The translations under genes and the position numbers were made by a program. Below the pieces are notes generated by a model. That model was not told the origin of the DNA and did not search any database. It was given only the letters and a program-made list of their open reading frames with translations. Positions 1 through 64,000 of a DNA stretch of 64,000 bases are shown piece after piece. Every line of letters starts with the position of its first letter. Positions within the stretch are counted from its first letter, which is position 1. This stretch comes from a virus (lineage: Duplodnaviria > Heunggongvirae > Uroviricota > Caudoviricetes): positions 22,818 to 86,817 of the IMG/VR virus record IMGVR_UViG_3300013126_000015; one strand, 5' to 3'.

Positions 1-22
1 TATTCTAGTATTAAATTTATCA

Positions 23-241
23 ATGAAACCAACTTATAAAGATTTAACAACACCGAGTAGATACAGAACAAAATTAGTAGACAAAGCTAAACACGTATTA
101 TGGGAATCTGATAACGACGTTTTTGAATTATCAGTAAAAATCTGGGATGCTATTCATGAATATGAAACCAGACAAACAATGCATGGATTAGGTGGATGTG
201 TTAAAAAAACATTTAAAGAATTGATTGACAATACAAAATAA
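23..241 (+). CDS. hypothetical early protein (72 aa)
   Basis: ATG ORF at window start; followed by consensus early promoter for next gene. Confidence 0.45.
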   Translation: MKPTYKDLTTPSRYRTKLVDKAKHVLWESDNDVFELSVKIWDAIHEYETRQTMHGLGGCVKKTFKELIDNTK

Positions 242-252
242 TCCTGTATACT
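225..252 (+). promoter_or_regulatory. sigma70-type early promoter (TTGACA 225-230, 16-nt spacer, TATACT 247-252)
   Basis: read directly; SD AGGAGA and ATG 282 downstream. Confidence 0.6.
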
Positions 253-281
253 ATCCCCATAATCAAATATAGGAGAACATT

Positions 282-524
282 ATGAAAGTTTCACAAAAAA
301 ATCTTAACGCATTAAGACAATTTCAAATGTATGATAATGTCTTATTGACATCCGAAGAATCTGAAGAATGTGGTTATATTAGCAACATTCTCATGAATAC
401 ACATGATGAAATCGTGTTTGAAGTAACAGTTCCTGTTTATTCCATAATAGTAGGTGAAAGTATTACAATAAAAAGAAAAGTTCATCCATATAGCAAATCG
501 TGTGAAATGACTAGATTAAGTTAG
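282..524 (+). CDS. hypothetical early protein (80 aa)
   Basis: ATG with AGGAGAA SD 8 nt upstream. Confidence 0.5.
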   Translation: MKVSQKNLNALRQFQMYDNVLLTSEESEECGYISNILMNTHDEIVFEVTVPVYSIIVGESITIKRKVHPYSKSCEMTRLS

Positions 525-533
525 GAGAACATC

Positions 534-695
534 ATGCACTTCATATTATTTTTAATCATGGTCTGGATGATCATTGATTATTGTGAAAAACATACAATTG
601 CTGATTTTGTTGGTGGTGTTTTTAAATTTATCATTTCAGCAATGGTCGGTGGTATTATGATTATATTCATATTAGCTGCATATGCCGGTCATTAA
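534..695 (+). CDS. small hydrophobic membrane peptide (53 aa, MHFILFLIMVWMII...)
   Basis: unlisted ORF; SD TTAGGAGAAC before ATG 534; stop TAA 693-695. Confidence 0.4.
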   Translation: MHFILFLIMVWMIIDYCEKHTIADFVGGVFKFIISAMVGGIMIIFILAAYAGH

Positions 696-700
696 AATAC

Positions 701-728
701 TTGACAAATCAAAATAATCCTGTATACT
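701..728 (+). promoter_or_regulatory. sigma70-type early promoter (TTGACA 701-706, TATACT 723-728)
   Basis: 16-nt spacer; shared motif atcctgTATACTat. Confidence 0.6.
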
Positions 729-759
729 ATACACCATCTTAAATCAATTGGAGAACAAC

Positions 760-1014
760 ATGAAAACCTTAACCTTCAAACAATTGATATTAATTTTGGT
801 GAATGCGTATGCCATTGAATTTGATTGTAACTTGGTATATCCATCTGTAAATGAAGATGAATCATTCGAAGTAACAATTGATGATTATGAATTGTATTTT
901 ACTGAAAATGATGTAAAATCAATTGAAGTATATGAAGCTGGTTATCGTATCAGATTCGAGGTAACATCTGGTGCAGTTTATGTTATTCAACCTTTGGATA
1001 TAATGAAATTTTAA
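760..1014 (+). CDS. hypothetical early protein (84 aa); ORF track start 748 is TTG, ATG at 760 preferred
   Basis: GGAGAA SD before ATG 760. Confidence 0.5.
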   Translation: MKTLTFKQLILILVNAYAIEFDCNLVYPSVNEDESFEVTIDDYELYFTENDVKSIEVYEAGYRIRFEVTSGAVYVIQPLDIMKF

Positions 1015-1042
1015 TTGACAAATCAAAATAAAGGTGTATACT
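1015..1042 (+). promoter_or_regulatory. sigma70-type early promoter (TTGACA 1015-1020, TATACT 1037-1042)
   Basis: 16-nt spacer, AGGAGAA SD then ATG 1076. Confidence 0.6.
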
Positions 1043-1075
1043 ATACACCATACAAAATCAATTAGGAGAACTGTC

Positions 1076-1482
1076 ATGGCATACATCAATCAAGAACAAA
1101 AAAAGTAATTGCCCCTAAAATTAAAGCATTATGCAAAGAATATGGGGTTAACGGTACATTGTCAATTGACCATCATTCCACCATTGTATTGACGATAGCA
1201 TCAGGTAAAATTGATTTTATCGGTAACTATAACAAAGTCGTTGGGGGAAAACATCATGAAAACTTTACCCCAGTAACGGATGATATGAGTATCAATCCAT
1301 ATTGGTTTCATGAACATTTCGACGGTGCTGCAAAAGAATTTCTAACCAAAGCAATTAAAGAATTAAAAGGTGAAGGATGGTTCGATAACTCTGACATCAT
1401 GACCGATTATTTCCATGTTAAACATTATGTTAATGTTAAAGTAGGTAAATGGAATCGTCCTTACGTCTTGACAAATAATTAA
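1076..1482 (+). CDS. hypothetical protein; ATG 1076 frame stops after 10 codons, 107-aa ORF continues in -1 frame (candidate -1 frameshift at A_AAA_AAG 1099-1105, or homopolymer indel)
   Basis: ATG 1076 with SD; the -1 frame (1159..1482) has no ATG or SD of its own. Confidence 0.35.
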
Positions 1483-1495
1483 AATCCTGTATACT
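1468..1495 (+). promoter_or_regulatory. sigma70-type early promoter (TTGACA 1468-1473, TATACT 1490-1495)
   Basis: 16-nt spacer. Confidence 0.6.
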
Positions 1496-1527
1496 ATTAC
1501 CATCAAATAAACAAAGTGGTGACCGAA

Positions 1528-1722
1528 ATGTTAAATCTATTATTAGTGTACATACTTGGTTTCATTATAATGTATATCTGGGTTAGTGTATTGGATTTAG
1601 CATTACTTGCAACCTCTGAAGGAACAATGCATATCCCACAAAGTAGCAGTGTTATATATGCAATGAGATGGCCTAAAATTACATTTAGATTGTTGCAAGT
1701 GTGGTTATCAATAGAATTTTAA
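1528..1722 (+). CDS. small hydrophobic membrane protein (64 aa); track start 1516 is GTG
   Basis: ATG 1528 with GGTGA SD; strongly hydrophobic N-terminal half. Confidence 0.45.
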   Translation: MLNLLLVYILGFIIMYIWVSVLDLALLATSEGTMHIPQSSSVIYAMRWPKITFRLLQVWLSIEF

Positions 1723-1723
1723 C

Positions 1724-1751
1724 TTGACATTTTCTAAATTTGTATTATAAT
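1724..1751 (+). promoter_or_regulatory. sigma70-type early promoter (TTGACA 1724-1729, TATAAT 1746-1751)
   Basis: 16-nt spacer. Confidence 0.55.
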
Positions 1752-1783
1752 AAACTCACTTTCAAACACACAGGACAAAAATC

Positions 1784-2032
1784 ATGAGAACCATAACCTT
1801 CGAAGAATTTGCAAAATTGGTTGATGATGCAACCGCTGTAATTATCGATCATAATGCAGTAGTTTATCCAGTCGTTGAAGATGATGAAGTAATCGTCGAA
1901 GATGATAACTTCTCAGTCACATTCGATGAAGATGCTGGATCATTCACAATTCTGGATGATGGCAGTATTGAAATTGTAATGGTTGATGAAACATTCAACA
2001 TTCAAGTTTTACAAGTTAAAGTATTAGAATAA
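1784..2032 (+). CDS. hypothetical acidic protein (82 aa)
   Basis: ATG ORF after promoter. Confidence 0.5.
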   Translation: MRTITFEEFAKLVDDATAVIIDHNAVVYPVVEDDEVIVEDDNFSVTFDEDAGSFTILDDGSIEIVMVDETFNIQVLQVKVLE

Positions 2033-2077
2033 ACTGAATTCCCCTATAATAAATATTATTTTATGGGGGAAATAAAA

Positions 2078-2230
2078 ATGCTAACAATATGGTCTCTAAT
2101 AACAATCGCAACAATTCTGTTTATTGTCCTTGGACATAAATTACATATGCAAGGATTTGTAACAATTGGATCAGTAATGATGCTGGTAGGATGTTTACAA
2201 ATAATAGCAGAATTTGCCGCACTACTATAA
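2078..2230 (+). CDS. small hydrophobic membrane peptide (50 aa)
   Basis: unlisted ORF MLTIWSLITIATILFIVLG...; GGGGGA SD. Confidence 0.35.
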   Translation: MLTIWSLITIATILFIVLGHKLHMQGFVTIGSVMMLVGCLQIIAEFAALL

Positions 2231-2241
2231 GGAATACAGTC

Positions 2242-2466
2242 ATGTTAAAAGATAAAAGAGTCACCATCCTGTACCAAGGTCATTATGCCACAGGTACAGT
2301 AGTGAAGTCAATTCATACTGAAACAATCGGTATTGAAGAAGATGTCGAAAAGGTTATTCTGCATAAAGTAAAACTTGACAAACCATTGCAAGTAATCTGG
2401 GATGATGTTCAAAAATTTGTAACCAGTGTTCTGGTTGATCATTCAAGAGTTGAAGTAATTTCTTGA
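2242..2466 (+). CDS. hypothetical protein (74 aa); track ORF 2191 trimmed to ATG 2242
   Basis: AAGGA SD before ATG 2242. Confidence 0.45.
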   Translation: MLKDKRVTILYQGHYATGTVVKSIHTETIGIEEDVEKVILHKVKLDKPLQVIWDDVQKFVTSVLVDHSRVEVIS

Positions 2467-2491
2467 CAAACTATCGGGGATAGGTTATACT
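2463..2491 (+). promoter_or_regulatory. sigma70-type early promoter (TTGACA 2463-2468, TATACT 2486-2491) with inverted repeat GGGGATAG/CTATCCCC flanking the -10
   Basis: 17-nt spacer; palindrome 2476-2498. Confidence 0.6.
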
Positions 2492-2515
2492 ATCCCCATA
2501 CTTTAGGAGAACATC

Positions 2516-2683
2516 ATGAAAACATTTGAAGTAAAAATGACAATAGTTCTAACAGATGATGCTAAACATCCAAGAACATGGTTTGCAGACGTTGTTAACG
2601 CAAATCTGTTTGATAAAGAAGGTGAACATATATTGGATTATGATGTTAACGAGGTAGAAAATAAAGTTGATGATACAAACTAG
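2516..2683 (+). CDS. hypothetical small protein (55 aa)
   Basis: unlisted ORF; TTAGGAGAACATC ATG. Confidence 0.4.
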   Translation: MKTFEVKMTIVLTDDAKHPRTWFADVVNANLFDKEGEHILDYDVNEVENKVDDTN

Positions 2684-2880
2684 GAGAATATCAATATAAT
2701 ATCAATGCCTGAATTTCTGGAGCAATACCAAAATGTTAAGTAATTATAATAAAATGGTATTAAGGTGTCAATATGAACCATTACCAAACATTCGTATAAA
2801 ATCATCCTATCCACATTACAGAATGATGGACAAAGGATACAAATCTAAAAAACATTCTAAACTAATAGTAAGGTACTAAT

Positions 2881-3147
2881 ATGAAATCGATTGATGTTGT
2901 AAATGCTATCCTGAACAATGGTTATTCAAATGATGAATTGAATAATATCGCAATGGCAATAAAACATGCCCGACACAATCAAGCCATTGTTAATAAGTTT
3001 ACTCTTAAAGTCGGTCAAAATGTACAATTCAATCATGCCGGTATTACCCGTCACGGTACAATCAAAAAAATCAATCGAACCACAATGACTGTTTCAACTG
3101 ATGCCGGATTGTGGAAAGTCCCAGCTAACATGCTAACATTGGTATAA
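2881..3147 (+). CDS. hypothetical protein (88 aa)
   Basis: ATG ORF with AAGG SD. Confidence 0.5.
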   Translation: MKSIDVVNAILNNGYSNDELNNIAMAIKHARHNQAIVNKFTLKVGQNVQFNHAGITRHGTIKKINRTTMTVSTDAGLWKVPANMLTLV

Positions 3148-3150
3148 ATC

Positions 3151-3555
3151 ATGTCTCCAATTCAAACAGCTCAAAATATCGCAATCAGATTGTTTTTTTC
3201 CAATGTAAATGGCGATGAAAATGATGCTTATAATCATTTATATGAATGTGATAATCCTTACACCACTTACATCGATGATCATTTCGTTGGTAAACCATTT
3301 CAACCTTGGCAACCATTCGAATTTCGTACCGTAGCCGATATTCAAGAATATGTCGAAAATCTGGTCAATGACATTTTCAGATCAACCAATGAACCAGATG
3401 ATGGTGAAGAAGTCGGTGAAAATGCCCCAGAATCATCCACCAGTGATGCGGTTGAATGTCCTGAATGTCATAGCACCACTATAACAAAGAAAGGTCGTGA
3501 TGGCAATCGTCAACGGTTTAAATGTAAAGATTGTGGAAAACATTTCTATCAATAA
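3151..3555 (+). CDS. hypothetical protein with C-terminal transposase-like zinc-ribbon (CPECHS...CKDCGKHF)
   Basis: C4 zinc-ribbon motif resembling IS1/IS1595 transposase N-terminal DNA-binding domains. Confidence 0.45.
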   Translation: MSPIQTAQNIAIRLFFSNVNGDENDAYNHLYECDNPYTTYIDDHFVGKPFQPWQPFEFRTVADIQEYVENLVNDIFRSTNEPDDGEEVGENAPESSTSDAVECPECHSTTITKKGRDGNRQRFKCKDCGKHFYQ

Positions 3556-3559
3556 TCTC

Positions 3560-3587
3560 TTGACATTCTGAAATAATCCTGTATCAT
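3560..3587 (+). promoter_or_regulatory. sigma70-type early promoter (TTGACA 3560-3565, TATCAT 3582-3587)
   Basis: 16-nt spacer. Confidence 0.5.
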
Positions 3588-3620
3588 ATAACCATCTTCA
3601 AACGATACAGGATTCAAATC

Positions 3621-3812
3621 ATGAACACCAAACAGGCATACACATTCATTGTATTCATTATCAATAATGGATACGTTCAATATCGAACTGATACCAATGC
3701 TACCGGTTCATCACCAACAACACATCATAACAAAACATCACAACAAGTGATCGATGAATATCTCGAATCATTTAGAAAATATTATCATGATGTAGAATAC
3801 GAAATCATATAG
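3621..3812 (+). CDS. hypothetical protein (63 aa)
   Basis: ATG ORF. Confidence 0.45.
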   Translation: MNTKQAYTFIVFIINNGYVQYRTDTNATGSSPTTHHNKTSQQVIDEYLESFRKYYHDVEYEII

Positions 3813-3942
3813 GGTTCCCGCTGCGCTATCTCTATATGATACCTGTATGGTCGAGGGTTCCCGCTGCGCTATCTAGCGATGCTCAATTGTGGTAGGTTCC
3901 CGCTGCGCTATCTAGCGATGCTCAATTGTGGTAGGTTCCCGC
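3811..3942. repeat. GC-rich tandem direct repeat: GGTTCCCGCTGCGCTATCT x3 plus partial 4th; two exact 39/40-bp units 3855-3894 and 3895-3933
   Basis: read directly; lies between stop of gene 3621..3812 and promoter at 3952. Confidence 0.8.
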
Positions 3943-3951
3943 AAATATCTC

Positions 3952-3979
3952 TTGACATTCTCAAATTTTCAGGTATCAT
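3952..3979 (+). promoter_or_regulatory. sigma70-type early promoter (TTGACA 3952-3957, TATCAT 3974-3979)
   Basis: 16-nt spacer. Confidence 0.5.
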
Positions 3980-4011
3980 ATACACATATTCAAATCAGAT
4001 GAGATTAGATC

Positions 4012-4269
4012 ATGTCTACTAAAAAATATATCGACCTAGCCGATCAAATCAAAAATCAACTCAACATTGCATTCAAACGTAGAGATGCTCCAATGTTCAT
4101 CTACTATCAACAAATGCAAAATGATCCTAATATCATTGCCTTCGCATCATATGAAACATTCAAGGGTTCATGGGCATATCAAGAATGGTATAAAAAGAAT
4201 AGACCAGCTATCGATGAATTTGTAAAGAATAATTATAACCGTTATCAAATTATATGGAGCGCAACATAA
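4012..4269 (+). CDS. hypothetical protein (85 aa)
   Basis: ATG ORF. Confidence 0.5.
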   Translation: MSTKKYIDLADQIKNQLNIAFKRRDAPMFIYYQQMQNDPNIIAFASYETFKGSWAYQEWYKKNRPAIDEFVKNNYNRYQIIWSAT

Positions 4270-4577
4270 TGAACTCTGTTAAACAATCTGATAATATTTG
4301 CACCGTTGGATATAGAAATATCTGGGGAAACTTTACACAATCTGAAATCAATCTATTGTGTAATGCGGTCAAAGAAGGTAGATTATGTTCAACTCAATAT
4401 ACAGAACGTTGGGATATAAATCACCCTGAACGTTTAGACAAATATATTCAATATCGCAAACGTCATAATCTATATGTAATGGACTTGTGGGGTTTCTATT
4501 TCGATTATCCCGCACATCTTAATGATAGAGTTTGGCAAATCATTAACACATGGATGCCCCTACTATCTAATCAATAG
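4269..4577 (+). CDS. hypothetical protein (102 aa), TAATG overlap with upstream gene
   Basis: ATG 4269 overlaps stop 4267-4269, in frame with track ORF 4254. Confidence 0.45.
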   Translation: MNSVKQSDNICTVGYRNIWGNFTQSEINLLCNAVKEGRLCSTQYTERWDINHPERLDKYIQYRKRHNLYVMDLWGFYFDYPAHLNDRVWQIINTWMPLLSNQ

Positions 4578-4688
4578 TTTCACATGATGTTTCACATGAT
4601 GAGCGCACCGCGCCATCACCGATCACATTATTAAAATTCTATCATATCATCTTATCAAAAATCTGCTGAATAGTTCACAATTTTAAAC

Positions 4689-4716
4689 TTGACATTCTAC
4701 CGGATTATGGTATCTT
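4689..4716 (+). promoter_or_regulatory. candidate early promoter (TTGACA 4689-4694, TATCTT 4711-4716); second TTGACA at 4744-4749
   Basis: read directly; weaker -10. Confidence 0.35.
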
Positions 4717-4805
4717 ATATCCAACGATTTAGGAAATGATTGCTTGACAATCTTTCTAAAATCTGAAATAATATACTCACTTTCAAAACATATAGGAAAA
4801 AAGCC

Positions 4806-5300
4806 ATGACTACCGAATCCAGAACCACTCTTCGCGATGTTGTTGATAGTCCATTGTTCGACGCTATTTTGGGGCGTAAAAAAGGACAATTCGCTACCGT
4901 ATCAACTGAACGTGAATGCAAAGTCAGAAAAGGTAAAGATCCGATTCAAAAACACTCTACCTTTACAATTCGGGTCGGTGTCAATTATGATAACCAAGCC
5001 GCAGTCGTCGAAAAAAGTGAAAACGGTGATTTGCCTAGTGAAAACAATGGTTTACCATGGGGCGAATGGGTCGATGGATATTTTCCATACTTGATCGAAC
5101 ATAAAGGATTATACTACGTCAGACTGACTCCAGTCTACGGAAACGATAACAACAAACAAACAGCATCATACTATCGCAATGGTGTGGAAATTTCACGCGA
5201 TGAAGCGCAAGCCGATTGTTTGGCAAGTGAATTTCCAAAAGAAAAAACAGAACATAATGCTATGACTGTCAAATTTGATAGCATTGTCACAGTAAAATAA
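4806..5300 (+). CDS. hypothetical protein (164 aa)
   Basis: ATG ORF. Confidence 0.5.
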   Translation: MTTESRTTLRDVVDSPLFDAILGRKKGQFATVSTERECKVRKGKDPIQKHSTFTIRVGVNYDNQAAVVEKSENGDLPSENNGLPWGEWVDGYFPYLIEHKGLYYVRLTPVYGNDNNKQTASYYRNGVEISRDEAQADCLASEFPKEKTEHNAMTVKFDSIVTVK

Positions 5301-5311
5301 CTTGACATTAT

Positions 5312-5337
5312 ACTGGGGTTATGAAACAATAACCCCA
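5312..5337. other. 9-bp inverted repeat CTGGGGTTA...TAACCCCAG (hairpin) right after gene stop and after a TTGACA (5302-5307)
   Basis: read directly. Confidence 0.5.
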
Positions 5338-5368
5338 GTCAATTAAACATCATATGAGGGTTGCCGCC

Positions 5369-5548
5369 ATGTTCACACAATCAATAGCAATACCAGTTGA
5401 CAATATCCACGTCAAATATATTGAATCAGATGATATTGAACGTTTGAAATCAATGGTAAAAGAAAGCGCTGTAATGATGATGTCAACCATTCTCAACGTC
5501 GATTTTGAATCAGCCGAACGATTCTATACTCTGATTTTTAAAAAATAA
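5369..5548 (+). CDS. hypothetical protein (59 aa)
   Basis: ATG 5369 with GAGGG SD; track start 5354. Confidence 0.4.
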   Translation: MFTQSIAIPVDNIHVKYIESDDIERLKSMVKESAVMMMSTILNVDFESAERFYTLIFKK

Positions 5549-5554
5549 AAGTAT

Positions 5555-5588
5555 GCGGATAATGTGAACAAAATCTCACATTATCCGC
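5555..5588 (+). terminator. 13-bp perfect inverted repeat GCGGATAATGTGA-N8-TCACATTATCCGC hairpin
   Basis: read directly, 3' of gene 5369..5548; followed by TTGACTTT. Confidence 0.45.
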
Positions 5589-5663
5589 TTGACTTTCCAT
5601 CCAAAGTTTGAAATAATATACGCACGTTCTGGATGAACAGAAGCCGCTATAAGCGGTGGCCCT

Positions 5664-6332
5664 TTAAAGGCTAGACCAGCTCGATCTTAAAAAAATAATA
5701 TGATTGTATAATGGATGATTAACTGATTCAGGTAATAACTTATCTGATTTTAATATATTATCTAATTTCCATAATGGTCTTAAATTAGAATAATGATTTA
5801 ATAATAGCAATTCATCATAATTATTGGCAAAAGATAATGGCACTATATGATCTATATCCCATAAGTTTCTATTATCCCATGTCATATTATATAAAAACAA
5901 TGATTCGATATGAAGTTTAAACGTATTATAGTCACACCCTAATATATTAGTGGTTAATGATAATTTAGTATAACCTGAACGCTTAATAGCTTTTTTAATC
6001 ATTCCTCTAATACTGGATTTTAATTTTAATAATGTTTCATCCTTTTTCTGTGTTGGTTTTTTATATTTAATACTGATACATTGTTTGCACCATGATTTAT
6101 ATCCTGTCTTAGTTGAGTTATCAGGATGAAAATCCTCAACAGAACGTACCACGTTGCATTTTGAGCATTGTTTGTGTGATATGGCATCATGTATAAGGGA
6201 TTGTCTAAAATCTTTGTCATACGCTTTACAGCATGCCTTACATGATGATTTATACCCGTCTTTAGTTTCTTTGCTTCGATAGTAGTCTGATAATGATTTA
6301 TCAATCAAACATTTTTTACATTGCTTTATCAT
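5664..6332 (-). CDS. HNH homing endonuclease (Mob-like) with two N-terminal CxxC...CxxC zinc-finger modules
   Basis: DIDHIVP HNH motif; GGAG SD; opposite orientation within early + strand cluster. Confidence 0.7.
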   Translation of the reverse strand: MIKQCKKCLIDKSLSDYYRSKETKDGYKSSCKACCKAYDKDFRQSLIHDAISHKQCSKCNVVRSVEDFHPDNSTKTGYKSWCKQCISIKYKKPTQKKDETLLKLKSSIRGMIKKAIKRSGYTKLSLTTNILGCDYNTFKLHIESLFLYNMTWDNRNLWDIDHIVPLSFANNYDELLLLNHYSNLRPLWKLDNILKSDKLLPESVNHPLYNHIIFLRSSWSSL

Positions 6333-6437
6333 AATAACTCCATGGTGTCAATAACTATTTATCTTTCCAAGGTAGGCTGTCTATAATTTATAAACGGTAC
6401 TAGTTCACAATTTTTTACATAATGATGAAAATAATTA

Positions 6438-6465
6438 TTGACAATCTAAAAAAAACAAGTAGAAT
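6438..6465 (+). promoter_or_regulatory. sigma70-type promoter (TTGACA 6438-6443, TAGAAT 6460-6465)
   Basis: 16-nt spacer. Confidence 0.45.
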
Positions 6466-6474
6466 AATATCCAT

Positions 6475-6516
6475 GTTCTGGAAGCGATAGTCGCATCCAG
6501 AACGGGCATTAAGCCC
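6475..6516 (+). other. two stem-loops in 5' leader of gene 6551 (GTTCTGGA...TCCAGAAC with inner GCGA/TCGC; GGGC-ATTAA-GCCC)
   Basis: read directly. Confidence 0.5.
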
Positions 6517-6550
6517 ACCCCAGCAATGGGAATAATTTTAGGTAATTATC

Positions 6551-7306
6551 ATGTTCGTATCAAAATTGTTAATCAGTGTTGGCGCAACAGCGGCATATTT
6601 CACATTGCGTGAAACATTTTTAGGACATAATGATCGGGTAATGTCGTTCCATCATTTTAACCTTAGTCAAGACGCAGATGTTGCATTCGAAAAAGCATTA
6701 GCATACAGCCATAACAATGGCATAGAGTTGGTAACTGACCGGGAAACAATGATAACTGAAATGCGTGAAATTCAACGGTCTAGTGCTGAACAATTAGCCG
6801 AACGTAAAGCCAAAATTGAAAGTGCTGATGCAGAACATCAAGCATACTTGAAAAAAGCGCATGATGAAAAAATAGAATTGATCGAGCAAGGTTTATATCC
6901 TTTTGGTCAATATTATAATAAACCTTTTGCTAGTGCTGCGGTGTCATACCTGCAATGGTTAATCAACACCGATTTTACTGATTGCAATGATGTTATCAAA
7001 TTATTGCAAATTAAAGTAACAGAGCAATGCAAACACCTTTTGCCGAATCCTGATGCTACTATTGGTACAGTTGGCAAACGTGAAACATTCAACGTTAAAA
7101 TTACCCGTTTAATACGGTGTGAAGGTTTCTATGGTGTATCCTATATCTGCACCATGGTAACACCTGACAATGTTGTCATGGTATCTAAAGGTGCGTTTGC
7201 TGCCGATGTTGGTGATACCCTTACCATCAAAGCAACTGTTAAGGAATATAGTCGATACAATGGTCAAATGCAAACCGTTATCCAACGTGTTGCAATAGTG
7301 AAATAA
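6551..7306 (+). CDS. hypothetical protein (251 aa)
   Basis: ATG with AGGT SD. Confidence 0.5.
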   Translation: MFVSKLLISVGATAAYFTLRETFLGHNDRVMSFHHFNLSQDADVAFEKALAYSHNNGIELVTDRETMITEMREIQRSSAEQLAERKAKIESADAEHQAYLKKAHDEKIELIEQGLYPFGQYYNKPFASAAVSYLQWLINTDFTDCNDVIKLLQIKVTEQCKHLLPNPDATIGTVGKRETFNVKITRLIRCEGFYGVSYICTMVTPDNVVMVSKGAFAADVGDTLTIKATVKEYSRYNGQMQTVIQRVAIVK

Positions 7307-7527
7307 GACAATCTGAAGCGATTGTAGCCTATCCTGTATCATGACTGCTATACTGGTGCAGGATAATGAATGGTCAGCCTTAAATCGAATTGTAGGGGGT
7401 TTTATGTTAAGCATCATACTAATGACAATTGTGATCATTGTCGCAATAACAATAAACATTATGGTTGACAAGTTAGCATAATCGTTTATAATATTATCTG
7501 TAATTTAACCAACACGGGAATAAGATC

Positions 7528-7704
7528 ATGACCACTCAATATAATACAATGTCAGATGATGAACTGGACACCATGGGCAATGGTAATGATAATCATATCA
7601 TTGACCTTGGGGATGATGATGACGATAATGATTACTATTCAGATGATAGTGATAGTGACATTGTATTCGCGAATGATTACTTCGAATGTGATAACGATTT
7701 CTAA
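7528..7704 (+). CDS. small highly acidic protein (58 aa, D-rich)
   Basis: unlisted ORF; followed by hairpin terminator. Confidence 0.35.
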   Translation: MTTQYNTMSDDELDTMGNGNDNHIIDLGDDDDDNDYYSDDSDSDIVFANDYFECDNDF

Positions 7705-7713
7705 GTAGCATAG

Positions 7714-7749
7714 ATCATGCCATGTTATGATGTATAGCATGGCATGATT
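7714..7749 (+). terminator. rho-independent terminator-like hairpin: 11-bp inverted repeat ATCATGCCATG-N14-CATGGCATGAT followed by T-rich tract
   Basis: read directly. Confidence 0.5.
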
Positions 7750-8030
7750 ATTATAAAATAATTTTAGATGCTTGGTATTATACTTGCATAAAATTATTTT
7801 TTTATTTTTTGAGAGCTTGGTGTATTATATTTAAAATAATACTTGCAAATTTTCAAACTACTTGCAAATTTTTCAAATAATTCTTTCCAAAAATAAATTC
7901 CAAAAATAAATTCTAAAATAACCCCCAAAATAAAACTTACCCCTGCCAGAAATGTCCTATACCAGAAAAATACCCCCCACCCTCAAAAATTGTCGAAGTA
8001 TATTTTTTGTATACATGCGGAAATTTAGTT
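7750..8030. repeat. non-coding AT-rich region with direct repeats (GCTTGGT..TATTATA x2; TACTTGCA(A/T)A x3; CCAAAAATAAATT x2) and C-rich G-poor tract
   Basis: read directly; lies between convergent genes. Confidence 0.6.
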
Positions 8031-8414
8031 TTATGTAAATGCCACTTTAAATATATTTTCAGCTAGTATAGATTTGATTATTTGATTAAAATTTTGTTCA
8101 GAGAAAGTAAAATCAAAGGTACGATTATTAAATGTTGCGTTTATTCTAGGATGATTATTAATAAAATAAATTTGCCAGCGAATATAAAATGAATATCTTT
8201 TTCCCATACTAGATGGATTAGAATAGAACTCATAGTTATGACTAATGCTACCATGTTCTGCATTGCAGGCAAATAGTACTAAATTATTACTTGATAATAA
8301 ATTATTCATATTGGCTAGTAATTCATCCATTTTATTATCGATTAGTAATTGAATGTTGGTAGAGTCTTTATTGGCTTTAGAAATTAAATATTCATTCATT
8401 GAGTTGGTTAGCAT
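8031..8414 (-). CDS. hypothetical protein (127 aa)
   Basis: ATG ORF; extended -10 TGCTATAAT at 8450-8458 upstream. Confidence 0.45.
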   Translation of the reverse strand: MLTNSMNEYLISKANKDSTNIQLLIDNKMDELLANMNNLLSSNNLVLFACNAEHGSISHNYEFYSNPSSMGKRYSFYIRWQIYFINNHPRINATFNNRTFDFTFSEQNFNQIIKSILAENIFKVAFT

Positions 8415-8449
8415 ATTGAATTACTCCGTTTTGTTTAAGGTATGATGTT

Positions 8450-8458
8450 ATTATAGCA
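8450..8458 (-). promoter_or_regulatory. extended -10 element TGCTATAAT for gene 8031..8414
   Basis: read directly on minus strand. Confidence 0.4.
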
Positions 8459-8574
8459 AGGTATCAGTCTAATGACAAGTAGTAAAATCATCCTGGAAAA
8501 TAGAAAAGGTAAAAAAGTATAAGTACCCGATAAAAAAATTATCGAGCTATATTTTTTGTATACATACGGAAAAT

Positions 8575-9159
8575 TTATTTATAGGTAAACAAACTACTGA
8601 AATAATTATCTTCTTTTTGTGGTGTTGAGAATGAGTAATCATACTCTAATCCATCTGCACAAACGATATTAATAAATTTAGTAGTATTTGATTTTAATTT
8701 GAACATTGCGATCAACCCTTTTTTGGAACGATGTGATCTTGAAAGTTCCATGATACCAAAATCTTTATTGCCGCTTTTTTTATAGATAATGATATCATCA
8801 TCATTAACCATATATAATCGTTTAATGGTTTCGATACAGTTATCGAACATTAGGTCAACGCCATAAATGGTTGATAGTGCGGTTTCATAATCTATCCCAT
8901 TTTCCATTTTCTTTATTAATATTTCAGATAGGAATTGACCATCACCGCATGTTGGATCGAGGAATGTTTTTTTAGGATTGGTGAATAGTTCAAGAGGTAA
9001 TTGATTTAGCATTTCTTGAACTAATTTAGTAGGGGTAAAAACTTCACCGGTAGATTTTATTCTAGTTTTTTCACGTTCGACACCTGACATATAATCACGA
9101 TTTCTAGCATGGTCTATGATATTGTTTAACATTGTCTTATCCATGTTTATTGAGTTCAT
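8575..9159 (-). CDS. N6-adenine methyltransferase-like protein, short paralog (motif X FTP + motif I DPTCGDGQFL, no NPPY)
   Basis: SAM-binding motif I; N-terminus paralogous to 9196..10377. Confidence 0.5.
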   Translation of the reverse strand: MNSINMDKTMLNNIIDHARNRDYMSGVEREKTRIKSTGEVFTPTKLVQEMLNQLPLELFTNPKKTFLDPTCGDGQFLSEILIKKMENGIDYETALSTIYGVDLMFDNCIETIKRLYMVNDDDIIIYKKSGNKDFGIMELSRSHRSKKGLIAMFKLKSNTTKFINIVCADGLEYDYSFSTPQKEDNYFSSLFTYK

Positions 9160-9165
9160 GATTAA

Positions 9166-9194
9166 AGTATATCAGGTATTTTATTGATTGTCAA
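9166..9194 (-). promoter_or_regulatory. sigma70-type promoter (minus strand TTGACA 9194-9189, TATACT 9171-9166)
   Basis: 17-nt spacer. Confidence 0.5.
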
Positions 9195-9195
9195 T

Positions 9196-10377
9196 TTATT
9201 TTACAGTTGATTCGATATAATCAATTTCTTTTTGTGTTAAGTTAAAGTGTTGGTAAAGTTCTTCATCAGTCCATGATTTTGTTAAATCAATATCAGGAAT
9301 TTGTTCAAATAATGATTTTGAGTTCGGGGTATTTGTTTTAACCGATTTAATCAATGTTTTAATGGTATTGGTTTCCAGATATTGTTTTAAATTTATAGAT
9401 TCAATTTCAGATGATGTTGTTAAGAACACTACAGAATACCCACCAACATGATTAACATCGGCAACCTTAACGGCACCAATATTATTAAATGCCCCCATGT
9501 TTGGCAACACCACTTTAAATAATCCCTTTCCAGTTATTTCATTACCAACTGTAATAATACTAGTATTATATTTTTCACCTTGTTTACCAACTCCTGTTAT
9601 AAAAACATCCCCAGTTGTTTGTTCATTAACTTTATTAAGGTTTAATTTGCCGCGCAACCATCTAGTACCTAAATTTTTTGTGGTGTCAAATTTTGTAATA
9701 AATTTAGTTTGAGTATTATTTTCAGATAATATCATTGAATCTGTTAAATTAAATAGTTCTGTGTTGTGGTTAATATCGGTGACCTTGCAATCATCATTGT
9801 CATTTTTTGTCAACAAAAAATGACAAGTTCTCATATTTACGTTGAACCACTTATCACCATGAAAGACTAAATTATTTAATTTAGCGTCATATAAAAATTT
9901 TTTCAATTTTGAAGGTGATGGTCCAGTCCATGCAGATGGTATGACCAATGAAACGATGTTATTAGATAGTTCTACTGATTTATATACAAATTCTGCGGCT
10001 AAATCAATGCTATTAGTTGAATTTCCTTCTTTTCCTTGATAAGGTGGGTTACCTAATACGACATCGAATTTCATGTTAATATCTCCTAAATCTTTAATTA
10101 CGTTCAACCCAATTTTATGAGCGACTACATCTTTAGCAAGGTTGTCTACATATATATGTATTCTGCTTGCTGGTATATTATAATTATACACCAAACTAAT
10201 GGCAAATTCAAGATTAAATAACACTAAAATTGAATTTTTATTTGGAAGGGATGGGATTTGCTCAATCATTTCATTGACTAATTCCAATGGTGTAAAGATT
10301 TCATGAGAACCGGCAAACATGCCTGCTTCTAATTGGATCTTATAACCACGAAACATATCTTCAACTCTAGTGCTCAT
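9196..10377 (-). CDS. gamma-class N6-adenine DNA methyltransferase-like (DVVLGNPPYQ motif IV, FTP motif X)
   Basis: NPPY catalytic motif; motif I degenerate (no glycines). Confidence 0.6.
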   Translation of the reverse strand: MSTRVEDMFRGYKIQLEAGMFAGSHEIFTPLELVNEMIEQIPSLPNKNSILVLFNLEFAISLVYNYNIPASRIHIYVDNLAKDVVAHKIGLNVIKDLGDINMKFDVVLGNPPYQGKEGNSTNSIDLAAEFVYKSVELSNNIVSLVIPSAWTGPSPSKLKKFLYDAKLNNLVFHGDKWFNVNMRTCHFLLTKNDNDDCKVTDINHNTELFNLTDSMILSENNTQTKFITKFDTTKNLGTRWLRGKLNLNKVNEQTTGDVFITGVGKQGEKYNTSIITVGNEITGKGLFKVVLPNMGAFNNIGAVKVADVNHVGGYSVVFLTTSSEIESINLKQYLETNTIKTLIKSVKTNTPNSKSLFEQIPDIDLTKSWTDEELYQHFNLTQKEIDYIESTVK

Positions 10378-10406
10378 ATTGTTCTCCTTATTTAAAGTAT
10401 AATTAA

Positions 10407-10435
10407 ATTATACCTCAATTATAGTAGATTGGCAA
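10407..10435 (-). promoter_or_regulatory. sigma70-type promoter (TTGCCA 10435-10430, TATAAT 10412-10407)
   Basis: 17-nt spacer, AAGGAG SD before ATG 10377. Confidence 0.5.
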
Positions 10436-10992
10436 GTTAATTCTTTTAAAAATAATTCCCAAAATGGTATATTCATATCCACTAGCTGTGCTAGTTGAGC
10501 ATATCCCAATACTTGTATTTTATTATGATACATATCATTTAATATATCTTGACGTAATTCTAATGCTGTGGTAAACAAAGTCATATTTACTGGTTGCATA
10601 TAATACATACACATTGACTTTGCGACAAAGTTACTGATATGATCTTCGTTGGCTGTCAATTGATACTTAACATCATTTCGGAATTTTATTTGCACAGTAT
10701 GATTGGTACTGTCGTGGCTTTTGCCAACACCATCAACCCCCATATCAGGACCATCAACTAAAGAATCCCATGGACAGTAATCGATGATATTGATACGTTT
10801 ATCGATTGGACTGCAGTTGATCAATACTTCAACCAATGCTTCAAATCCATCACCACGATATGTTTCTGGTTCCCACATATCTGGTTGTTGTAAACTTTGG
10901 GTTGTTATACGTTTCATGAAAGTACTTAATTTTGTACAACCATTTAACAATGCAACAGGATCATAACAGGTATTTTTGAATCTATGTTTCAT
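10408..10992 (-). CDS. Mrr-like restriction endonuclease domain protein (FEALV...GVDGVG...VQIK)
   Basis: Mrr_cat-like PD-(D/E)xK pattern. Confidence 0.4.
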   Translation of the reverse strand: MKHRFKNTCYDPVALLNGCTKLSTFMKRITTQSLQQPDMWEPETYRGDGFEALVEVLINCSPIDKRINIIDYCPWDSLVDGPDMGVDGVGKSHDSTNHTVQIKFRNDVKYQLTANEDHISNFVAKSMCMYYMQPVNMTLFTTALELRQDILNDMYHNKIQVLGYAQLAQLVDMNIPFWELFLKELTCQSTIIEV

Positions 10993-11016
10993 TATTATCT
11001 CCTAAAGTATAATTTT

Positions 11017-11044
11017 ATTATACCAGATAATTAAAACATGTCAA
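11017..11044 (-). promoter_or_regulatory. sigma70-type promoter (TTGACA 11044-11039, TATAAT 11022-11017)
   Basis: 16-nt spacer. Confidence 0.5.
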
Positions 11045-12566
11045 GAAAATTATCAAACGATGGTGTTATTGGATTTGTTGGTTCTGGTGCAATTTCATCG
11101 AATAGTGACAGAAACATATTAAATGCTTGAGTTTTTTTATGTGATGATAATTGTGCCATATCGTCAAAGAAATCATTTGTTTCAATTTCATGAAATATAT
11201 CTTGCAACCACCATAAACTTCTATTATCAGTATCGGTATGATATGCATCTTCGATTTGGTTTTGATCTTTGGCATGTAAAGATTTCCAATTGGTTTCTTT
11301 TACATTTTCGATATTGATAGGATACCCAGCTTTACGAATAGCATGTACATATTCCCGAACAATTTCACGACCATCAGTATCACCGTTGACAACTGATACT
11401 GATATCCATGCTTGTTTTTTCTTTGATGGGTCTGGTTTATATACCCGAACAGCTCTACCAATTGTTTGTATCATCTTAGCTAATCCCATATTACGTAGGA
11501 TGCAAACACCGGTAATACCATCAACGTCGATTCCTTCACTCAAAATATCATAGTGAAAGATTAAACAGTTACGACCATCAATTTTAATTTGATTCAAGAA
11601 ATCAGTTCTTGATCTGCATTGTACTCCATTGATACATTCTCCATGTTTACTAGTCACCGTACATATATCATGGTCAGGTAATATATCATGGATTTTATCA
11701 ATATTATCCATTACAGTTTTTACATCATTAGTACCATTCAATGCAAATAATATTTTGCTAAAACCTAATTCTGGCGCAGTTAATTTATGTTGTTCTGATG
11801 CGAGTGCTATTACTTTACTGACGATGGTTTGTTGTTCAACATCATCCCGTTCTTTACCTCGAACATCAGTAGTGTTCGGAATATCACTATACATGATATG
11901 TAATCTCGGAGCAACTATTATTCCACGGTCGATCAATACTGCCGGTTCAATCTCGTATATCCGTTCACCATAAACATTGGTATTATTAAGACCCCTACCG
12001 GTTTCACTTGCTGTAAATTTTTCAGTTGCAGTAAAGAATAATTTAACTCTACCATTCAATTCCACAATACTTTTGTGGAATTCTTCAGCTACACAATATT
12101 GACTTTCATCTGCAATGATAGTATCAAAATCAATACCTTTTAATTTATAACTGCTATGGTACGTGCTAAAGATAACCAAATCTTTACCCATGCGACTAGC
12201 ACGGGCAATTTCATCAATGACTACTTGTTCGCTAGTTGTTGATTTTTCACTCCATTTAACCTTAGTGTAATCTGGTTCATGTTTACCACTATGGAAAGCT
12301 AATCCAAGATATTCTCGTGATGTAATAAAACCACGAATATCTTTAGCTAATTGATTACTTAACATGATTCTAGGCGATATTACTAAAGTAACGCCATGTT
12401 TGCGATTTTTATTCATCTGATGTTCAATAATCATTGCTTCTATCAATGTTTTGCCACCACCAGTAGGGATAACGATGCGTCCAGTTGTTAATCCATGATT
12501 GCGCTTAATCGAAGATACCGTTGCATTGTATGCTTCTTGTTGATGCTGTCTAGGTATGATTTTCAT
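11031..12566 (-). CDS. SF2 DNA helicase, ResIII/restriction Res-subunit-like (PTGGGKT, DESQ, TAT, QTIGRAVR motifs)
   Basis: helicase motifs I, II, III, VI read from translation. Confidence 0.7.
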   Translation of the reverse strand: MKIIPRQHQQEAYNATVSSIKRNHGLTTGRIVIPTGGGKTLIEAMIIEHQMNKNRKHGVTLVISPRIMLSNQLAKDIRGFITSREYLGLAFHSGKHEPDYTKVKWSEKSTTSEQVVIDEIARASRMGKDLVIFSTYHSSYKLKGIDFDTIIADESQYCVAEEFHKSIVELNGRVKLFFTATEKFTASETGRGLNNTNVYGERIYEIEPAVLIDRGIIVAPRLHIMYSDIPNTTDVRGKERDDVEQQTIVSKVIALASEQHKLTAPELGFSKILFALNGTNDVKTVMDNIDKIHDILPDHDICTVTSKHGECINGVQCRSRTDFLNQIKIDGRNCLIFHYDILSEGIDVDGITGVCILRNMGLAKMIQTIGRAVRVYKPDPSKKKQAWISVSVVNGDTDGREIVREYVHAIRKAGYPINIENVKETNWKSLHAKDQNQIEDAYHTDTDNRSLWWLQDIFHEIETNDFFDDMAQLSSHKKTQAFNMFLSLFDEIAPEPTNPITPSFDNFLDMF

Positions 12567-12606
12567 ACTTGCTCCAATGGATTTATAGTATTTAAGATAT
12601 AATTAT

Positions 12607-12635
12607 AATATACCAAAACTTCATAACCATGTCAA
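12607..12635 (-). promoter_or_regulatory. sigma70-type promoter (TTGACA 12635-12630, TATATT 12612-12607)
   Basis: 17-nt spacer. Confidence 0.55.
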
Positions 12636-12718
12636 GAAGAAAATTCACTATAAAATAGAAAAGAATAATTTCATGGGTCCCATCCCCTAAAAAAAATTTC
12701 GCCGCCGATTTTTTTGTG

Positions 12719-13102
12719 TTATATAGGGGAAAAATTTTTAACTAATTTATTTGGATAGAAAGAAACGATATCTGCAGTATATATTGGAATATTATTTATG
12801 GTGAAGGTAGGTTGAGTATAAGGGTTATAGTAAATGATATTGTTGGAATTAATATTGATGAAAGAGAACAGGTAACCTTGAACACCTGCATGGACATTTT
12901 TTTTATTTTCTTTGATTACTCTTTGTCTACCTTTTTCGGATACTTTGAAAGTACAATTGGAAAGGGTTAGGTTTTGAGTATGGGCGATTACTTTATTTTT
13001 ATGTTTTATAGACCAGCAAGATTTGTGTATATTCCAGTATACGAATACTTTGGTACCATATAGAGAAGGAGGGATAGTATTATAGAAAGGGATGTTATTC
13101 AT
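12719..13102 (-). CDS. hypothetical protein (127 aa)
   Basis: ORF; ATGA overlap with next gene. Confidence 0.4.
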   Translation of the reverse strand: MNNIPFYNTIPPSLYGTKVFVYWNIHKSCWSIKHKNKVIAHTQNLTLSNCTFKVSEKGRQRVIKENKKNVHAGVQGYLFSFININSNNIIYYNPYTQPTFTINNIPIYTADIVSFYPNKLVKNFSPI

Positions 13103-13305
13103 AATGTTAAAAGGAACATGGTGATATGGTGTTCATCGCCTTCTAATACTCCCCAATATCCACTATCATGTTGAGTTTTGCATTCTGAATAAGACAGGTG
13201 GTATTGTTGCTGGATAATATTGTTCCACTCATGCAATCGTCGTTTACTATGACCTAACTTTTTCAATAATATATTCCATTGGTCTGATGATAGGTAATAT
13301 TTCAT
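13099..13305 (-). CDS. tandem paralog family I small protein (MKYYLS...EGDEHHITMFLLTL)
   Basis: conserved N- and C-terminal motifs shared with neighbours. Confidence 0.55.
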   Translation of the reverse strand: MKYYLSSDQWNILLKKLGHSKRRLHEWNNIIQQQYHLSYSECKTQHDSGYWGVLEGDEHHITMFLLTL

Positions 13306-13535
13306 AATTGTAGTAGGAACATAGTGATATGGTGTTCATCACCTTCTATTATGCTATAGTATCCTGAATCTGATTCATGATATGATAGTTTTGTGTGATA
13401 ATAATTAGAGTTCCAGTATTTTAATCTATCCTGGTATGATAGAGCTTGATAATATGCAGAATCCTGATCCCATTTATCAAGATCGGTGTTATCCCATAAT
13501 TTATTATATTGTTCATTAGACAGGTAATATTTCAT
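13302..13535 (-). CDS. tandem paralog family I small protein
   Basis: MKYYLSNEQYNKLW...EGDEHHITMFLLQL. Confidence 0.55.
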   Translation of the reverse strand: MKYYLSNEQYNKLWDNTDLDKWDQDSAYYQALSYQDRLKYWNSNYYHTKLSYHESDSGYYSIIEGDEHHITMFLLQL

Positions 13536-13550
13536 AAAAATATTTATTGA

Positions 13551-14096
13551 TTATGCAGTAGTCAAGTTATGTTTATGAATCCAGAATTGTAGTTTATCTA
13601 ATTCTATGTCATTGATCCAAAATTCTTCATATTCAATATTGCCATTATCGAAATATCTGGTTACTGCAGGGCCATTATCGTTATGTCTGTTGCCATTGAT
13701 CCAAAATCCTTCTTCAATGATATTGCCATTTTCGGAATAATAGATTGATGCAGGTCCATTCTCATTGTGTGTTTTGCCATTAATGGAATATCGTTCATAC
13801 CTGATATTACCATTTGGATGAAATTCAACAATTGCAGGACCATATTCGTTATGGTATCTACCGAGTATGAGGTATTGTTTAGATTCAATATTACCATTCT
13901 CCCAATAAGAAATATATGCAGGCTCGTTGATATTATGTCGTTGGCCATTCTCCCAATATTCTGTTGATGCTATAGTACCATTATCGTAATAAGTAATGAT
14001 TGGATTCGGCATAATATTGTGATTTATTTTATTAAGTGTAGATATATTATACCATGATATTGAGTGGATGTCAAGTGATAGATCATAATTCTGCAA
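13551..14096 (-). CDS. MORN-repeat protein (>=6 repeats YxENGxxxxxxYWxNG)
   Basis: repeat pattern in translation. Confidence 0.55.
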   Translation of the reverse strand: MQNYDLSLDIHSISWYNISTLNKINHNIMPNPIITYYDNGTIASTEYWENGQRHNINEPAYISYWENGNIESKQYLILGRYHNEYGPAIVEFHPNGNIRYERYSINGKTHNENGPASIYYSENGNIIEEGFWINGNRHNDNGPAVTRYFDNGNIEYEEFWINDIELDKLQFWIHKHNLTTA

Positions 14097-14361
14097 GGAT
14101 AAAGATTGTTATATGATTTTCATCACCAATTAATCTACCCCAGAATCCTGGATAGTCAGTAAGTTTGATAGATGGTGGGTGATCTTCTGATTCTATATAA
14201 TCTATGTTAAATTGATTTCTAAAAGTTTTTTTCCAATAATCATTTCTTTGTTTGACGGTAAGGACTTCATCATATTTTGGTTGATCACTATACTGATTCC
14301 ACCAGATTAAGTTCCATTGTTTGCGAGTTAGATCATATTTCATAATTGTAATAAGAACCAA
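14083..14361 (-). CDS. tandem paralog family I small protein
   Basis: ...GFWGRLIGDENHITIFILAEL. Confidence 0.5.
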   Translation of the reverse strand: MVLITIMKYDLTRKQWNLIWWNQYSDQPKYDEVLTVKQRNDYWKKTFRNQFNIDYIESEDHPPSIKLTDYPGFWGRLIGDENHITIFILAEL

Positions 14362-14567
14362 ATAATTTGTTTTTCTTCACCTTCTAACCATCCCCAGAAT
14401 CCTGGTTCTGATGGTGAATATGATAAGATTTCATCATATGATAAGTTAGTTGATGATTCCATATTATCTAACCAGTATCCAATTCGTCTTTCTATTTGTG
14501 TTATATCATATAGTCCTTTATCCCACCATATGCGTTTAAATTCATTTTCAGATAGGTAATATTTCAT
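14340..14567 (-). CDS. tandem paralog family I small protein
   Basis: MKYYLSENEFKRIW...EGEEKQIIWFLLQL. Confidence 0.55.
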   Translation of the reverse strand: MKYYLSENEFKRIWWDKGLYDITQIERRIGYWLDNMESSTNLSYDEILSYSPSEPGFWGWLEGEEKQIIWFLLQL

Positions 14568-14806
14568 AGTTGTAATAGAAGTATATTAATATATTTTTCA
14601 TCACCGTTGATAATAGCAACATGATCATTACATGAAGTATTGTATGTTTCCATATATGTAATATTTGGATATGTTTCATCCCAAAGTATATATCTACTCA
14701 TTTTACATTTGTATTCACCATCTAGTGGTTCAGTGATCCATTGAGATGGTTCAAATAGACAATACCATATAGTATTCCATTGATTATATGTAATATAATG
14801 AATCAT
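14564..14806 (-). CDS. tandem paralog family I small protein
   Basis: ...NGDEKYINILLLQL. Confidence 0.5.
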   Translation of the reverse strand: MIHYITYNQWNTIWYCLFEPSQWITEPLDGEYKCKMSRYILWDETYPNITYMETYNTSCNDHVAIINGDEKYINILLLQL

Positions 14807-15120
14807 ATATACTGGTGATCTTTACAAAATAATTTAATTGATTTTTCTAATTGTGATTTATCAATTAAATTATAACGTCTTCTTAATGTAGAGAGTGACA
14901 CAGATTTATTATTTTTTGCCCAAGAGCCATATAGTGGTATAGAATGCAAAGTAGTTGACCATGGGTATACATATGTCTCTATTTGATAAGTATATTCACC
15001 GACTATATCTTTTAAAATCAAGTTGATTCTTAGATAAGTTGATGGTTCTGAATAATAATGATTGGTGAATATAAATCCATATTTCAGGATTGACATTGTT
15101 TCGGTATTAGTTAAGTTCAT
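14803..15120 (-). CDS. hypothetical protein (105 aa)
   Basis: ORF in array, overlapping stop/start. Confidence 0.4.
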   Translation of the reverse strand: MNLTNTETMSILKYGFIFTNHYYSEPSTYLRINLILKDIVGEYTYQIETYVYPWSTTLHSIPLYGSWAKNNKSVSLSTLRRRYNLIDKSQLEKSIKLFCKDHQYI

Positions 15121-15180
15121 TGTTATGATATACCACGGTTATGTTAATAGTAGTATATCATAATTTTTGTATTATGTCAA

Positions 15181-16332
15181 CTATTGCCAATTGTATAGAT
15201 CGTCAAGATGTTTTTGCCATGCATGGATGGTGGGGTATTTTTGGAGGAATTGACCCTTTAATGGATTGTGACCCATATTTTTTAATCCAGCCTGATATGA
15301 TGTTTGTACCATTAATTTTTCCAATTCATCCATTGATTGTGTTGTTTTAAGTGCAGTTACCAAATGAGATTGATCATATGTTCTATTGTTGGCATATGTT
15401 TTTAATAATTCTTGTTTAGCTGGAGTATTTTTCATACGTTGAACCCAACCTGCAACTCTATACTCATCTAATGCAGAACCAATTTGTTGATTTTCATTAT
15501 CTGATAATTGAATTAATAGTTTAGATAATTGTTCTAGTGTTTTTGCAGAATTCAGTTGATGCAATGTCTCTTTCATGAATCTACCATGTTGTTGCATATC
15601 TTTTACACTATCTGGGGAATATTTGTTATTATAACGTTTTATATTAGTAATCGCATCTTTTGAGAAGAATACTGCCTGATTTCTTTCTGATGTATGTATG
15701 ATACCGATACCTGGATCATAAGCTCCATCGATGCCAATATATCTAAACAAATGATTCCACACAATATGAGTATTAGTACCTTGATCATTTGAGCGGGAAG
15801 TAGAAAGTTCTTGTGCTACTTTCATTGTCACGTACCATAATCTACCACCGGCATAACTATCGAATTTAGCTTTTCTATCTGATTGATTGATATAATGTTC
15901 AACTATATCAACTGCATCTTTCCATGGCATATTGGCATTTTTGGTAAAGTAGTCAGCGATTTTTTGGTAATATACTACTAAGTCTTGATTAGACAGGGTT
16001 TTAAGATTAATAATATTACCGTTAGCTTGGAATATATTAACAAATGCTTGATCGCCTGCAAATGGTAGATAATCCATTGCAGTATCAGTATTAGTTTGGT
16101 TAATAACGAATGATGCTGGGTAAGCATAGATACCGATTGGGGTATCCCATTCAGATTTAGGATTTATGCCTAATTTATCGACTGAAGTAAATGATACAAA
16201 GCAATTTACTTCATCTAAATTATCTAATGATGGTGCATTATGAAATGCATTAATAATAATATCATTAATGGATGTCTTAGGATTTTGTTTAGGATTTTTT
16301 CTTTTTTCAGTAATAAATTCATTTGCTCTCAT
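15181..16332 (-). CDS. putative packaged internal protein with T4-type capsid targeting sequence (MRANEFITE)
   Basis: N-terminus matches T4 IP CTS pattern xEF(I/L)xE; shared with 20245 and 20877 genes. Confidence 0.45.
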   Translation of the reverse strand: MRANEFITEKRKNPKQNPKTSINDIIINAFHNAPSLDNLDEVNCFVSFTSVDKLGINPKSEWDTPIGIYAYPASFVINQTNTDTAMDYLPFAGDQAFVNIFQANGNIINLKTLSNQDLVVYYQKIADYFTKNANMPWKDAVDIVEHYINQSDRKAKFDSYAGGRLWYVTMKVAQELSTSRSNDQGTNTHIVWNHLFRYIGIDGAYDPGIGIIHTSERNQAVFFSKDAITNIKRYNNKYSPDSVKDMQQHGRFMKETLHQLNSAKTLEQLSKLLIQLSDNENQQIGSALDEYRVAGWVQRMKNTPAKQELLKTYANNRTYDQSHLVTALKTTQSMDELEKLMVQTSYQAGLKNMGHNPLKGQFLQKYPTIHAWQKHLDDLYNWQ

Positions 16333-16381
16333 AGTAAGTATTTATCACTATAGATGCAATATAAACCAGTTAATTGATATC

Positions 16382-16669
16382 TCATATATTTAAAAGGAAC
16401 CAGTTAATTGATTTTTTAGATCCTGTTAGTATACCCCAGTATCCATCAAAATCATTATCATTATCTATAATAAGACCATAATGGTCTACCTGTGCTGGTA
16501 ACTCATTATAAGATAATTTATATTTATGTTTAAAATTATTCTTCCATATGGATTTTCTAACAAGAATAGCTTCGTAACAATTGGAGTTTGCATCAGATGT
16601 AACCTCGTTAACCCAATCAGTCCATATGGTCCAATATTGGTTTTCAGTTAGATAGTGTTTATATCTCAT
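16382..16669 (-). CDS. tandem paralog family I small protein
   Basis: ...GYWGILTGSKKSINWFLLNI. Confidence 0.5.
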   Translation of the reverse strand: MRYKHYLTENQYWTIWTDWVNEVTSDANSNCYEAILVRKSIWKNNFKHKYKLSYNELPAQVDHYGLIIDNDNDFDGYWGILTGSKKSINWFLLNI

Positions 16670-16905
16670 AATTGTAAAATAAAGAAGTTGATGTGTTTTT
16701 CATTGCCAAATATAATCCCATACCATCCATATGGTGTATCATCGTCGTCACTTATGTCGTTATTTTCGTAGTATCGTAATTTATACTTAGATTTAACATA
16801 CTGATTCCATTTAGATAATCTAATTGGGTAATATTCAACTGTGGGGGAAACATTATATTCCCCCCACAATCTACTATATTGTTCACCGGATAATTCGTAT
16901 CTCAT
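16666..16905 (-). CDS. tandem paralog family I small protein
   Basis: ...GIIFGNEKHINFFILQL. Confidence 0.5.
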   Translation of the reverse strand: MRYELSGEQYSRLWGEYNVSPTVEYYPIRLSKWNQYVKSKYKLRYYENNDISDDDDTPYGWYGIIFGNEKHINFFILQL

Positions 16906-17165
16906 AATTTAAGAAGCAGCATTATTATTCTATTTTTAGTACCATATAGAGAACCATAGTAAATATCTGATGATTCATCTTCTGAAGTATTATATCTTAT
17001 TTTATATTTTTGTTTAATAAATGGAATCCAATTAAATGGGTCTGTATGAGATAACCTATTGGATTTTTGGTGATCGTTGTATTCTGGATCATTACAAATT
17101 AAAGCATGTAGCGATTCAAATTGGGTGTCATTTAGTATAATGTTCATAGTTGTAATAATATCCAA
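16902..17165 (-). CDS. tandem paralog family I small protein
   Basis: ...GSLYGTKNRIIMLLLKL. Confidence 0.45.
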   Translation of the reverse strand: MDIITTMNIILNDTQFESLHALICNDPEYNDHQKSNRLSHTDPFNWIPFIKQKYKIRYNTSEDESSDIYYGSLYGTKNRIIMLLLKL

Positions 17166-17407
17166 TTAATATTACGTTCATCGCCTTCTAATACTCCCCA
17201 ATATCCTTCTGGTAAATCAATATCGTAGATATGGAGTTCTTCATAATATTTTACATTGGTGGCTGGGTATCTTTCCGTAAAAATACGGGCACGTTTATCA
17301 GCCGCAATAATAGATGATAGCCCAAAAAAATCAGACATATAGTTATCCCACAACTTATAAAATTGTTCGCTAGAAAGATAATATCTCATAGTTGTAATAA
17401 TAACCAA
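17144..17407 (-). CDS. tandem paralog family I small protein
   Basis: MRYYLSSEQFYKLW...GYWGVLEGDERNINWILLQL. Confidence 0.55.
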   Translation of the reverse strand: MVIITTMRYYLSSEQFYKLWDNYMSDFFGLSSIIAADKRARIFTERYPATNVKYYEELHIYDIDLPEGYWGVLEGDERNINWILLQL

Positions 17408-17601
17408 TTAATGTTTTTTTCACTGCCAGTTAACATCCCCCAGAATCCTGGTTCTGATAATCGCTCAGAATAGAGAACGTTATTTTTACTTAACCATTCT
17501 TTAACCTCCAGATCAGTAGGTTCATGATACCACAAATCATTATACTGTTCTTCTGATAGAAAATATGTTATATCATCATTCATATTTGTAATAATAACCA
17601 A
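17386..17601 (-). CDS. tandem paralog family I small protein
   Basis: ...GFWGMLTGSEKNINWLLLQL. Confidence 0.55.
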   Translation of the reverse strand: MVIITNMNDDITYFLSEEQYNDLWYHEPTDLEVKEWLSKNNVLYSERLSEPGFWGMLTGSEKNINWLLLQL

Positions 17602-17840
17602 TTGATATATTTTTCATCCCCTGATAATACTCCATAATATCCCTCTCCATAATATCCCTCTTCATATTCGTCACTATTTTCATAATAAATTATATTCAAA
17701 TGTGCATAACGAGTAGTCCACAATGATTTTCTATTTTCATATTCGATAGACATATCATACTGTGGATCTGCCCATTGTTCATCATTTATAACGGTGTACC
17801 ACAGGTTTGTCCATTGATTTGATGATAGATAGTATTTCAT
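17580..17840 (-). CDS. tandem paralog family I small protein
   Basis: MKYYLSSNQWTNLW...SGDEKYINWLLLQI. Confidence 0.55.
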   Translation of the reverse strand: MKYYLSSNQWTNLWYTVINDEQWADPQYDMSIEYENRKSLWTTRYAHLNIIYYENSDEYEEGYYGEGYYGVLSGDEKYINWLLLQI

Positions 17841-17848
17841 AATTTATC

Positions 17849-18127
17849 TTATCTACTCAATAAAAACATTATATAATGATGACCATCTTGTTTAATAAAT
17901 TGCTTAAATTTTTCAACATCAGCTTCATTATACAAAATTAAAGTCATCTCAAATCTATCTAGAATCTGCGCAAATGTGCCTGTAGTATGATATTTTGATT
18001 TATGTTGTAATGTTGCATTAAAGATGTCTTTACAAAACTTGGTCAATGGTATGTTAGTATCATAATAATCACGGCATTTCACCAATGTTTCATATTTGTC
18101 TTTATTAATTTTAATTTTGATGCTCAT
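17849..18127 (-). CDS. small protein with family II-like C-terminus (...HHYIMFLLSR)
   Basis: C-terminal motif. Confidence 0.45.
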   Translation of the reverse strand: MSIKIKINKDKYETLVKCRDYYDTNIPLTKFCKDIFNATLQHKSKYHTTGTFAQILDRFEMTLILYNEADVEKFKQFIKQDGHHYIMFLLSR

Positions 18128-18396
18128 GAGTATCTTAGTACAAACATGTTATAATCAGACAATGATTCAAATGTTATGATATCTTCATCAACTGTTTCTG
18201 GATTTGTGGCGCGATTTGCGCGAAATGTAATCATAAGGAATTTTTGTAATTCTTCTTCAATATATTGCACACTATCGTCATCATCTGAAAGATCGTCAAG
18301 ATATTGATTATAGTTATGTTGTAAATATAAGTCAAACTTATCTATAATGTCATCTACCGACGATGGTGGCAATTGTGTAAAATAAATGGTATACAT
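18124..18396 (-). CDS. small protein with family II-like C-terminus (...DYNMFVLRYS)
   Basis: C-terminal motif. Confidence 0.45.
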   Translation of the reverse strand: MYTIYFTQLPPSSVDDIIDKFDLYLQHNYNQYLDDLSDDDDSVQYIEEELQKFLMITFRANRATNPETVDEDIITFESLSDYNMFVLRYS

Positions 18397-18402
18397 ATTA
18401 AA

Positions 18403-18618
18403 CTATTCCAGTGTTAATAAGAACATGTTATAATGTCCTTCTGATTTGAATTGCAGATAATTAATACATGTTGGGTACTCAGTATAACTAACCTGAATAT
18501 CATATGATGATACATAACTTATCAATTTTTCTGGATCATCGATGTTATATACTAGTTTTTGCCACCATGATGGACATTGTTCAAGCGATGGTTGAAGAAG
18601 AACTCTATGTACACTCAT
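18403..18618 (-). CDS. small protein with family II-like C-terminus (...HYNMFLLTLE)
   Basis: C-terminal motif. Confidence 0.45.
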   Translation of the reverse strand: MSVHRVLLQPSLEQCPSWWQKLVYNIDDPEKLISYVSSYDIQVSYTEYPTCINYLQFKSEGHYNMFLLTLE

Positions 18619-18842
18619 AAATTTTTTAATATGAACAAATTAACGTGATTATCATCACCTGATATCATGCCATTATACTGATTATCATTTGCATCGTTTT
18701 CATAATATGAAATATGATATAATGGATAGACGTGTTCATTCCAGTAATTCATCCTTTCTACTGATGAGATAGATTTTGTACCGATTGTTCTGTTCCAAAA
18801 ACAATAATGTTGATTTTTTGACAATGTATAATTTTTAATCAT
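18615..18842 (-). CDS. first gene of tandem array, family I-like (...GDDNHVNLFILKNL)
   Basis: consensus promoter 8 nt upstream of ATG. Confidence 0.5.
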   Translation of the reverse strand: MIKNYTLSKNQHYCFWNRTIGTKSISSVERMNYWNEHVYPLYHISYYENDANDNQYNGMISGDDNHVNLFILKNL

Positions 18843-18848
18843 ATATAA

Positions 18849-18877
18849 ATTATACAGAATTTTTTTGATGATGTCAA
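18849..18877 (-). promoter_or_regulatory. consensus sigma70 promoter (TTGACA 18877-18872, 17-nt spacer, TATAAT 18854-18849) driving the 5.7-kb tandem array; ATG only 8 nt after -10
   Basis: read directly. Confidence 0.6.
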
Positions 18878-18882
18878 TAAAA

Positions 18883-18900
18883 AAGGTCCTTTCGGACCTT
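18883..18900 (-). terminator. rho-independent terminator hairpin AAGGTCC-TTTC-GGACCTT with U-run on minus strand
   Basis: perfect 7-bp GC-containing stem, A/T runs on both sides. Confidence 0.6.
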
Positions 18901-18911
18901 TAATGATGTTG

Positions 18912-20168
18912 TTAGCCTGGGATATGGTAGAATGTTTTATACTTTCCGCCAGGAATATGACCCTTTTTGTACCCTTGTGGTTTCAGTTCAGTATAGATGA
19001 TGGACAATAATTGTGAACATATTGGTCTACCTGGAAACAGTTCATTAGCCATTTCTTCCAGTACAACGAATCCATTTTTCATTCGATGCTCATCCGCAAG
19101 TTGACGTATTTTTTCTTTATTTCGTTCAGTTTTTAATGAACTGAGTGGTGGCAATTTTGTAGCAGAGGATGGCACCGGTTCTGCAGGCGTTAGAAATGTG
19201 ACCATGGGTTTATTAGGTGTTGTGTATTGTTGATACGGTTTCGATTCTATTCTACCATTAACCTTATAATGGCCAACATTTTTACTATCAACACATATAA
19301 TCGGTGCACTGATTATTTCGATAAGAGTAGGAATTAATGAATCATCATTAACATGAATGTAGGTATTATTAAAATGAGTCTCTATTTTGGTCAGTTGGGT
19401 CAGTAAATGATCACCATCTTTTGGTACTGCGATATAATAACAACCAATTTCAGCAGCAATATCCGAGAACAATTGTTTATTTTCAGATGGTAAGATGATC
19501 CCATGGCCGTTTAACAATGCTTTACCAACCTCAACATCCGTGAATGTGGATGTTATTTCATCTACTTCAGTTGGTTGTTCTTGTGGCGTTTGTTGAGATT
19601 GTTGAGATTGCTGTGCTGCTTTGGTATTAACCGATGCCATATTCAGTGTATTTTCTACAGATTGTTCAAATAGCGGAAATACTGTATTAATTCTTTCAAA
19701 TGATTTACTGAGTTTTGATAATTTAGCAACATGTGACTTTTTGCTGATAAATTCTACAGGTACCAGATGTATATGACTCATACGAACAAAGTACCCTAAC
19801 TCTGGAGTATAATGTGCTTTATATTGGCTTTTATATTTTTTAACTAATGGGTCATCAGTTAAAAATATCAGAATATCGCTATAAGCTCGTTCATTATCTA
19901 ATGCGTATTCCACTGGTGCTACATATTTACCAATATCCGCATCATAGTAACTACCTCTACTGACATGGTATTTACCAAGATCACAATGTTCACTTATAGA
20001 AGAATCGAGCAGATAATATTTTGGATTAGGTCCATATTGGATGTCAGCATATGGTAAGAATTGTGTGTTTGTGTTTAATGGGATAACAGGGTACTTATGT
20101 GTTGTCCCGGATTTTTTTGAAGTTGATTTTGTAGTTGATTTTGTAGTTGATTTTGTAGTTGTAGCCAT
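18912..20168 (-). CDS. hypothetical protein (418 aa) with N-terminal TTKS x3 repeat (12-bp DNA tandem repeat 20123-20166) and QQSQQS low-complexity linker
   Basis: ORF; repeats read directly. Confidence 0.5.
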   Translation of the reverse strand: MATTTKSTTKSTTKSTSKKSGTTHKYPVIPLNTNTQFLPYADIQYGPNPKYYLLDSSISEHCDLGKYHVSRGSYYDADIGKYVAPVEYALDNERAYSDILIFLTDDPLVKKYKSQYKAHYTPELGYFVRMSHIHLVPVEFISKKSHVAKLSKLSKSFERINTVFPLFEQSVENTLNMASVNTKAAQQSQQSQQTPQEQPTEVDEITSTFTDVEVGKALLNGHGIILPSENKQLFSDIAAEIGCYYIAVPKDGDHLLTQLTKIETHFNNTYIHVNDDSLIPTLIEIISAPIICVDSKNVGHYKVNGRIESKPYQQYTTPNKPMVTFLTPAEPVPSSATKLPPLSSLKTERNKEKIRQLADEHRMKNGFVVLEEMANELFPGRPICSQLLSIIYTELKPQGYKKGHIPGGKYKTFYHIPG

Positions 20169-20244
20169 GATTACTCTTCGTTGATGTTGAAAGGAAACGT
20201 GCTAAGTTATGCACCATCTATTATAGCAACTTGCGTTGATTATG

Positions 20245-20880
20245 TCAATAAATTAATGAATCAATTCTTTTGAATTTTATGTTAAATGCATGACAAACCA
20301 ATTCAATTTCTCGAAGACATTGATCACGACCACCACCCATCATATAAAATGGCTGAAGAGAATGAAGCAAGTGAATTGGCACCCAATCTTGAACGAATAT
20401 AGAATCACTATTATTTTCTAATACTTCTTGCGCATCATCTGATAATAATTCTGGATTAAGATCCCTGGAATCATTCTGTTTTTGATTGTACATTGCTCTG
20501 ATGATTTCAATTATGATATGGTTATCAACCCCAGAGTCCATGTAACCTCTCAAAAATCCAAATTCTTTCTGAATGAATTGTGCATTTTGTAATTTTTGTT
20601 CCAATGGTGTTTGTTCTGCTGGTATATAATCATCTTCCTCGTCATCATAAACATATCCATCATATTCTTCATCATGTCCTGCAAGATAATTCAGTACTTG
20701 GTCCGGTGTATCACCCCCACCAAAATCATTATATACTATTACAATTTTTCCATTTGCTTTTTGAATCATTTGTTGAACACCTGGAAGAATATTATTGGCA
20801 TAATTTTGATATTCAGGTTGAACATCAATAATTAATAAATTGGTATTGGATGATTCTGTTAAAAATTCTTTTGCTCTCAT
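20245..20880 (-). CDS. CTS-bearing (MRAKEFLTE) isochorismatase-family hydrolase-like protein (possible nicotinamidase)
   Basis: LLIIDVQPEY and GGGRDQCL resemble isochorismatase/PncA motifs; CTS-like N-terminus. Confidence 0.35.
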   Translation of the reverse strand: MRAKEFLTESSNTNLLIIDVQPEYQNYANNILPGVQQMIQKANGKIVIVYNDFGGGDTPDQVLNYLAGHDEEYDGYVYDDEEDDYIPAEQTPLEQKLQNAQFIQKEFGFLRGYMDSGVDNHIIIEIIRAMYNQKQNDSRDLNPELLSDDAQEVLENNSDSIFVQDWVPIHLLHSLQPFYMMGGGRDQCLREIELVCHAFNIKFKRIDSLIY

Positions 20881-22325
20881 AATGCTTCCTGTTCCTTATT
20901 TTTTATAACCAGTGCAATGGTGTTTAATGATATTTCTGGTGTCATTAATGCGTCATATGCCATTTTTCGTTTTTCAACAGGAACTTCGGTATCTATTGAA
21001 AAATACATATCAACTAATATTTTTCTAATTTCTTGTTCTGATAGACCATTAGTATTGATATTTTTAGATTGTAATAGATCCAATGCCCCTTTATTCTCAA
21101 ATTTAAATTTGATGGTATTAGTCATATATTTTAGATTTCTATGATCTTTTTCATATGCTATATTACAGATTTCTTCTGTTCTAAATTCAGTAGGAATTAA
21201 TCCCAAGAATTCTGTTGGCGATTTAATATTTGTTGCAAATTGAAGATATAGGTTATAATCTTTTAATTCGTCTGGAATATAATGTAATGGATTATTTTCT
21301 CTATATACTATCACAAATGGTTTTGTTAAATGTTCTAGCCATTTTCTATATTTAAGTCTGTTTATATCAGGCGTAATTTCAGATTGAGGTATATATTCCC
21401 ATACATCTGGGTTATTATGGGAAATGTCTTTATAAAAATCCAATGACTTTCCATGTATGGCTTTTAACGCTGGTGCAAAATTTTTCACTCCTATTCTTAA
21501 TATAGGATCAGGAATATCATTGATAACATCAGGGTTATATCTGAATAAGCTCATTATATATATTGCACAATATCCATTTTCTTTCGTTAGCATTAATGCT
21601 TTTTCAATTTGTCTATCACGATTTTTTATATTGTTATGCATATTAGCATTATCTAAAAAACTCATTGCACTTTTATACTTTTCTTTTGAGCTGCTAATAT
21701 CTGTTAAGTGTTTATTAATGATAGTTTGCTTAATTTGTTGAGCAGATAGTTTAGTAGCAGCAGTGAATTGTTGCTCTGACATTGAGTTATCTTGTTGATC
21801 AAATATTTCAATTTGTTCAATATCCTGATGAATGGCTAATGCCCACATAGTAGAAGATGGCCACGTAGTAGAAGATGCCATATCATTAGTGGGCTTTTTC
21901 TGTAAGCAGTATACCAATATTACACTTCTATCATAAAAGTATTCTTCAAAATAACTTTGTGTTGGTTTTGTTGTACACCAGCTTGACTCTTTACCATGAA
22001 AACATGATGCATCTTTATCTAATGGTATTACTATCAACCATTCATCATTTTCTTCTAAAGTAATGGATTGTCCTTTAGCTTTCTTACGTTTTATGTTTGT
22101 TTTGGTTTGTCCAGGATCAAATTCATCGACAAATGATTTAAATTCATCAAATGGCTGTTTACCCCAATAATCAATATTTTTTTGATTAATATCGGTTATT
22201 TGTTTTTTATCTACTAACTGTTTAAATTTGTTAATATACTGAGTAACTATAGTTTCATCATTTTTTTGTGAAAACTTTGATTTTACTTCTTTATATCCTT
22301 CTAATATAAATTCTTTTGCTCTCAT
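20877..22325 (-). CDS. putative internal protein with CTS (MRAKEFILE), 482 aa
   Basis: N-terminal 9 aa and upstream DNA conserved with 20245 and 15181 genes. Confidence 0.45.
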   Translation of the reverse strand: MRAKEFILEGYKEVKSKFSQKNDETIVTQYINKFKQLVDKKQITDINQKNIDYWGKQPFDEFKSFVDEFDPGQTKTNIKRKKAKGQSITLEENDEWLIVIPLDKDASCFHGKESSWCTTKPTQSYFEEYFYDRSVILVYCLQKKPTNDMASSTTWPSSTMWALAIHQDIEQIEIFDQQDNSMSEQQFTAATKLSAQQIKQTIINKHLTDISSSKEKYKSAMSFLDNANMHNNIKNRDRQIEKALMLTKENGYCAIYIMSLFRYNPDVINDIPDPILRIGVKNFAPALKAIHGKSLDFYKDISHNNPDVWEYIPQSEITPDINRLKYRKWLEHLTKPFVIVYRENNPLHYIPDELKDYNLYLQFATNIKSPTEFLGLIPTEFRTEEICNIAYEKDHRNLKYMTNTIKFKFENKGALDLLQSKNINTNGLSEQEIRKILVDMYFSIDTEVPVEKRKMAYDALMTPEISLNTIALVIKNKEQEAL

Positions 22326-23020
22326 TATTTTTCAAACCTTGTGGTAATTGGGTCAATTAATACTGCTTGCCCATTTTTTCTTCTCATGATATTATTAAAG
22401 TGCATATCAGGTTCAAATTGATTATTTCTGAATAATGGCTCTAATATTCTTAATGCTTGGGAAAATTGTTTATTTGTAGTTGAATGTCGAATTTTATTTC
22501 TGGTATTATCATCAAAAAATGCTTTCGAAAATTTAACATGGGCTGGGAATTTTCCACTAGGATCAGTCGAGTTGACAATATCCATTATTCCTAGATTATT
22601 ACACAATAATTCTACACCATTATTTGGATAGTCAAATAATCGTTCCATTACAATTAATAATTGATATTTTGCCTTTGATTGTTCTGGTTCCAAAAAGAAA
22701 TCATGTTGTTGTTCAAACCATTCCATATCATCATATGAAAATTTACTTATATCATATAATTTGAATTTAAGGATTTTTGGAAAGAATTGGTTTTCTGGAT
22801 GATTATGGCATACTCTTAAAAATTGATATGCTGGATCTGATGGACCACTTATTGCAACAAATTTAAGGATGATATTCGGGTTATTTTGAACAGCATATGC
22901 TATAGCTTGAATTCCATTTCCAAGATATGATAATTGTGGTTTATTAATTACACCAGATAATGGTTTTTTTGATGTGGGTATTTCTATTTTCTTTTCTAAG
23001 ATGAGTTCATGAATTTTCAT
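22325..23020 (-). CDS. kinase-like paralog with CTS-like N-terminus (MKIHELILE); degenerate catalytic motif
   Basis: C-terminus ...NGQAVLIDP paralogous to 23024 gene. Confidence 0.4.
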   Translation of the reverse strand: MKIHELILEKKIEIPTSKKPLSGVINKPQLSYLGNGIQAIAYAVQNNPNIILKFVAISGPSDPAYQFLRVCHNHPENQFFPKILKFKLYDISKFSYDDMEWFEQQHDFFLEPEQSKAKYQLLIVMERLFDYPNNGVELLCNNLGIMDIVNSTDPSGKFPAHVKFSKAFFDDNTRNKIRHSTTNKQFSQALRILEPLFRNNQFEPDMHFNNIMRRKNGQAVLIDPITTRFEK

Positions 23021-23023
23021 ATA

Positions 23024-23650
23024 TTAAACCATTGGGTCGATAACAACAAGGTCGCCATTTTCACGTTGCATAATGTTTCCGCGATGTAGGTCTAACACAT
23101 GGGATGGATATGTATTCATCAAGTCAACCATTAATTCAAATATTTTTGGATAATCATGGCGTAATGTTTGGATTCTGGACGGATCATTGTTCATAAACCA
23201 TTCTATATCACTTTTATCACCTATCGATGATATGATGCCAACTAACGAATTGTATTGGTCATTGCGCGAAATTCTATGTAATTTTTCAATTCTAACAACA
23301 AAAGTATTGTCGTTGATTTTAATGATATTGCCCTTAAACTTTGGAATTAAAGGATTATTTTGATGTTGTCTTGCATATTGTATGTAATCAAAATACGCTT
23401 TATCATGTGTGAATATTTTGAACACCCATGGGTAGTTAGGATGTTCAAATGCTGTTCCACCTTGCCCCGGTGAACCAACAGCATTAAATCCATTATCTAC
23501 CATATACTTTTGAAATTGTATTAATCGAGATATTCTATTATTAACCCCAGACAAATCCCCATGGAAAATTTCTTGGGATTTTTTGTAATGGTCGTTTTGT
23601 TTGTATCCAGTAAGTTCACGAATATGCATCTTGTATTTATGCTTATTCAT
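23024..23650 (-). CDS. protein kinase-like fold protein (APH/ChoK-like HxDLHRGNI ... VVIDP)
   Basis: catalytic-loop-like DLHRGNIM and IDP motif. Confidence 0.4.
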   Translation of the reverse strand: MNKHKYKMHIRELTGYKQNDHYKKSQEIFHGDLSGVNNRISRLIQFQKYMVDNGFNAVGSPGQGGTAFEHPNYPWVFKIFTHDKAYFDYIQYARQHQNNPLIPKFKGNIIKINDNTFVVRIEKLHRISRNDQYNSLVGIISSIGDKSDIEWFMNNDPSRIQTLRHDYPKIFELMVDLMNTYPSHVLDLHRGNIMQRENGDLVVIDPMV

Positions 23651-23658
23651 GCATTATA

Positions 23659-23877
23659 TTACTTAACTCTGATTGCCTTTTTTTTCACCCACTTAAATTC
23701 TTCTTCATCAAATTTATTATCGAATAGGTTCTTTACTATTTTCGCAGATTGTTTATATTCTTGCCAAACTTTATCAGAATCGTCAATTAAGTTTCTATTT
23801 TTACTTTTGGTATAAACAAATACTTTTTTATATTTTTTAAATGAGTTTGAATTGGGTGCTAATTGATAATATAGCAT
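23659..23877 (-). CDS. hypothetical protein (72 aa)
   Basis: ORF. Confidence 0.35.
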   Translation of the reverse strand: MLYYQLAPNSNSFKKYKKVFVYTKSKNRNLIDDSDKVWQEYKQSAKIVKNLFDNKFDEEEFKWVKKKAIRVK

Positions 23878-23878
23878 T

Positions 23879-24187
23879 CTACCCTTTGAATATTTTTTTT
23901 AATATCTTACGGTTGTTTGTGACATTGTGTTGACCAATATCAACGGCTCTCAATTTAATCCACCTGAATTCTTTAATATCTTCATCAGATATTTTACCAG
24001 TTTCTCCGGTTCGATTTTTAATAAGAAATACTTCTCCAGAAATATTGTTTTCTGCCCACACACGGTCACTTGATAATATTACTTTATACATTACCTTTTC
24101 CAATCGTACTACTGGTGGGTAATCCGATATATACGGATTAATTACAGCATAAATGGTCCAGTTGTTATCTAGTAAATTAATGTCCAT
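23879..24187 (-). CDS. hypothetical protein (102 aa)
   Basis: ORF. Confidence 0.4.
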   Translation of the reverse strand: MDINLLDNNWTIYAVINPYISDYPPVVRLEKVMYKVILSSDRVWAENNISGEVFLIKNRTGETGKISDEDIKEFRWIKLRAVDIGQHNVTNNRKILKKIFKG

Positions 24188-25064
24188 ATTTTTCTATTAT
24201 AGATTTGATGTCATTAATAATATTTTGATTTACATCAATTGAAATGGCGCTAGAAATAGAACCATAGTGCATTTCCAATGATTCAAATAATAATTTCTTA
24301 ATTGTATTTTCGTCTGGCGCATACCGCAAGGTTGATTCATGATACAATTTATCTAAATATTTTTCTTTTTCTGCAAACCATTCTTCATTTTTTTCAATTG
24401 GCCATTCACCATTTCTTACTGAACGTAGTAATGGTCCGTTGCATTCAAGATCTAAATCATGATGCTCCAATATCTGTTCACACTCAAGTCCAAGACGTAA
24501 AATATGATATAAAAACTTCGTATCATACCCAACTCTATCTATTGTTTCTTGCCGTTTTTTATTTGATCTATTAGCTCCATTTTTAAATTTAGATATTTGT
24601 GAAAACATGTATCCACGGAATTTATGGAATGAACCTTTATGTAGGAATAGTTTTCTATTTGTTCTAATATGCTCGTATATTCCAGTAGAATGTAGTACAC
24701 ATCGTCTAGGCAAAAACAGAACGTCAACCATATTTGGATTATTTTCCATTGCCAATTGAAAGAATTTAACAATATTATAGATTGTTAAATCTATTTCTTT
24801 ACGATGCTCTTTTAGTTCAATATGGTGTTGTTGAAATACATCAAATCGTTGTTGCTGAGAACCAAATCCTAAAATTTCACCGGCAAGATGCGGGAAAATA
24901 ATTTCTTTTGGTGGAATACAGAATCCTACAATATCCATATCAGATGCATCATCAGATGCTGCATATGCAATAGAGCCTGTCATCCCTTCAAACATGGTGT
25001 TATCAGGTAACCATTTTGGTGGAGTAATTAGATTTTTTTGTGAAAGAATTTTTGAATATTGCAT
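24177..25064 (-). CDS. Pol-beta superfamily nucleotidyltransferase (GS-x10-DMD motif) with C-terminal helical domain
   Basis: MTGSIAYAASDDASDMDIVGF and downstream VDVLF carboxylate. Confidence 0.45.
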   Translation of the reverse strand: MQYSKILSQKNLITPPKWLPDNTMFEGMTGSIAYAASDDASDMDIVGFCIPPKEIIFPHLAGEILGFGSQQQRFDVFQQHHIELKEHRKEIDLTIYNIVKFFQLAMENNPNMVDVLFLPRRCVLHSTGIYEHIRTNRKLFLHKGSFHKFRGYMFSQISKFKNGANRSNKKRQETIDRVGYDTKFLYHILRLGLECEQILEHHDLDLECNGPLLRSVRNGEWPIEKNEEWFAEKEKYLDKLYHESTLRYAPDENTIKKLLFESLEMHYGSISSAISIDVNQNIINDIKSIIEKYGH

Positions 25065-25121
25065 TAGGATTCTCCGTGACTGATATATTATTATATCATA
25101 TCACGGAGACAATGCAACTAA

Positions 25122-27626
25122 TTATTTACCGTTATCAACGATAATACTTGTTGAATATGTGATACCACCTAAAACATAACCTTTAGTTGAATCAGCATCA
25201 AAACCAATTCCGAAAGATTTAGCGGTACCTTTCCAAGATATTTTAGCACAATCAAGGACGGTTACCTGTTTAGTACCAATTGTAACAACATTACCATTTA
25301 CCGCAGTGATCTTAGCATGAATATCACTTGCTGATTTAGCACCAGCTGGTGTTACACAACTTCCAGCAGGAACTGGGGTTGGTGCTAATGTAGGCACTGG
25401 GGTGCTAGTTGGTGCAGCAGTTGGGACCGGTGTAGCAGTAGGTGCAACTGTTGGTACAGGTGTTGAAGTAGGAATTGCTGTTGGCACTGGAGTGCTAGTA
25501 GGCAATGGGGTACTTGTAGGTACAGCTGTAGGCACCGGTGTAGCTGTAGGAGCAACAGTTGGAACCGGAGTAGCAGTTGCAACGACTGGAGCTGGATCTA
25601 ACGTAATAGTAGTGGCTTCACAGAATACACCAGTTTGATCTTTAACACCAGCATATGTTGCTAATGATCCAGCAGCAAACGTACCTGTCCCGCCAACTAC
25701 GACACCAGTATAATGGACCATTGCGTTTGCCGTAGTAAATGCAGGGTTTGCACCTCTTAATTGAGTGAAACCGGTAATCGGTTCTTGAACACCAGAACAC
25801 GCAGGAGTATTAATAGTCAAATCCAATGTTTCAGATGCAGCAGTTCCAGCAGAATCGGTCAAATCAAATTGAATCGGATAAACACCACTGGTTCCTTGTG
25901 TACCATTAGTATTATCTGGAGCGGCTGGTGTGCCGTACAATTGAATACCATCAAATAACAAACCATTTGGAAGTGGTAAACTAACTGCATTAATAGCAAT
26001 GGTATAAGGAGCGATGCCACCAGTTACACTAATCGGTGTATTAGGCATTGCAACACCTTCAGTCAACACTGGAAGACCTAGAGTAGTAAATGCTAATGCT
26101 GGAACAGGAACAACTACTGGAGCTGGTTGACCATTAGCTAACAATACTTGAACTGTATAAGCTTTAGTAGAAACATTACCATCAGTATCAGTTACATTGA
26201 TAGAAAAGTCATATTTACCAGGAACAGTTGGAGTACCTTCAACAATACCACTATCCAACCCAACAGTCAACCCATCAGGAACTTGACCAGTTGTAGTGAT
26301 TTTATATGGAGAATTACCACCATAAACTGTAGATAATGGAGCCATTTTAGTGTTAACTTTAATATCAGCAATTGCTTCAGCTTGAGTCAATGGCATAACG
26401 TCATTGAAACCAACCATGTTTTCAGAGATAAAGTCACCTACAACAACTACAGCAGAACAATCATAAGAATAACTATCACCTTGCGTATCAGTAATAGTTA
26501 CTGCATTTAATGATGCCGCACCATGTTTACCATCTGGACCAACAGTATCACACATTTGTTCATGTGTTTCACCATCAAATGACCCAGTTGTAGCTGAACC
26601 AGTTGCAGCATTTACGCCAGATGTTAGAGCAGGATCACCATTACCAAATCTGAAGTAGGTATATTTGCGAGTAATAACTTCATCATTAGCTACTTTTTCA
26701 GCAGCACCTACATGTTCTTCTTTAGGTTGTGGTTTACAGACTTTTGGATCTGGATCAACGCAAGCTTTAGCTTTAGGTGGCTTTTGAATCAAATACCATT
26801 CAGATTCAACTTGATTAGGTTCACCATTTTGCCAATCAGGAAGACCATCACCATTTTTATCTTCATTAACTAATGCTTTAACCAATTGGTCAGCACCACC
26901 AGCAACTTTTTTACCATGTACTGACGTTTTTTCAACTCTCAACCAAACAGGTTCACCCCATTGAGCAGGAGCTGGTTCAACTTTTTCTTTAGGAGCTTGC
27001 TGAACAGGGACTACGTTAACTACCGCAGGTTGAAGAGGAATCGGTTGAGCTGGGGCTGGTTGTACTGGAGGTGGAGCTACGAACGTTGGAATTGCCATAG
27101 TAACACCAGGAGCAGATCCACCCAAACTAGCACCACGAACAAGACCAGAGCCTTGTTGATTCAACCAATAAAATCCAACGGATTTAGGAGTACCCATTGC
27201 ACCAGTTGCGAAATGTTCACATCCTGTATCAGCAGCAGATACACAAGAATGTCCACCGGTTGACCATGTTGAAGTGTCTGCAGCAATCGTACCACGAGGA
27301 CGAACACCATTTGCATCAGGTTTCAACTCGTAATGTACGATAGCATGAATTACACCAGCAGCATCAGTATATTCACCCACAGTTGGTGCACCATAACGTG
27401 CTGAATACCATGTATAGCCAATTTGAGCAGAATGCAAACCTTCAAAGTCTTGCTCAAAACCGTATGCCATTTGACCTGTATCATTCGCGACATCAAAGTT
27501 ACCAACAGATACGGCTTGTGCACCAATACCTACACCACATTTACCAAATCCATCACATATAGTGAATGCTTCTGCAGTCGTAATAAAAAATCCCAATAAT
27601 GCCGGGATGTACTTAATATATTTCAT
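25122..27626 (-). CDS. secreted protein with signal peptide, Ig-like (He_PIG-type) domains and ~70-aa Pro/Thr-rich linker; track start 27638, ATG 27626 preferred
   Basis: MKYIKYIPALLGFFITTAEA signal; TPVPT repeats; GGAGA SD before ATG 27626; GC-richer codon usage. Confidence 0.55.
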   Translation of the reverse strand: MKYIKYIPALLGFFITTAEAFTICDGFGKCGVGIGAQAVSVGNFDVANDTGQMAYGFEQDFEGLHSAQIGYTWYSARYGAPTVGEYTDAAGVIHAIVHYELKPDANGVRPRGTIAADTSTWSTGGHSCVSAADTGCEHFATGAMGTPKSVGFYWLNQQGSGLVRGASLGGSAPGVTMAIPTFVAPPPVQPAPAQPIPLQPAVVNVVPVQQAPKEKVEPAPAQWGEPVWLRVEKTSVHGKKVAGGADQLVKALVNEDKNGDGLPDWQNGEPNQVESEWYLIQKPPKAKACVDPDPKVCKPQPKEEHVGAAEKVANDEVITRKYTYFRFGNGDPALTSGVNAATGSATTGSFDGETHEQMCDTVGPDGKHGAASLNAVTITDTQGDSYSYDCSAVVVVGDFISENMVGFNDVMPLTQAEAIADIKVNTKMAPLSTVYGGNSPYKITTTGQVPDGLTVGLDSGIVEGTPTVPGKYDFSINVTDTDGNVSTKAYTVQVLLANGQPAPVVVPVPALAFTTLGLPVLTEGVAMPNTPISVTGGIAPYTIAINAVSLPLPNGLLFDGIQLYGTPAAPDNTNGTQGTSGVYPIQFDLTDSAGTAASETLDLTINTPACSGVQEPITGFTQLRGANPAFTTANAMVHYTGVVVGGTGTFAAGSLATYAGVKDQTGVFCEATTITLDPAPVVATATPVPTVAPTATPVPTAVPTSTPLPTSTPVPTAIPTSTPVPTVAPTATPVPTAAPTSTPVPTLAPTPVPAGSCVTPAGAKSASDIHAKITAVNGNVVTIGTKQVTVLDCAKISWKGTAKSFGIGFDADSTKGYVLGGITYSTSIIVDNGK

Positions 27627-27736
27627 TAATTTCTCCATAAAAATTTAAATTGTCAGCGTCAATATTATCAGACACTAATATATATTTATGGTAATGCTAC
27701 CATAAATTCTGTGTGTTATATCAAAGATTTATAATT

Positions 27737-28015
27737 TTAATGTTGATCTAATAATTTATTAATATCTTGAAATAAAGTATCAGGTAACAGGTTGAAATCT
27801 TGTTCTTCGATGAGAAAGCATCGCCATTGATCATTATAATGGATTGATAGTATCAATGCTCCATCTGGGTCGAATGTGAAATTGCATCTATATTCATCAG
27901 TATTATATCTGACAGAAAATAGATGCAATAACGCATATAGGTTTTGAAAGGTAGGGAAAGTCAAATTATCTGCAGGAGAACAGGTAGTATGACCATGTGC
28001 AAATGGTCCTGGCAT
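27737..28015 (-). CDS. hypothetical protein (92 aa)
   Basis: ORF. Confidence 0.4.
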   Translation of the reverse strand: MPGPFAHGHTTCSPADNLTFPTFQNLYALLHLFSVRYNTDEYRCNFTFDPDGALILSIHYNDQWRCFLIEEQDFNLLPDTLFQDINKLLDQH

Positions 28016-28023
28016 GATTAGTC

Positions 28024-28162
28024 CTTATCTGTTTACTATCCAGTTAAAAAGTTGAATAACACCAACAACAATCAGCATACCACCTATTCCCATTATAATT
28101 TCAATAAATTGTTTAATGTTAGCTGAATTTTCAGTAATGATCTGATTGAAAATATTTAACAT
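28024..28162 (-). CDS. small membrane peptide (45 aa) overlapping upstream stop (ATGTTAA)
   Basis: unlisted ORF MLNIFNQIITENSANIKQFIEIIMGIGGMLIVVGVIQLF... Confidence 0.3.
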
Positions 28163-28407
28163 GATTTTACTCCAAATTTTTCTCTAATTTCAAAACAAAA
28201 TTGATGTGGTGGGGACATTTCAGACAAACCATTTTCTGTTTGTATTTTAGATGTTTCCACGATGGTTTTAATACATTCTTCAATGATCATTGAAGAAAAT
28301 ATATTTAAAAATTGAGTATCATCATCTAATGCACCCCATATAGGATCACCGTATCCATCGAAATTAAGTCCGGCAGTTTTAGCAATTTCTTTAATTTTCT
28401 CGTTCAT
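28156..28407 (-). CDS. hypothetical protein (83 aa)
   Basis: ORF. Confidence 0.45.
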   Translation of the reverse strand: MNEKIKEIAKTAGLNFDGYGDPIWGALDDDTQFLNIFSSMIIEECIKTIVETSKIQTENGLSEMSPPHQFCFEIREKFGVKSC

Positions 28408-28687
28408 TTATGTTACACAATTGGTTGAAAGTTGGAATACATTTTTTACACTGCACCCCAACTTGTAATATTTCTCTTATTTGTTCAATTGGGGTGCCAG
28501 TTATCAATAATTTTATTATATCACGATCTGATACCTTTTTGCAAACACAAATTATCATTTTTTCAACTTATTGATCGCTTCAATGATATAAATGCCAGTG
28601 AAAGATATGTATCCTGCGACATAATATAGTACATCATTCGTAAAAAATAGATTAATAATAGCAATAGCAGTTAAGAAGTATAACATA

Positions 28688-29761
28688 TTAGGTACCAGCT
28701 CTTGTACGATTCAATTTACCAATAGTAAATCCTAAATTAATATAATAATGTAATTTAATATCATCATTGTATGAAATTCTTTTTTCTGAAATACCATCTG
28801 TCAAATATATTTTTTTAATTCTACCTTTCACCCAACCGCTGGATTCATATTTTTCCAGATCATCTATTGAAATTCGTTTTTCTGTGTGTTCATTGTATAC
28901 ATATATTTTACCAGATGTTGGATTACCACGAGTCCATCCATCATTAATATATGCATTTACTTCTTCAAGTGGAACCCGTTTATATGAATTTTCACGTTTT
29001 ATATAAATCAAATCAGCTACAGTACTCGACAATTCATACCCACAATCCAAATACTCAGCAAGTTTAATAGATGGAACTTTTTTTAGTTTACCGTCCTTTT
29101 TAATAACTTTATAATCTTGCTGATTATGGTGGTATTCCCATCCATCAGAGATGTATTGTTCCAGCAGGGATTTTTTTATATATGATAGTTTACCATTTTT
29201 CTTTACAAAAATACAATCTTTAGCTGAAGAATTTCCTAGTATCCATCCACTAGCTAAATAAGAATCTACGTGATCTGGAAGAACCATTTTATTTTGGATG
29301 CCATCTGTAATATATACTCTCTTAATTCCTTTTTGTTGCCATCCTTGCTCAAGATAATAATCTACCATTTTAGGATTCACCATTTTAAATGTATGACCCT
29401 TGGATATTATAATATACCCACTTACGTCTGGAACATGTCCGCAGTTGCAATTCAAACACAAAGGAGCGTCAAAAACCTTTTTTATTTGTAATATATTTTT
29501 TTCGATTTGTATAGCAGATTCTGCATCACTTAAATAAAATAAAACTGATCTCTGATATGGAGTCCCACATTCTTTTAATTTAAGAGCTAGTTTACCAGAA
29601 CAAAAATATCGATCATTATCTAAGCATGAAGTTGAATGTTTTCCGATATAATAGTGACCTGAATCAAATTCAATATAGTACACAGTATGGTACCTTCCAT
29701 CTGTTCCAACTGTTTGGTTCGTTTGAACATTTTTAAATTTGTTAATTATATAATTTTTCAT
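28688..29761 (-). CDS. GIY-YIG homing endonuclease (Seg-like) with six C-terminal ~30-aa repeats (I(Y/F)V..DG..KRI....L..Y..SGW..G)
   Basis: YYIEF...GHYYIGK GIY-YIG motif; tandem repeats visible in translation. Confidence 0.65.
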   Translation of the reverse strand: MKNYIINKFKNVQTNQTVGTDGRYHTVYYIEFDSGHYYIGKHSTSCLDNDRYFCSGKLALKLKECGTPYQRSVLFYLSDAESAIQIEKNILQIKKVFDAPLCLNCNCGHVPDVSGYIIISKGHTFKMVNPKMVDYYLEQGWQQKGIKRVYITDGIQNKMVLPDHVDSYLASGWILGNSSAKDCIFVKKNGKLSYIKKSLLEQYISDGWEYHHNQQDYKVIKKDGKLKKVPSIKLAEYLDCGYELSSTVADLIYIKRENSYKRVPLEEVNAYINDGWTRGNPTSGKIYVYNEHTEKRISIDDLEKYESSGWVKGRIKKIYLTDGISEKRISYNDDIKLHYYINLGFTIGKLNRTRAGT

Positions 29762-29821
29762 AAGTCTCCATAATTATCACGATAAAATATTTATCAAAAT
29801 TATGGAGACATTGACGTTTAA

Positions 29822-31282
29822 CTATGCTCTAGCTCGTGATTTTACTTCGTCCCACGACTGCCGGTATTCTCTAAACCCGTCTTTGTACCACAATCTCCAT
29901 CCAGCCGCTGGAGTCAAAAAATTAAAGATATTTCCTTCTGATATAGCGTCATATACTTCAATGTCACCATTTTCATTCTCTCTGCAGCGAACTAATCCTT
30001 TTAATGATTTTTTTCCAGAATCAGTAATAGGATCTTTAATAGTAGCAACCCATTTTCCATATCTAAAATTTGCAGTTGATTTGAAACTGAAACCAAAATC
30101 ATCACGCGAACCAAAATGGGTGATACCTGCTCCAGAACCTAAGCAAAAGTTGTCCATAGCAAAGCCAGCATCAACCCACCCTTGACAAATTTCTCGAACT
30201 GTATTTACTTTTACACCATCTCCCTGTATTACACCAGTTGATGGGTGTAATACCTTGTACCCTTTATTATTAATAGTTACCCCAAAGGTAGCTTCCCAAT
30301 CTTTGCCTACTAATCCTGGTTCGATTGTCATATCTCCGGTATCTGGTCTAGCAATCATGCGCCCACCAGATGCCAAAATTCTATCTTTTAATCTAGTACC
30401 AAGATATTCTCTCACAAATCTTCTTGAATCATATGTATCAATCACTGCTGACATAAATGGTAAACCAATGCCGCGTTTATGTCTTTCCACTGCCTCAAAT
30501 AATCTATCTACTACCATAACAGCTGCACCGAAATCATCTTTATTTTCCGCATCTGAATGAGCACATGATACACTATGTTCACTCGCTTCAATAGATGAAG
30601 TTGATGGTTTATATGTTCCATACAAGCGTTTAATATACCCATTTGCTCTAATACAGTCTGACCCATCAAATAGTGCGGCATGTGCAATACCAGAGATTAC
30701 TGCTGCTTCATCTGGACTATCAGCACTTCTGTCGCCAAACTCATGCATCATGTAGTTAACATTGGTGGTGTCAGTTCCGGTAAGTTCACAGAATTCTATA
30801 AGAGTCAACCTCATTGCTCTGCAAACAGATGCAACAGTAGACATTTTCCAAATCAATGCTTGTGAAAATGTTTCAAAATAGGTTACTAACCACGCAAAAT
30901 TAGACACAGTATTAATAATACCAACTATTGGCGTTTGTGGTGCAACTATTCGGCCTTCTTCTACTCCATAAATTGCTAATGGTATTTTTCCATCAAGTTC
31001 TCGTACAATACGTTCCCATCCTTCTCTATTGAAGTGGTATCCTTGTTCAGTAACTTCAACTTCTGCTTCATCAATCATTTCCATTGTGATTCTAGTAGCT
31101 GCAAAAATTGAAGATAATAGGGTAATACCCATTGAAACAATATGGGTAGAATATGAACTTGACTTTCGTGGAACCATATTTGCATAACCATATTCGTCGC
31201 CAGTAGGTGCTTCTAGCCAGTGATTAATTTTATACCCATCTGCACACAAAATTATATTAAATGGTTTTAAATGTTCTAACAT
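29822..31282 (-). CDS. nadV: nicotinamide phosphoribosyltransferase
   Basis: full-length NAMPT-like translation; GAGGA SD. Confidence 0.75.
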   Translation of the reverse strand: MLEHLKPFNIILCADGYKINHWLEAPTGDEYGYANMVPRKSSSYSTHIVSMGITLLSSIFAATRITMEMIDEAEVEVTEQGYHFNREGWERIVRELDGKIPLAIYGVEEGRIVAPQTPIVGIINTVSNFAWLVTYFETFSQALIWKMSTVASVCRAMRLTLIEFCELTGTDTTNVNYMMHEFGDRSADSPDEAAVISGIAHAALFDGSDCIRANGYIKRLYGTYKPSTSSIEASEHSVSCAHSDAENKDDFGAAVMVVDRLFEAVERHKRGIGLPFMSAVIDTYDSRRFVREYLGTRLKDRILASGGRMIARPDTGDMTIEPGLVGKDWEATFGVTINNKGYKVLHPSTGVIQGDGVKVNTVREICQGWVDAGFAMDNFCLGSGAGITHFGSRDDFGFSFKSTANFRYGKWVATIKDPITDSGKKSLKGLVRCRENENGDIEVYDAISEGNIFNFLTPAAGWRLWYKDGFREYRQSWDEVKSRARA

Positions 31283-31376
31283 AATGAAATCCTCATTGTT
31301 TTTATAAAAATTGGTGGAAGGTCTATCCCTCCACCATAAAATTATATTATATCATAATAATATAATTAGTCAACTA

Positions 31377-32618
31377 TTATTTACCTTTTAGTGCACTTGC
31401 CAATTGACCGAACCAATCTGAAATCTTATCAGATGAAATCATCCATTGTGGGAGTGCTGGCAGTTTACCATCCCATTTTTTATACGGTTCCGCTTGTGCT
31501 ACCATGATAGAGGTTTCAGCTTCATAGCGATCAGCTTTTAATGTTTCTAATCGGTTGACAGAAGAATCTCTTGCATATTGGCTTACTACTAAATCGGTAA
31601 TACTCTTTTGTAAAGATGGGTCCAGTCTCATATCAGATGAAATCCCAATATACTCAATGGTGATTCCCATTTTTTTGTATTCGGTGATCATTTGTTTTTC
31701 AACTGACTGCAAAATTTCACTTTTCTTTGCCAGCATTTCCTTGAATGGGAACTTAGCAAATTCAGAAAAATAGGCAGACTTGATTCGAGCATGTACCCTA
31801 GTGTTCATTACATTATTGAGTGATTTGCCTTGCAAAACAGATGGGAAATTTCGTTCATCGTCCGTCCCACCGGTTGCTGCTTCAACACCAAACCAATAAA
31901 GGTATTTTGCTGCATCTTCTTCTAGAACATTTGCACCAATTGATACATCAAAGCATGCTGAAATAGAATCTTCTGATTCAACACACACTTCTTGGTTAGT
32001 AGGTGATTCTGGTGTATTGGTTTTAGTCCAGTTAACAACATATGGAGTCCGATCTAGTAATACTAAAATTGCACCCGGAACATAATAATCAATTGCACCT
32101 GAGTTTTTCAAAACAACGTGTGGAATTTGGATACGTTTTGCACCAACTTTTTTGTCATTCAAAAATGCTTCTGATTCAAATTGTTTCTGGCTATCTTTTG
32201 TTTCACCGGTTGCTGGGATCAAGAATGCAGAATGGTTAGGGAGAACGTTTACATTTTCAGCCCAATCTTGTCTTGAATAATATGCGTTAGCATCTTTGAC
32301 TACAAAATTGGTCACCAAGACCATCATTCCTAGTACAACCAATGTTTTGGATGATTTATCAAATAATGATTTAATATTGTTCCACCATAGCCCAATTATG
32401 GCAAGCAATAGCACCCCAGATGATAGACCACCGGACATGCTTTTAAAAAATTCCATTCCGGTCATGCTTTTTGCATAACTAGCGATGCTATCATCAAATT
32501 GACTTACCGCAATAGCACCAGCTTCTGCAGTACCAACCGCAGCAGTATAGATACCCAAATACTTCCATCCAGTAATGGCAAGTAGTGTCAAACAAAGTTT
32601 AAAAATTATAGTCTTCAT
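31377..32618 (-). CDS. SPFH/band-7 (prohibitin-like) membrane protein
   Basis: N-terminal TM segments; C-terminal A/E-rich SPFH-like region. Confidence 0.4.
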   Translation of the reverse strand: MKTIIFKLCLTLLAITGWKYLGIYTAAVGTAEAGAIAVSQFDDSIASYAKSMTGMEFFKSMSGGLSSGVLLLAIIGLWWNNIKSLFDKSSKTLVVLGMMVLVTNFVVKDANAYYSRQDWAENVNVLPNHSAFLIPATGETKDSQKQFESEAFLNDKKVGAKRIQIPHVVLKNSGAIDYYVPGAILVLLDRTPYVVNWTKTNTPESPTNQEVCVESEDSISACFDVSIGANVLEEDAAKYLYWFGVEAATGGTDDERNFPSVLQGKSLNNVMNTRVHARIKSAYFSEFAKFPFKEMLAKKSEILQSVEKQMITEYKKMGITIEYIGISSDMRLDPSLQKSITDLVVSQYARDSSVNRLETLKADRYEAETSIMVAQAEPYKKWDGKLPALPQWMISSDKISDWFGQLASALKGK

Positions 32619-32684
32619 TGTTTACCTTATGTTATATTAAAAAATTGTGTTACACCGTAAGTATAGCATGTTTATAAAAAAGTG

Positions 32685-33050
32685 TCAATAGTCTCTATCA
32701 AAATAGTGTTTAAAACATGCTTCATCTTTATAATGTTCCTTTACATAATCGATGTACTCCGGTGGTGGTTTTATGATACCTATTTTACCATTTGCAGGAT
32801 CATATACAACCCATCGTTCTCCAGTTTTTAATGGGTACGGTTGTTTATTCAAGAATAATAGGAATGCCTTGTGTTTTGCGAATTCTTCTAATTCTTGATA
32901 TATAGTTGGATGATTTGCATAGTTTTTTGGATTTTTTTGAATCCAATTTATACAGTTTACTAAATGTCCAATAGCCATATCTTTTATCAATGTTGCTCTA
33001 CCGTCTGCTGAACCCCATTGTATATTACCTATTTCTTCAATACTTTTCAT
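32685..33050 (-). CDS. hypothetical protein (121 aa); start trimmed to ATG 33050 (GGTGA SD)
   Basis: ORF between nadV and natV. Confidence 0.4.
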   Translation of the reverse strand: MKSIEEIGNIQWGSADGRATLIKDMAIGHLVNCINWIQKNPKNYANHPTIYQELEEFAKHKAFLLFLNKQPYPLKTGERWVVYDPANGKIGIIKPPPEYIDYVKEHYKDEACFKHYFDRDY

Positions 33051-33054
33051 TTTA

Positions 33055-34089
33055 TCACCTGCATATTGAAACACCCCAAGTAATTATCGAAAGATGGTCC
33101 TCGAACAAATATTCCTCCATATCTAATACATCATCAATTGGAAACCACTTGGCAAATCTAGCATCATCAGATCCTTTAACTTTAGACAACGGTCCAGATG
33201 GTAATTCTATTGCATAAGCATGTGTGATAGTTCGTCCTCGCAATGATCGTGACGGTTTATCGAACACCTGCGTTCCTTTTATAGAACCTCTTAATACTGG
33301 CTCTGGTATTTTGATTTTAGTTTCTTCCCTTAACTCTCTTATAACACCATCAATCAAATATTCGGACTGGTTTACAAATCCCCCAGGAAGTGCCCATAAT
33401 CCTTTTCCAGGACTCGCTTTACGTTGCACCAATAGGACATGACCTGATTGAATCACAACAGCGTCAGTGGTCACAAAAGTGGGTGGGTATGGAGCATTGT
33501 CCCAGGATTTTTTATAACCTTGAATATGATTAAACTCATCAACCAGATTTTTATAATCATCACTTTTTGTCCACTCTCTTAAATCGTTCTGCAGTTGGGA
33601 ATCAATTAACGGTCTATCTTTCCAATTAAATATTGCTCCAGTAAATAATTGTTCCCGGACAGTGGTTGCATCAATATCAATGATATGATCGGTATTAATA
33701 AAATCCCATTGTGGGAAATAATCAATATAATAGGAAGTAGAATCTTTTTTGCAGCCCACGATACCAATTTTTGGATCGGTAATGCCACATGTTTCTTTTT
33801 TGACTATTCGTTGAACTTGTTGAATCCACTCTTGATCAACTCGGAAATCACGGATACCATGACAACTAATTCTGGATGAATCTTGTTTTGGTAGTTGATT
33901 CAGTAACATTGCAGCACGTTCATACCACTTCCACGGGTTTTTAATCGTTCGTGGTTGAAAGCTGGAGCCGAATAATACTATTACTTTATTTGAACGTTCT
34001 AATGCTGTAGTTACATTATGAACATGTGCGTGAGTTGGTGGTTGCATTCTGCCAATGTATACAATGGCATCATATTTTTGTTTTGTCAT
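33055..34089 (-). CDS. natV: bifunctional NMN adenylyltransferase / Nudix ADP-ribose pyrophosphatase
   Basis: N-terminal HxxH nucleotidyltransferase motif (PPTHAHVH) plus Nudix box (GGFVNQSEYLIDGVIRELREETK). Confidence 0.7.
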   Translation of the reverse strand: MTKQKYDAIVYIGRMQPPTHAHVHNVTTALERSNKVIVLFGSSFQPRTIKNPWKWYERAAMLLNQLPKQDSSRISCHGIRDFRVDQEWIQQVQRIVKKETCGITDPKIGIVGCKKDSTSYYIDYFPQWDFINTDHIIDIDATTVREQLFTGAIFNWKDRPLIDSQLQNDLREWTKSDDYKNLVDEFNHIQGYKKSWDNAPYPPTFVTTDAVVIQSGHVLLVQRKASPGKGLWALPGGFVNQSEYLIDGVIRELREETKIKIPEPVLRGSIKGTQVFDKPSRSLRGRTITHAYAIELPSGPLSKVKGSDDARFAKWFPIDDVLDMEEYLFEDHLSIITWGVSICR

Positions 34090-34139
34090 AAGGAATCCCC
34101 TTAAAGTTAAAAGTCGCTGTCTATCAGCTGTAAGTATTT

Positions 34140-34168
34140 ATTATATTATCAAATTAACCTAATGTCAA
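34140..34168 (-). promoter_or_regulatory. consensus sigma70 promoter for natV (TTGACA 34168-34163, 17 nt, TATAAT 34145-34140)
   Basis: read directly. Confidence 0.6.
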
Positions 34169-34410
34169 GAATATTTTAATACAAACGCATTAAAATATTT
34201 TTCAGAATCAAATGTAATTCCAGTTTCGTTGTTGTATGTCCATAATACTGCATGGCAATTGTATAGGTAAAACATTGAGTTTATAAAATTTATACGAATA
34301 GATTCTGGCATATCATAATAAAATTCGTATTCATCCCTAAATTGGTTAAAAAAGTTATTATACCCAATGTCATAATGTGATTTTAAAATATGTGTATATT
34401 TCATGCCCAT
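34165..34410 (-). CDS. tandem paralog family II small protein (...YFNAFVLKYS)
   Basis: C-terminal motif. Confidence 0.5.
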   Translation of the reverse strand: MGMKYTHILKSHYDIGYNNFFNQFRDEYEFYYDMPESIRINFINSMFYLYNCHAVLWTYNNETGITFDSEKYFNAFVLKYS

Positions 34411-34727
34411 TTCAACAAGAATAATGTTCTATCTTTTTCATATTTAAAATAAAAATAATTATTTATTACAGTATATCTATCACTACAGTGCTTCCGTAAA
34501 TAATCATGAAAATTAAATATTGCATGAACATCAAACTCATGGGCATCCACTATAAACTGATCATGTGCTTCATGACATGTGAATTTAGGTTTTTTAAATG
34601 CAGCATCTCCTGCTAGGACCCAATTAGTGCCATCAAACTTCATCATAGTATTCGTTTGGGTGTTATAATAAACTGTACCAACCGCTGGAGCAGCCGTTGT
34701 GTAAGTAAATGCTATATTATGAACCAT
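34401..34727 (-). CDS. family II small protein (...DRTLFLLKWA)
   Basis: C-terminal motif. Confidence 0.5.
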   Translation of the reverse strand: MVHNIAFTYTTAAPAVGTVYYNTQTNTMMKFDGTNWVLAGDAAFKKPKFTCHEAHDQFIVDAHEFDVHAIFNFHDYLRKHCSDRYTVINNYFYFKYEKDRTLFLLKWA

Positions 34728-34986
34728 ATTTTAATAAAAACATTGTAAATTTTGCTTCATCATGGACTATTATATCATCTAGTATCGCTCCATCAATATA
34801 TACCATTTCGATCTTATACTCTTTTTTCATAGTATTCACCATCTGGGTTTCCGTAATAGGATAATCGCCGCTATTCCACCAATTATTTATTGCTGTTTTT
34901 GCTCTATTAATTCTTTCCCGTTTATCAGTTAGAGATTGTGCATACTTTCTAGTATGTTCGGCTACAGTGGTAATATTTTGTTTCAT
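34717..34986 (-). CDS. family II small protein (...KFTMFLLKYGS)
   Basis: C-terminal motif. Confidence 0.5.
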   Translation of the reverse strand: MKQNITTVAEHTRKYAQSLTDKRERINRAKTAINNWWNSGDYPITETQMVNTMKKEYKIEMVYIDGAILDDIIVHDEAKFTMFLLKYGS

Positions 34987-35216
34987 GATAAATACATTAT
35001 GTCTAGAATAAATCCACCGGCAGGTTATGCAAATTGGAATACATACATTGAAGCAATGGCTGATGCTAGTTCTGATCAGAGCATCACTAATCGTCGTAAG
35101 ATAAAACGTGATATTAAATTAGGAATGATCGCTGCAATTGAACGTTCCACCAATAGAATTAATCATACCTATAATAGTCCAGGAACAGTTGCACCAGCTC
35201 CACATCATCCGTGGGA

Positions 35217-35738
35217 TTAAGCCCACCAACTATCATGGTCATGATTGGAATCATATATAATTAATTCTGGTCTGTATTCACCATTATATTGTTTTACATC
35301 TTCTGCAACAATTGCCAATAATGTTGAAATCGCTCCTGTATAATATCTACGATTAATGAAACTTTTATCACTAACTTTTGGATTAAAACTCCATACCCAG
35401 TAGTTATCAGGGGACAATTTGAAAGGATAACTTGTTTCTGCATGGATTTCTAAATAATTTCCAGATGGGATTATCGCTGGAAAGTTTGATTCTTGTTCAA
35501 TTTTGACACGTATAATTTCATAATCCTTTAATGGTAAAAACATTACCTGAGAAAGAATCATTTCAATAAATGATAAATGATTATCGATCATAAAATGTTT
35601 TGTTAACATTTTATCAGTTTGCCATCTACCATTATTGTACAACTTTATTGTAGTTTGCTTCCATCCTTTTGGTGTTATTTCAGGAAAGTTTGTTACTGTC
35701 ACATGAACATGTAAATGTGTTTTATTTGTTGATTTCAT
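35217..35738 (-). CDS. hypothetical protein (173 aa)
   Basis: ORF. Confidence 0.45.
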   Translation of the reverse strand: MKSTNKTHLHVHVTVTNFPEITPKGWKQTTIKLYNNGRWQTDKMLTKHFMIDNHLSFIEMILSQVMFLPLKDYEIIRVKIEQESNFPAIIPSGNYLEIHAETSYPFKLSPDNYWVWSFNPKVSDKSFINRRYYTGAISTLLAIVAEDVKQYNGEYRPELIIYDSNHDHDSWWA

Positions 35739-35750
35739 AAAGATACCAGA

Positions 35751-35990
35751 TTATGTATGTAGTATAAAGTACATCATATCACGTTCTGACTTGAATGTCA
35801 ACTCATAAACCGGGGAGTATTTAGCTTTTTCACATGAGCAATTGAAATGTGATATGAATTCTTCATGTATACCACCAGTTGGCTTATCATATTTTGTTCT
35901 TATAAATTTAGCGGAATTTATTAATGCTGTTCCATTTATTTTAACATAAACTGATAATCCATCATACTTCAAATTTTCTACCATGTTCAT
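35751..35990 (-). CDS. family II-like small protein (...RDMMYFILHT)
   Basis: C-terminal motif. Confidence 0.45.
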   Translation of the reverse strand: MNMVENLKYDGLSVYVKINGTALINSAKFIRTKYDKPTGGIHEEFISHFNCSCEKAKYSPVYELTFKSERDMMYFILHT

Positions 35991-36444
35991 CGATATATTT
36001 TTTTGCAGATATTAATGAGTCTGGAACATACCCAGGATTATATGATATTCTAGTATCATTTTGTTTAAAAAATCTATAAACCAATAACTCATCAACTGCT
36101 GAAAACCAGTGAATGACATTTGGTTCGAGTTTTATTAGTTCCAATTCTTTACAATCGACAATATATAAGAAATCATCACTGTATATGTAAAAAGTGGCAG
36201 TACCTTTCATAATAAATCGCAATTCTTCCCCATCATGGTAATGGATATCTGAATCTACTACTCCAGAGCGATTAAAAAATGTGTCGAATTTTGTATAACC
36301 ATACTTGATAACATCCAAATCTGATTTATCAACTTTCTCATATGGAGTTATGGAAAAAACACCATATAAATCGAATTGTTCACTAGTGCGTAAAACTTGA
36401 TCTATTTTTAATTCAATTGGGTTTATTTTATAAATGATAGCCAT
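35962..36444 (-). CDS. hypothetical protein (160 aa)
   Basis: ORF. Confidence 0.45.
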   Translation of the reverse strand: MAIIYKINPIELKIDQVLRTSEQFDLYGVFSITPYEKVDKSDLDVIKYGYTKFDTFFNRSGVVDSDIHYHDGEELRFIMKGTATFYIYSDDFLYIVDCKELELIKLEPNVIHWFSAVDELLVYRFFKQNDTRISYNPGYVPDSLISAKKYIDEHGRKFEV

Positions 36445-36472
36445 TATTATTCTCCGAATGTACTATTTACTA

Positions 36473-36718
36473 TTATAACCATTTTAATATGAATAATGTT
36501 CTATCAGCTTCATTACGAAAAGAAAATATATCATTGTTTGGCCAACTTCTTGAATACCGTCGCCATCTTTCATCATTATTACCAAAACTAAATTCACACC
36601 ATATTGTCATTTCTTTTAATGCATATTCATTATAGCCGAGATCATGTTTTTCAATAATCTCGGTCATTGATTGCCAATCCAATTCAACAGTGTATTCAGT
36701 ATATACTTTCATGACCAT
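36473..36718 (-). CDS. family II small protein (...ADRTLFILKWL)
   Basis: C-terminal motif. Confidence 0.5.
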   Translation of the reverse strand: MVMKVYTEYTVELDWQSMTEIIEKHDLGYNEYALKEMTIWCEFSFGNNDERWRRYSRSWPNNDIFSFRNEADRTLFILKWL

Positions 36719-36951
36719 TTTATAAAAAATAAGGTTTTGTATTTTTCATTATCAAATATTAATTTAAAATAAGTAATTTCATCAGTAATATATATTGCTT
36801 TATATGGTCTTAACTCAATATCAAGATAATATCTATATGAATTATATTCTTTAAGTTTATCTGGATATGTTTCATACAAATGTGAAATAAAATTATCCCA
36901 TACCGGTATTCTGTTACCATTTCGTCCAACATCAACTGTTACATAAGTCAT
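36709..36951 (-). CDS. family II small protein (...KYKTLFFIKWS)
   Basis: C-terminal motif. Confidence 0.5.
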   Translation of the reverse strand: MTYVTVDVGRNGNRIPVWDNFISHLYETYPDKLKEYNSYRYYLDIELRPYKAIYITDEITYFKLIFDNEKYKTLFFIKWS

Positions 36952-37157
36952 AAGAATTTTAATAAAAATATGGTGTAATGTTTTTCAGAATCAAACGTGA
37001 CAGTGTTATCTCTTCGATTGTATGTAGCATTACACAGTTTTATGAATTCTTCGAACACATTAATACTTTTTCCACTGTTTAAATCAACCAAATTTATAAT
37101 CTTAATTCTAGCATTTTCTGGAATGTCAGCCCAATAAATGGTGTAACTCATCCCCAT
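36948..37157 (-). CDS. family II small protein (...KHYTIFLLKFL)
   Basis: C-terminal motif. Confidence 0.5.
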   Translation of the reverse strand: MGMSYTIYWADIPENARIKIINLVDLNSGKSINVFEEFIKLCNATYNRRDNTVTFDSEKHYTIFLLKFL

Positions 37158-37387
37158 TTCAATACAAATAAATTATAACATGCTTCTGACTGAAATGCAA
37201 TAGCATCCCATTGTCCTTGATCATCTAAAATCATCCACATATTATGCTCTTTCATTTTTCCAAGTAGAAGGTTATCGAAATTAACACTAGCAGAAGGACT
37301 AGCTAAATCGTGGGCATTAAATATAAATCTTTTCCACCATGATGGTATTTCCTCAAAAGACTTATGAGCGAGTTCAACAATATACAT
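37148..37387 (-). CDS. family II small protein (...ACYNLFVLKWG)
   Basis: C-terminal motif. Confidence 0.5.
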   Translation of the reverse strand: MYIVELAHKSFEEIPSWWKRFIFNAHDLASPSASVNFDNLLLGKMKEHNMWMILDDQGQWDAIAFQSEACYNLFVLKWG

Positions 37388-37961
37388 ATTTTAATTGGTC
37401 CAACCGGTGTATCGTTTTCCAAACATCAGTATGATGAACTCCTATACCACCTGCTTCAACCCATTCTCTAATGTTTTCTGAATGATCATCAATTAAAATA
37501 TCATCAGGACTATAAACATATTTGTGTTTTAAGTGTCTACCTAATGTACAATGGACTGGATAATTTGAACCCAATTTGTCTCTAACCCATCTTTCTTTAT
37601 CGATGGCAGAGGATAACAAATATCCAGTTGGGTCTGGGATCGCTGTTAAAAAGAAGATATCATGCGTTTCTTCAAAATGTTTTATTTCATCAAGTAAATA
37701 ATTAACATTTGGTAATACTTCAAACTGATAAAAAATATTTGGTATCTCTTTTGTCAAATGTTTCCAAACATAATCACCACCTAATTCTCGATATGGTTGC
37801 CCAAAATGCTCGATTATGAATTTCTCACAATTTGCCACAACCCCATCACAATCAATCGCCAATCGTGGTCTAATATTATTTTCCATATTGTAATAAAAAT
37901 AGTAGTTTGTCAGATTCTTTTTCAAAAAGAATGCGTTTGAGACCATAGAATACTCTGACAT
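37374..37961 (-). CDS. HAD-family 5'(3')-deoxyribonucleotidase (LAIDCDGVVAN); start uncertain
   Basis: DxDGV HAD motif I. Confidence 0.5.
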   Translation of the reverse strand: MSEYSMVSNAFFLKKNLTNYYFYYNMENNIRPRLAIDCDGVVANCEKFIIEHFGQPYRELGGDYVWKHLTKEIPNIFYQFEVLPNVNYLLDEIKHFEETHDIFFLTAIPDPTGYLLSSAIDKERWVRDKLGSNYPVHCTLGRHLKHKYVYSPDDILIDDHSENIREWVEAGGIGVHHTDVWKTIHRLDQLKYVYC

Positions 37962-38169
37962 ATCCTTTGTGATCTTTCATTGCATACCTCATTAATAATT
38001 TTGTATCATAATCCTCTGATAATTCAAGAGAATACAATTCTGGAAATCTTTCTAGAATCATATTATAGAATGTATCAATAGTTATAAAAGATGCTTCATG
38101 ACTTTCAAATAATGCAGCTTCTATGTTTTTAACAGTGTTATGGTAATCTACCATCGTAAAATAAACCAA
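37876..38169 (-). CDS. family II small protein (...DKLLFLLQYGK)
   Basis: C-terminal motif. Confidence 0.45.
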   Translation of the reverse strand: MVYFTMVDYHNTVKNIEAALFESHEASFITIDTFYNMILERFPELYSLELSEDYDTKLLMRYAMKDHKGYVRVFYGLKRILFEKESDKLLFLLQYGK

Positions 38170-38495
38170 TTATAATCATTGTCATCTCTAAATAAAAACG
38201 TTGAATTTATTTTTTTCCATTCATTTTTTGCATAGTTACTACACCATTCTATACCTTCATCAATTTGGTCTCGTCGCAATGTATGACATTTCCAACCAGA
38301 TTGAACATAAAGTGATACAATTATTTCATTGTCTATTTCTTCCTGCATAGACTTTATAATTTCTTGTTCAATTGAATCATTCAATTCTGGTTCCAAATTT
38401 TTCCAAGTAGTAGACAACATTGTCTGATTCGTAGCGTGGATAGGTTGGTGAACCGGTGTCTTTGAACAATGGGTCTCGTTTGTTGATTCGTCCAT
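38148..38495 (-). CDS. family II small protein (...DYNWFILRW); true start probably internal ATG (38420 or 38348)
   Basis: overlaps next ORF; C-terminal motif. Confidence 0.4.
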   Translation of the reverse strand: MDESTNETHCSKTPVHQPIHATNQTMLSTTWKNLEPELNDSIEQEIIKSMQEEIDNEIIVSLYVQSGWKCHTLRRDQIDEGIEWCSNYAKNEWKKINSTFLFRDDNDYNWFILRW

Positions 38496-38673
38496 GTAGT
38501 AAATACCCTGATTTGAAAGTATGATGATAATTTCTTGCTAATTCTGGATCTTTATAAGTATATTCACCTGATCCATATGATAACCATTTTTTTAATGATT
38601 TTTCACTGGTGAATTTTTTAATGATGGTGTTTTTGCATCGCATGTCAGTGCTTTGTGAGATTCCGTAATACAT
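38377..38673 (-). CDS. hypothetical protein (98 aa) with GGAGA SD
   Basis: ATG 38673, SD 7 nt upstream. Confidence 0.45.
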   Translation of the reverse strand: MYYGISQSTDMRCKNTIIKKFTSEKSLKKWLSYGSGEYTYKDPELARNYHHTFKSGYLLHGRINKRDPLFKDTGSPTYPRYESDNVVYYLEKFGTRIE

Positions 38674-38960
38674 AGTTTGTTCTCCGGCAATGTTTGTATT
38701 TTATATAATAGTTCAACAACTTCTTCTGTAGTTAAATACCCGATAACATCATCTGTTATCGGGGTAGAATAATCTATCTCATAATTGAATTCATCATTCC
38801 AACGTAATACTGCAACTTCATATAATCCTACTGGACCACCATATGTATATTGTCCCTTTATTACGGATGCACCGTACTCATTTTGAAATTTAAATACTAC
38901 CCTGGTTCCTAGACTATCTGTGTGCACTGAATGTCTATATTTTTTTAATATAGTAATCAT
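38592..38960 (-). CDS. hypothetical protein (122 aa); 82-nt out-of-frame overlap with 38377..38673
   Basis: ATGA overlap with upstream gene at 38957-38960. Confidence 0.4.
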   Translation of the reverse strand: MITILKKYRHSVHTDSLGTRVVFKFQNEYGASVIKGQYTYGGPVGLYEVAVLRWNDEFNYEIDYSTPITDDVIGYLTTEEVVELLYKIQTLPENKLCITESHKALTCDAKTPSLKNSPVKNH

Positions 38961-39700
38961 TTTAAGTCCATGAATGCCAATAATCCCAATGCTTTTATTT
39001 CTTCATTGGTTAATTTTGCCATAGCAGATTCAATCAGATTCTTTGAATCACTAGGCAATTCTTTTATCATTTTTTTAGCATTGCTTTTAGTGATAGTTTT
39101 TATATTTACTACAGGAATAGGATTAGGCGTTTTATCATTCATGTAAATATAACAATAATAAACCTTCTTACCATATTTAACTGATTCTTCTATATCCATA
39201 ATACGTTCAAATGGATTCTGTTTATAGAATGATAACGCTTTATTTTTTGACCTGAAACTAACACGATAACCAAAATCAGTGCGTTCGAAACAATCAAACG
39301 GTTCCACCTTTATGTCATTCTTTATCATTGCATCTTTCAGATTGAATAATCCTATATCATATAATTCATCTGTCGTATCAGATACAGAAAAAGTTACCGG
39401 TTGATAAGGTTTATTACTCTCTGTAATAAACAGTGCATATGTTACGTCATCATTATTAAAAGTCAATCCATTATAATATCTAGTCTTCCATGACCAAGAT
39501 GTACCAAACTCCCCTTGCAACTTATATTTTTTTAATATAGATTCTATCTTATCAACATTTTCACGTAAAATGGTTCTATCAGAATCAAAATAAATTCTAA
39601 TCCAAGATGCGTCTTTATAATAATCTATTTTCCAACCATTACGTTGATTCCAGTTATAAGTATTGGTCAATTCAATTGCAAAGTCAGTTACATTAGTCAC
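38957..39700 (-). CDS. hypothetical protein (247 aa)
   Basis: ORF. Confidence 0.5.
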   Translation of the reverse strand: MTNVTDFAIELTNTYNWNQRNGWKIDYYKDASWIRIYFDSDRTILRENVDKIESILKKYKLQGEFGTSWSWKTRYYNGLTFNNDDVTYALFITESNKPYQPVTFSVSDTTDELYDIGLFNLKDAMIKNDIKVEPFDCFERTDFGYRVSFRSKNKALSFYKQNPFERIMDIEESVKYGKKVYYCYIYMNDKTPNPIPVVNIKTITKSNAKKMIKELPSDSKNLIESAMAKLTNEEIKALGLLAFMDLK

Positions 39701-39920
39701 GTGTTATCGTTTCCAAGAAGTTTACATCATCAGTTGCGAATCGTACTGCTTTATGTGGTATAGGTGACCCATATGCAGTAGTTGGATCATCGGTCATTTT
39801 AACAAGCACGGTTCGTTCTGTTAATTCAACAATAGTTACTGCACAAACCTCATCGCGCCCAGGAAGTAATGCATAATATGTAGATCCGACAGTTTTTAAA
39901 ATATTATCTCGTCTGGCCAT
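39693..39920 (-). CDS. hypothetical protein (75 aa)
   Basis: ORF. Confidence 0.4.
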   Translation of the reverse strand: MARRDNILKTVGSTYYALLPGRDEVCAVTIVELTERTVLVKMTDDPTTAYGSPIPHKAVRFATDDVNFLETITRD

Positions 39921-40092
39921 CGTCTTCTACCCATTTAATTGATACATCAAATGTTCCTTTTTGAAATCCATGTCGATCTTGGGGAATTTTGTCGATCAGA
40001 TTGTTGTATCGTGAATCAATCGCTTCTGCAACATCCCGGTATATATCCACGATTGATTCGCCATCATATGTTTTATCAAATAAGGTTAACAT
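39904..40092 (-). CDS. hypothetical protein (62 aa)
   Basis: ORF. Confidence 0.35.
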   Translation of the reverse strand: MLTLFDKTYDGESIVDIYRDVAEAIDSRYNNLIDKIPQDRHGFQKGTFDVSIKWVEDDGQTR

Positions 40093-40409
40093 ACATCATC
40101 CTCGTTATCATTCATATCAAAGTCAACTTCACCGTCTTCTGGATCATAGTAGTCTAATGGATTATATCCAGAAATGGTACCATCACCAAAAACTTCGATA
40201 CATTTTGCAATGAAGTATTGATCTTCGGATTTGATTGTTAAATCACTGTCTTCTAATACACCGTATATTTCAGAATGTTTTCCTAAAATTTCACCAAAGT
40301 AAATCTTTTTCCCGATTACTTTTGCAACGTTTTCTTTGTCAGCGATGAAAACACCGTATACATCGCCCATTCTTTTACAGTCCCAGTGGAACTCATATAT
40401 TGCTTTCAT
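40086..40409 (-). CDS. hypothetical acidic protein (107 aa)
   Basis: ORF. Confidence 0.45.
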   Translation of the reverse strand: MKAIYEFHWDCKRMGDVYGVFIADKENVAKVIGKKIYFGEILGKHSEIYGVLEDSDLTIKSEDQYFIAKCIEVFGDGTISGYNPLDYYDPEDGEVDFDMNDNEDDVC

Positions 40410-40600
40410 GGCCAGTCCTCGTAATGCTCTCGTATGATTTTCATAAGATTTTTTAAATCTTTCCTATATTGATGTATGATTGGATATGGTGAGGTCAAGC
40501 AATGTAAATTATGAGAATTACTAAATTCTTTTACACGCTGTTGTTCGGCATCTAACAAATCGTACAACTGTTTTGCTTCTTCTACATTAAATGATTTCAT
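40406..40600 (-). CDS. hypothetical protein (64 aa)
   Basis: ORF. Confidence 0.4.
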   Translation of the reverse strand: MKSFNVEEAKQLYDLLDAEQQRVKEFSNSHNLHCLTSPYPIIHQYRKDLKNLMKIIREHYEDWP

Positions 40601-40662
40601 CTTTAGTCACTCTCTTTAATTTAAATTCGTTACTTATAACATACCATAATAATATCATATTG

Positions 40663-40929
40663 TCAATCTTTATTTGCAAACCATTCATCTACTGTAAAAA
40701 TATCAGGTGCTAGAAATTTTTTTCCAGAAAAGAAATCACTAGCTTCCCATTGATTACCACCTAGCTCAAAAAATGCAAAATTAGGCCATTTATTTTCGAT
40801 CAAGGCTTTTTTTGCAGCACTTTCGAAATCTACTAAAAAAGCTTCAGGAGATTCATAAACCACCGGATATGATTCTGTATAACTATAAGTACAATCATCT
40901 GTGCAATGAATATTAACTATAAGTCTCAA
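40663..40929 (-). CDS. hypothetical protein (88 aa)
   Basis: ORF. Confidence 0.45.
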   Translation of the reverse strand: MRLIVNIHCTDDCTYSYTESYPVVYESPEAFLVDFESAAKKALIENKWPNFAFFELGGNQWEASDFFSGKKFLAPDIFTVDEWFANKD

Positions 40930-40930
40930 A

Positions 40931-41140
40931 TTATCCCCATCTTAATAAAAATAAATTCGCATGAGCATCGTCTTTAAAATAAAATTCATCGAGTATATTA
41001 TGATTGGAGTCATATGACCAAATTGAGTAATCATCACCAAACGTCCGTTTACACCATTGCCATATCTTTTTTCTATCATTGGTAGGATACACTGAAATAT
41101 CAATCCTAATTACGTATGGTAATCTATAATCTACGTTCAT
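40931..41140 (-). CDS. family II small protein (...HANLFLLRWG)
   Basis: C-terminal motif. Confidence 0.5.
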   Translation of the reverse strand: MNVDYRLPYVIRIDISVYPTNDRKKIWQWCKRTFGDDYSIWSYDSNHNILDEFYFKDDAHANLFLLRWG

Positions 41141-41146
41141 CGCGTG

Positions 41147-41425
41147 TTACCAACGAATGTTCTTCCAGTTCAATTTATTACTTGGAGTATTAAATGCCAT
41201 TATTGCTTTAGACACCCATTCTACTCTAAATATTGCGGCAAATATTACCAATGGTAAAAATAATAACATTGACCACCAAACTCTATTTTCTCCATACCAT
41301 GGTTTTTCAAACACAAAATATGGGTGTATCGCCAAAATACAATCTAATACTACCAAAGCAGTTATAATATATTCATTCATACTATTTTCCTTTCTAATCA
41401 ACGTTTCCACTTTAATAGAAACCAA
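41147..41425 (-). CDS. small membrane protein (92 aa, 2 TM)
   Basis: hydrophobic segments. Confidence 0.45.
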   Translation of the reverse strand: MVSIKVETLIRKENSMNEYIITALVVLDCILAIHPYFVFEKPWYGENRVWWSMLLFLPLVIFAAIFRVEWVSKAIMAFNTPSNKLNWKNIRW

Positions 41426-41592
41426 TTATAATCTTTTTCATCGGTGAACTCGAACCATGAATGTCCAAATAATGAACTAAATCCCCACTTTTCATTTATA
41501 GGACCATAGGTATCTGTACACCACTTTATTATATCATGTTGAACATGATAATAATCTCTATTTAACATGATTTCTAACTTCATGTCGCCCAT
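41398..41592 (-). CDS. family II small protein (...DYNWFLLKWKR)
   Basis: C-terminal motif. Confidence 0.5.
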   Translation of the reverse strand: MGDMKLEIMLNRDYYHVQHDIIKWCTDTYGPINEKWGFSSLFGHSWFEFTDEKDYNWFLLKWKR

Positions 41593-41837
41593 TTTAATAA
41601 AAATAAATTCAACATTTTTTCATTATCACTCCAAACATATATTCCTGGGCACATGACATGTGGAATAGGCACATATGTTATTGGGTGTATTACTGGGTGT
41701 ATTGGGTGGTACCAAATGGTGGAGTCATTGGTTTGGCCACTACACCATTCTTCCATATCCTGTATATCCTGTGGTGTCGCAGTTGGTAATGAATAATGCA
41801 TTCGGTCCATCCCATGAATCATCCATTTGAATAGCAT
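41580..41837 (-). CDS. family II small protein (...MLNLFLLKWAT)
   Basis: C-terminal motif. Confidence 0.5.
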   Translation of the reverse strand: MLFKWMIHGMDRMHYSLPTATPQDIQDMEEWCSGQTNDSTIWYHPIHPVIHPITYVPIPHVMCPGIYVWSDNEKMLNLFLLKWAT

Positions 41838-41840
41838 ACA

Positions 41841-42209
41841 TTATCTATAATGTGTAAATGCATGAACAGAGCAAACAATATTTTCAAAACCCAAAAATTC
41901 TTTTATTTTGTCAGACACATATGATTCTGTTTTAATATCTGTACTTCGGTAATCATTTAGAGAACCATAATTTTTACTTTTTTGTAACACATATCCAACA
42001 TATACATATTCACCATTATACCCATCACTTAAAATACATAAATCATTATGGTGATGAATCCCGTCAAATGCACTATCATGACATTTTCCCTCAAACTCTT
42101 CATATATGTCATCTGGTTCAATATTATGCAACGATGATAATTTCTCATAAAAATCGTCATAGTCAAATTTATGGCCGATCATTACGTAATGATTTTCTTG
42201 TACGCTCAT
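41841..42209 (-). CDS. hypothetical protein (122 aa)
   Basis: ORF. Confidence 0.45.
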   Translation of the reverse strand: MSVQENHYVMIGHKFDYDDFYEKLSSLHNIEPDDIYEEFEGKCHDSAFDGIHHHNDLCILSDGYNGEYVYVGYVLQKSKNYGSLNDYRSTDIKTESYVSDKIKEFLGFENIVCSVHAFTHYR

Positions 42210-42223
42210 GTGTTTGTCCTATA

Positions 42224-42751
42224 TTACCAATTAACTATTACTGGTTTTTTACAGTTTTTAAATGCCCAATTAACCCAGAATTCTAACCATAATAATCTGG
42301 CATAATTTGCATCATATTTGTCTTCATCTGGGGTAATATAATTACCAATTAATGGATCAAATATTGGGAACCCGTCGAATCCTGGTTGGCGAACTGTATT
42401 TTTTTTGTATTTGGTTACTGCATTATTAATTGCATCTACAACATCTTGTGTGATATCAAAATACCCAGGATGGCCACCACGCACGTACTTACCATCATAG
42501 AATACATCAATTATTCCAGTACTATCACAAAATCCAGACCATGCACTATATGATGGATGTCTCGCATTACTCTGGCCTGTTAATCCATCATTTGGGAATA
42601 TAGGTGCTTCATCTAATACCACCGAGTCCGTATCATATGATTCGTATTCTTCAACCTCGGTTACACCTGTTTCATCATCGGTATATTCTTCCCGGAGTTT
42701 CTCTACTTTTAAATTTCCAATCTTAAATGTGTATCCCATATTAAAATGCAC
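42224..42751 (-). CDS. hypothetical protein (175 aa)
   Basis: ORF. Confidence 0.45.
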   Translation of the reverse strand: MHFNMGYTFKIGNLKVEKLREEYTDDETGVTEVEEYESYDTDSVVLDEAPIFPNDGLTGQSNARHPSYSAWSGFCDSTGIIDVFYDGKYVRGGHPGYFDITQDVVDAINNAVTKYKKNTVRQPGFDGFPIFDPLIGNYITPDEDKYDANYARLLWLEFWVNWAFKNCKKPVIVNW

Positions 42752-43805
42752 CCCAATAATTGTAAGTTTTTTCTCTTTTTCTTACTAATGTCAATTTATG
42801 ATTCGAATCATTAACAAATACAAACTTATCTTCACCTGGATTCAGTTCTTTTAAATCATTTGGAGAGTAAGTCGTTTCAATCCACTCACTGTCTTCGTCA
42901 CCTGGATTTTCCATTAGATAATCAATACTAAGATGCCCAGTTAATGGATTACCATGCCAAATGTCAGGTGAAGCATTATCACCTTTGTAAGTTGTACCAT
43001 TAACCGTTAATTCAACGGTATATTGACTTCTGTTGTCAAATTCAGGTTTTGCGTTTAACAATTCAAGTGCTTCTTGCGGAGTTTCATCATATCTATTCAT
43101 TTCTTCAACGATTGCTTTTAACATATCAAAATTGAATTCTACAAACAATGAAGATAATTTTTTCAACGTTTGAATATGTTCTTTATTTTTCAGATTGTCA
43201 TCACAATACTCTTCGATAAATTCTGGTGAAATACCGTTGAATTCGATCATGTAATAAATTCTTCCTGGACGATTTTTCATATGGCTGTCAATACGAAATT
43301 TGTCATTACAGGTAAGAATGAATAATTTTTTTGTTGGGTAAACCCCATCAAGCAAGGTTAGTACGGCTGATTGTTCCTGACTGTTGTATACTTTTTCGAA
43401 TTCATCAAAAATGATGATACATTCCTGCTCAATCATTTGAATAAATTGATTAAAGTCTTCACCACACCATGCCTCATTGACCACAATAGTTGGGATATTA
43501 TTTTCATATCCTTTGATAGATAGACTTTTTGCAAGCAGACTCTTTCCTGAACCTTTTTCACCAGCAAATAAAGCACCAGTTGAAACAGTTCGTGATAAAA
43601 ATGTTGAGAAAATTCGGTCAGTATTGCGGATATTATCCCCATAGCGTTTTCCAGGGAATGAAAAATCATCAATAGTTTCCAGGTAAAAATTACCAAACAT
43701 ATCTTTTTTTACAGTATATGTTCCAACTGGTAAAGTATAATGAAGGTCTACTGCAGCTTCAGCCGATGGTTTATATGTATTACCGGATTTTAAAAAATAT
43801 GTCAT
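42741..43805 (-). CDS. AAA+ family ATPase (Walker A GEKGSGKS, Walker B IIIFDEFE)
   Basis: motifs in translation. Confidence 0.55.
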   Translation of the reverse strand: MTYFLKSGNTYKPSAEAAVDLHYTLPVGTYTVKKDMFGNFYLETIDDFSFPGKRYGDNIRNTDRIFSTFLSRTVSTGALFAGEKGSGKSLLAKSLSIKGYENNIPTIVVNEAWCGEDFNQFIQMIEQECIIIFDEFEKVYNSQEQSAVLTLLDGVYPTKKLFILTCNDKFRIDSHMKNRPGRIYYMIEFNGISPEFIEEYCDDNLKNKEHIQTLKKLSSLFVEFNFDMLKAIVEEMNRYDETPQEALELLNAKPEFDNRSQYTVELTVNGTTYKGDNASPDIWHGNPLTGHLSIDYLMENPGDEDSEWIETTYSPNDLKELNPGEDKFVFVNDSNHKLTLVRKREKTYNYWGAF

Positions 43806-43836
43806 TGTTAGTTCTCAAAAGAATAGTGTAGATTTA

Positions 43837-43865
43837 ATAATACCATAGTCTAGCAACGATGTCAA
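43837..43865 (-). promoter_or_regulatory. sigma70 promoter (TTGACA 43865-43860, 17 nt, TATTAT 43842-43837)
   Basis: read directly. Confidence 0.5.
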
Positions 43866-44783
43866 CTATTCATCTTCATCCCATCGTTTTCGTTCATTCG
43901 CGAGTGCGTCAGTCATTGCAGAAATAAGGACATTATATCCATCATGATCTTGTGATTGACTACCTTGATGTGCCCCTGGTAACCAAGATTTCCTGGTGCT
44001 ATCCATAAAACATGCTACATATCTTGCTTTTAAATGATCTTCTATGATTTTAGTGGCATACTCTATATCATCTTGAATTACTGCTTCATATATTAATCGT
44101 TCGATATAGACCAATCTGCTGAATCGATGGCTGTCACCTTGTATATATTTTGAAACTTTATTTTCATCATCCCAGCCAAAGATAGATGAAAAACTATCAA
44201 AAAATTCAATCTTTACAACGACATCAGATTCTTTTTTATGATAGGCTTGTATTCTTGAAATAAATGTTGGTATATCACCTAAAATGTCAGAAAATTTATA
44301 TTTAATATATGAATTATCATATCCACTGGTTCCTTTTTCGCTGCCAACATAATCAGATTGAACCCAATTTTCAATAATGTGGTCGATGATATCTTTTCTC
44401 ATCATTACCATATTAATGTTGGTATTACCATAATATCCTTTAACAAACAATCTATTTTCATGAATTGATTCAAAAAACAATTCTTCATTAAAGTCTTCAC
44501 GTGTCACTGCAATATCATGATATTGGTTGTCGCCAACTTCTAACTCCACCAAGCTTTTCTTAATAATATCCATTATAAGTGGCAATGCTACACCAGTACA
44601 ATCATAACCAGCACCATAGTCATTATACTTTGCATAGAATGGTAACATTAATGGTTTATAAAATGCAGTAGAGTAACATAAACTGTCAGGGTTTTTTACT
44701 TTTTCCAAGACAAAAACATATACTTCATCATTTTCTTTAATGTGTAGATTTGATATTCCGCAAGTGGCATTCCAACATCCCAT
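43866..44783 (-). CDS. hypothetical protein (305 aa), N-terminal MGCWNATCG
   Basis: ORF. Confidence 0.45.
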   Translation of the reverse strand: MGCWNATCGISNLHIKENDEVYVFVLEKVKNPDSLCYSTAFYKPLMLPFYAKYNDYGAGYDCTGVALPLIMDIIKKSLVELEVGDNQYHDIAVTREDFNEELFFESIHENRLFVKGYYGNTNINMVMMRKDIIDHIIENWVQSDYVGSEKGTSGYDNSYIKYKFSDILGDIPTFISRIQAYHKKESDVVVKIEFFDSFSSIFGWDDENKVSKYIQGDSHRFSRLVYIERLIYEAVIQDDIEYATKIIEDHLKARYVACFMDSTRKSWLPGAHQGSQSQDHDGYNVLISAMTDALANERKRWDEDE

Positions 44784-44801
44784 TATATTTTCCTCGTTTG
44801 T

Positions 44802-45464
44802 TTAGTTTTGTGTGATTGGATTATTTTTGATAAATTCCAGCATTTCTAAATCACGTTGTGCAGTATTTTCATCATACCACATAAAAGTATGATCCATTTT
44901 AAATTTGGTGGATTTCAATAGTTCAAATGTTTGTTTCTGTTCAACCATTTTAGCAATTAATGGCCAATCATCAATATAAAATCTATAATCCCACGAATAA
45001 ATAACAGGTTCATTGAATGGTTGATTATTTTTGTTACGTTTTCTAGCACCATAATATGTGTAGTATTCTTTTGCAATATGACTCCATGGTCCACCCTCTG
45101 TGGCTCCACCACTTCCAGTATGTCCCAAATATTTTTCTATCCCTTCCGAACCCCACATATCTAAGTGTTTTTCATATCTAACCCAAATTCTACCTGAAAA
45201 TCCTGGGTATCCACGTGGTTTGTCATTTTCACATTGCCAGTTGGTTACTCCTGATAATGGGCAATTATGGGTGTTGGACACATTATGATTGTATGAAACT
45301 TGCCACCTGAGTCCAACAACATTGAGTCCATGGTAGATTTTCCTATCGAATCGTGATGAGAACGTGTTAGTGTTTAAGAACTTGATCAACGAGTTGCCGA
45401 GTTCATCTAATGTTGCAGGTTCACTTCCAATCACATCTAGGATTTTTTGTTTTGTTGGGTGCAT
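44802..45464 (-). CDS. hypothetical protein (220 aa)
   Basis: ORF with consensus promoter upstream. Confidence 0.45.
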   Translation of the reverse strand: MHPTKQKILDVIGSEPATLDELGNSLIKFLNTNTFSSRFDRKIYHGLNVVGLRWQVSYNHNVSNTHNCPLSGVTNWQCENDKPRGYPGFSGRIWVRYEKHLDMWGSEGIEKYLGHTGSGGATEGGPWSHIAKEYYTYYGARKRNKNNQPFNEPVIYSWDYRFYIDDWPLIAKMVEQKQTFELLKSTKFKMDHTFMWYDENTAQRDLEMLEFIKNNPITQN

Positions 45465-45495
45465 TACTATGATCCATGTTATCTAAATTATCTCT

Positions 45496-45524
45496 AGTAT
45501 ATCATGGATTTGGTGTTATGTCAA
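45496..45524 (-). promoter_or_regulatory. consensus sigma70 promoter (TTGACA 45524-45519, 17 nt, TATACT 45501-45496)
   Basis: read directly. Confidence 0.55.
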
Positions 45525-45527
45525 CTA

Positions 45528-45968
45528 CTATTCTATGGTAACAGCAGATGAACCAGCTTTTTTTAGATTTTCTAATTCCATTTTAAGACGTTCGATTTCT
45601 AAACTATACAACGATGTACAATCCAATCTATCAGGTTCTTCACCCAATGGGACAACAATTCTAGCATAAACACCAATGTCTCCACCTGTACCAGAATTGG
45701 TGGAGTTTTGCTGTGTCCCATTATAATAATTATTGACTATGTTTGGTTGGGAACTATTCATACTATTAGTATTTTGTGTCCCAGTAACCCCAAAATCTAA
45801 AGTTGGACCTAAGTGTGTTCCTTGAGTACATGTAGTACCATCACGCGCACGTACAGAATCTCCACCAATGGAGTTTTGCGGAGTGGTCGGTAACACCATT
45901 ATTGCTGATACCGACTGGCAATATAGCAATAATATTATTGAGTAACTTTTGTGGTTATTGAAGAACAT
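45528..45968 (-). CDS. secreted protein with signal peptide (146 aa), Gly/Thr/Asn-rich
   Basis: hydrophobic N-terminus; GC-richer codons. Confidence 0.4.
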   Translation of the reverse strand: MFFNNHKSYSIILLLYCQSVSAIMVLPTTPQNSIGGDSVRARDGTTCTQGTHLGPTLDFGVTGTQNTNSMNSSQPNIVNNYYNGTQQNSTNSGTGGDIGVYARIVVPLGEEPDRLDCTSLYSLEIERLKMELENLKKAGSSAVTIE

Positions 45969-46318
45969 GTACGTAATCTCATTGATTGGGAATCTTTAAG
46001 TACTGCACATATATAATAATGGGCATCTTCCTTGACTACAATATCAACTGGAATTATTCGTTCTTGTTCTTTGCCAAGTGCAAATTCGGTAATAATTTTA
46101 TCTTCATTTTTTTGAAGATCTATAGCTTTTACAAATTCTATATTAGCATTTTCAAAATGCCCATATATTTTAAATTGTATAGCTGATTTTGTACCTACTG
46201 CACCAGCTGCAGTTACTTTATTAGGAAATATGCTGACTGCATTGGCAGATGACATGGAGAATAATAATGCGATTATAATAGATATTTTTTTCATAGTGGT
46301 CCTTATTGAGGGGTCCAA
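45935..46318 (-). CDS. secreted periplasmic protein (signal MKKISIIIALLFSMSSANA), possible pilus-chaperone-like N-domain
   Basis: signal peptide; beta-rich. Confidence 0.35.
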   Translation of the reverse strand: MDPSIRTTMKKISIIIALLFSMSSANAVSIFPNKVTAAGAVGTKSAIQFKIYGHFENANIEFVKAIDLQKNEDKIITEFALGKEQERIIPVDIVVKEDAHYYICAVLKDSQSMRLRTCSSITTKVTQ

Positions 46319-46383
46319 ATAAGTGAGAGAAATACTGGACCAATATTGTTCGGGCTGCAGACCCTATCTCTCACTAAACTAAA

Positions 46384-46908
46384 TTACAGTGTGCAGCTTA
46401 CTGGAATATGTAATGTATATGCGCCAGCAGGGAATGCTGAACCATCTGCACGAGTTACTGCTGCATTAACAGAGAAATTATATGAACCACCATTGAAATA
46501 GAAAGTATTATTAGCAGCACTTGGACCAAATTGGCTTACTGCAACACCTAATAAATCGGTACCGTTACCAACGGCATCAGTTGAAACAACAGCATCGGTT
46601 AAGATACCATTAGGACCAACGATTTGCGCAGCACCTAATGGCAATGTATAACCATCAATGTTAGCTCTTAAATCGACGGATGCTGGTGATCCACCTGCAT
46701 TTAAAGATGATAATTGAGTTTGATCACCATTAGCGGTAATTGTACCATCAATAAAATTGCCCAAGTTACAACTTGGTAAGACTGTACCATTGAATTTCAA
46801 TTCACCGGAAGTTACACCACCAGTTAATGGTGCGAAGATAGCAGCATAAGATGCTGATGTTAACACTGTAAACAACAATGTACTTGCAAAAAAAGATTTA
46901 TTAAACAT
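46384..46908 (-). CDS. secreted SCPU (spore coat U / Csu-type pilin)-like protein
   Basis: signal peptide, Cys near N-term (PSCNLG) and C-terminal Cys (PVSCTL), Gly/Ala/Thr-rich beta pattern; GGAGAA SD. Confidence 0.4.
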   Translation of the reverse strand: MFNKSFFASTLLFTVLTSASYAAIFAPLTGGVTSGELKFNGTVLPSCNLGNFIDGTITANGDQTQLSSLNAGGSPASVDLRANIDGYTLPLGAAQIVGPNGILTDAVVSTDAVGNGTDLLGVAVSQFGPSAANNTFYFNGGSYNFSVNAAVTRADGSAFPAGAYTLHIPVSCTL

Positions 46909-46934
46909 TTATTATTCTCCTGAAAAATGCAAAG

Positions 46935-46950
46935 TGTGATTCATATCACA
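46935..46950. promoter_or_regulatory. palindromic CRP/FNR-like site TGTGA-N6-TCACA
   Basis: exact TGTGAttcataTCACA, 27-42 nt upstream of ATG 46908. Confidence 0.4.
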
Positions 46951-46976
46951 TTAGTATTTATTACAAATTGCAAAAA

Positions 46977-47004
46977 AATAGAAAAATACTAGGTTTTTTC
47001 TATT
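46977..47004 (-). terminator. hairpin AATAGAAAAA-N8-TTTTTCTATT with U-run on minus strand
   Basis: 10-bp perfect inverted repeat. Confidence 0.45.
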
Positions 47005-47076
47005 TTGAAAATGGAAAAAATGGAAGATAATATGTGTTAGATTTATGTAGCGGTTATTGGTGTGTTGGTTGCTATA

Positions 47077-47265
47077 TCATGCCCTTCGTAATGATGGTTT
47101 ATATGGCTTAGGATTATCTGCATCATCATCTGTTATTATGATAACTCCATCATCTTCTGATATACTAATCTCTTTGATGTGAAATCTATTAAACCCAGCT
47201 TGAATGTATACATCATCATTTAAATCATAATTACGTAAATGTTCTATTAATTTTGAAATTTTCAT
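47077..47265 (-). CDS. hypothetical small protein (62 aa)
   Basis: ORF. Confidence 0.3.
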   Translation of the reverse strand: MKISKLIEHLRNYDLNDDVYIQAGFNRFHIKEISISEDDGVIIITDDDADNPKPYKPSLRRA

Positions 47266-47335
47266 TGCAGTACCAAATATGTTTGACGTTTTTCACTTCG
47301 TTTTTTATAACAGTTCCCACCAGAACGGTATCGTG

Positions 47336-47551
47336 TTACAATGCCTTTTTTATAAGATATTTTAAATCTGGATCTTTATCATTCATTCTACCAACACCAT
47401 TAATTGGAATTCTATTCCAGGGTTGTTCAGTAGTTTTTAAATATTCCAGCAATAAATCTCTACGGAATTTTCCATATGGTATATGCATTATATGATGAAG
47501 TGTTAATGTCATGGCAGCCCCCGTTAAGTCATGTGCCGTGTATGATAGCAT
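47336..47551 (-). CDS. hypothetical small protein (71 aa)
   Basis: ORF. Confidence 0.3.
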   Translation of the reverse strand: MLSYTAHDLTGAAMTLTLHHIMHIPYGKFRRDLLLEYLKTTEQPWNRIPINGVGRMNDKDPDLKYLIKKAL

Positions 47552-47563
47552 GCTAGTGAAAAA

Positions 47564-47592
47564 TTGCCAAACGTGATAAATACACGTAGTAA
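47564..47592 (+). promoter_or_regulatory. sigma70-type promoter (TTGCCA 47564-47569, 17 nt, TAGTAA 47587-47592)
   Basis: read directly. Confidence 0.4.
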
Positions 47593-47608
47593 ATTAAGGA
47601 ATCTTATT

Positions 47609-48040
47609 ATGCTTCGTAATAATTGGGATGGTATAGACAGACGTAATCAATGGGATGGTAGTGATCGTAGACGGGCTAATCGATATGATGAACTGGATTC
47701 ACCTGTTATTGAACGTGAACGTATTATCGAAGTGGCACAGTCTCAATCGCAATCACCACAATCGTCGCAACCTAAATGGTTATCGCCAGGGATAACAATG
47801 CCTATCATATTTTCATTACTAATGTCAATCGGTGGTTTTGTATTTACATTGTATAATAAAGTGGCATCGTTAGAATACAAACAATCGACCATATTTGAAA
47901 AAATGGATGATTTAAAACAGACAGATCTTGAACTAAAAGGAATGTTCAAAGATCAAGAAATAGTTAAACAAAAACTATTGGATAGAATTTCTAGCATTGA
48001 AGAAACTGTAATGGAGTCATTAAGACATAAGCAACAATGA
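47609..48040 (+). CDS. membrane-anchored coiled-coil protein with WDG(I/S)DRR repeats (143 aa); track start 47564 is TTG
   Basis: AAGGA SD before ATG 47609; one TM segment. Confidence 0.45.
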   Translation: MLRNNWDGIDRRNQWDGSDRRRANRYDELDSPVIERERIIEVAQSQSQSPQSSQPKWLSPGITMPIIFSLLMSIGGFVFTLYNKVASLEYKQSTIFEKMDDLKQTDLELKGMFKDQEIVKQKLLDRISSIEETVMESLRHKQQ

Positions 48041-48477
48041 AAATTTTAATGTCATATATTTTCGTAATAGTGACGTTTATTTCCACTAAGATTTCTGCAG
48101 AACCAACCACAGTTGTATCACATCCATGGGTCTATGAAACTAATTTATCAAGATATGATTTAGTTCGGATATTTACTAGGAAAGATAATAGATGGAAAGA
48201 CGGTCATAAAATAACGGTGTTTATCAAGGGACAGGATTCACTTGAACATCGCATTTTTGTTATGGATATATTACAGTTAACCCCTTATAAATACCATTCT
48301 ATAGTTGATAGTGTAGTATATTCTGGTGAAACAACACCACCGATAGAAGTAGCAACCGATAGCGAGATGATCGATACTCTATCAAAAACTCCATATTCAA
48401 TTGGATATCTAAATTATACCGTACTAATCAGTGATGACAAAAAAATATCAAAAATTACTATTCTAAATTATGATTAA
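48037..48477 (+). CDS. secreted protein with signal peptide (146 aa)
   Basis: hydrophobic N-terminus, ATGA overlap. Confidence 0.45.
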   Translation: MKILMSYIFVIVTFISTKISAEPTTVVSHPWVYETNLSRYDLVRIFTRKDNRWKDGHKITVFIKGQDSLEHRIFVMDILQLTPYKYHSIVDSVVYSGETTPPIEVATDSEMIDTLSKTPYSIGYLNYTVLISDDKKISKITILNYD

Positions 48478-49576
48478 AATATTATCAGTTATATTGTGCA
48501 TTATATCGTATAATGCACTTGCAGTTATGACCGAATTTGCTGGGATGAAATTATACACAAACGGGTATGTTGGTTATAAATATGTTACCTCATCAGTCAA
48601 AAATACTACAATTCCAAGTGCACCAGAATTAGGATTAGAGTTATCACTTGATATCAACGAACATTGGTCAGCTTACACACAATTCGCATATGATTCAAAT
48701 GCATATAATTCTCTTGTGTATAGTTTTCTGTCATATGAACATGTATTATATGACGATCTTACAGTGAGAATAAATGCCGGAAAATTGCGACATAATACTG
48801 GGTTATATAATAATACTCGTATAAATCCACGGGCTAGACCAGGAGTGATAGTACCACAGTCAATATACTGGGATTCACTTAGCCATATCCTCACTAGCGG
48901 AGAAGGTGTTAATTTAACATTAAAATACAAGAATTTGGAACTTGGATATACAATAGATAATCCGGTGGTGACCGATCCAGTAACCGAAGCTACTATATGG
49001 ACTGGTCCATTACTTCGGTCAATTAATGCATCATTTGGTTCTCACCAAATGGCAACAATTAAGTACTCATTTGATTCTATACCACTAGAGTTAAAATCAT
49101 CATGGACGAAAATAGATTTAGGGAATGACAATTCACCTATGCTTGCATACATATTACCATCATATGCCAATAGTAATCAAGGGGTACAATTCATCACTAC
49201 TGGTGGAATTTATACCCATAAGGACTGGACGTTTTCTGCAGAACATCTATATTTAAAACCATTTTATACTAATTGGTTTACTGACTATAATTCACAGGGG
49301 TTATCATTTACTATTAGGAAAGAAATAACAGAACATGTCTCATTGTATACAAATTATAACCAATATACCACGAAACCACTAGTTTCAACTCCATATCATG
49401 AATATTCAAAAGATATTAATATTGGAGTAAATTATCATCAAAAGAATTGGATGATTGGGGCAGAAGTTCATCACATAAATGGTAGCAGATGGATGAATCC
49501 TGCTGATTATGTTAATAATAATTCTGATTACAAAGAATGGTGGATGGTTGGGTTAAACGCCGTTTATTTCTTTTAG
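48470..49576 (+). CDS. outer-membrane beta-barrel-like protein (signal peptide; C-terminal ...NAVYFF)
   Basis: alternating amphipathic pattern, aromatic girdle, terminal Phe. Confidence 0.45.
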   Translation: MIKILSVILCIISYNALAVMTEFAGMKLYTNGYVGYKYVTSSVKNTTIPSAPELGLELSLDINEHWSAYTQFAYDSNAYNSLVYSFLSYEHVLYDDLTVRINAGKLRHNTGLYNNTRINPRARPGVIVPQSIYWDSLSHILTSGEGVNLTLKYKNLELGYTIDNPVVTDPVTEATIWTGPLLRSINASFGSHQMATIKYSFDSIPLELKSSWTKIDLGNDNSPMLAYILPSYANSNQGVQFITTGGIYTHKDWTFSAEHLYLKPFYTNWFTDYNSQGLSFTIRKEITEHVSLYTNYNQYTTKPLVSTPYHEYSKDINIGVNYHQKNWMIGAEVHHINGSRWMNPADYVNNNSDYKEWWMVGLNAVYFF

Positions 49577-49860
49577 TTATTGCATATATATTGTATATGA
49601 TCAATTTCAGCTGAATATTCCGAATTCAATGTATCTAGTATTGTTCTTTTATCTAGTCCAAAAAATCTAAATAATTCATGATTCATTGCCATATTACATA
49701 TTCGGTAAGAAATGTCATTTCTTCCCCATAATACTTTATGAACTGAAAGCTCAGATTCTAGTTGACTAAATGCCTCCAATATAATTTCATGTATAACAAT
49801 ATCATCTAAGTATAATGATTGTGCGGCTGATTTGGGAGTAATATTTGACATGTTGATCAT
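49573..49860 (-). CDS. hypothetical protein (95 aa)
   Basis: ORF. Confidence 0.4.
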   Translation of the reverse strand: MINMSNITPKSAAQSLYLDDIVIHEIILEAFSQLESELSVHKVLWGRNDISYRICNMAMNHELFRFFGLDKRTILDTLNSEYSAEIDHIQYICNN

Positions 49861-49876
49861 TTAAAAATAGTATTTA

Positions 49877-50083
49877 TCAATCCATCCAGTCTTTTCTGGA
49901 TCTTTTATTCCAATCTGAAACTGCTTCTTCAGCGGTTCCACCAAGAACAGCAGCAGTACAGATCACACAACCACATTGCCATACAGTTCGTTCACGATTG
50001 ATAGGATAGATTGCATCATCCAAATCATTTGCTGTGAATTTATGTTCACAAAATGGACAATCCTTTAATTCTACAGTAGACAT
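49877..50083 (-). CDS. Lar-family restriction-alleviation-like zinc-ribbon protein
   Basis: CPFC...C.C four-Cys pattern, ~68 aa. Confidence 0.4.
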   Translation of the reverse strand: MSTVELKDCPFCEHKFTANDLDDAIYPINRERTVWQCGCVICTAAVLGGTAEEAVSDWNKRSRKDWMD

Positions 50084-50319
50084 TATTTATATTTTAAATC
50101 ATAGTAATATTCAGTCGGAAACTCACCTTTTCTAATAGATCCACCATTTTTGTCCCATTTCATAATATGCTCAAATATAATACCATTTTGCAACGTCACA
50201 TATACTGTGCCATTTATATATGGTGATGAGTTATCCCATGAATGTAATTTCACAGGATACCCACACCTTGTTGTAAAAGTTGCGCTATGAAAATCAAATT
50301 CTGTTATTAATTTATTCAT
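50083..50319 (-). CDS. hypothetical protein (78 aa)
   Basis: ORF. Confidence 0.4.
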   Translation of the reverse strand: MNKLITEFDFHSATFTTRCGYPVKLHSWDNSSPYINGTVYVTLQNGIIFEHIMKWDKNGGSIRKGEFPTEYYYDLKYK

Positions 50320-50857
50320 GATGTGTTTTTTCCGGTAATGGTATATTTAACATTTCCATAATTAACGCATCCAAATTATAAACTCTACAGTTGTTAGTAT
50401 CCATTCCAACATCTTTGATTCTACCAGTTGTGTTCGTTTTGTTGCCATGCATATGCCCGTGCAGGTGCAATGACCCATGATGCTTACCATTCCAATATTC
50501 TATCGGATAATGAAACAGTACAATTTTATGTCCATGCATTTTCAGCTCTTTGTAATCATGTATCGACTCGAAACATTCTCTGAATGCTCTTTTTTCTAAT
50601 GGCGAATCATCATGATTTCCAACTATTAGGATTTTTCTGCCATTCAATCGATGCAAAAAATCAATGGTTGGGTTGATTTTACCAAAAGTAATATCACCTA
50701 GAATATAGGTTAAATCATTTGGACCTACATCTTGATTCCAATTTGTTTCGATTGTATTATTCATTTCATCCACATCTGCAAATGGTCTGCTTGTTGAGCA
50801 GAATTGCATGATTTTTTTGTGGTATATGTGGATATCCGATGTGATAAATGTGTTCAT
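50312..50857 (-). CDS. calcineurin-like metallophosphoesterase (GDxxxG, GNHD, GHxH motifs)
   Basis: ILGDITFG, IVGNHDD, GHMHG. Confidence 0.6.
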   Translation of the reverse strand: MNTFITSDIHIYHKKIMQFCSTSRPFADVDEMNNTIETNWNQDVGPNDLTYILGDITFGKINPTIDFLHRLNGRKILIVGNHDDSPLEKRAFRECFESIHDYKELKMHGHKIVLFHYPIEYWNGKHHGSLHLHGHMHGNKTNTTGRIKDVGMDTNNCRVYNLDALIMEMLNIPLPEKTHHE

Positions 50858-50858
50858 A

Positions 50859-51719
50859 TTAAGTGTCTAAAAAGTCTTGGACTATTTCCAGTCGATCTTG
50901 TTCAGAAGTTTCTAAAAATTGCTCTTTAGTAAAGTTCAAATGAATGAACTCTATCAACTCATGAAAATCTTCGTCAAATTTTTGTTTATAATTAGTTGAA
51001 AAAATTTCTTCCATTTTTTTGGTACGTGCTAAAAACTTACTTACCAAATAATAAGGTGATTTCATTTTCAACACTGTTGGTGATTCTAAATCATAAACTA
51101 ACCATCCTTCATGGTTGCATTTTTTAGTTTCTTCTACTAAATCACTGAAACGTATTTCTTTATGTTCAGGACGTTTTACATCCCACAATTTTGCCACAGA
51201 ATCCAAAAAAAGTTCAGGGTATAACTCTGAATTTAAATATTTAGTACGTGCACCAATTAAATATGCACCGAATTCTTCTGTGATTATATGTGGATCACGC
51301 TCGTCACATATTTCAAACATAAAAGTACTATTATGGTACTGCTTCAATAATGAACTCATTTTATCCAATGGTAAATTGTCTTTGGCCATTTGAACGAAAT
51401 CACTATCTAATGATCCAGTGGTAGATACCAATATTTCACCATTATACCATGATACTGCTGCAAAAAATCCATTTATTTTTCGAACAGCACGAACCATGTG
51501 GTTTCGATTAATGACTGTTCCATTTTCATGGAAATTGAATATTTTGGTGAAACCATATTGAACCACATTACCTGCAGCATCGTACACTGTTCCACGAGCA
51601 TTAACCAAGTTTGGATCTTCATCCCAACGATTGTTGTAAAAAACTTTGCGATGGTATTTATGGATTTCTAAACCATTGTCATATTTTTTTACTTTTACTA
51701 ATTCGTCATACTTGCTCAC
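50859..51719 (-). CDS. RNA ligase-family nucleotidyltransferase (Rnl2-like; KINGF motif I, FEICDE motif III, EGWLV motif IV, LKMKSP motif V)
   Basis: motifs in translation. Confidence 0.5.
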   Translation of the reverse strand: MSKYDELVKVKKYDNGLEIHKYHRKVFYNNRWDEDPNLVNARGTVYDAAGNVVQYGFTKIFNFHENGTVINRNHMVRAVRKINGFFAAVSWYNGEILVSTTGSLDSDFVQMAKDNLPLDKMSSLLKQYHNSTFMFEICDERDPHIITEEFGAYLIGARTKYLNSELYPELFLDSVAKLWDVKRPEHKEIRFSDLVEETKKCNHEGWLVYDLESPTVLKMKSPYYLVSKFLARTKKMEEIFSTNYKQKFDEDFHELIEFIHLNFTKEQFLETSEQDRLEIVQDFLDT

Positions 51720-51731
51720 GGTGTTCTCCTA

Positions 51732-51968
51732 TTAGAATAGTTTAAGTTTACACCATTTTAAGAGTCGTGTCAACCAATTTTCATTATTTAATTTTTTCCA
51801 ATTAGTTATCCTAATATCACACTGATACTCGGTTTCCATTATAGATATTTCTGCTTGAATTCCGTTAACTGTATCCATGTCATTAGGTGTTTTTCTAATA
51901 ACCCAAGAAAAATAACTAGTAGTCAATTTTGCAAAATGTTTTTCAAATACAATATAATAGGTATTCAT
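51732..51968 (-). CDS. hypothetical protein (78 aa)
   Basis: ORF. Confidence 0.4.
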   Translation of the reverse strand: MNTYYIVFEKHFAKLTTSYFSWVIRKTPNDMDTVNGIQAEISIMETEYQCDIRITNWKKLNNENWLTRLLKWCKLKLF

Positions 51969-52024
51969 GTTGTTCTCAATGCTGTCAATATATAATTATA
52001 TATTACACTATATAATCAGTGATG

Positions 52025-52231
52025 TCAACTTATTTGCTGTCGTAACAGTTGTATGTGTTCCGGTACTTCAGCATATCTATATGCTTTCTGCCGCTGTTCC
52101 AGTTTAAAGTCATTATCCCATTGTATTATTTTATATCCTTTAATATACTCTATACCAAAATATTCATGGTATTCTACCAGATATTCTTTGGATTCAGATG
52201 GTTTATTATTAATTGATATCCAGTTTATCAT
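52025..52231 (-). CDS. hypothetical protein (68 aa)
   Basis: ORF. Confidence 0.35.
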   Translation of the reverse strand: MINWISINNKPSESKEYLVEYHEYFGIEYIKGYKIIQWDNDFKLEQRQKAYRYAEVPEHIQLLRQQIS

Positions 52232-52533
52232 ATCGATAATCCGGTAATAATGTTATAATTATCAATTGCAGCTAGTGCTTTATCTGCACATAGTTTTTCA
52301 GATGCGTTTAATTGTTTATGGATAATATCATCAAATCTAATATCTGTCCAATATTTTACGTTACACCATGAATTACTATAAAGTGACTCTGTGAAATTGC
52401 TGTCACGCTTGTCAAAATAAAAATATTTAATTTCATTATAATCATCACCAAATGATATATCCTTGAATCCAAGATACCATCCAGATTCATCGGGTAATTT
52501 TTCACTAATATGAAACCACGTAGTAAATATCAT
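52228..52533 (-). CDS. hypothetical protein (101 aa)
   Basis: ORF. Confidence 0.4.
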   Translation of the reverse strand: MIFTTWFHISEKLPDESGWYLGFKDISFGDDYNEIKYFYFDKRDSNFTESLYSNSWCNVKYWTDIRFDDIIHKQLNASEKLCADKALAAIDNYNIITGLSI

Positions 52534-52982
52534 TAAGATTTCTCAATATATTGATTTTCTGACAAAATTATACCTTTATCACATGCCCATTTAAAATAGT
52601 CTGGATAATTGGTGAAAATAGTTTTTAATAGTAACCCTCTATACCTTCCAATATGCATTGATTGTAACAAGTATTCATGTTTATATTCAAATCTTTTTTC
52701 TGCTTTTGTTTTTCCGTAGGTGTGATGTTTTGGGATATCTCCCCTAATAAACTCATACAATGGTTCTTTAGGGAAGTCTTTCACTTGTTTGTTGAACCAT
52801 ACAGAACCAAACACCTGATACACACGTACCCATTTTGCATTATTCTCTGGTGATCCTGAATAACAACTCTCAAAACTATAATAATCACTATGGCCACCAT
52901 TCATAGACACGATCTGTAACGGTCTACACCAATCGGTGAGAAATACAACATCTGTATCTTCTAATATATCAATAGTCTTCAT
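52533..52982 (-). CDS. hypothetical protein (149 aa)
   Basis: ORF. Confidence 0.45.
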   Translation of the reverse strand: MKTIDILEDTDVVFLTDWCRPLQIVSMNGGHSDYYSFESCYSGSPENNAKWVRVYQVFGSVWFNKQVKDFPKEPLYEFIRGDIPKHHTYGKTKAEKRFEYKHEYLLQSMHIGRYRGLLLKTIFTNYPDYFKWACDKGIILSENQYIEKS

Positions 52983-53236
52983 GAGTATTTTATTTTCCAG
53001 AGTAATTCTTTATGTTCGTTGTTGAATACGATATTAATATCATTGTTAACAAGTATTAAGGTATAGTCACCTGGACATTTCTGTTGCATAATATTATACA
53101 CGGTATCTAACATATTGTCATCAAGTAATGCTCTGGCGAGGATTACATGAGATCTTAATGTTTGTTCCCATTTTGGTAGTTTATGAAACCTATCAAATAC
53201 ATCGAATGGATTCATAGGAAGTTTATAATCAATCAT
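52979..53236 (-). CDS. hypothetical protein (85 aa)
   Basis: ORF. Confidence 0.4.
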   Translation of the reverse strand: MIDYKLPMNPFDVFDRFHKLPKWEQTLRSHVILARALLDDNMLDTVYNIMQQKCPGDYTLILVNNDINIVFNNEHKELLWKIKYS

Positions 53237-53480
53237 ATTTTAGATGCCACCAATTCGCATATTTTTCATTTTCAAAGAATGGGTGTAATTCCATTGTCCA
53301 TGTTTGAGTATTAACTTTCCAATCTAATCTATAATTACCAGGATATATTTTTTGAAAATCTTCAGTGATTTTCATTATTTTAAGTTCTGTACTTTCTGCA
53401 GAACTGAATATTCTGTTGATTTCATAACAATGACGTAATGTATTAAGATATTGTTTCCATGGACTCATTATATCCCCCAT
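53229..53480 (-). CDS. family II-like small protein (...ANWWHLKYD)
   Basis: C-terminal motif. Confidence 0.4.
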   Translation of the reverse strand: MGDIMSPWKQYLNTLRHCYEINRIFSSAESTELKIMKITEDFQKIYPGNYRLDWKVNTQTWTMELHPFFENEKYANWWHLKYD

Positions 53481-53651
53481 TTTAATATGAACATTGTATA
53501 ATATCGTTCGTCATAGAATTGTATTTTTGCTAATTGTCGTAATCGCCACGTTGAGTCAGTTGATGGACCAAAAGTTTTATTACAATAAGCCAGCATTTCA
53601 AAACATTTGTGTCGATCTTTTCTATATTCAAGTTCTATTATCATTATTTAA

Positions 53652-54068
53652 TTATGGTATTATGTTGTGTGATAATATAAACCAATTATAATCTTTTTCA
53701 TTGACAAATGCGAACACCATAAAATCTATGCCTGTTAATGCATTTATTTCATCATATACGTCAACCACAGAAGAACCAGTATCACCCCATGAACGAAATG
53801 ACCGATGCCAATCAGTTCTCCATCTATTTTTACAATGTAGTTTACACCAATCACCTAATTGATCCACTGATAGATTATAATTTTTTGACATGTACACAAT
53901 TGCAATATATGGATAACCATGATAAAATTCCTTAATGGTATTAGACCTACGATTTATAAGTGGATCAACTGTTCTGTTATAATCATTGATTGTATTATAA
54001 CAGAATTTTTTTAATATTCGAAAAACTTTCCATTTATCAATTAATTTTTTTACGTATGATATTACCAT
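53652..54068 (-). CDS. family II-like protein (...DYNWFILSHNIIP)
   Basis: C-terminal motif. Confidence 0.45.
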   Translation of the reverse strand: MVISYVKKLIDKWKVFRILKKFCYNTINDYNRTVDPLINRRSNTIKEFYHGYPYIAIVYMSKNYNLSVDQLGDWCKLHCKNRWRTDWHRSFRSWGDTGSSVVDVYDEINALTGIDFMVFAFVNEKDYNWFILSHNIIP

Positions 54069-54325
54069 GGATCATCTTTATATCTTTCTAAGTGGTTGAA
54101 TGGGTTTGCTATTACATCAAATGATGTACCATATTGTATTTTATCAATAACAGGGTTTCCGGTATGGGTAAAATTAAAAACAACCCGGATATTTCTTTTG
54201 TAGATCCATTTCATCCATATAGTTTTTCCTGATATCGTTGTTCTAGGGAATATTGTGAAATGATTCCGCCAATTATAACAACGAGGGGAATCTAAACATA
54301 TGAATCTAATATCTTTAATTTTCAT
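54062..54325 (-). CDS. hypothetical protein (87 aa)
   Basis: ORF. Confidence 0.4.
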   Translation of the reverse strand: MKIKDIRFICLDSPRCYNWRNHFTIFPRTTISGKTIWMKWIYKRNIRVVFNFTHTGNPVIDKIQYGTSFDVIANPFNHLERYKDDPW

Positions 54326-54552
54326 TGAATAAGTGCCTCTATTGGGAATATTGCATCATCTGGATTGCATATGACATGAAAAATATCACCACGCTCTATT
54401 TCACTAAAAAACCCAGCCGAGTCAACACCGACAATTGCCCTATAAAAATAAGTATCAAACCATATCCATCTACCACTAGCTAATTTTCGTGGGATAATAG
54501 CATACGATTCTCGCCATCCAGTTGACGTTACCACTAATTTATAATCAGCCAT
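54322..54552 (-). CDS. hypothetical protein (76 aa)
   Basis: ORF. Confidence 0.4.
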   Translation of the reverse strand: MADYKLVVTSTGWRESYAIIPRKLASGRWIWFDTYFYRAIVGVDSAGFFSEIERGDIFHVICNPDDAIFPIEALIQ

Positions 54553-54554
54553 TA

Positions 54555-54791
54555 TTAAAATCTATTTGGATGGTGTTTTAACAGTTTGGTTTCAATCTTA
54601 TGCCATTTTCCAACAACATATGAATGTGACCCAAGGTAGTGCAATTTTGCAAAAATTCTATCGATTATGTTTGGGATATTACGTCGAACATTAAAGTTAT
54701 AATCATAGTTAGCAGTCCCGCGTAATCTGTCGCGGATTTTATATTTTAACGGATATACTACCGGTGCAAATTGTTTCATGGTCAACACCAT
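54555..54791 (-). CDS. hypothetical protein (78 aa)
   Basis: ORF. Confidence 0.4.
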   Translation of the reverse strand: MVLTMKQFAPVVYPLKYKIRDRLRGTANYDYNFNVRRNIPNIIDRIFAKLHYLGSHSYVVGKWHKIETKLLKHHPNRF

Positions 54792-54970
54792 CTTAAAATA
54801 AAGTAAGTGTAATCTCGCTGGTTATCAAATTGTATCACATCTTTTAGAATTTTGCAATGGAATTCTTTTTCGAATTCTTTAGTAGATGGTTCGGTGCCAT
54901 GTGTATTTTCATACCATTCATAGGCACTGAACACTTCATTACTTCTGAATAGTAACTCATGTTTTTTCAT
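54782..54970 (-). CDS. family II small protein (...DYTYFILRWC)
   Basis: C-terminal motif. Confidence 0.45.
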   Translation of the reverse strand: MKKHELLFRSNEVFSAYEWYENTHGTEPSTKEFEKEFHCKILKDVIQFDNQRDYTYFILRWC

Positions 54971-55266
54971 TATTCACCAAATTTTAACACAAATAATGTT
55001 CTATCCTGTTCTTTTTTAAAGTAAAAACGAAAATATCCATCCTCATCAATGCCATGATAGAATCTATCTTTAAATGATTCTTCGCACCATAAGATTGATT
55101 CTACCAATTGATCATGTGAGTCATGCATACTTGTAAAATTTGATCTTACGTAATAAATGAATGCTGTTTCGTGAGTGTTATCTAGTTGGCCAACTGATTT
55201 CACTATTACCGGAGTCCAGTCATATCTATTTCTCATTGAAAAAATCGATGCTGATGGGATTGACAT
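54970..55266 (-). CDS. family II small protein (...DRTLFVLKFGE); track ORF trimmed to internal ATG 55266
   Basis: AT-rich low-complexity N-terminal extension in track ORF is implausible. Confidence 0.4.
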   Translation of the reverse strand: MSIPSASIFSMRNRYDWTPVIVKSVGQLDNTHETAFIYYVRSNFTSMHDSHDQLVESILWCEESFKDRFYHGIDEDGYFRFYFKKEQDRTLFVLKFGE

Positions 55267-55330
55267 AGGTTGTACACCCACGATGTCATTGGCAATTGAT
55301 TGTGGTATTATCTTTCTTAATAATGGTATA

Positions 55331-55516
55331 TTAATCTCTGTCACGGTGCTCATGATGGTGATGTCGGTTATGATGCTGATTATGATGGTATTGGTATTGT
55401 GGATAATACCTTGGGTAATATACAGGTTGAACTGGGTAATAATAGCTGTCGTATCCACGGTAATTGTGGGCACATCCAACTAAAAATAATAACGATAATA
55501 CTAATAATTTATTCAT
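55331..55516 (-). CDS. His/Tyr/Pro-rich lipoprotein (61 aa; lipobox LVGC)
   Basis: MNKLLVLSLLFLVGCA then YYYPVQPVYYPRYYP...HHNRHHHHEH. Confidence 0.5.
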   Translation of the reverse strand: MNKLLVLSLLFLVGCAHNYRGYDSYYYPVQPVYYPRYYPQYQYHHNQHHNRHHHHEHRDRD

Positions 55517-56459
55517 AAATTGTAACACAGTTTTTTCCATTGTTTTTGGCTTTATACAAAGCAATATCAGATCGTTTATAAGTATCGATCCATGATGAAT
55601 CGGTGTATTTATCACACATTGCCGCGCCTATACTTATAGTAATTGGTTGTTCTAACTTTAACATAGGTTGGCTATTCTGTACTATTACTCTAATTTTTTC
55701 ACACAATGATGGTAATTTGTGAGGTTTAGTATCACTGCAGATGATGACGAATTCTTCTCCACCAAATCTGCAAACTACATCCGTAATTCTTACGGCATTT
55801 TTGATAACATTAGCGACATGTTTTAATACTATATCACCTACATCATGCCCAAAAGTATCATTAATTATTTTAAAATCATCTAAATCAATGCTTATGATAG
55901 AGAATGGTATTGATGATCTATATGAGTTATTCCATAACCGTACCAATTTGTCTTCTGCATAACGTCTATTATATAACCCAGTAAGTACATCTGTTATTAA
56001 TTGGTGATATAAATTGTTAGCATGCTCTTCCAAATATACATTATGTTTAGACAAATTATCATTTTCTAATTTGATTGAATATATCTGATTAACAATATAC
56101 ATGGCATTTATTAATCTACCATGAAGTTCAGTAGTGTTTATTGGTTTTTTTATAAAATCATTTGCACCAGCTTTGAATGCTAATTGTAATACGGACATAT
56201 CTGTTTCGACTGTCATCATAATTATATAATACCATTTATGATGTTGTCTAAGTATTTTACATAATTCAATACCATCGATTGAATTTAAATGACAGTCGGC
56301 AATTATTACATCGGGGTTATGTAATGGGATATTTAATATGGCAGATTCTATTGAGTGTTCACAATATACATTAAACTGCATTGATGACAAATAAGAACTC
56401 AATATAATAAGATTGATTTCATCATCATCAATCAATAATATATTAAATCCTCTATTCAT
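55509..56459 (-). CDS. response-regulator receiver + GGDEF diguanylate cyclase (GGEEF active site)
   Basis: N-terminal REC (LLIDDDE...D), C-terminal RFGGEEF. Confidence 0.7.
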   Translation of the reverse strand: MNRGFNILLIDDDEINLIILSSYLSSMQFNVYCEHSIESAILNIPLHNPDVIIADCHLNSIDGIELCKILRQHHKWYYIIMMTVETDMSVLQLAFKAGANDFIKKPINTTELHGRLINAMYIVNQIYSIKLENDNLSKHNVYLEEHANNLYHQLITDVLTGLYNRRYAEDKLVRLWNNSYRSSIPFSIISIDLDDFKIINDTFGHDVGDIVLKHVANVIKNAVRITDVVCRFGGEEFVIICSDTKPHKLPSLCEKIRVIVQNSQPMLKLEQPITISIGAAMCDKYTDSSWIDTYKRSDIALYKAKNNGKNCVTIYE

Positions 56460-56467
56460 GGATCACT

Positions 56468-56740
56468 TTATTTTTTGTTAGGGGTGAATTTAGTGAATTT
56501 ACCTTTATCACCTCTAATAGACGGTCCTATTAGGTTTTTACCTTGTGATCTTTGCGTTGCATTTATATTGCATCCGTTTTTAAATGACTGACTACTACCA
56601 TTACATTGGCTTGCATTTTTGTTATGCTTCCTAGCCCAATACCATCCAGCACGATGTCCGGCACAGTTTTTTGTGCACTGGCTTCCATGGAATGTCAATT
56701 CATTGATGATTTCATAAACTTTCATAAATTTATTTATCAT
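56468..56740 (-). CDS. Cys-rich small protein (90 aa)
   Basis: ORF; late-promoter-like TATAAATG upstream. Confidence 0.4.
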   Translation of the reverse strand: MINKFMKVYEIINELTFHGSQCTKNCAGHRAGWYWARKHNKNASQCNGSSQSFKNGCNINATQRSQGKNLIGPSIRGDKGKFTKFTPNKK

Positions 56741-56772
56741 TTATAAATATAATATAGTCATGGAGAATTACT

Positions 56773-56880
56773 ATGCTTGCTAATATGAGTACGATGAAAT
56801 TCTTTTTCCTTATTTCAGCATTATTATCAATACCATTAGTTATGTATGCTGTTGTTATATATTGGTGTTTTTATTAGATG
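56773..56880 (+). CDS. small hydrophobic peptide (35 aa) on + strand
   Basis: GGAGAA SD 7 nt before ATG 56773. Confidence 0.3.
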
Positions 56881-57109
56881 CCCACCCTGATAACCATTTT
56901 ATTTTTTTATCAGTATCTCTATAGACCAGGATAGGATAATTCCACATTAAGCAAAACAGTATTGCTAACACCCACCACGGAATTTGTGTAAAAAATTCTG
57001 GTACATCATCTCTATATACTAGAACACTAGCGATAAAACCAACTATTCCTTCAAATTCAGTAACCCTAGAAATGGTCGTCGTCGCTTTCAATGATGTCAT
57101 ATTTTCCAA
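56855..57109 (-). CDS. small membrane protein (84 aa)
   Basis: TM segment WWVLAILFCLMW. Confidence 0.4.
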   Translation of the reverse strand: MENMTSLKATTTISRVTEFEGIVGFIASVLVYRDDVPEFFTQIPWWVLAILFCLMWNYPILVYRDTDKKIKWLSGWASNKNTNI

Positions 57110-58544
57110 CTGTTGCCGCCTTTACTGCCGGTTGTTCAGTATTATTTCTTGAAAATGTCATTTGTCTAAGTTTAGCGGTGTTCATTTCAACTTTAGATGG
57201 TTTTATAAATGTTTGTTCTTCGACATTTGGTGTCACTTCTGATGATTTGGTAAGATTGTTTAAGTATAGTTGCGACGTTGAAATAACTGGTGCATCATCA
57301 TCGTCATCATCAGAATCATCATCTGTTATTCTCATTGTACTAACATCATACTTCAATGTCAAGTTTTTTCCGACACCGCTTGAATTTCTGGTTTTTAACA
57401 ACTGTAATTGATACTTACCATGATCTTTTAATGCATGTGATGAATTAATGGCGAACACGTTGTCAGCAGTTTGTATCTTTGATATACCACCGGAAATGTG
57501 AGCATGATTAAACACTACTTCATCAATTGAACTTCTGTTTAACTGGGATGCAGTGATTACCACACATTTCTTTTCTGCCGCTAATACACGTAATTCTTCA
57601 CTTACGTATTTGTCTTTAATAAATAAATTTTCTGCAGATATTTTTGCACGTACTGGATGTAACAAATCTAAGTAATCTACTGCCAAGATGTCTACTTTTT
57701 TCCCATACCTAACTTCATATTCTTTTAAATATGATCGCAAATCATTACATGTTTTTCCACTAGGAATGTACTTTATCTGTAAAGACCCATTTTTTTTACC
57801 ATGCATGACAACTTGTAACTCAACATCATCTATATTTTTAAATATGTTTTTGGTTTCTACTCCGGTTATCATGGCATCCATTCTCATTGCTACCAAATCT
57901 TCGGCTAGTTCCAATGAAACATAGACAACATTTAATCCTTGAAATGACCAATTTAATGCCAAGTTAGCTAGAAATAAAGATTTACCACCACCAGATTGTG
58001 CACAGAATATAGATAACTCACCACGATTCATGCCACCATATAAATATTTGTCAAGTTTTGTCCATCCAGTTGACATCTGACCATTAGTATCTCTAATTCG
58101 CATCAACCGTGTACGCGGATCTTGATAATAATTTAGTCCTAAGTCTCTATTTAACCCTATTTGAACTGCAGTTTTAATTTTATCTTCAACTAATCCATAC
58201 TCACCAGACTCCAGTAATTCAGCAGATTCAATAATTGCTTTTTCTAATGATTTATGTCTAGTAAATATTTCGAATTGTTCTATCACCCAATCAAAATATG
58301 CTTGTTTAATATCAGATAATGGTTCTAGGTTAGAACCTGTCGCTGCATTAACTATTTCAAACGTTGGAATAGTTGAATGGTCATTTACAAAATTATAAAT
58401 GAACTCTGCCGGAGCTTGTAATTTTTTATCAAATAACGTGTGATCAAATATTGATTGGCATATAACGAATGTTTCTGCATCAGATAAAAACAATTCCAAG
58501 TATATTTGCTGTACTTCTAATCCATATGTTGCTGGTAATGTCAT
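57066..58544 (-). CDS. 41: DnaB-family replicative DNA helicase (T4 gp41-like)
   Basis: Walker A CAQSGGGKS, RecA-like C-terminal domain, adjacent primase. Confidence 0.75.
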   Translation of the reverse strand: MTLPATYGLEVQQIYLELFLSDAETFVICQSIFDHTLFDKKLQAPAEFIYNFVNDHSTIPTFEIVNAATGSNLEPLSDIKQAYFDWVIEQFEIFTRHKSLEKAIIESAELLESGEYGLVEDKIKTAVQIGLNRDLGLNYYQDPRTRLMRIRDTNGQMSTGWTKLDKYLYGGMNRGELSIFCAQSGGGKSLFLANLALNWSFQGLNVVYVSLELAEDLVAMRMDAMITGVETKNIFKNIDDVELQVVMHGKKNGSLQIKYIPSGKTCNDLRSYLKEYEVRYGKKVDILAVDYLDLLHPVRAKISAENLFIKDKYVSEELRVLAAEKKCVVITASQLNRSSIDEVVFNHAHISGGISKIQTADNVFAINSSHALKDHGKYQLQLLKTRNSSGVGKNLTLKYDVSTMRITDDDSDDDDDDAPVISTSQLYLNNLTKSSEVTPNVEEQTFIKPSKVEMNTAKLRQMTFSRNNTEQPAVKAATVGKYDIIESDDDHF

Positions 58545-59533
58545 ATATTAAACCATAATGTTTGTTTTACTCGTATCAAAGTAGATGATGATACTCTATT
58601 TTTTATAATACTATATAATGTATATAATCTACCATATCGTTTTACTGCATCATTTACGTCTTTAATGTCATTGTCCCAATCTGGAAAACTAACACTCCAA
58701 TTATATTCAATTGCTGCATCTATTAATTTACTTCCAGCCTCATCCCTGTCAGGGACAATAATAACCTCTTTTTCTAAATTATTAATTATTGCATGTTGAA
58801 CGTTACTAATTTTACTTCCGAGAACCGATACGGCATCAATACACACAGCGTCAATTGGTCCTTCTACAATAATAACGAACTTTCTGTCATCAAGTTGGTT
58901 GTCTATATTAAATACATATCCAACAGGTTGTTCACTAAGATATCGATACTTAGTATCTTCTTTAATAGTTCGACATGTGTATCCTACTATAGTATTTCTA
59001 AACTTAAATGGTATTATAAATTTATCATTATATTTAGAATCTGCTGTCCAGTACCATTCACAATCGTCGATATATAATCCTCTGTTATGCATGTATGACA
59101 AAACATTTACTAATTCGGTAGGTATATTTGATTTATTGATCCATTCTTTTATAGGTTTTGCATCTTCTGGTAAATTAATTGGTGCAAATGATGGTATAAT
59201 CGTATTAGTAGGTGATGAAATATCATCAGTTCGGTGTTGTAATCCTTCTCTGATGCATACTAATATAGCGTCATTAGGTACATTTAGCCACCCAAGAAGT
59301 TTTTTGAATTTATTACTAAGTGGTTTACCGTTAGCCCAACTTGCTTTAAACCCACAATTGAAACACGAGTATGAAATACTATCAGTACTAACGTGAACTC
59401 CTGCACGTTTCCTGGTGTCTGGACTTGTTCCGATGTGTCTACATGCGACACAATCAAACGAAATCCATCCACTTGGTGTTTTCTTTTGTTTGAATGGTAA
59501 GTGTGCCAATACGGTATCAATAATGATACTCAT
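58541..59533 (-). CDS. 61: DNA primase (T4 gp61-like; N-terminal zinc ribbon + Toprim)
   Basis: CVACRH...CFNCGF zinc motif; ATGA overlap with helicase. Confidence 0.7.
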   Translation of the reverse strand: MSIIIDTVLAHLPFKQKKTPSGWISFDCVACRHIGTSPDTRKRAGVHVSTDSISYSCFNCGFKASWANGKPLSNKFKKLLGWLNVPNDAILVCIREGLQHRTDDISSPTNTIIPSFAPINLPEDAKPIKEWINKSNIPTELVNVLSYMHNRGLYIDDCEWYWTADSKYNDKFIIPFKFRNTIVGYTCRTIKEDTKYRYLSEQPVGYVFNIDNQLDDRKFVIIVEGPIDAVCIDAVSVLGSKISNVQHAIINNLEKEVIIVPDRDEAGSKLIDAAIEYNWSVSFPDWDNDIKDVNDAVKRYGRLYTLYSIIKNRVSSSTLIRVKQTLWFNI

Positions 59534-59542
59534 ATAAGAATT

Positions 59543-60358
59543 TTATAATTTGATTGATACTTGTTTAATTTTTCCAACGTTGCCATTACGTGGAGTATAT
59601 TTAACTCGCATCCAACCGACATTATTTGAATAATCAATAATTTCATTATATTGTTTTAATACTATAGTGGTTGAAGGAGATATAGAAAAAGTTTCAATAG
59701 TTGTCCAAGCTGTTGCAGTACTTACGACAGCATAATTTGTTATTTGTATGGAAACATCTGCATCCAAATTTTCGGCAATGAACTCTAAGTTTATATATGG
59801 CTTAGTAATAGCATCATTTGGTGGATTAATTTCCACAGCTTCGCTGAAATAATTATATGTCATTGTCGGAAAAGCAGTATCATCTGGTAGAAATGTAAAT
59901 GTGTTTATGATGATTGGTGGCAATTCTTCTGGAACTACCCCATCCCATAAACGTAATTTTCCACCCATACCATATTGCACATCACCATAAATTGGTGACT
60001 TTGTTCCATTACTATTTAAAACATACAATGAATACTTCAATAATTGAGGCTTTATTGATGATAGCGAAGATGATGGGATTGTGCAACTTGCAAGACCTTT
60101 AGTATTTGGTACAGGGATAACGGCAACGGTGCATAATTCTTGGTTTAATTCATCCAGTATAACCATTTTCATAGTTAAACCTGATACATCTAATCGGCGT
60201 TGATCACCATTTTTTATATCAAACTCAATGGTGTTTTCAATGCCTTGGTATATGTTGATTGTTCGTTGAAACACTATTCTCCACTCCGTTGGCAAATATC
60301 CAGCATCACTTACAATCTGGATTCTATTCTTATAAATGTAACTTGATATTTTTTGCAT
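59543..60358 (-). CDS. hypothetical protein (271 aa); track ORF trimmed to ATG 60358
   Basis: N-terminal 49 aa of track ORF are low-complexity AT translation. Confidence 0.4.
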   Translation of the reverse strand: MQKISSYIYKNRIQIVSDAGYLPTEWRIVFQRTINIYQGIENTIEFDIKNGDQRRLDVSGLTMKMVILDELNQELCTVAVIPVPNTKGLASCTIPSSSLSSIKPQLLKYSLYVLNSNGTKSPIYGDVQYGMGGKLRLWDGVVPEELPPIIINTFTFLPDDTAFPTMTYNYFSEAVEINPPNDAITKPYINLEFIAENLDADVSIQITNYAVVSTATAWTTIETFSISPSTTIVLKQYNEIIDYSNNVGWMRVKYTPRNGNVGKIKQVSIKL

Positions 60359-60409
60359 TACAGTATTTATCTCAAAACATAAATATCTTATATTTATTTT
60401 GGACACATC

Positions 60410-60787
60410 ATGATCAATTTGAGAGACACTATTGCAGACAAGTTCCCGTTTATTTCCGTAATTCAATATGGTAGTAATGAATATGTTGGTATAATAATAA
60501 ACCAAGATTCATTTGTAACTAGTTTTTACGATCTTAACTTAGTAAAATATCAGAATCAATTACCAGAGATTTTAGAATTAGGAGATATATGGTGGTGGGA
60601 ATCAAATCATAAAATACCAATTAATATATTTTTACGAAATGAAATGAATGCATTTAAATACTCTATAAAAACATTTACCAATAAAGATATACAGGTGTTA
60701 ATGGGACCAATAGTAAATATGTCACAACTAGCAGTAAAGAGACAAAAAACAAAATCAGTTCAACTTATTAGAATACCTAAAAATTAA
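60410..60787 (+). CDS. hypothetical protein (125 aa) on + strand
   Basis: ORF between minus-strand genes; no clear SD. Confidence 0.3.
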   Translation: MINLRDTIADKFPFISVIQYGSNEYVGIIINQDSFVTSFYDLNLVKYQNQLPEILELGDIWWWESNHKIPINIFLRNEMNAFKYSIKTFTNKDIQVLMGPIVNMSQLAVKRQKTKSVQLIRIPKN

Positions 60788-61328
60788 GATTTAACTGTAC
60801 AATTATTAACATTGCGTAGGAAAAACTATGGCTTTTTTTAAAGGTGTATCCATCATCACTTTTTAACCAAACTTCTTCCATTATTTCATCCCATGATTTA
60901 TTAATCAGGTGTTTTTTTCCTGGTCTAATAATTGCCAATACCGCTGCCAACTGTTCAATCGAACGTGGTTTTAATTTGACTAGCGTTTCAAAATGATTTG
61001 ACACTTGAAATAATTTTCCAACAACATCCAAATCTAATAATAGATCCCAATCTGGTTCCTTATTACATAGTTCTAATAAATGCTGCTCAGATGTAACGCC
61101 ATTGTATGCAGACACATTTAAAAAATCCATCTTAAAATACCCACGATTCTCTGCTTCTTTATAATCAACAGTTGCCATACCAGTGAATGGATTATGTGGG
61201 ATATTATGAAAATACACCCCAGTATTATGGGGAGCGAATCCATCATCTGTTTTTCTAACTGCTTTTACATGCGGCAACACATCAAGCGCATCCAACCGAT
61301 TTATAAAATCAATAACAATATCAGGCAT
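60777..61328 (-). CDS. hypothetical protein (183 aa)
   Basis: ORF. Confidence 0.45.
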   Translation of the reverse strand: MPDIVIDFINRLDALDVLPHVKAVRKTDDGFAPHNTGVYFHNIPHNPFTGMATVDYKEAENRGYFKMDFLNVSAYNGVTSEQHLLELCNKEPDWDLLLDLDVVGKLFQVSNHFETLVKLKPRSIEQLAAVLAIIRPGKKHLINKSWDEIMEEVWLKSDDGYTFKKSHSFSYAMLIIVQLNLNF

Positions 61329-61558
61329 TACTGGACTATCTCTGTTTTATATAACAACAGTGGAAGATATGTAGCTAAAAATTCAGAATAATCAATTACA
61401 TCATCAAAATCACCAAATCCTGACATTTTTATATGGACAGAATGATCATCTTCTATGGCAGCAATTTCTATTTTTACATTAGTAGACAATGGGGCTAAAT
61501 TAGTATACCCTGGTTTGGTATATTTTATTTTATGTTTTTTATGCTTCTTTTTACTCAT
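61328..61558 (-). CDS. hypothetical protein (76 aa)
   Basis: ORF. Confidence 0.4.
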   Translation of the reverse strand: MSKKKHKKHKIKYTKPGYTNLAPLSTNVKIEIAAIEDDHSVHIKMSGFGDFDDVIDYSEFLATYLPLLLYKTEIVQ

Positions 61559-62229
61559 AAGTTTGCAGCCTCAACTATATTATTAACAAATTCAACATCA
61601 TCAGGTTTGCTATTAAATATATTAACCCATTTATCAGCATCCAATACCGTGTTAATAGTATTTAATTGATCGTCACGAAACCTTGATAACAATCGCATAC
61701 CACCTGCTGCATTTATGAGCAACCATGGACTAATTTTTCCATCTTTTATATGATAATAAGCCACGTTTAAATTAACATCATCGAAATATTTATTCCACTC
61801 AGATCCATTTTCATCGGCCCATTTTTGCATAGTCATTACACTACGCTCAAGGGCAGTTTGAACAGATTCAGTATAAATTAAAGAAATTACATACTTATCA
61901 TACACCGAATCTTTACACCATTTATCTAAATGTATAGAATTCTTAATTAAATAATCAATATATTTTTCTGGGTACAATGGTTTGATGTTATTGACAAAAC
62001 TACCAAATTTTATAAACCCATTATAATATGGACTTTTAACAAAATCATCAAATGTTTTTTTACCGGATGACAATGGTGAACTTAATTCATAAAATTTTAC
62101 AAATGCATTCAATGCAATAACACTATGTTTTTCATTTCTTGCATTATGTCTTCGTTTTTGTTCGCAAACATGTGATGACAGTGTGCTATCACGTAAGAAC
62201 TCTTTATTGCAAAATTTACAAATGCCCAT
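61555..62229 (-). CDS. hypothetical protein with N-terminal C2H2-like zinc finger (CKFCNKEF...HVCEQK)
   Basis: motif in translation. Confidence 0.45.
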   Translation of the reverse strand: MGICKFCNKEFLRDSTLSSHVCEQKRRHNARNEKHSVIALNAFVKFYELSSPLSSGKKTFDDFVKSPYYNGFIKFGSFVNNIKPLYPEKYIDYLIKNSIHLDKWCKDSVYDKYVISLIYTESVQTALERSVMTMQKWADENGSEWNKYFDDVNLNVAYYHIKDGKISPWLLINAAGGMRLLSRFRDDQLNTINTVLDADKWVNIFNSKPDDVEFVNNIVEAANL

Positions 62230-62699
62230 TACTTAAATATTGCCTTTATTTGTTTATTGGTATACCCATGATGTGCTGCCAATGTTTTCAGCTCATCTAC
62301 TGGGGTTATTTTAGCCAATAGTGTTAATTCATCGCTCTTCATCAGTGGATACATTTCTTCTAAGAATTTTACTACAGGATTCTTCTTTGTTCGTTTGTAA
62401 CCAATCCATTCATGAAATAATGTATTGTTAACAGGGGAGCATATGCATAATAGTCTCCATAACAGACCAGGATGCGATTGTAGCGCATTCCAGTGTTTAT
62501 TGTAGTACTCGTTCACCGTTCTCACTAGATGCGCCTGTAGCTCATTGTCGTTGGTTTTTATGCTACTTATGTATCTGTTCAGCGTATAAAATGTTTTCTT
62601 TAATTCTTTTTGTTGGTTTTCATCTAATGATTCCCATATATTTAATTCATGACGATCAATGAGTTTTAATACTTCTGCCAATTCTAGTGGGTCGCTCAT
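62229..62699 (-). CDS. hypothetical protein (156 aa)
   Basis: ORF. Confidence 0.45.
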   Translation of the reverse strand: MSDPLELAEVLKLIDRHELNIWESLDENQQKELKKTFYTLNRYISSIKTNDNELQAHLVRTVNEYYNKHWNALQSHPGLLWRLLCICSPVNNTLFHEWIGYKRTKKNPVVKFLEEMYPLMKSDELTLLAKITPVDELKTLAAHHGYTNKQIKAIFK

Positions 62700-63202
62700 A
62701 ACAGTTTATGTAAATCAATAATTTCATTTTGTCGAGAAAAATCTTTAATAATAAAAACACACAATGATTCATCATTAGTGGTTATTGGGTATGCTAATAA
62801 ATTATTTTGTTTCAGGTGTGGGAAGTACCACTTTACATCATTATAAAAATTTGTTATGGTTACTGGTTTATATTCTACCCTGAAGCTAGTCAATGGATTA
62901 TAGCAGAATGCTTCGAATCCTCTATCATTCAGAGATGTTAACGGTATTATTTCCACATCACTACCAGATAAACTATCACCAACGGCAAGACTCCAATCGA
63001 CTGGTACCGTGATTTCATGTTCACCTATCTTCAACACTATGGCTGGACTATTAAATATATCTATGATCACCAATGGATGGAAGAAAAAATCAGGTGAACT
63101 AGGCACACTATTGTTTAGTATAGCATATCTTATGTCTTCATCCAATTCATCCGGTAAATGCGTTAAATCGTAAATTTTATTTTCGACTGTCAAAATTCTC
63201 AT
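62696..63202 (-). CDS. hypothetical protein (168 aa)
   Basis: ORF. Confidence 0.45.
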   Translation of the reverse strand: MRILTVENKIYDLTHLPDELDEDIRYAILNNSVPSSPDFFFHPLVIIDIFNSPAIVLKIGEHEITVPVDWSLAVGDSLSGSDVEIIPLTSLNDRGFEAFCYNPLTSFRVEYKPVTITNFYNDVKWYFPHLKQNNLLAYPITTNDESLCVFIIKDFSRQNEIIDLHKLL

Positions 63203-63203
63203 A

Positions 63204-64000
63204 TCAATTCCATTCTATTTTTTTAACGGTATAATTATACAAAGCATCTTTGTAATATCGTTTTCGTTCAGTTAAGTGCCGTTTAGCAAATTTACAGGTT
63301 GATGTGATGTCCCAAATGTCTACATGTTCTTTGCCAAATCCTTTGCGTAACCCTCTACCAATAGACTGTATCACTCTCACAAATGATTTTCCAGGTTCTA
63401 TCATGACTAAATTATATAAAGACACAATGTTAATTCCAACTGCCGCAACTCCTGCAGTTGCTATTAGTATTTTACTATTTTCAGTCTTAAATGTGTCGTA
63501 TTCATCCTTGCGATCTTTAGTTTTTACTGCACCTGATACGAATACTGATCCCGGAATCAATGATTGTAGCATTTCTCCTGTATCAATGCGAGTCACCAGT
63601 ACTAAGGTATTTCCAGATTCAGCAATGGATGTAATCATTTTTGCCATAAATTCAACTCTTTTTTTGTCGGTAACCAAATATTTTACTTCATCTGGGTATT
63701 TTTTAAATCCCATGAAATCAATTAATTGCATAATATGAATGTGACAGGTTGATAATATTCCCTGCTCTTGCAATTCTGATGCTTTCACTTCATTGACTAC
63801 TGGGCCTAAACTGGTTAGCAATGACTGATAATTAAAATCTTCTTTTGGTATTGTTCCGGTTAGTCCCCACCTGATGGGGACATCTCTTAAATTCTGTGTT
63901 AATAATTGCCGCAGGACATTTGCTTTTGCTTGGTGTACTTCATCAACTATTACTGCATTAACTCCATCCAAAAATTTTTCTAAAGTAAGGGAATCATTAT
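63204..64000 (-). CDS. uvsW: UvsW-like SF2 DNA helicase, C-terminal part (DEVH box); N-terminus beyond window
   Basis: VDEVHQAK motif II, TGT motif III, QSIGRGLR motif VI; reading frame open to window edge. Confidence 0.65.
   Translation of the reverse strand, partial: NDSLTLEKFLDGVNAVIVDEVHQAKANVLRQLLTQNLRDVPIRWGLTGTIPKEDFNYQSLLTSLGPVVNEVKASELQEQGILSTCHIHIMQLIDFMGFKKYPDEVKYLVTDKKRVEFMAKMITSIAESGNTLVLVTRIDTGEMLQSLIPGSVFVSGAVKTKDRKDEYDTFKTENSKILIATAGVAAVGINIVSLYNLVMIEPGKSFVRVIQSIGRGLRKGFGKEHVDIWDITSTCKFAKRHLTERKRYYKDALYNYTVKKIEWN

Follow-up and report, generated by a model that had tools for sequence, protein, structure and literature searches.

Two neighbouring open reading frames in a 64,000-nucleotide stretch of phage DNA (positions 22,818 to 86,817 of the IMG/VR record IMGVR_UViG_3300013126_000015, hereafter the window) encode motifs that resemble the catalytic loop of protein kinases. 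The original prediction held that one of them specifies an active kinase and the other a catalytically degenerate paralog, which is injected into the host. The locus raises the question of which kinase family, if any, these genes belong to, whether the pair consists of an enzyme and a dead partner or of two enzymes, and whether the unusual N-terminus of one of them marks it for delivery with the phage DNA.

Gene arrangement

ORF calling, with the motifs checked by translation, places both genes on the minus strand. Gene A, an "A-type" minimal protein kinase similar to the T7 gp0.7 kinase (T7K), occupies 23024..23629 (201 aa from Met8); its longest ORF extends from 23024 to 23650 (208 aa). Initiation at Met8 (23629) is most likely, based on the 201-aa JGI call and on the N-termini of close relatives, 21/21 of which display the sequence M-x-[IL]-x-E-L-T-G-Y-K; no contig encoding the 201-aa form is on record. 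Gene B, a "B-type" T7K-like minimal protein kinase of 231 aa, lies at 22325..23020, with a gap of 3 nt between the gene A stop codon and its start. Translation confirmed the motifs from which the prediction had been made, DLHRGNIM...VVIDP in gene A and DMHFNNIM...VLIDP in gene B. The block continues on the same strand with a 482-aa gene (20877..22325; PHROG 28193/17056) that starts MRAKEFILE, is translationally coupled to gene B by a TAATG overlap and has six matching places in Salicola phage SCTP-2, followed by a 211-aa gene (20245..20880) that starts MRAKEFLTE and shares an ATGA overlap with the 482-aa gene. Promoter and terminator scans near genes A and B gave signals at background level and so delimit no transcription unit. 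The order A then B is kept in one relative at 71% identity. Megablast of window positions 20000-26000 against GenBank phages returned zero matches; the source is an uncultivated large phage whose replicative helicase has its nearest counterparts in the jumbo phages Atu_ph07 and PA5oct.

Membership in the T7 gp0.7 kinase family

The two genes are distant paralogs, and their relationship reaches beyond the motif first noticed: alignments of A and B orthologues match each other across the whole core (hhalign 96.6%, E 5.4e-10, 147 columns), while BLASTP of A against B gives E 7e-6 over the C-terminal 22 aa and E 1.6e-5 over 206 aa. Homology to T7K was established through profiles. Gene A matches PHROG 15752, which contains T7 gp0.7-type protein kinases, over residues 41-207 (E 2.6e-12), and gene B matches it at the C-terminus (E 1.4e-5). 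Gene A has a weak precomputed match to PF27024 (Phage_T7_kinase), its orthologues also carry PF27024 matches, and no such match is recorded for gene B. A profile built from 78 relatives (21 A-type and 57 B-type sequences) aligns with T7K residues 66-221 (hhalign 98%, E 2.2e-13), and the family HMM matches T7 gp0.7 with E 1.7e-13 and the Berlinvirus kinase with E 4.3e-18. The B-type-only profile aligns with the N-lobe of T7 gp0.7 at 92.8% (E 4e-7); a profile of gene B orthologues alone, too shallow at four sequences, reached 29%. Gene A, T7 gp0.7 and the Berlinvirus kinase all score higher with the A-type than with the B-type HMM. Scans of both genes with a local Pfam-A copy and NCBIfam gave no meaningful match, and nothing relevant was returned when three profiles (A1, A2 and A6) were run against PDB sequences. 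By sequence profile, then, both genes belong to the Phage_T7_kinase or T7 gp0.7-type family, gene B through profiles only; the family is already known, and genes A and B are new members of it.

Genes A and B share with T7K (P00513; PF27024; PHROG 2828/15752) the glycine loop (GNG..AAY), the β3 lysine in a V-I-K context, the D-M/L-H-x-x-N-I-M loop and the replacement of DFG by a D-P motif with no activation loop; the N-terminus of T7K, MNITDIM, is also comparable to the M-x-I-x-E-L start found here. They differ from it in being present as two tandem copies rather than one, in having about 25% identity or less, and in lacking the C-terminal shut-off/DNA-binding domain (T7K residues 243-359). Homologues of T7K without the shut-off domain have already been reported from jumbo phages, and their function was left open (PMC13645617). 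This domain defines the T7 architecture and not the kinase-domain family, since the jumbo-phage homologues have lost it too. Those of Salmonella phage Munch, Escherichia phage G17 and EJP2 (gp452) resemble genes A and B in being stand-alone kinases of very large genomes and in lacking conservation at the valine of the DPV motif; in contrast, they have only ~25% identity to gene A and no M-x-I-x-E-L N-terminus. Neither gene B nor its clade was detected by tblastn in GenBank phages. The closest cultured-phage relatives of gene A are EVB91_001 and EVB91_002 of Rhizobium phage RHph_I1_18 (29.9% identity, E 4e-9), two adjacent copies of which one is annotated "putative protein kinase". Unlike the pair studied here, they are two A-type proteins; an N-terminal domain of ~190 aa is fused to one, and one copy has a D-F-R-R-D-N loop in which His is replaced by Arg.

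Uncultivated phages contain a great many members of the family, which comprises 6,265 clusters at 50% identity, and tandem copies and multi-kinase polyproteins are common. Protein P0090 is a fusion of B- and A-type domains, P0088 is a polyprotein with five kinase domains, and P0091 contains up to six stretches matched by hmmsearch. The family divides into at least two old sub-clades, A-type and B-type, whose members frequently adjoin one another or are fused. In related contigs, DUF6934, a domain that does not occur in the window, adjoins or is fused to kinases.

Predicted structures

AlphaFold2 models of both proteins were obtained with high confidence (pLDDT 94.3 for gene A and 91.4 for gene B). 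Each is predicted to be a stand-alone minimal kinase domain, with an N-lobe carrying a Gly-rich loop and the β3 lysine, a hinge Glu and a four-helix C-lobe. All Foldseek matches of gene A in the PDB are kinase folds; gene B has 124 matches at E<=1e-3, of which the best 50 are all protein-kinase-like. The matches for the two models include PERK, FN3K, ROCK, APH, CDK12, MK2 and PINK1. In BFVD, the best matches of gene B are phage "protein kinase" entries, among them Autographiviridae kinases and A0A7L7SMK1, which has been given as a T7K homologue (PMC13645617). Thus profiles and structure prediction both yielded kinase-fold hits, and the motif resemblance seen at the outset extends to a kinase fold. 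TM-scores against kinases of the PDB reach only modest values (0.27-0.45), a consequence of the much reduced C-lobe of both proteins. Like eukaryotic-like kinases and those of the APH, ChoK and RIO types, A and B have a bilobal fold, a β3 lysine, a D-x-x-x-x-N loop and a metal-binding Asp; unlike all of these kinases, they have nothing past the DFG equivalent (the activation segment and helices αF to αI), and their C-lobe consists of four helices that precede the catalytic loop. The chains end 2-8 residues past the DP motif, that of gene A after 2 residues, and therefore contain neither an activation loop nor a T7-type C-terminal shut-off/DNA-binding domain. A domain that stops at the DFG equivalent is one of the smallest kinase domains. 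No conserved αC Glu is evident; its role may be taken by D76/D62, an invariant Asp with which the αC helix begins.

The Foldseek results also bear on the nature of the substrate, as one or both proteins could be small-molecule kinases of the aminoglycoside, choline or fructosamine kinase kind, modifying, for example, a metabolite or an antibiotic-like compound. APH and choline kinases have the pattern HGDLHxxN ... IDxE, to which D-L-H-x-x-N ... I-D-P is similar. In Foldseek, small-molecule kinases such as APH, FN3K and choline kinase do about as well as protein kinases, with FN3K, APH(2''), APH(3'), APH(4) and LicA found at comparable E-values, and NAD-salvage genes lie 7-10 kb from genes A and B. 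However, the profile homology is specifically to T7K, an experimentally proven Ser/Thr/Tyr protein kinase (PMC13645617), and the viral structures that match best are those of phage protein kinases. Moreover, both chains end at the DP motif and so are devoid of the C-terminal helical region with which APH and choline kinases bind their substrates. We consider a small-molecule substrate improbable for either protein and favor the assignment of both as protein kinases.

Catalytic residues

Every catalytic residue is retained in both genes. In gene A, the Gly-rich loop GSPGQGGTA (23450..23476, minus strand, as are all positions that follow) contains G55, which alignment and translation equate with T7K G76; the β3 lysine K71 (WVFKIF, 23417..23419) lies in strand 68-74 of the model and is invariant in 21/21 A-type sequences; the catalytic loop DLHRGN (23075..23092) provides D180 and N185; and the DP motif, D198-P199 (23033..23038), aligns as the DFG equivalent. 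In gene B, the corresponding elements are the Gly-rich loop GNGIQAIAY (22895..22921), in which G36 equates with T7K G76 (GNGHFSAAY in T7K); K53 (IILKF, 22862..22864), which aligns with gene A K71 in the 78-sequence alignment; the loop DMHFNN (22391..22408), with D205 and N210 intact; and D223-P224 (22349..22354). Across the alignment, the catalytic Asp, the Asn and both residues of the DP motif are invariant (78/78), 77/78 sequences have the glycine that corresponds to T7K G76 and 76/78 the β3 lysine, the B-type sequences having K in 55/57 and R in 2/57. The importance of this glycine is illustrated by G76F, a catalytic-dead mutant of T7K (PMC13645617). T7K carries a DPV motif in place of DFG, the valine of which is absent or less conserved in its jumbo-phage homologues (PMC13645617); the third residue is M in gene A and I in gene B.

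These data bear directly on the proposal of an active kinase encoded by gene A and a dead pseudokinase encoded by gene B, injected as its partner or regulator. The proposal rested on the replacement of the catalytic Asp in gene B. This reading was mistaken: D205 and N210 are both kept, and the loops differ at positions 4 and 5 only (R to F and G to N), which are the two most variable loop positions among the 78 relatives (F in 12/57 and N in 8/57 of the B-type sequences). The loops DLHRGNIM of gene A, DMHFNNIM of gene B and DMHSGNIM of T7 all conform to D-[ML]-H-x-x-N-[IM]-M, and the T7 gp0.7 sequence DMHSGN is closer to that of gene B than to that of gene A. None of the losses that mark a pseudokinase, whether of the β3 lysine, the catalytic Asp, the loop Asn or the metal-binding Asp, is found in gene B, which retains the G76-equivalent glycine as well; K53, D205, N210 and D223 are kept in its orthologues and in 55-57 of 57 B-type relatives. 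Indeed, the catalytic segment is the best-conserved stretch among the gene B orthologues: DMHFNNIMRRKNGQAV is invariant at an overall identity of 51-72%, as is the DP that follows it after two variable residues. A functional partnership between the two proteins would be compatible with the adjacency and translational coupling of their genes and with the fusion of A- and B-type domains in one polypeptide (P0090), and the tag at the N-terminus of gene B has no counterpart in gene A. Nonetheless, with all catalytic residues in place, the pseudokinase idea, which gave the locus its initial appeal, fails, and we regard an enzyme paired with a dead regulator as extremely unlikely. Since both proteins keep the full set of catalytic residues, the sequences argue for a pair of probably active kinases with no dead partner. 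Taken together, genes A and B are quite likely to be diverged, tandem, translationally coupled kinases of the T7 gp0.7 type (T7K, PF27024), both of them catalytically intact.

Proposed function

T7K phosphorylates most of the host proteome and disarms several defence systems (PMC13645617). We infer catalytic activity, protein substrates and a take-over or anti-defence role for A and B, and propose as the most likely mechanism a model whereby the two proteins would be Ser/Thr(/Tyr) kinases with constitutive activity, whose phosphorylation of host proteins in the course of infection would contribute to host take-over and/or, as shown for T7K, to the disarming of defence systems. Duplication would have led to distinct substrate ranges, timing or delivery, rather than to an enzyme and its regulator. 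Both sub-clades of the family keep the full catalytic machinery, and genes A and B are handy targets for asking how small a kinase can be and whether the promiscuity of T7K spans the family.

A different role would be that of a defence or exclusion module, of the PD-T4-6 or Stk2 kind, directed by the phage or a lysogen against competing phages instead of serving take-over. The C-terminus of gene B matches PADLOC PD-T4-6 models (E 3.9e-5 and 2e-3), and predicted prophages held 4/5 of the T7K homologues retained within bacterial contigs (PMC13645617). The PADLOC match, however, covers the generic catalytic loop only (44-51 residues of models 372-476 residues long). Furthermore, the genes are surrounded by functions of replication and nucleotide metabolism, a lytic-type context within a large phage in which consensus σ70 promoters occur, and neither an integrase nor a repressor is found in the annotated part of the window. 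A defence module is therefore very unlikely, and a take-over or anti-defence role is preferred.

The N-terminal tag

The resemblance of the gene B N-terminus to the capsid-targeting sequence (CTS) of T4 internal proteins, the remaining element of the original prediction, is real. The first nine residues, MKIHELILE (22994..23020, minus strand), fit the pattern M-[RK]-x-x-E-[FLI]-[ILV]-x-E and resemble the CTS of T4 IPII and IPIII, MKTYQEFIAE, a sequence that we verified against ipII (100%). The two have in common the E-F/L-I-x-E core and the (L/I)-x-E pattern that guides cleavage by gp21, which gene B (E-L-I-L-E) and its neighbours show at the level of sequence; the gene B tag is one residue shorter than that of T4. 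The tag is kept in variant form by gene B orthologues, which start MKASEFINE, MRANEFITE and MRAEEFILE. Three unrelated genes of the window, with no other mutual similarity, also start with it (MRAKEFILE, MRAKEFLTE and MRANEFITE), a distribution over clustered, unrelated genes that recalls the T4 IP loci. Two of these, the 482-aa and 211-aa genes downstream of gene B, begin with an identical stretch of 18 nt, ATGAGAGCAAAAGAATTT. The tag is widespread in uncultivated phages: the 132 tagged proteins found on viral contigs form 31 clusters, and further tagged ORFs numbered 61 against ~0.6 expected from residue frequencies. Synonymous codon choice varies among the tagged ORFs that were not picked through the 18-mer, which makes a DNA-level explanation of the MRAKEF tag less likely. 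When representatives of the clusters of tagged proteins were scanned against Pfam and PHROG, almost nothing was returned.

The N-terminal motif of the A-type kinases, which is related to the tag, was also considered as a mere removable leader. This was rejected for the A-type: (Q/E)LNELTGYK is also found inside longer chains, where domains meet in polyproteins P0088 and P0097, and in fusions P0006 and P0090, so that there, at least, it is not a leader to be removed. T7 gp0.7, with its MNITDIM start, is likewise not known to be packaged.

These features could mean that gene B and the three MRA(K/N)EF(I/L)xE genes carry a capsid-targeting or propeptide tag of the T4 CTS type and that the gene B kinase is packed into the head and injected. 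The tag would be cut after the second Glu; the head-packed gene B product would enter with the DNA and phosphorylate host defence and take-over targets ahead of all phage transcription, and untagged gene A would act after its expression. The window shows no prohead protease gene, and a T4-type capsid lineage is hinted at only by a 127-aa protein with a match to the N-terminal part of Pfam Gp23. We hold packaging of the gene B kinase to be a tentative and rather doubtful proposal. Were the tag to direct packaging, it would label the proteins that a large group of uncultured phages inject; it is common to dozens of unrelated phage proteins and may prove a more useful lead than the kinases.

Catalytic residues of the paired kinase genes

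Translation confirmed two adjacent minus-strand open reading frames, gene A (23024..23650, 208 aa) and gene B (22325..23020, 231 aa), and placed on the same strand the motifs noted in the original prediction: the catalytic loop DLHRGN (23075..23092) and DP motif (23033..23038) of gene A, and the catalytic loop DMHFNN (22391..22408) and DP motif (22349..22354) of gene B. For gene A the eighth codon (23629) is the likelier start, since one public gene call gives a 201-aa form and the start M-x-[IL]-x-E-L-T-G-Y-K is present in 21 of 21 close relatives. The stop of gene A and the start of gene B are separated by 3 nt, and the two genes after gene B overlap by TAATG and then ATGA, indicating that all four are translationally coupled as one block. 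An RlaP-like nucleotidyltransferase (24177..25064; Pfam PF10127, E 2e-17; PHROG 388, E 5e-47) is encoded upstream on that strand, separated from the kinases by two small genes.

Gene B had been read as a pseudokinase partner of an active gene A, with its catalytic Asp replaced. Alignment of the loops D-L-H-R-G-N and D-M-H-F-N-N does not bear this out, as both the catalytic Asp (D180 in A, D205 in B) and the Asn (N185 and N210) are kept in the two genes and in 78/78 relatives, as are the Asp and Pro of the DP motif (D198-P199 and D223-P224). The β3 Lys (K71 and K53) is found in 76 of the 78, with Arg in the other two, and the second Gly of the Gly-rich loop (G55 and G36) in 77. Counted on the gp0.7 translation, this Gly is equivalent to G76 of the phage T7 gp0.7 protein kinase (T7K); G76F is the catalytic-dead T7K mutant used in PMC13645617. 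A and B differ at the two loop positions where variation is greatest: B-type sequences have F in 12/57 and N in 8/57, and the T7 gp0.7 loop is DMHSGN. Among gene B orthologues (51–72% identity) DMHFNNIMRRKNGQAV is invariant, as is the DP two variable residues further, which is the opposite of a decaying active site. No loss of the catalytic Asp, the Asn or the DP Asp was found among family members, while the loop His is replaced by R in six and occasionally by G, A, S or T. With K53, D205, N210, D223 and the loop Gly all retained in gene B, the proposed pairing of an active kinase with a pseudokinase gives way to one in which, judging from residue conservation, both copies are probably catalytically competent.

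Assignment to the T7 kinase family

The paralogy of the two genes, also predicted originally, was upheld. Plain BLASTP reached no further than 22 C-terminal residues (55% identity, E 7e-6), relaxed settings extended this to 206 residues (23% identity, E 1.6e-5), and profile–profile comparison of A orthologues (11 sequences) with B orthologues (4) covered the whole core (147 columns, 96.6% probability, E 5.4e-10). On these alignments, genes A and B are real but old paralogs.

Gene A matches PHROG 15752, the T7 gp0.7-type protein kinase, over residues 41–207 (E 2.6e-12), and the C-terminus of gene B matches it at E 1.4e-5. Pfam PF27024 (Phage_T7_kinase) is on record for gene A and many homologues in a public protein collection. 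Seeding a search with both sub-families yielded 85 relatives, and the alignment, which takes in 78, matched T7 gp0.7 residues 66–221 (hhalign 98%, E 2.2e-13). The family HMM matches T7 gp0.7 (E 1.7e-13) and a Berlinvirus kinase (E 4.3e-18), and a profile from 57 B-type sequences alone matched the gp0.7 N-lobe at 92.8%.

From the 78-sequence alignment, AlphaFold2 gave confident models of both products (mean pLDDT 94.3 for gene A, 91.4 for gene B), and Foldseek searches with the two recovered the kinase fold that had been predicted. Gene A matched only protein-kinase-like folds in the PDB (PERK, FN3K, ROCK1, APH(2''), IRE1, CDK2, RIO1); gene B gave 124 matches at E≤1e-3, with only protein-kinase-like folds among the matches listed (CDK12, MK2, PINK1, APH(3'), CK2, AceK). 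Searched against predicted viral structures, gene B matched phage kinases best, including Autographiviridae ‘protein kinase’ entries and A0A7L7SMK1, a T7K homologue as listed in PMC13645617. The kinase fold and the family assignment are almost certain.

Both models begin with a helical extension, followed by β1–β3 with a Gly-rich loop and the β3 Lys, an αC-like helix opening at an invariant Asp, and β4–β5 up to the hinge Glu; four helices then lead to the catalytic loop, two short strands, the D-P motif and the end of the chain. Nothing follows the DFG equivalent in A or B: the activation segment and the αF–αI helices are both missing. T7K has the same build as far as its DPV motif (residues 213–215), but beyond it carries a shut-off/DNA-binding domain (residues 243–359) that A and B lack.

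In the Foldseek comparisons of A and B, structures of APH, FN3K and choline kinase did much as well as protein kinases, a result compatible with small-molecule kinases of the aminoglycoside, choline or fructosamine-kinase kind; we consider this improbable, and proteins the likely substrates. We favour a model in which the coupled block would supply two stand-alone kinases of the T7K type, both constitutively active, rather than an enzyme and its dead partner. In the course of infection they would phosphorylate proteins of the host. The copies have diverged, probably as to the substrates accepted, or else as to timing or delivery.

Sub-clades, tandem copies and fusions

T7K-like kinases of large phages and their Pfam family are already known; the locus adds new, very divergent members and documents a second sub-clade (B-type) and a habit of tandem or fused copies. 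The family is very large: of representative clusters formed at 50% identity, 6,265 match it at E≤1e-3, and 2,998 still do at E≤1e-10. Several copies per locus are typical. In a relative at 71% identity (L011), A precedes B, again 3 nt apart; in L012 the order is B then A. Five B-type genes occur within 8.5 kb in L006, two lie side by side in L007, and the cultured Rhizobium phage RHph_I1_18 has two neighbouring A-type genes, one annotated ‘putative protein kinase’. The A-type model outscores the B-type for these RHph_I1_18 genes, T7 gp0.7, the Berlinvirus kinase and the homologue of EJP2 (Asteriusvirus). Gene B had no tblastn match among GenBank phages, and all B-type copies found are from metagenome assemblies.

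Public metagenomes also hold polyproteins with at least two tandem T7K-like domains (P0088, P0091, P0089, P0097 and P0090). P0088 (1021 aa) has five tandem kinase domains, P0091 (1343 aa) has up to six stretches matched by hmmsearch, and in P0090 a single polypeptide holds a B-type domain joined to an A-type one. The junctions read (Q/E)LNELTGYK without Met, indicating true fusions. DUF6934 (PF22028) genes adjoin kinase genes in related contigs (L006, 3778..4248; L007, 9344..10262), and DUF6934 is fused N-terminally to an A-type kinase in P0006; the window has no DUF6934 gene.

A shared N-terminal tag

The N-terminus of gene B, MKIHELILE (22994..23020), fits M-[RK]-x-x-E-[FLI]-[ILV]-x-E, the looser version of a 9-residue tag, M-R-A-[KN]-E-F-[ILV]-x-E, found at the start of unrelated proteins; this tag is a more original lead than the kinase pair. 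Three other minus-strand genes in the window share the 18-nt start ATGAGAGCAAA(A/T)GAATTT, encoding MRA(K/N)EF followed by [IL]-x-E: 20877..22325 (MRAKEFILE, tag 22299..22325), 20245..20880 (MRAKEFLTE, tag 20854..20880) and 15181..16332 (MRANEFITE, tag 16306..16332). Compared with one another, these three showed no likeness beyond the tag. Gene B orthologues start with MKASEFINE, MRANEFITE or MRAEEFILE.

At least 120 viral contig stretches of IMG/VR contain the 18-mer, and among the matches listed 133 of 141 open complete ORFs. At least 132 tagged proteins fall into 31 clusters once the first 12 residues are removed; positions left free by the pattern are still conserved among the matches listed (I/V/L at position 7 in 120/132, Glu at 9 in 119/132). 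The same loci contain 61 more ORFs starting M-x-x-x-E-[FLIM]-[IVL]-x-E with other residues at 2–4, against about 0.6 expected by a rough estimate from residue frequencies. These ORFs differ in their choice of synonymous codons (AGA/CGA/CGC, GCA/GCC/GCT/GCG, GAA/GAG, TTT/TTC), suggesting that selection acts on the peptide rather than the DNA. By its sequence, the tag of gene B is part of a wider pattern of tagged phage proteins; no mention of ‘MRAKEF’ was found in the literature searched.

The T4 prohead protease rule is (L/I)-x-E, and the tag core fits it. The T4 capsid-targeting sequence (CTS), MKTYQEFIAE, was confirmed with tblastn (100% match to T4 ipII) and shares the core E-F/L-I-x-E with the tag. 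The CTS-like N-terminus predicted for gene B thus stands as a resemblance between MKIHELILE and this core (the role of the CTS is summarised in PMC9026906). The window showed no gene for a prohead protease. A T4-type capsid lineage is hinted at solely by a 127-aa protein (54970..55353, minus strand) whose first ~75 residues resemble the N-terminal part of Gp23, the T4 major capsid protein (Pfam E 3.4e-13, above the gathering score); this capsid-fragment-like gene sits amid replication genes, and its product may be a decoy or chaperone-related. Caution in reading the tag also comes from T7 gp0.7, whose start, M-N-I-T-D-I-M, is likewise near the motif. The A-type (Q/E)LNELTGYK is kept at internal polyprotein junctions, so it belongs to the domain there.

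Genomic context

The window derives from a metagenome contig of 102,445 bp (G+C 31–34%), for which no close relative was found in GenBank. Its products include helicases and a primase, a DnaB-type helicase (45–50% identical to its counterparts in the jumbo phages Atu_ph07, PA5oct and Phosso) and an RNA ligase 1-like protein, as well as endonuclease VII, NAMPT and NMNAT-NUDIX. The last two are a minus-strand NAD salvage pair: nicotinamide phosphoribosyltransferase (29822..31282; PHROG 448, E 6e-110) and an NMNAT/cytidylyltransferase–NUDIX fusion (33055..34089; PHROG 395, E 6e-71). A fusion of a response-regulator receiver and a GGDEF diguanylate cyclase lies at 55509..56459 (minus strand; Pfam E 3.7e-24 and 9.6e-44).

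Perfect TTGACA-N16-18-TATAAT σ70 promoters occur eight times in 64 kb (1724, 2771, 7465, 11044, 14074, 18877, 20248, 34168) where chance would give 0.31. Six lie on the minus strand, that of the kinases, and one comes after a terminator-like hairpin (18901..18882). This excess fits early transcription driven by the host RNA polymerase. A promoter scan near the kinase genes identified none for their block.

Just downstream of the block, with its own perfect promoter in front, is a minus-strand gene (18912..20168, 418 aa) with a Ser/Thr-rich repeat at its start, MATTTKSTTKSTTKSTSKKSGTT; that its product is a kinase substrate or decoy is pure speculation. An 838-aa minus-strand product (25122..27638) starts much like a signal peptide and combines a He_PIG Ig-like domain with a long Pro/Thr-rich repeat (TPVPT...), in a region of G+C 0.37–0.39 against ~0.31 nearby. 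The 482-aa tagged protein (20877..22325, minus strand) shares 35% identity over its N-terminal domain (residues 5–198) with gp37 of Salicola phage SCTP-2, whose 440-kb genome matches it at six places (tblastn), and has a conserved motif, DKDASC..GK...WCT.

What the first reader, a model, noticed from the sequence alone, without database searches (positions are those of the whole stretch)
24177..25064. Phage-encoded Pol-beta-type nucleotidyltransferase of ~295 aa (CD-NTase/SMODS-like size)
The protein has GS-x10-DMD (MTGSIAYAASDDASDMDIVGF) and a third acidic residue downstream, followed by ~150 aa of helical sequence. This is the architecture of cGAS/DncV-like cyclases, Cid1/2'-5'-OAS-like enzymes and antibiotic nucleotidyltransferases. 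In a phage it could make or sequester a signalling nucleotide, for example to interfere with CBASS or related defence, or modify nucleic acids.
Basis: partly seen in the sequence, partly recalled or inferred. Interest (0 to 1): 0.55.

Follow-up and report, generated by a model that had tools for sequence, protein, structure and literature searches.

The report
Phage RlaP RNA-end nucleotidyltransferase
[quoted passage not shown] It is an ordinary part of a large phage's RNA-repair kit, not a signalling-nucleotide cyclase.

Summary
The ORF is real: window 24177-25064, minus strand, 295 aa. It carries GS-x10-DMD and a third carboxylate, D92. All five residues are invariant in 50 homologs.

It is not CD-NTase-like. 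[quoted passage not shown] It has no SMODS, Mab-21 or PADLOC/CBASS match. A confident AlphaFold model (pLDDT 90) matches cGAS and CdnC only at TM 0.2 or less.

RlaP has already been described as the commonest RNA-end-restoring nucleotidyltransferase of jumbo phages. A 2025 preprint shows that bacterial RlaPs add 1-2 NMPs to RNA 3'-OH ends. T4 NrdC.11 is a member.

In 83 viral contigs carrying this subfamily, 31 have an RNA-repair or tRNA-end gene within 10 kb, and 23 within 2.5 kb. These genes are CCA-adding enzyme, Rnl1 or Rnl2 ligase, Pnk(p), RtcB and a metallophosphoesterase. The window itself encodes an Rnl1-like ligase next to that phosphoesterase, 26 kb away.

Verdict: a new member of a known kind, of low interest. 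The activity of this particular protein is inferred, not shown.

The parts
24177..25064 (-). RlaP-family (PF10127) nucleotidyltransferase gene, 295 aa
   Evidence: ORF. Pfam RlaP E=2.2e-17, 64 bits against a gathering cutoff of 23. phrog_388 'nucleotidyltransferase' E=5.1e-47. 1982 homologs, with the top 120 all PF10127 and about 295 aa. AF2 model pLDDT 90.4.
24789..24977 (-). Catalytic core of the NTase domain: codons for G30-S31 (24972-24977), D42-M43-D44 (24933-24941) and D92 (24789-24791)
   Evidence: Read directly from the sequence. All five residues are invariant in 50 homologs. They lie on the strands expected for a Pol-beta fold in the model. They align with GS...DVD...D of T4 NrdC.11.
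24180..24773 (-). C-terminal helical region (residues 98-295) with subfamily-invariant motifs ENNPN (107-111), FLHKG (140-144), K183 and R190. The last four long helices (182-293) form a four-helix bundle.
25058..25118 (-). Tentative regulatory element: a 61-nt hairpin in the 57-nt spacer upstream of the gene. It pairs the Shine-Dalgarno GGAG and the AUG, and has an extended -10-like TGATATAAT (25090-25098) in its apical part.
   Evidence: RNA fold -30.3 kcal/mol, z=-7.6, with 0 of 200 shuffles as stable. The hairpin is kept in the 75%-identical relatives L005 and L006 with two G-C to A-U double changes in the stem. The same TGATATAAT with a TTGACT -35 lies upstream of the NAMPT gene. Function is inferred only.
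23879..24187 (-). 102-aa ORF overlapping the RlaP stop by 11 nt, probably co-transcribed. It belongs to a small paralogous family of unknown function.
   Evidence: ORF list. No Pfam or PHROG match. BLASTP similarity to 23659-23877 and to four small ORFs downstream of RlaP in L005. It is not conserved next to RlaP in more distant phages.
50859..51719 (-). Rnl1-like ATP-dependent RNA ligase, the inferred downstream partner that seals 3'-OH/5'-P ends
   Evidence: phrog_562 'RNA ligase and tail fiber protein attachment catalyst' E=5e-43. Ligase motifs KINGF, FEICDE, EGWLVY and LKMKSPYY were read from the translation. It is 45-46% identical to annotated RNA ligases in 617 phage records. There is no Pfam hit at E<=0.01.
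50312..50857 (-). Calcineurin-like metallophosphoesterase adjacent to the ligase, the inferred 3'-phosphate / 2',3'-cyclic phosphate end-healing enzyme
   Evidence: phrog_547 E=1.4e-50. PDB 1xm7 (aq_1665) E=3.6e-13. Homologs of this protein lie within 0-2.1 kb of the RlaP gene, downstream or overlapping its 3' end, in 10 of 83 viral loci. The homolog in L049 hits Metallophos/Metallophos_2.

Best explanation

Proposed mechanism:
- The two metal ions held by D42, D44 and D92 activate the 3'-OH of a broken RNA, most plausibly the 5' half of a host or phage tRNA cut by a defence ribonuclease.
- The enzyme transfers one or two NMPs from NTPs without a template. This replaces nucleotides that 'excising' anticodon nucleases such as RloC remove.
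- The extended 3'-OH end is then joined to the 5'-phosphate end by the phage's ATP-dependent RNA ligase (window 50859-51719).
- The adjacent metallophosphoesterase (50312-50857) first clears 3'-phosphate or cyclic-phosphate ends. A 5'-kinase is needed but was not found in this window.

Shown here: family membership, an intact active site, the fold, and genomic linkage of this subfamily to RNA-repair and tRNA-end enzymes.

Inferred: the activity of this particular protein, its substrate, and its role in counter-defence.
For: Family membership:
- Pfam RlaP 64 bits against a cutoff of 23, and phrog_388 at 5e-47.
- All top-120 database homologs are PF10127.
- T4 NrdC.11, named as an RlaP in PMC12776372, also hits PF10127. 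It aligns with the target over the catalytic core at E=7e-10.

Active site: G30, S31, D42, D44 and D92 are invariant, and many basic residues are conserved.

Fold:
- The confident model has an NTase domain plus a helical domain.
- The best viral structural matches are phage 'nucleotidyltransferases', with TM up to 0.87.

Biochemistry of the family (PMC12776372):
- Pseudomonas RlaPs add 1-2 NMPs to RNA 3'-OH ends.
- They do not act on DNA or protein, they prefer Mn2+, and they prefer the broken-tRNA 5' half.
- They restore aminoacylation of a tRNA that lacks one nucleotide.

Comparative genomics in the literature (PMC7824862): RlaP is the most prevalent RNA-end-restoring NTase of jumbo phages, and its distribution mirrors that of RNA ligases.

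Linkage measured here on orthologs 44-62% identical to the target:
- 31 of 83 viral loci have a CCA-adding enzyme (14), metallophosphoesterase (13), Rnl2 (11), Pnk/Pnkp (5), Rnl1 (4) or RtcB (2) within 10 kb.
- 23 loci have one within 2.5 kb, mostly on the same strand.
- Examples are L059 (RlaP-Pnkp-Rnl2), L033 and L039 (RlaP-Pnk-MPE), L074 and L084 (RlaP-MPE...Rnl2), and L071 and L067 (CCA enzyme directly upstream). Pfam confirmed these identities.
- In the complete Rhizobacter chromosome (L109), an RNA_ligase gene ends 11 nt upstream of the RlaP gene.

The window itself carries an Rnl1-like ligase next to the same metallophosphoesterase family.
Against: - No assay exists for this protein or for any phage RlaP. 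The only biochemistry is a single unreviewed preprint on two bacterial enzymes from another RlaP cluster.
- In this window the gene is not operonic with the ligase, which is 26 kb away. Its immediate neighbours are unrelated: an Ig-domain protein, small unknown ORFs and gp0.7-like kinases.
- No polynucleotide 5'-kinase, CCA-adding enzyme or tRNA gene was found in the 64 kb.
- 52 of 83 viral loci and 75 of 80 bacterial loci showed no detectable repair gene within 10 kb. The searches used single sequences, and no whole-genome background rate could be computed.
- The Pfam match covers only residues 22-203, so the C-terminal 90 residues are subfamily-specific.
- The PfRlaP crystal structure is not in the PDB copy, so no direct superposition was possible.
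Confidence: 0.72

Rival explanations
1. The protein would be a CD-NTase/cGAS/DncV/OAS-like enzyme that synthesises a cyclic or 2'-5' oligonucleotide signal, or binds one, to subvert CBASS-type defence.
For: It has the same superfamily motif, GS...DxD...D, and a similar overall size. cGAS and CdnC appear far down the Foldseek list.
Confidence: 0.02
2. The protein would be a small-molecule (antibiotic-type) nucleotidyltransferase related to ANT(4')/KNTase, LinB or AAD(9). It would adenylylate a hydroxyl group of a metabolite or host-made compound.
Against: The matches are fold-level only: TM 0.28-0.36, rmsd 12-16 A, 10-15% identity. There is no Pfam match to any ANT, KNTase or Lnu family. Bacterial RlaPs were tested only on macromolecules, where RNA was the sole substrate. 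The genomic linkage is to RNA enzymes.
Confidence: 0.03
3. The protein would be a nucleic-acid NTase with a role other than repair. It might tail host RNAs without a template to mark them for decay or block their use. Or it might synthesise short oligonucleotides, as the Hailong HalB enzyme does, acting as a take-over or decoy function.
Against: RlaPs stop after 1-2 additions and need an RNA acceptor. Orthologs are repeatedly adjacent to ligases, Pnkp and CCA-adding enzyme, which fits repair rather than decay. The similarity to HalB is only 10-13% identity.
Confidence: 0.13
4. The protein would be a protein-nucleotidylating enzyme, that is an AMPylase like the MNT antitoxins of MNT-HEPN modules, GlnE or DrrA.
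Against: Bacterial RlaPs did not label E. coli proteins. There is no Rx4-6H motif within the C-terminal bundle, residues 182-293 (sequence). No HEPN partner gene is adjacent. Four-helix bundles match many unrelated folds, for example CheA P1 and designed proteins.
Confidence: 0.03

Closest known systems
PfRlaP / PaRlaP (Pseudomonas fluorescens / aeruginosa RlaP, PF10127; Carruthers, Fatma & Huang, bioRxiv 2025, PMC12776372)
   Same: Same Pfam family. Same three catalytic aspartates. Same two-domain plan, with an N-terminal NTase and a C-terminal helical domain forming a cleft. Both are linked genomically to RNA ligases.
   Different: The Pseudomonas enzymes sit inside rtcB-rlaP-rtcA operons, next to a 3'-phosphate ligase, and belong to SSN cluster 1a. 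The phage protein stands alone in this window, and the phage's ligase is a 5'-phosphate Rnl1 type. Only residues 22-203 match the family profile. No direct sequence or structure comparison with PfRlaP was possible here.
Phage T4 NrdC.11 (NP_049709.1)
   Same: It is a phage-encoded PF10127 member. It aligns over GS...DxD...D and the following helices at 26% identity, E=7e-10. T4 also carries its ligases and Pnkp elsewhere in the genome, not adjacent.
   Different: It is 336 aa rather than 295 aa. It lacks the subfamily motifs ENNPN and FLHKG. It falls in a different SSN cluster. Its function is equally untested.
Caulobacter jumbo phages CcrSC gp113 / RB23 (closest GenBank phage relatives)
   Same: 50-52% identity over the full length, 295 aa, PF10127.
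   Different: They are annotated only as 'hypothetical protein'. The host is high-GC, whereas this window is 29-39% GC. The neighbours are different.
CCA-adding enzyme (class II tRNA nucleotidyltransferase)
   Same: It works alike: a template-independent Pol-beta-superfamily enzyme that restores missing nucleotides at an RNA 3' end. It is encoded directly upstream of this RlaP subfamily in about 10 viral loci.
   Different: It is a different family (PolyA_pol head + RNA-binding + HD domains), it builds a defined CCA sequence, and it acts at the acceptor end. The target has no PolyA_pol match.
CD-NTases (cGAS/DncV/CdnC; SMODS, Mab-21)
   Same: Only the Pol-beta superfamily catalytic signature and a comparable length.
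   Different: There is no profile match and TM is <=0.22. CD-NTases cyclise two or three NTPs into a free signal and are encoded beside effectors. RlaPs extend an RNA acceptor.
Closest solved structures: 3c18 (Exiguobacterium NTase-like protein), Hailong HalB (9dbh), ANT(4')/KNTase (6p01, 1kny)
   Different: 8-13% identity and rmsd 6-15 A. 3c18 has no assigned function, HalB makes oligodeoxyadenylate, and ANT(4') modifies aminoglycosides. No sequence-level relation was detectable.

Membership tests
RlaP (Pfam PF10127, RNA ligase-associating Pol-beta) | Match to the family profile above the curated gathering score | tested here: met
   64 bits, E=2.2e-17, against a cutoff of 23 bits, over residues 22-203. 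Precomputed PF10127 on all top-120 homologs. T4 NrdC.11, a named member, scores 46.6 bits.
RlaP (Pfam PF10127, RNA ligase-associating Pol-beta) | Pol-beta catalytic signature: G[GS], DxD and a third strictly conserved Asp | tested here: met
   G30, S31, D42, D44 and D92 are invariant in 50 homologs and lie on the expected strands of the model.
RlaP (Pfam PF10127, RNA ligase-associating Pol-beta) | N-terminal NTase domain plus C-terminal helical domain forming a cleft, as in the PfRlaP crystal structure | tested here: inconclusive
   The model shows an NTase domain (about residues 20-97) and a helical region (98-293). The PfRlaP coordinates are not in the PDB copy searched, so no superposition could be made.
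RlaP (Pfam PF10127, RNA ligase-associating Pol-beta) | Genomic association with RNA ligases / RNA-repair genes | tested here: met
   Subfamily level: 31 of 83 viral loci have a repair or tRNA-end gene within 10 kb, and 23 within 2.5 kb. Several are adjacent and on the same strand. A ligase is adjacent in the Rhizobacter chromosome. In this window the ligase and phosphoesterase are present but 26 kb away, not operonic.
RlaP (Pfam PF10127, RNA ligase-associating Pol-beta) | Adds 1-2 NMPs to RNA 3'-OH ends, prefers Mn2+, does not act on DNA or protein | not testable with these tools
   Known only for PfRlaP and PaRlaP (PMC12776372). It needs an enzyme assay.
CD-NTase (SMODS PF18144 / Mab-21; CBASS cyclase) | Profile match to SMODS, Mab-21 or a CBASS cyclase model | tested here: not met
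   No such Pfam family at E<=1. No PADLOC family at E<=1.
CD-NTase (SMODS PF18144 / Mab-21; CBASS cyclase) | cGAS/DncV-type fold | tested here: not met
CD-NTase (SMODS PF18144 / Mab-21; CBASS cyclase) | Encoded beside an effector or Cap genes (or, for a phage counter-measure, beside sponge or nuclease genes) | tested here: not met
   The neighbours are an Ig-domain protein, small unknown ORFs and gp0.7-like kinases. Ortholog neighbourhoods are rich in RNA-repair genes.
Aminoglycoside/lincosamide nucleotidyltransferases (ANT(4')/KNTase, LinB, AAD(9)) | Sequence-profile membership | tested here: not met
   No Pfam hit other than RlaP and a sub-threshold DUF507. No PDB sequence hit with the single sequence or with the profile.
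Aminoglycoside/lincosamide nucleotidyltransferases (ANT(4')/KNTase, LinB, AAD(9)) | Close structural match including the antibiotic-binding pocket | tested here: inconclusive
MNT-HEPN type module (minimal NTase with HEPN RNase domain) | HEPN four-helix bundle carrying the Rx4-6H motif | tested here: not met

The most novel reading that the evidence does not exclude
The most novel reading not excluded is that this jumbo-phage RlaP subfamily is not a mere repair accessory. It has its own invariant motifs (ENNPN, FLHKG) and a divergent C-terminal domain. It could be a take-over or decoy enzyme that tails host RNAs, or that makes short oligonucleotides in the manner of Hailong HalB, its second-best structural match. 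A milder version is that it is the dedicated phage antidote to nucleotide-excising anticodon nucleases. That role has been proposed for RlaP but never shown for any phage.
Probability: 0.08. Interest if true: 0.6.

Novelty: new member of a known kind. Interest (0 to 1): 0.18.

Why it matters
The result corrects a tempting mis-annotation. The GS...DxD...D motif plus a helical tail is shared by the whole Pol-beta superfamily, so it does not indicate a cyclic-nucleotide enzyme.

The gene adds one more example of the RNA-repair toolkit that large phages carry against host tRNA-cleaving defences: a ligase, an end-healing phosphoesterase and RlaP.

Its practical value is modest. Phage RlaPs, T4 NrdC.11 included, are still untested biochemically. 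The tight linkage seen here between this subfamily and CCA-adding enzyme, Rnl2, Pnkp and metallophosphoesterase genes gives ready-made gene sets for reconstituting a complete phage tRNA-repair pathway that can cope with nucleotide loss.

Tried and rejected
- Megablast of 10 kb around the gene against 50,697 phage records found no match, so the phage itself is not close to any deposited genome.
- NCBIfam gave only a meaningless sub-threshold hit.
- PADLOC gave nothing.
- PDB sequence searches with the single protein and with the 50-sequence profile gave nothing relevant. The PfRlaP structure is evidently not in that copy.
- The AFDB50 fold library was unavailable.
- A look-up of the exact protein's own contig failed.
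- The original RlaP paper (Burroughs & Aravind 2016, NAR 44:8525) is not held. It is cited only through PMC12776372 and PMC7824862.
- A Walker-A regex and phmmer with three Pnk/Pnkp queries found no polynucleotide kinase in the window. No CCA-adding enzyme and no tRNA genes were found either.
- The idea that the overlapping downstream 102-aa ORF is a conserved RlaP partner was rejected. It is conserved only in the closest relative and belongs to a locally amplified small-protein family.
- The idea that the NAMPT/NMNAT genes are functionally tied to RlaP was rejected. The synteny holds in L005, L012 and a few other loci but not in most.
- The upstream hairpin is absent in more distant relatives L001, L002 and L007, so it is a lineage-specific feature. 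The TGATATAAT motif is not over-represented in the window overall: 7 observed against 5.3 expected.
- The promoter and terminator consensus scan found nothing above shuffle expectation.
Full report
**Observation**

The ORF is exactly where the finding says, 24177-25064, on the minus strand. It is 295 aa with an ATG start. Residues 27-47 read MTGSIAYAASDDASDMDIVGF, that is G30-S31, ten residues, then D42-M-D44. The third carboxylate is D92, in KEIDLTIY.

A 50-sequence alignment of database homologs, 54-82% identical to the window protein, keeps G30, S31, D42, D44 and D92 invariant. It also shows further invariant motifs: ENNPN at 107-111, FLHKG at 140-144, K183 and R190.

An AlphaFold2 model built on that alignment is confident (pLDDT 90.4, pTM 0.84). 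It puts the three motifs on the strands expected for a Pol-beta fold, followed by an almost wholly helical region at residues 98-293.

**What it is**

- Pfam assigns the protein to PF10127, RlaP ('RNA repair pathway DNA polymerase beta family'), at E=2.2e-17 and 64 bits against a gathering score of 23.
- PHROGs gives phrog_388 'nucleotidyltransferase' at 5.1e-47.
- PADLOC, which contains CBASS cyclase models, gives nothing. No SMODS, Mab-21, OAS or ANT family appears in Pfam even at E<=1.
- The large protein database returns 1982 relatives. The top 120 are all about 295 aa and all PF10127, and many sit on contigs of 200-360 kb.
- In GenBank phages, 330 records hold a relative. The closest are 'hypothetical proteins' of Caulobacter jumbo phages CcrSC and RB23 at 50-52% identity. 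Next come 'nucleotidyltransferases' of Bacillus, Mycobacterium and Gordonia phages at 25-31%.
- T4 NrdC.11, which the literature names as an RlaP, also hits PF10127. It aligns with the target across the catalytic core at 26% identity, E=7e-10.

**Fold comparison**

- Foldseek against the PDB gives only fold-level matches, with TM 0.28-0.47 and 10-15% identity. They are to ANT(4')/KNTase, the uncharacterised 3c18, Hailong HalB, LinB and AAD(9). cGAS, CdnC and CdnD reach probability 0.09-0.20 and TM 0.14-0.22.
- Against predicted viral structures, the best matches are phage 'nucleotidyltransferases', with TM up to 0.87, and Bacillus phage G gp218 at TM 0.73.
- The PfRlaP crystal structure is not in the PDB copy, so it could not be superposed.

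**What is known about the family**

Burroughs and Aravind named RlaP for its operonic association with RNA ligases. That paper is cited here through PMC12776372 and PMC7824862, because the original is not held.

Iyer et al. 2021 state that RlaP is the most prevalent NTase used by jumbo phages to restore missing bases at RNA ends. They also state that its distribution mirrors that of RNA ligases, and that it is predicted to replace nucleotides removed by nucleases such as RloC before ligation.

A December 2025 preprint reports the following for two Pseudomonas RlaPs:
- They add one or two NMPs to RNA 3'-OH ends.
- They do not act on DNA or protein.
- They prefer Mn2+ and accept all NTPs and dATP.
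- They prefer the 5' half of a broken tRNA.
- They raise the aminoacylation of a ligated tRNA that had lost one nucleotide.

The same preprint places T4 NrdC.11 in the family.

**Context in the window**

The window is 29-39% GC and has no tRNA genes. It has no near-identical relative among deposited phages.

Around the gene lie:
- an 838-aa Ig-domain (He_PIG) protein upstream;
- a homing-endonuclease-like gene;
- NAMPT;
- an SPFH protein;
- an NMNAT/Nudix protein;
- downstream, small unknown ORFs and two tandem T7 gp0.7-like kinases.

None of these is an RNA-repair gene.

Twenty-six kb away, however, the window encodes an Rnl1-like RNA ligase at 50859-51719. It matches phrog_562 at 5e-43, ligase motifs I, III, IV and V are readable, and it is 45-46% identical to annotated phage RNA ligases. 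Immediately next to it is a calcineurin-like metallophosphoesterase at 50312-50857, which matches phrog_547 at 1.4e-50 and PDB 1xm7 at 3.6e-13. No polynucleotide kinase or CCA-adding enzyme was found in the 64 kb. The window is only part of a larger genome: the identical protein is recorded on a 102-kb contig.

**Context of orthologs**

A scan of IMG/VR with the subfamily alignment returned 80 loci, 44-62% identical to the target, on contigs of up to 561 kb. Three loci from exact-protein look-ups bring the set to 83 viral loci.

I called ORFs within +-10 kb and searched them with phmmer. The queries were the window's ligase and phosphoesterase, T4 RnlA, RnlB and PseT, E. coli RtcB and RtcA, and representatives picked from the loci themselves. 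The results:
- 31 of 83 loci carry at least one RNA-repair or tRNA-end gene.
- By type: CCA-adding enzyme 14, metallophosphoesterase 13, Rnl2 11, Pnk/Pnkp 5, Rnl1 4, RtcB 2.
- In 23 loci the nearest such gene is within 2.5 kb, nearly always on the same strand.

An unsupervised clustering of all neighbours within 4 kb ranked these three families at the top:
- a 445-aa protein, a median of 48 nt upstream;
- an Rnl2-type ligase;
- the phosphoesterase.

Pfam confirmed the identities:
- PolyA_pol head + RNA-binding + HD, that is a CCA-adding enzyme;
- RNA_ligase + OB fold;
- AAA_33 + HAD_PNKP;
- RNA_lig_T4_1 + T4_Rnl1_C;
- Metallophos.

Clear examples are L059 (RlaP-Pnkp-Rnl2), L033 and L039 (RlaP-Pnk-phosphoesterase, with Rnl1 8 kb upstream), and L074 and L084 (RlaP overlapping the phosphoesterase, with Rnl2 3.5 kb on).

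The same subfamily also occurs in bacterial assemblies, including complete chromosomes. In Rhizobacter CP050901 an RNA_ligase gene ends 11 nt before it.

Two caveats apply. Several loci are near-duplicates. And no whole-genome background rate could be computed from 20-kb windows, so the enrichment is qualitative.

**Mechanism**

The best-supported reading has these steps:
1. The protein uses D42, D44 and D92 with two metal ions to add one or two untemplated NMPs to the 3'-OH of broken RNA, most plausibly tRNA.
2. This restores nucleotides lost to excising ribonucleases.
3. The phosphoesterase clears 3'-phosphate or cyclic-phosphate ends beforehand.
4. A kinase, not found in this window, phosphorylates the 5' end.
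5. The Rnl1-like ligase seals the break.

An RlaP product ends in 3'-OH. This suits a 5'-phosphate ligase such as the one in this window and avoids the incompatibility with RtcB that the preprint discusses.

Shown here: family membership, an intact active site, the fold, and genomic linkage. Inferred: the activity and substrate of this protein and its counter-defence role. I put the family assignment at about 0.95 and the full functional statement at about 0.7.

**Rival explanations**

- The CD-NTase/OAS reading fails every test that could be applied: profiles, fold and neighbours.
- The antibiotic-NTase reading rests only on fold-level similarity.
- A non-repair nucleic-acid role, such as RNA tailing or HalB-like oligonucleotide synthesis, cannot be excluded. 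It is disfavoured by the neighbours and by the 1-2 nt limit seen in vitro.
- Protein AMPylation is disfavoured by the preprint's negative protein-labelling result. It is also disfavoured by the absence of an Rx4-6H motif in the C-terminal four-helix bundle.

**Regulatory detail (tentative)**

The 57-nt spacer before the start codon folds into a 61-nt hairpin at 25058-25118 on the minus strand. Its energy is -30.3 kcal/mol with z=-7.6. It pairs both the GGAG Shine-Dalgarno sequence and the AUG. Its apical part contains TGATATAAT, an extended -10 consensus.

The hairpin is retained in the 75%-identical relatives L005 and L006, with two G-C to A-U double substitutions. In L005 it is preceded by a perfect TTGACA at a 16-nt spacing. 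The same -10 element, with a TTGACT -35, precedes the NAMPT gene.

A transcript starting at this promoter would lack the 5' arm and so be translatable. Read-through transcripts from upstream would have the ribosome-binding site masked. From my own knowledge, this arrangement is known for T4 genes such as e, soc and 49. It is absent in more distant relatives and is not needed for the main conclusion.

**Novelty and verdict**

This is a new sequence member of a family that was described in 2016, surveyed in jumbo phages in 2021 and characterised biochemically in 2025. A specialist would not be surprised by it. Interest is low, at about 0.18.

The CD-NTase/CBASS interpretation is not supported.

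Noticed in passing
window 22325-23020 and 23024-23650 (-): Two tandem, diverged genes for T7 gp0.7-like protein kinases (phrog_15752, E=1.4e-5 and 2.6e-12; both end in an HRGN/HFNN...IDP catalytic-loop-like motif). Neither has a Pfam hit. They are absent at this position in the syntenic relative L005, which has one homolog elsewhere.
   Followed up: partly
window 29822-31282 (-) and 33055-34089 (-): These are NAMPT (phrog_448, E=6e-110) and a bifunctional NMNAT/Nudix protein (phrog_395; CTP_transf_like + NUDIX). Together they form a NadV/NatV-type NAD+ salvage pair, a kind reported, from my own knowledge, to counter NAD-depleting defences. The pair is syntenic with the RlaP gene in L005 and L012 but not in most loci.
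   Followed up: partly
window 25122-27638 (-) and 28688-29761 (-): An 838-aa protein has a hydrophobic N-terminus, a He_PIG Ig domain and long Pro/Thr/Ala-rich repeats. Its GC content is 0.37-0.39 against about 0.30 in its surroundings. With a homing-endonuclease-like gene, it fills the space between NAMPT and RlaP, where the relative L005 has a NADAR gene and small ORFs. This looks like a lineage-specific insertion.
   Followed up: no
window 25058-25118 (-): A very stable hairpin (-30.3 kcal/mol, z=-7.6) masks the SD and AUG of the RlaP gene, with an extended -10-like TGATATAAT in its apex. It is conserved with compensatory changes in L005 and L006. It may be a promoter-in-hairpin translational switch of the type known in T4.
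   Followed up: partly
window 23659-23877 and 23879-24187 (-); L005 10885-12268: A locally amplified family of 70-125-aa proteins lies directly downstream of RlaP, with two copies here and four in L005. They share a C-terminal motif (...D/E-E/D-hydrophobic-K-E/D-F-x-W-hydrophobic-K-hydrophobic...AV). The first copy overlaps the RlaP stop by 11 nt. They have no family match.
   Followed up: partly
window 50312-51719 (-): An Rnl1-like RNA ligase lacks the T4 Rnl1 C-terminal tRNA-binding domain (286 aa against 374 aa, matching profile positions 29-277 of 377). It is adjacent to a calcineurin-like metallophosphoesterase. This is a two-gene heal-and-seal unit with no kinase nearby.
   Followed up: partly
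L043, L054, L062, L067, L071, L075, L076, L077, L080, L090 (directly upstream of the RlaP match): A class II CCA-adding enzyme (PolyA_pol head + RNA-binding + HD) is the most frequent immediate upstream neighbour of this RlaP subfamily in viral contigs. That makes two different RNA 3'-end nucleotide adders encoded side by side.
   Followed up: partly
L002 9342-9728 and L014 8803-9090: A 128-aa RF-1/peptidyl-tRNA-hydrolase-domain protein (PF00472, with the GGQ motif visible) lies just upstream of RlaP on 359-kb and 210-kb phage contigs. This is a possible link between ribosome rescue and RNA repair.
   Followed up: no
L089-L168 (e.g. L093, L101, L109, L141, L165): The 'phage-type' RlaP subfamily (44-55% identical) also occurs in bacterial assemblies. 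These include complete Latescibacterota and Rhizobacter chromosomes and the isolates Zavarzinella formosa and Zooshikella harenae. Only 5 of 80 loci showed a detectable repair gene nearby. Whether these copies sit in prophages, in mis-binned phage contigs (L090 is the same contig as viral L043) or are true cellular genes was not resolved.
   Followed up: partly
window 54970-55479 (-): A 169-aa ORF with a TTG start matches only the first 60 or so positions of the T4 major capsid protein Gp23 profile (E=7e-13). This hints at a distant T4-like lineage, or at a capsid-protein N-terminal fragment or paralog.
   Followed up: no
window 24639-24656 (-), residues 137-142: A conserved R137-x4-H142 (RKLFLHKG) formally fits the HEPN Rx4-6H pattern. 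But it lies outside the C-terminal four-helix bundle, and its histidine is not conserved in T4 NrdC.11. It is more likely a subfamily-specific NTP- or RNA-binding motif.
   Followed up: partly
window 5664-6332 (-): A 222-aa protein combines a Lar-like restriction-alleviation match at the N-terminus (phrog_5558, E=2e-17) with an endonuclease VII match (phrog_1035, E=5e-29). This is an unusual fusion that was not examined further.
   Followed up: no

Follow-up and report, generated by a model that had tools for sequence, protein, structure and literature searches.

The stretch of viral DNA analyzed here, referred to as the window, spans 64,000 nucleotides, has a GC content of 32.6% and belongs to a parent contig of at least 102 kb. 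The list of open reading frames includes a minus-strand ORF at positions 25122..27638 (838 codons plus a stop), which is a real gene with homologues reaching E = 4.6e-207. The likely start is the second ATG (27626..27624, Met5), since a GGAG at 27636..27633 within ATGGAGAAATTAATG lies 8 nt ahead of it and the aligned homologues begin with MKF or MKY at the equivalent Met. Thus, the product is likely to comprise 834 aa, in agreement with the length of about 834 aa in an earlier note on this DNA. More than half of the ORF protein (53%) consists of T, A, G, V and P, and its 12 Cys residues fall into six local pairs.

The protein opens with a Sec-type signal peptide (residues 1 or 5 to 24, 27567..27638, minus strand, ending ...TTAEA|FT), assigned from hydropathy and an AxA site. 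In MKYIKYIPALLGFFITTAEA|F, a basic n-region containing K6 and K9 precedes a hydrophobic core (IPALLGFFITT, 9-residue Kyte-Doolittle mean of 2.44) and an AxA cleavage site (AEA|F). Signal peptides were called by a heuristic (n-region, h-region and small-x-small site) that yields a predicted cleavage position. By this measure the ORF protein has the features of a Sec and signal peptidase I substrate and 112 of 122 full-length family members carry an equivalent N-terminus, which bears out the clear Sec signal peptide of the earlier note. A metagenomic copy sharing 86% identity (L036) has a different yet equally signal-like peptide, with identity starting at residue 26, just past the cleavage site. 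The window copy is mosaic with this sequence, in which the signal peptide has been swapped for another and not lost. For signal peptidase II we took the lipobox to be the PROSITE-type pattern [LVI][ASTVI][GAS]C with Cys at +1. No such lipobox is present in the ORF protein, which has F-T-I-C with Ile at -1, while four relatives (P0001-P0004) have T-V-A-C, a sequence that would suit a permissive pattern, and lipidation of these relatives is conceivable.

The alignment places a clade-specific N-terminal insert at 27504..27566 (minus strand), a C-x5-C loop formed by C28 and C34. This insert, CNGxGxC or CDGFGKC, is present only in the window protein, P0001-P0004 and a homologue from IMG/VR (L031). 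The sister clade lacks it and has TVMYG at the mature end. The conserved N-terminal head (residues ~43-425, 26364..27512, minus strand) consists of β-sandwich A (43-185), a Pro-rich connector (186-228) and β-sandwich B (229-425), the last bearing an acidic loop, NEDKNGDGLPDW. Two Cys pairs, C132/C140 and C363/C394, are located in the head, and each is gained or lost as a pair across 128 sequences. The C28/C34 loop and the C132/C140 pair agree with the Cys-containing N-terminal domain described previously.

Two He_PIG domains follow on the same strand. He_PIG 1, a cadherin-like Ig domain (residues ~426-505, 26124..26363), was assigned from PF05345, AF2 and a match to SraP, and He_PIG 2 (residues ~517-612, 25803..26090) corresponds to a second PF05345 stretch above threshold. 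PF05345 scored 40 bits against a cut-off of 24 over the two stretches, the best being 426-498 (5.6e-10). AF2 predicted β-strands in He_PIG 1 (pLDDT 70-84) and a second β-rich block in He_PIG 2 (pLDDT 72-83), where a GGxAPY...LPxGL...GTP motif lines up with homologues. The full-length AF2 model, built from 15 sequences, was of poor quality (pLDDT 48.7), and only its He_PIG blocks were used. The earlier note had proposed several He_PIG Ig-like domains; the fold assignment holds, with the number reduced to two.

The C-terminal part of the protein comprises two related modules separated by a linker, all on the minus strand. M1 (residues 614-684, 25587..25799) contains the C614/C673 pair and is a distant repeat of M2 (residues 760-838, 25125..25361), which contains C761/C797. 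Jackhmmer connected the two segments, 614-684 and 760-838, with each other and with modules that occur in tandem in proteins of Methylovulum and Methylococcaceae. M2 is a divergent DUF5666-like domain ending in ...SIIVDNGK, without a membrane anchor. PF18914 (DUF5666) matches 12 of 18 aligned relatives (best 6.1e-10) and gives no match to the window M2 alone. The intervening Pro/Thr linker, made of (T/A/S)PVPT-like units, was delimited as residues 685-758 (74 residues, 25365..25586) or, by composition, as residues 681-758 (78 residues, 25365..25598; 58% P+T, with P24, T21, A13 and V12 of 78). The previous placement of a ~70-residue linker at 25385-25640 was roughly right. Its DNA is weakly repetitive, with a periodicity of 30/18/12, and the repeat number varies: two homologues from other viral contigs (L001 and L031) differ by 21 residues.

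The ORF has a total GC of 0.418, whereas the window averages 0.327. The earlier note described a foreign-looking composition and a codon usage much GC-richer than that of the surrounding genes. A scan of GC3 and RSCU contradicted the statement on codon usage. GC3 of the ORF is 0.173, below the mean of 0.235 (sd 0.034) for the 29 other window genes, and its RSCU values correlate with those of the remaining window genes at 0.79, within the range seen for these genes (0.82±0.09). The surplus GC lies at codon positions 1 and 2 (GC1 of 0.564 and GC2 of 0.516, compared to 0.42 and 0.33 in other window genes), a consequence of the high A, G, P, T and V content of the protein. Thus, the compositional anomaly is an amino-acid effect, and the compositional argument for foreignness fails because the synonymous sites are fully phage-like. 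The same data bear on whether bacterial DNA was mis-joined to the phage contig, or whether the gene is a decaying recent insertion. Such an artefact would fit the total GC, which is above that of the flanks, and the closest named relative, which comes from a Methylobacter MAG. However, the synonymous-site measures (GC3 and RSCU) match those of the phage, the frame stays open over 838 codons in DNA of 33% GC, a separately assembled Logan sequence and a 102-kb JGI contig both show the same neighbours, and the copies in other phages are under purifying selection. We consider an artefact to be hardly credible.

The gene is co-oriented with a minus-strand gene run of more than 40 kb and its neighbours are non-structural: T7-like kinases, a nucleotidyltransferase, NAMPT and replication genes. 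The search for its own promoter returned 5 promoter-like sites, fewer than the 11.8 that chance predicts, and no terminator flanks the gene. The window also encodes a REC-GGDEF diguanylate cyclase, an outer-membrane-barrel-like protein and further signal-peptide proteins. Tblastn of the ORF protein found no match in 50,697 phage records, megablast of 12 kb around the gene gave no near match in deposited phages, and the proteins of this phage are singletons among 15 billion sequences. A search for host signals in the form of tRNA, CRISPR or pmoC sequences found none, and the window has no pmoC-like ORF.

We then compared copies of the gene in other phages. A second, unrelated AT-rich phage lineage carries it, represented by a 314-kb viral contig (L001) and the IMG/VR sequence L031. 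This gene is all that the window has in common with these two contigs; the flanks share nothing, and in both lineages the gene lies among non-structural genes. The dN/dS ratio between L001 and L031 is 0.044, and 0.022 for the head alone, showing that the gene is under strong purifying selection in the second lineage. Two further candidate phage contigs (L034 and L035), which carry distant relatives, were left uncounted, since their GC of 46-47% and giant ORFs of 2000-2900 aa give them a bacterial look. The earlier description of the gene as a moron, at least a recent one, does not fit this selection, the lack of a promoter or terminator of its own, or the phage-like synonymous composition; a transcription unit of its own and a differing composition, which define a moron in the strict sense, were both absent. 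Since the GC content reflects an amino-acid effect, GC3 or RSCU should be checked before a gene is called a moron.

These surroundings also bear on whether the protein is a virion component, a Hoc-like decoration or fibre whose hydrophobic N-terminus is not a working signal peptide. Phage capsids and tails often carry Ig-like domains, and weak BFVD matches to tip attachment protein J and tail fibres were obtained, all with E>=0.009 and TM<0.2. T4 Hoc is likewise a phage gene product with Ig-like β-sandwich domains, although the window protein differs from it in having a signal peptide, disulfide pairs and a non-structural neighbourhood, and in that its Ig domains are not the conserved part. 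Hoc-type proteins are not known to carry signal peptides, and their genes lie in the structural module. A signal peptide conserved in kind, and substituted by another in L036, six Cys pairs which, with their covariation, imply an oxidising compartment, the non-structural surroundings in both phage lineages, the lack of any homologue among the deposited phage genomes and bacterial relatives that are all secreted make a virion role very improbable.

Next, we examined the family and its origin. We found 19 close homologues of the ORF protein, and a profile of the head matched 883 clusters (at least 883 at 50% identity), mostly bacterial. The nearest relatives are in Methylococcales: of 23 genome loci, 15 have a title naming Methylococcales or a methanotroph genus. 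Among these 15 are the closest loci and the cultured Methylomonas and Methylocucumis, and Methylovulum also carries a family member. In its wider extent, the family is common among the non-methanotrophic Planctomycetes, Verrucomicrobia and Hydrogenedentes. All bacterial relatives are secreted proteins, and the phage copies form one clade nested inside Methylococcales diversity. An ultimate horizontal origin from bacteria is therefore likely, which upholds the earlier proposal of horizontal acquisition on the different ground of the homologue search. The gene was acquired long ago and its codon usage has adapted to the phage. The closest 'bacterial' copies are themselves compositionally foreign within their own contigs. 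Transfer from phage to bacterium was considered for the Methylobacter copy and softened, as its codon usage also fits low-GC Methylococcaceae (r 0.84). Apparent NUDIX and Band_7 kinship between the window and the neighbours of the Methylobacter copy amounted to generic NUDIX similarity and was treated as coincidence. Homologue taxonomy and codon similarity suggest that the host is most likely a Methylococcales methanotroph.

The Methylococcales paralogues share the head (31-47% identity) and the He_PIG stalk with the window protein, but end in a C-terminal dockerin, whereas the window protein continues into M1, the Pro/Thr linker and the DUF5666-like M2. Downstream of the paralogues we found a protein with a signal peptide, a cohesin domain (1.2e-9) and a VPLPA-type hydrophobic and basic tail. 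The PEP-CTERM-like tails of the bacterial neighbours show the motif, with NCBIfam scores below threshold, and one such neighbour gave a weak match to the flocculation protein PepA. These dockerins, cohesins and PEP-CTERM-like anchors indicate surface display of the host paralogues; a literature search found no paper linking cohesin-dockerin pairs to aerobic methanotrophs. Unlike these loci, the window encodes no cohesin homologue, no PEP-CTERM-like tail was present in the ORF protein or any window ORF, and Pfam gave no Dockerin_1 match in the ORF protein. Thus, of the cell-surface assignment made earlier, the part concerning the host paralogues, which are wired for display, stands, and the corresponding partners are missing for the window protein itself. 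The export signals and disulfide covariation are properties of the sequences, while a location beyond the periplasm is a prediction, and in a Gram-negative host a surface location needs a secretion step past Sec.

Comparison of family members indicates that the ~400-aa N-terminal head, and not the Ig domains, is the family-defining conserved part. The He_PIG domains form a spacer of about 190 residues; they resemble the cadherin-like modules of SraP (PDB 4m03, profile match 2.2e-15), but differ from He_PIG adhesins such as SraP in this spacer role. The window protein matches a ~380-position head profile (A2/A3), built in this analysis, over its full length. Invariant columns are Y103, T127, H130, E141, H142, F143, W158, T238, W269, E278, Q285, T323, R324, D355, G401 and M408, all of which the window protein keeps. 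H59 and H241 are nearly invariant, the sole exception in the window protein being H59, which is Tyr in this protein and its four closest relatives (the phage-type clade). The number of invariant polar residues is unusually large (N47, D49, N52, H130, E141, H142, E278, Q285, R324 and D355), and such a set would be no less expected of an enzyme or metal centre than of a passive binder.

The head is an all-β double sandwich in the predicted model (pTM 0.80). It gave no match in Pfam or PDB sequences, including searches of the PDB with head profiles; Pfam at E<=10 on 13 head sequences returned scattered noise only, and Foldseek with the head model against the PDB and BFVD found nothing at E<=0.001. 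The best structural neighbours were binding modules (YcnI, cohesins and pilin or MSCRAMM Ig folds), with no enzyme folds among them.

The head could nevertheless belong to a secreted enzyme, a new catalytic module acting on exopolysaccharide or another envelope polymer and exported to loosen or modify the matrix around infected cells and ease progeny release or dispersal. The invariant polar and charged residues (Y103, H130, E141, H142, E278, Q285, R324 and D355) and the strong constraint on the head are consistent with catalysis, as are the dockerins of the family, which are found on cellulosomal enzymes, and the PEP-CTERM-like-tailed neighbours with their single weak PepA match, which suggest exopolymer biology. 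Against this, sequence searches of Pfam, NCBIfam and the PDB gave no enzyme-family match, and known phage depolymerases are usually virion-borne β-helices. We regard a secreted enzyme as possible, though unlikely.

YcnI binds copper through a monohistidine brace formed by the His that becomes N-terminal after cleavage, with Glu and Trp ligands (PDB 7me6, PMC8424229). A copper auxiliary gene can be imagined by analogy with pmoC-carrying phages: the head would bind copper in the periplasm or at the surface and thus sustain the Cu supply to particulate methane monooxygenase in infection. The invariant H130 and H142, the nearly invariant H59 and H241 and the acidic residues would provide ligands, the nearest homologues come from copper-dependent methanotrophs, and large methanotroph phages are known to carry host metabolic genes (PMC7674155). 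However, the similarity to YcnI/DUF1775 is at fold level only: the head is three times larger, comprises two sandwiches and shows no DUF1775 sequence match, and the defining His (PMC8424229) is missing from the mature end, which is F/T/S here. In addition, the phage-type clade has Tyr in place of H59, copCD, pmoD and mbn were not seen as conserved neighbours, and the wider family is common in non-methanotrophs. A copper function therefore seems improbable.

We compared the gene to other phage systems. Lambda Bor and Lom, T5 Llp, phi80 Cor and P22 SieA are phage-encoded exported envelope proteins that act as morons or superinfection-exclusion factors, and are small lipoproteins or outer-membrane proteins. 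The window protein resembles them in being phage-encoded, with a Sec signal, a predicted action on the envelope of the infected cell and a probable host origin. It differs as an 834-aa modular β-sandwich protein with no lipobox, no evident promoter or terminator of its own and a synonymous-site composition indistinguishable from that of the phage. The pmoC-phages are large phages of freshwater methanotrophs, with genomes of 159-527 kb and 32-44% GC (Chen et al. 2020, PMC7674155), and the paper describing them makes no mention of secreted or signal-peptide proteins. The window phage is similarly large and AT-rich, with genes common to gammaproteobacterial methanotrophs, but no pmoC-like ORF is present in the window, and there is no near DNA match in deposited phages.

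Taken together, our verdict is of a host-family, exported, non-virion protein, because of the conserved signal peptide, the six Cys pairs and the non-structural neighbours; on the same evidence the earlier view of a protein made in the infected cell, as opposed to a Hoc-like virion decoration, is supported. We propose, with a probability of about 0.55, that it is a Sec-exported, disulfide-stabilised all-β protein of the infected cell which acts on the envelope or exopolymer matrix and is not in the virion. The double β-sandwich of ~400 aa would be the functional head, with the two He_PIG domains and the Pro/Thr linker forming a stalk, and the two C-terminal DUF5666-like modules would replace the dockerin by which host paralogues dock onto cohesin proteins with PEP-CTERM-like tails. 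Regarding ligand and benefit to the phage, we infer that the invariant polar residues form a pocket in the head, a probable binding site for a cation and/or surface polymer, and that the phage supplies the infected cell with a phage-encoded variant of a host protein of the surface or matrix. This would most likely serve to alter what the cell surface presents or adheres to, whether by shielding the surface from further adsorption or through a change in attachment and aggregation. An adhesin role is plausible, and the conserved head could equally be catalytic or metal-binding.

A broader and more speculative scheme, which we consider doubtful, is that the phage reprograms methanotroph surface and aggregation with the head as a new cation-dependent binding or catalytic module, alongside other envelope-directed window genes (those for the diguanylate cyclase, the barrel-like protein and the signal-peptide proteins named above), and that the gene shuttles between phage and Methylococcales by module-swapping recombination. 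If true, such shuttling would make phages a vehicle for diversifying Methylococcales surface proteins.

The family is a sizeable, unannotated extracellular domain family that phages have adopted and kept under selection, and the window gene illustrates that the 'foreign GC' of a phage gene can be a pure amino-acid effect. The gene gives a concrete host link, to Methylococcales methanotrophs, for an otherwise unplaceable large phage, and these methanotrophs control methane efflux from lakes. The ligand or activity of the head, if found, would reveal what large phages must change on the methanotroph surface during infection.

The open frame of the secreted protein spans 25122..27638 on the minus strand (838 codons, used here for residue numbering), with ATGGAGAAATTAATG as its start region. 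The second ATG (27626) is preceded by GGAG at 8 nt, and all full-length homologues, whose N-termini read MKFxK... or MKYLKY..., start at the equivalent Met. Thus, the product is probably of 834 aa, the length given in the earlier note. The N-terminus, MKYIKYIPALLGFFITTAEA followed by FT, has the tripartite layout of a Sec signal peptide. Of the 122 family members with a complete N-terminus, 112 have a signal peptide when judged by the same simple criteria. The 12 cysteines form six local pairs (28/34, 132/140, 293/301, 363/394, 614/673 and 761/797). Two stem-loops, neither followed by a T-run, lie beside the gene: a perfect 10-bp stem with a 4-nt loop about 50 nt upstream (27684..27707), and a 9-bp stem with a 21-nt AT-rich loop (25071..25109) between the stop codon and the next gene, the 3′ arm of which overlaps the GGAG of that gene.

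He_PIG was the sole Pfam family recognised in the protein (40 bits, cut-off 24), in two stretches. The Ig-like domains described previously are present, as two and not "several", and the rest of that physical description was essentially right. Two related modules of ~75 residues, M1 (residues 614-684) and the C-terminal M2 (residues 760-838), are separated by a Pro/Thr-rich linker (residues 681-758, 25365..25598 on the minus strand), in which 45 of 78 residues are Pro or Thr and the DNA-level periodicity is weak. DUF5666 was matched by 12 of 18 M2 relatives (best 6.1e-10), M2 of the window protein itself having no match.

Homologues numbered 19 in a large protein database, down to E = 4.6e-207. 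Their alignment places the conserved part in the first ~420 residues, not in the Ig domains, and this region had no match in Pfam, NCBIfam or PDB sequences. At 50% identity, a profile of this N-terminal head recovered 883 clusters with E<=1e-3, of which 199 had E<=1e-30. Family members are present in Planctomycetes, Verrucomicrobia, Lentisphaerae, Hydrogenedentes and others, usually with a head followed by He_PIG and then InlB-B-repeat or dockerin modules. The nearest relatives are far more restricted taxonomically than this wider family: 15 of 23 loci in species-representative genomes have titles that name Methylococcales or a methanotroph genus. The closest loci are among them, from Methylomonas sp. 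TEB, M. defluvii, Methylocucumis oryzae, Methylovulum and many Methylococcaceae MAGs. In cultured Methylovulum psychrotolerans and in several Methylomonas strains, a family gene is annotated just as "putative Ig domain-containing protein". We found no homologue in deposited phage genomes.

We clustered the ORFs around 30 homologous loci to find conserved neighbours. Directly downstream of the family gene, 10 Methylococcales loci have a conserved partner gene, whose ~205-aa product combines a signal peptide with a cohesin domain (Pfam 1.2e-9). Its tail (...VPLPAS, a hydrophobic helix and KK/RR) displays a VPLPA/PEP-CTERM-type sorting signal visible by eye, with NCBIfam matches below threshold. 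The family protein in the examined loci of this group ends with a dockerin (two DxDxDG-type loops, Pfam E 4.7e-5 to 4.9e-3). The resulting pair, a head, He_PIG and dockerin gene and then a gene for the signal peptide, cohesin and sorting-like tail, is found at 7048..10163 of locus L024, and also in L018, L019, L029, L014, L021, L022, L025 and L026. In a second group (L003-type), two further genes downstream of the family gene encode proteins with tails of this kind. The dockerins and the cohesin or sorting-tail partners indicate that the host versions are built for display on the cell surface or in the matrix; our literature search found no paper on non-cellulosomal cohesin-dockerin display in aerobic methanotrophs. 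A cytochrome b561 gene and a two-component system also recur near the family loci, upstream in several. The window protein showed no dockerin in a Pfam search, and none of the window genes codes for a cohesin or PEP-CTERM protein. We propose that the window protein would be the phage's own adaptation of a surface-display family of the host, attached by another kind of module.

AlphaFold2 with 128 sequences gave a confident all-beta model of residues 24-425 (pLDDT 79.9, pTM 0.80), predicted to consist of two sandwiches with a Pro-rich joining segment that packs as part of the unit. A Foldseek search of the model against PDB and BFVD gave no significant match. Twenty positions do not vary among the 128 sequences, H130, E141, H142, E278, Q285, R324 and D355 being some of them, and N47, D49, N52, D53, H59, E62, H241, D260, E280, E357 and E360 are nearly invariant; the window protein and the four relatives closest to it have Tyr in place of H59. 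Positions 132 and 140 are both Cys in 46 sequences and Phe/Gly in 82, and C363 and C394 occur at similar frequencies (50 and 46 of 128). This is the pattern expected of disulfides, which would indicate an oxidising, extracytoplasmic location. So many invariant polar residues suggest that the head has a defined pocket, either for binding or for catalysis. Among possible roles we rank the binding or masking of a surface first, as all structural neighbours of the head model appear to be binding modules and the architecture is one of head, stalk and anchor. An enzyme ranks second, favoured by the many invariant polar residues and by the dockerin precedent. A copper role ranks third: the window protein lacks the N-terminal His that defines YcnI (PMC8424229), and most family members are from non-methanotrophs.

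The codon usage of the gene had been described as much GC-richer than that of its neighbours, a claim that a GC and codon-usage scan contradicts. Total GC is 0.418 against 0.327 for the window, and GC1, GC2 and GC3 are 0.564, 0.516 and 0.173, compared with means of 0.42, 0.33 and 0.235 (sd 0.034) for 29 other long window ORFs. At synonymous sites the gene thus matches or exceeds the rest of the phage in AT-richness, and the GC excess stems from amino-acid composition, 53% of residues being T, A, G, V or P. RSCU correlates with the rest of the window at r 0.79 (0.82±0.09 for individual window genes) and with Methylomonas or Methylobacter-MAG flanking genes at r about 0. The gene is codon-adapted to this phage, its composition offers no evidence for recent acquisition, and the foreign composition, the main anomaly of the earlier note, is explained away. 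An assembly chimera is excluded both by the phage-like synonymous sites and by the gene order, which recurs unchanged in a 102-kb JGI contig and an independent Logan assembly. The eight window proteins that were looked up were all singletons or near-singletons among about 15 billion sequences, occurring only in one 102,445-bp JGI contig and one 75.6-kb Logan contig (SRR11049220); the phage has therefore been sampled essentially once.

A close relative, P0004 (52% identical to the window protein), is encoded on L001, a 314-kb VirSorter contig of 31%-GC DNA with densely packed small ORFs. The IMG/VR contig L031 is a ~91%-identical relative of this phage; dN/dS between the two copies is 0.044 (0.022 in the head), and their Pro/Thr linkers differ by three repeat units. 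The flanks of L001/L031 have no further gene in common with the window, which indicates that the gene is kept by two AT-rich phage lineages unrelated to each other. It sits among non-structural genes in each of them, its window neighbours being two T7 gp0.7-like kinases, an RlaP nucleotidyltransferase, a homing-endonuclease-like gene, NAMPT, an NMNAT-NUDIX protein, Band_7, helicases, DnaB and primase. That the protein is a virion component is unlikely; an exported, non-virion envelope or matrix protein is the best-supported reading, and its site of action would be the infected cell's envelope or matrix.

Within this neighbourhood, the kinases are tandem paralogues of 231 and 208 aa (22325..23650, minus strand; PHROG 15752), and a 55-aa BFD-like [2Fe-2S] ferredoxin (28391..28558, minus strand; CxC...CxxC, precomputed Pfam Fer2_BFD) lies ~750 nt upstream of the gene. 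The NAD-salvage pair of NAMPT and fused NMNAT-NUDIX protein (29822..34089, minus strand) encloses a Band_7/SPFH membrane protein gene (31377..32618), the NAMPT being 40-45% identical to those of jumbo phages. The window codes for at least four proteins with signal peptides: the protein studied here, a 119-aa exported protein (45935..46294, minus strand; MKKISIIIALLFSMSSANA followed by V), and two products of a three-gene plus-strand island (47564..49576) within a long minus-strand run. The latter, of 146 aa (48037..48477, plus strand) and 368 aa (48470..49576, plus strand; MIKILSVILCIISYNALA followed by V), had no Pfam or NCBIfam match; the larger ends ...NAVYFF, an outer-membrane beta-barrel signature. 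A 316-aa response-regulator receiver and GGDEF diguanylate cyclase (55509..56459, minus strand; Pfam 3.7e-24 and 9.6e-44) has an intact GGEEF motif; it is a phage-encoded c-di-GMP synthase and could push the host to matrix production or aggregation.

A neighbour-joining tree of the head places the window protein in a phage-type clade with its close relative P0001, L001/L031, the L002 copy from a Methylobacter MAG and one member of a tandem pair in L006; the sister clade consists of low-GC Methylococcaceae MAGs. In the alignment, an N-terminal C-x5-C insert sets the phage-type clade apart. The first Cys has a T-V-A-C context in four relatives, which could pass as a lipobox, and an F-T-I-C context in the window protein, which does not fit one. 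The bacterial members of the clade look foreign in their contigs, with GC3 of 0.28-0.30 within flanks of 47-51% GC, and adjoin IS91, integrase or DDE transposase genes. The tandem pair (L006 5285..10034, identical in L037, with transposase genes nearby) comprises a native-looking, Methylovulum-like copy with GC3 0.56 and a phage-type copy with GC3 0.28. By its codon usage, the L002 copy is compatible with the phage (r 0.73) as well as with low-GC Methylococcaceae (r 0.84), so the donor cannot be named. Another copy, L036, on a metagenomic contig of an SXG*-prefixed WGS series (SXGT01407171.1 2167..4463), shares 86% protein and 80.7% DNA identity with the window copy only from residue 26 to ~616 (dN/dS 0.17), and has an unrelated signal peptide and different, He_PIG-like C-terminal modules. 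Synonymous differences between the two are AT-biased on the phage side (105 vs 49). The limits of identity and the differing ends show recombination at domain boundaries; the gene is therefore a mosaic, and appears to be swapped in this way between these phages and bacteria.

The host is likely a Methylococcales methanotroph, as judged from homologue taxonomy, codon similarity (r 0.78 between phage and low-GC Methylococcaceae) and agreement with published large phages of methanotrophs, which have 32-44% GC (PMC7674155). The window contains no tRNA and no pmoC-like ORF.

Phage-encoded exported envelope proteins of host origin are already known as a kind. The protein described here would be a new, unusually large exported envelope protein, built on an uncharacterised domain family, and its remaining interest lies in the host link, the conserved, uncharacterised head and the apparent swapping of modules between phage and bacterium.
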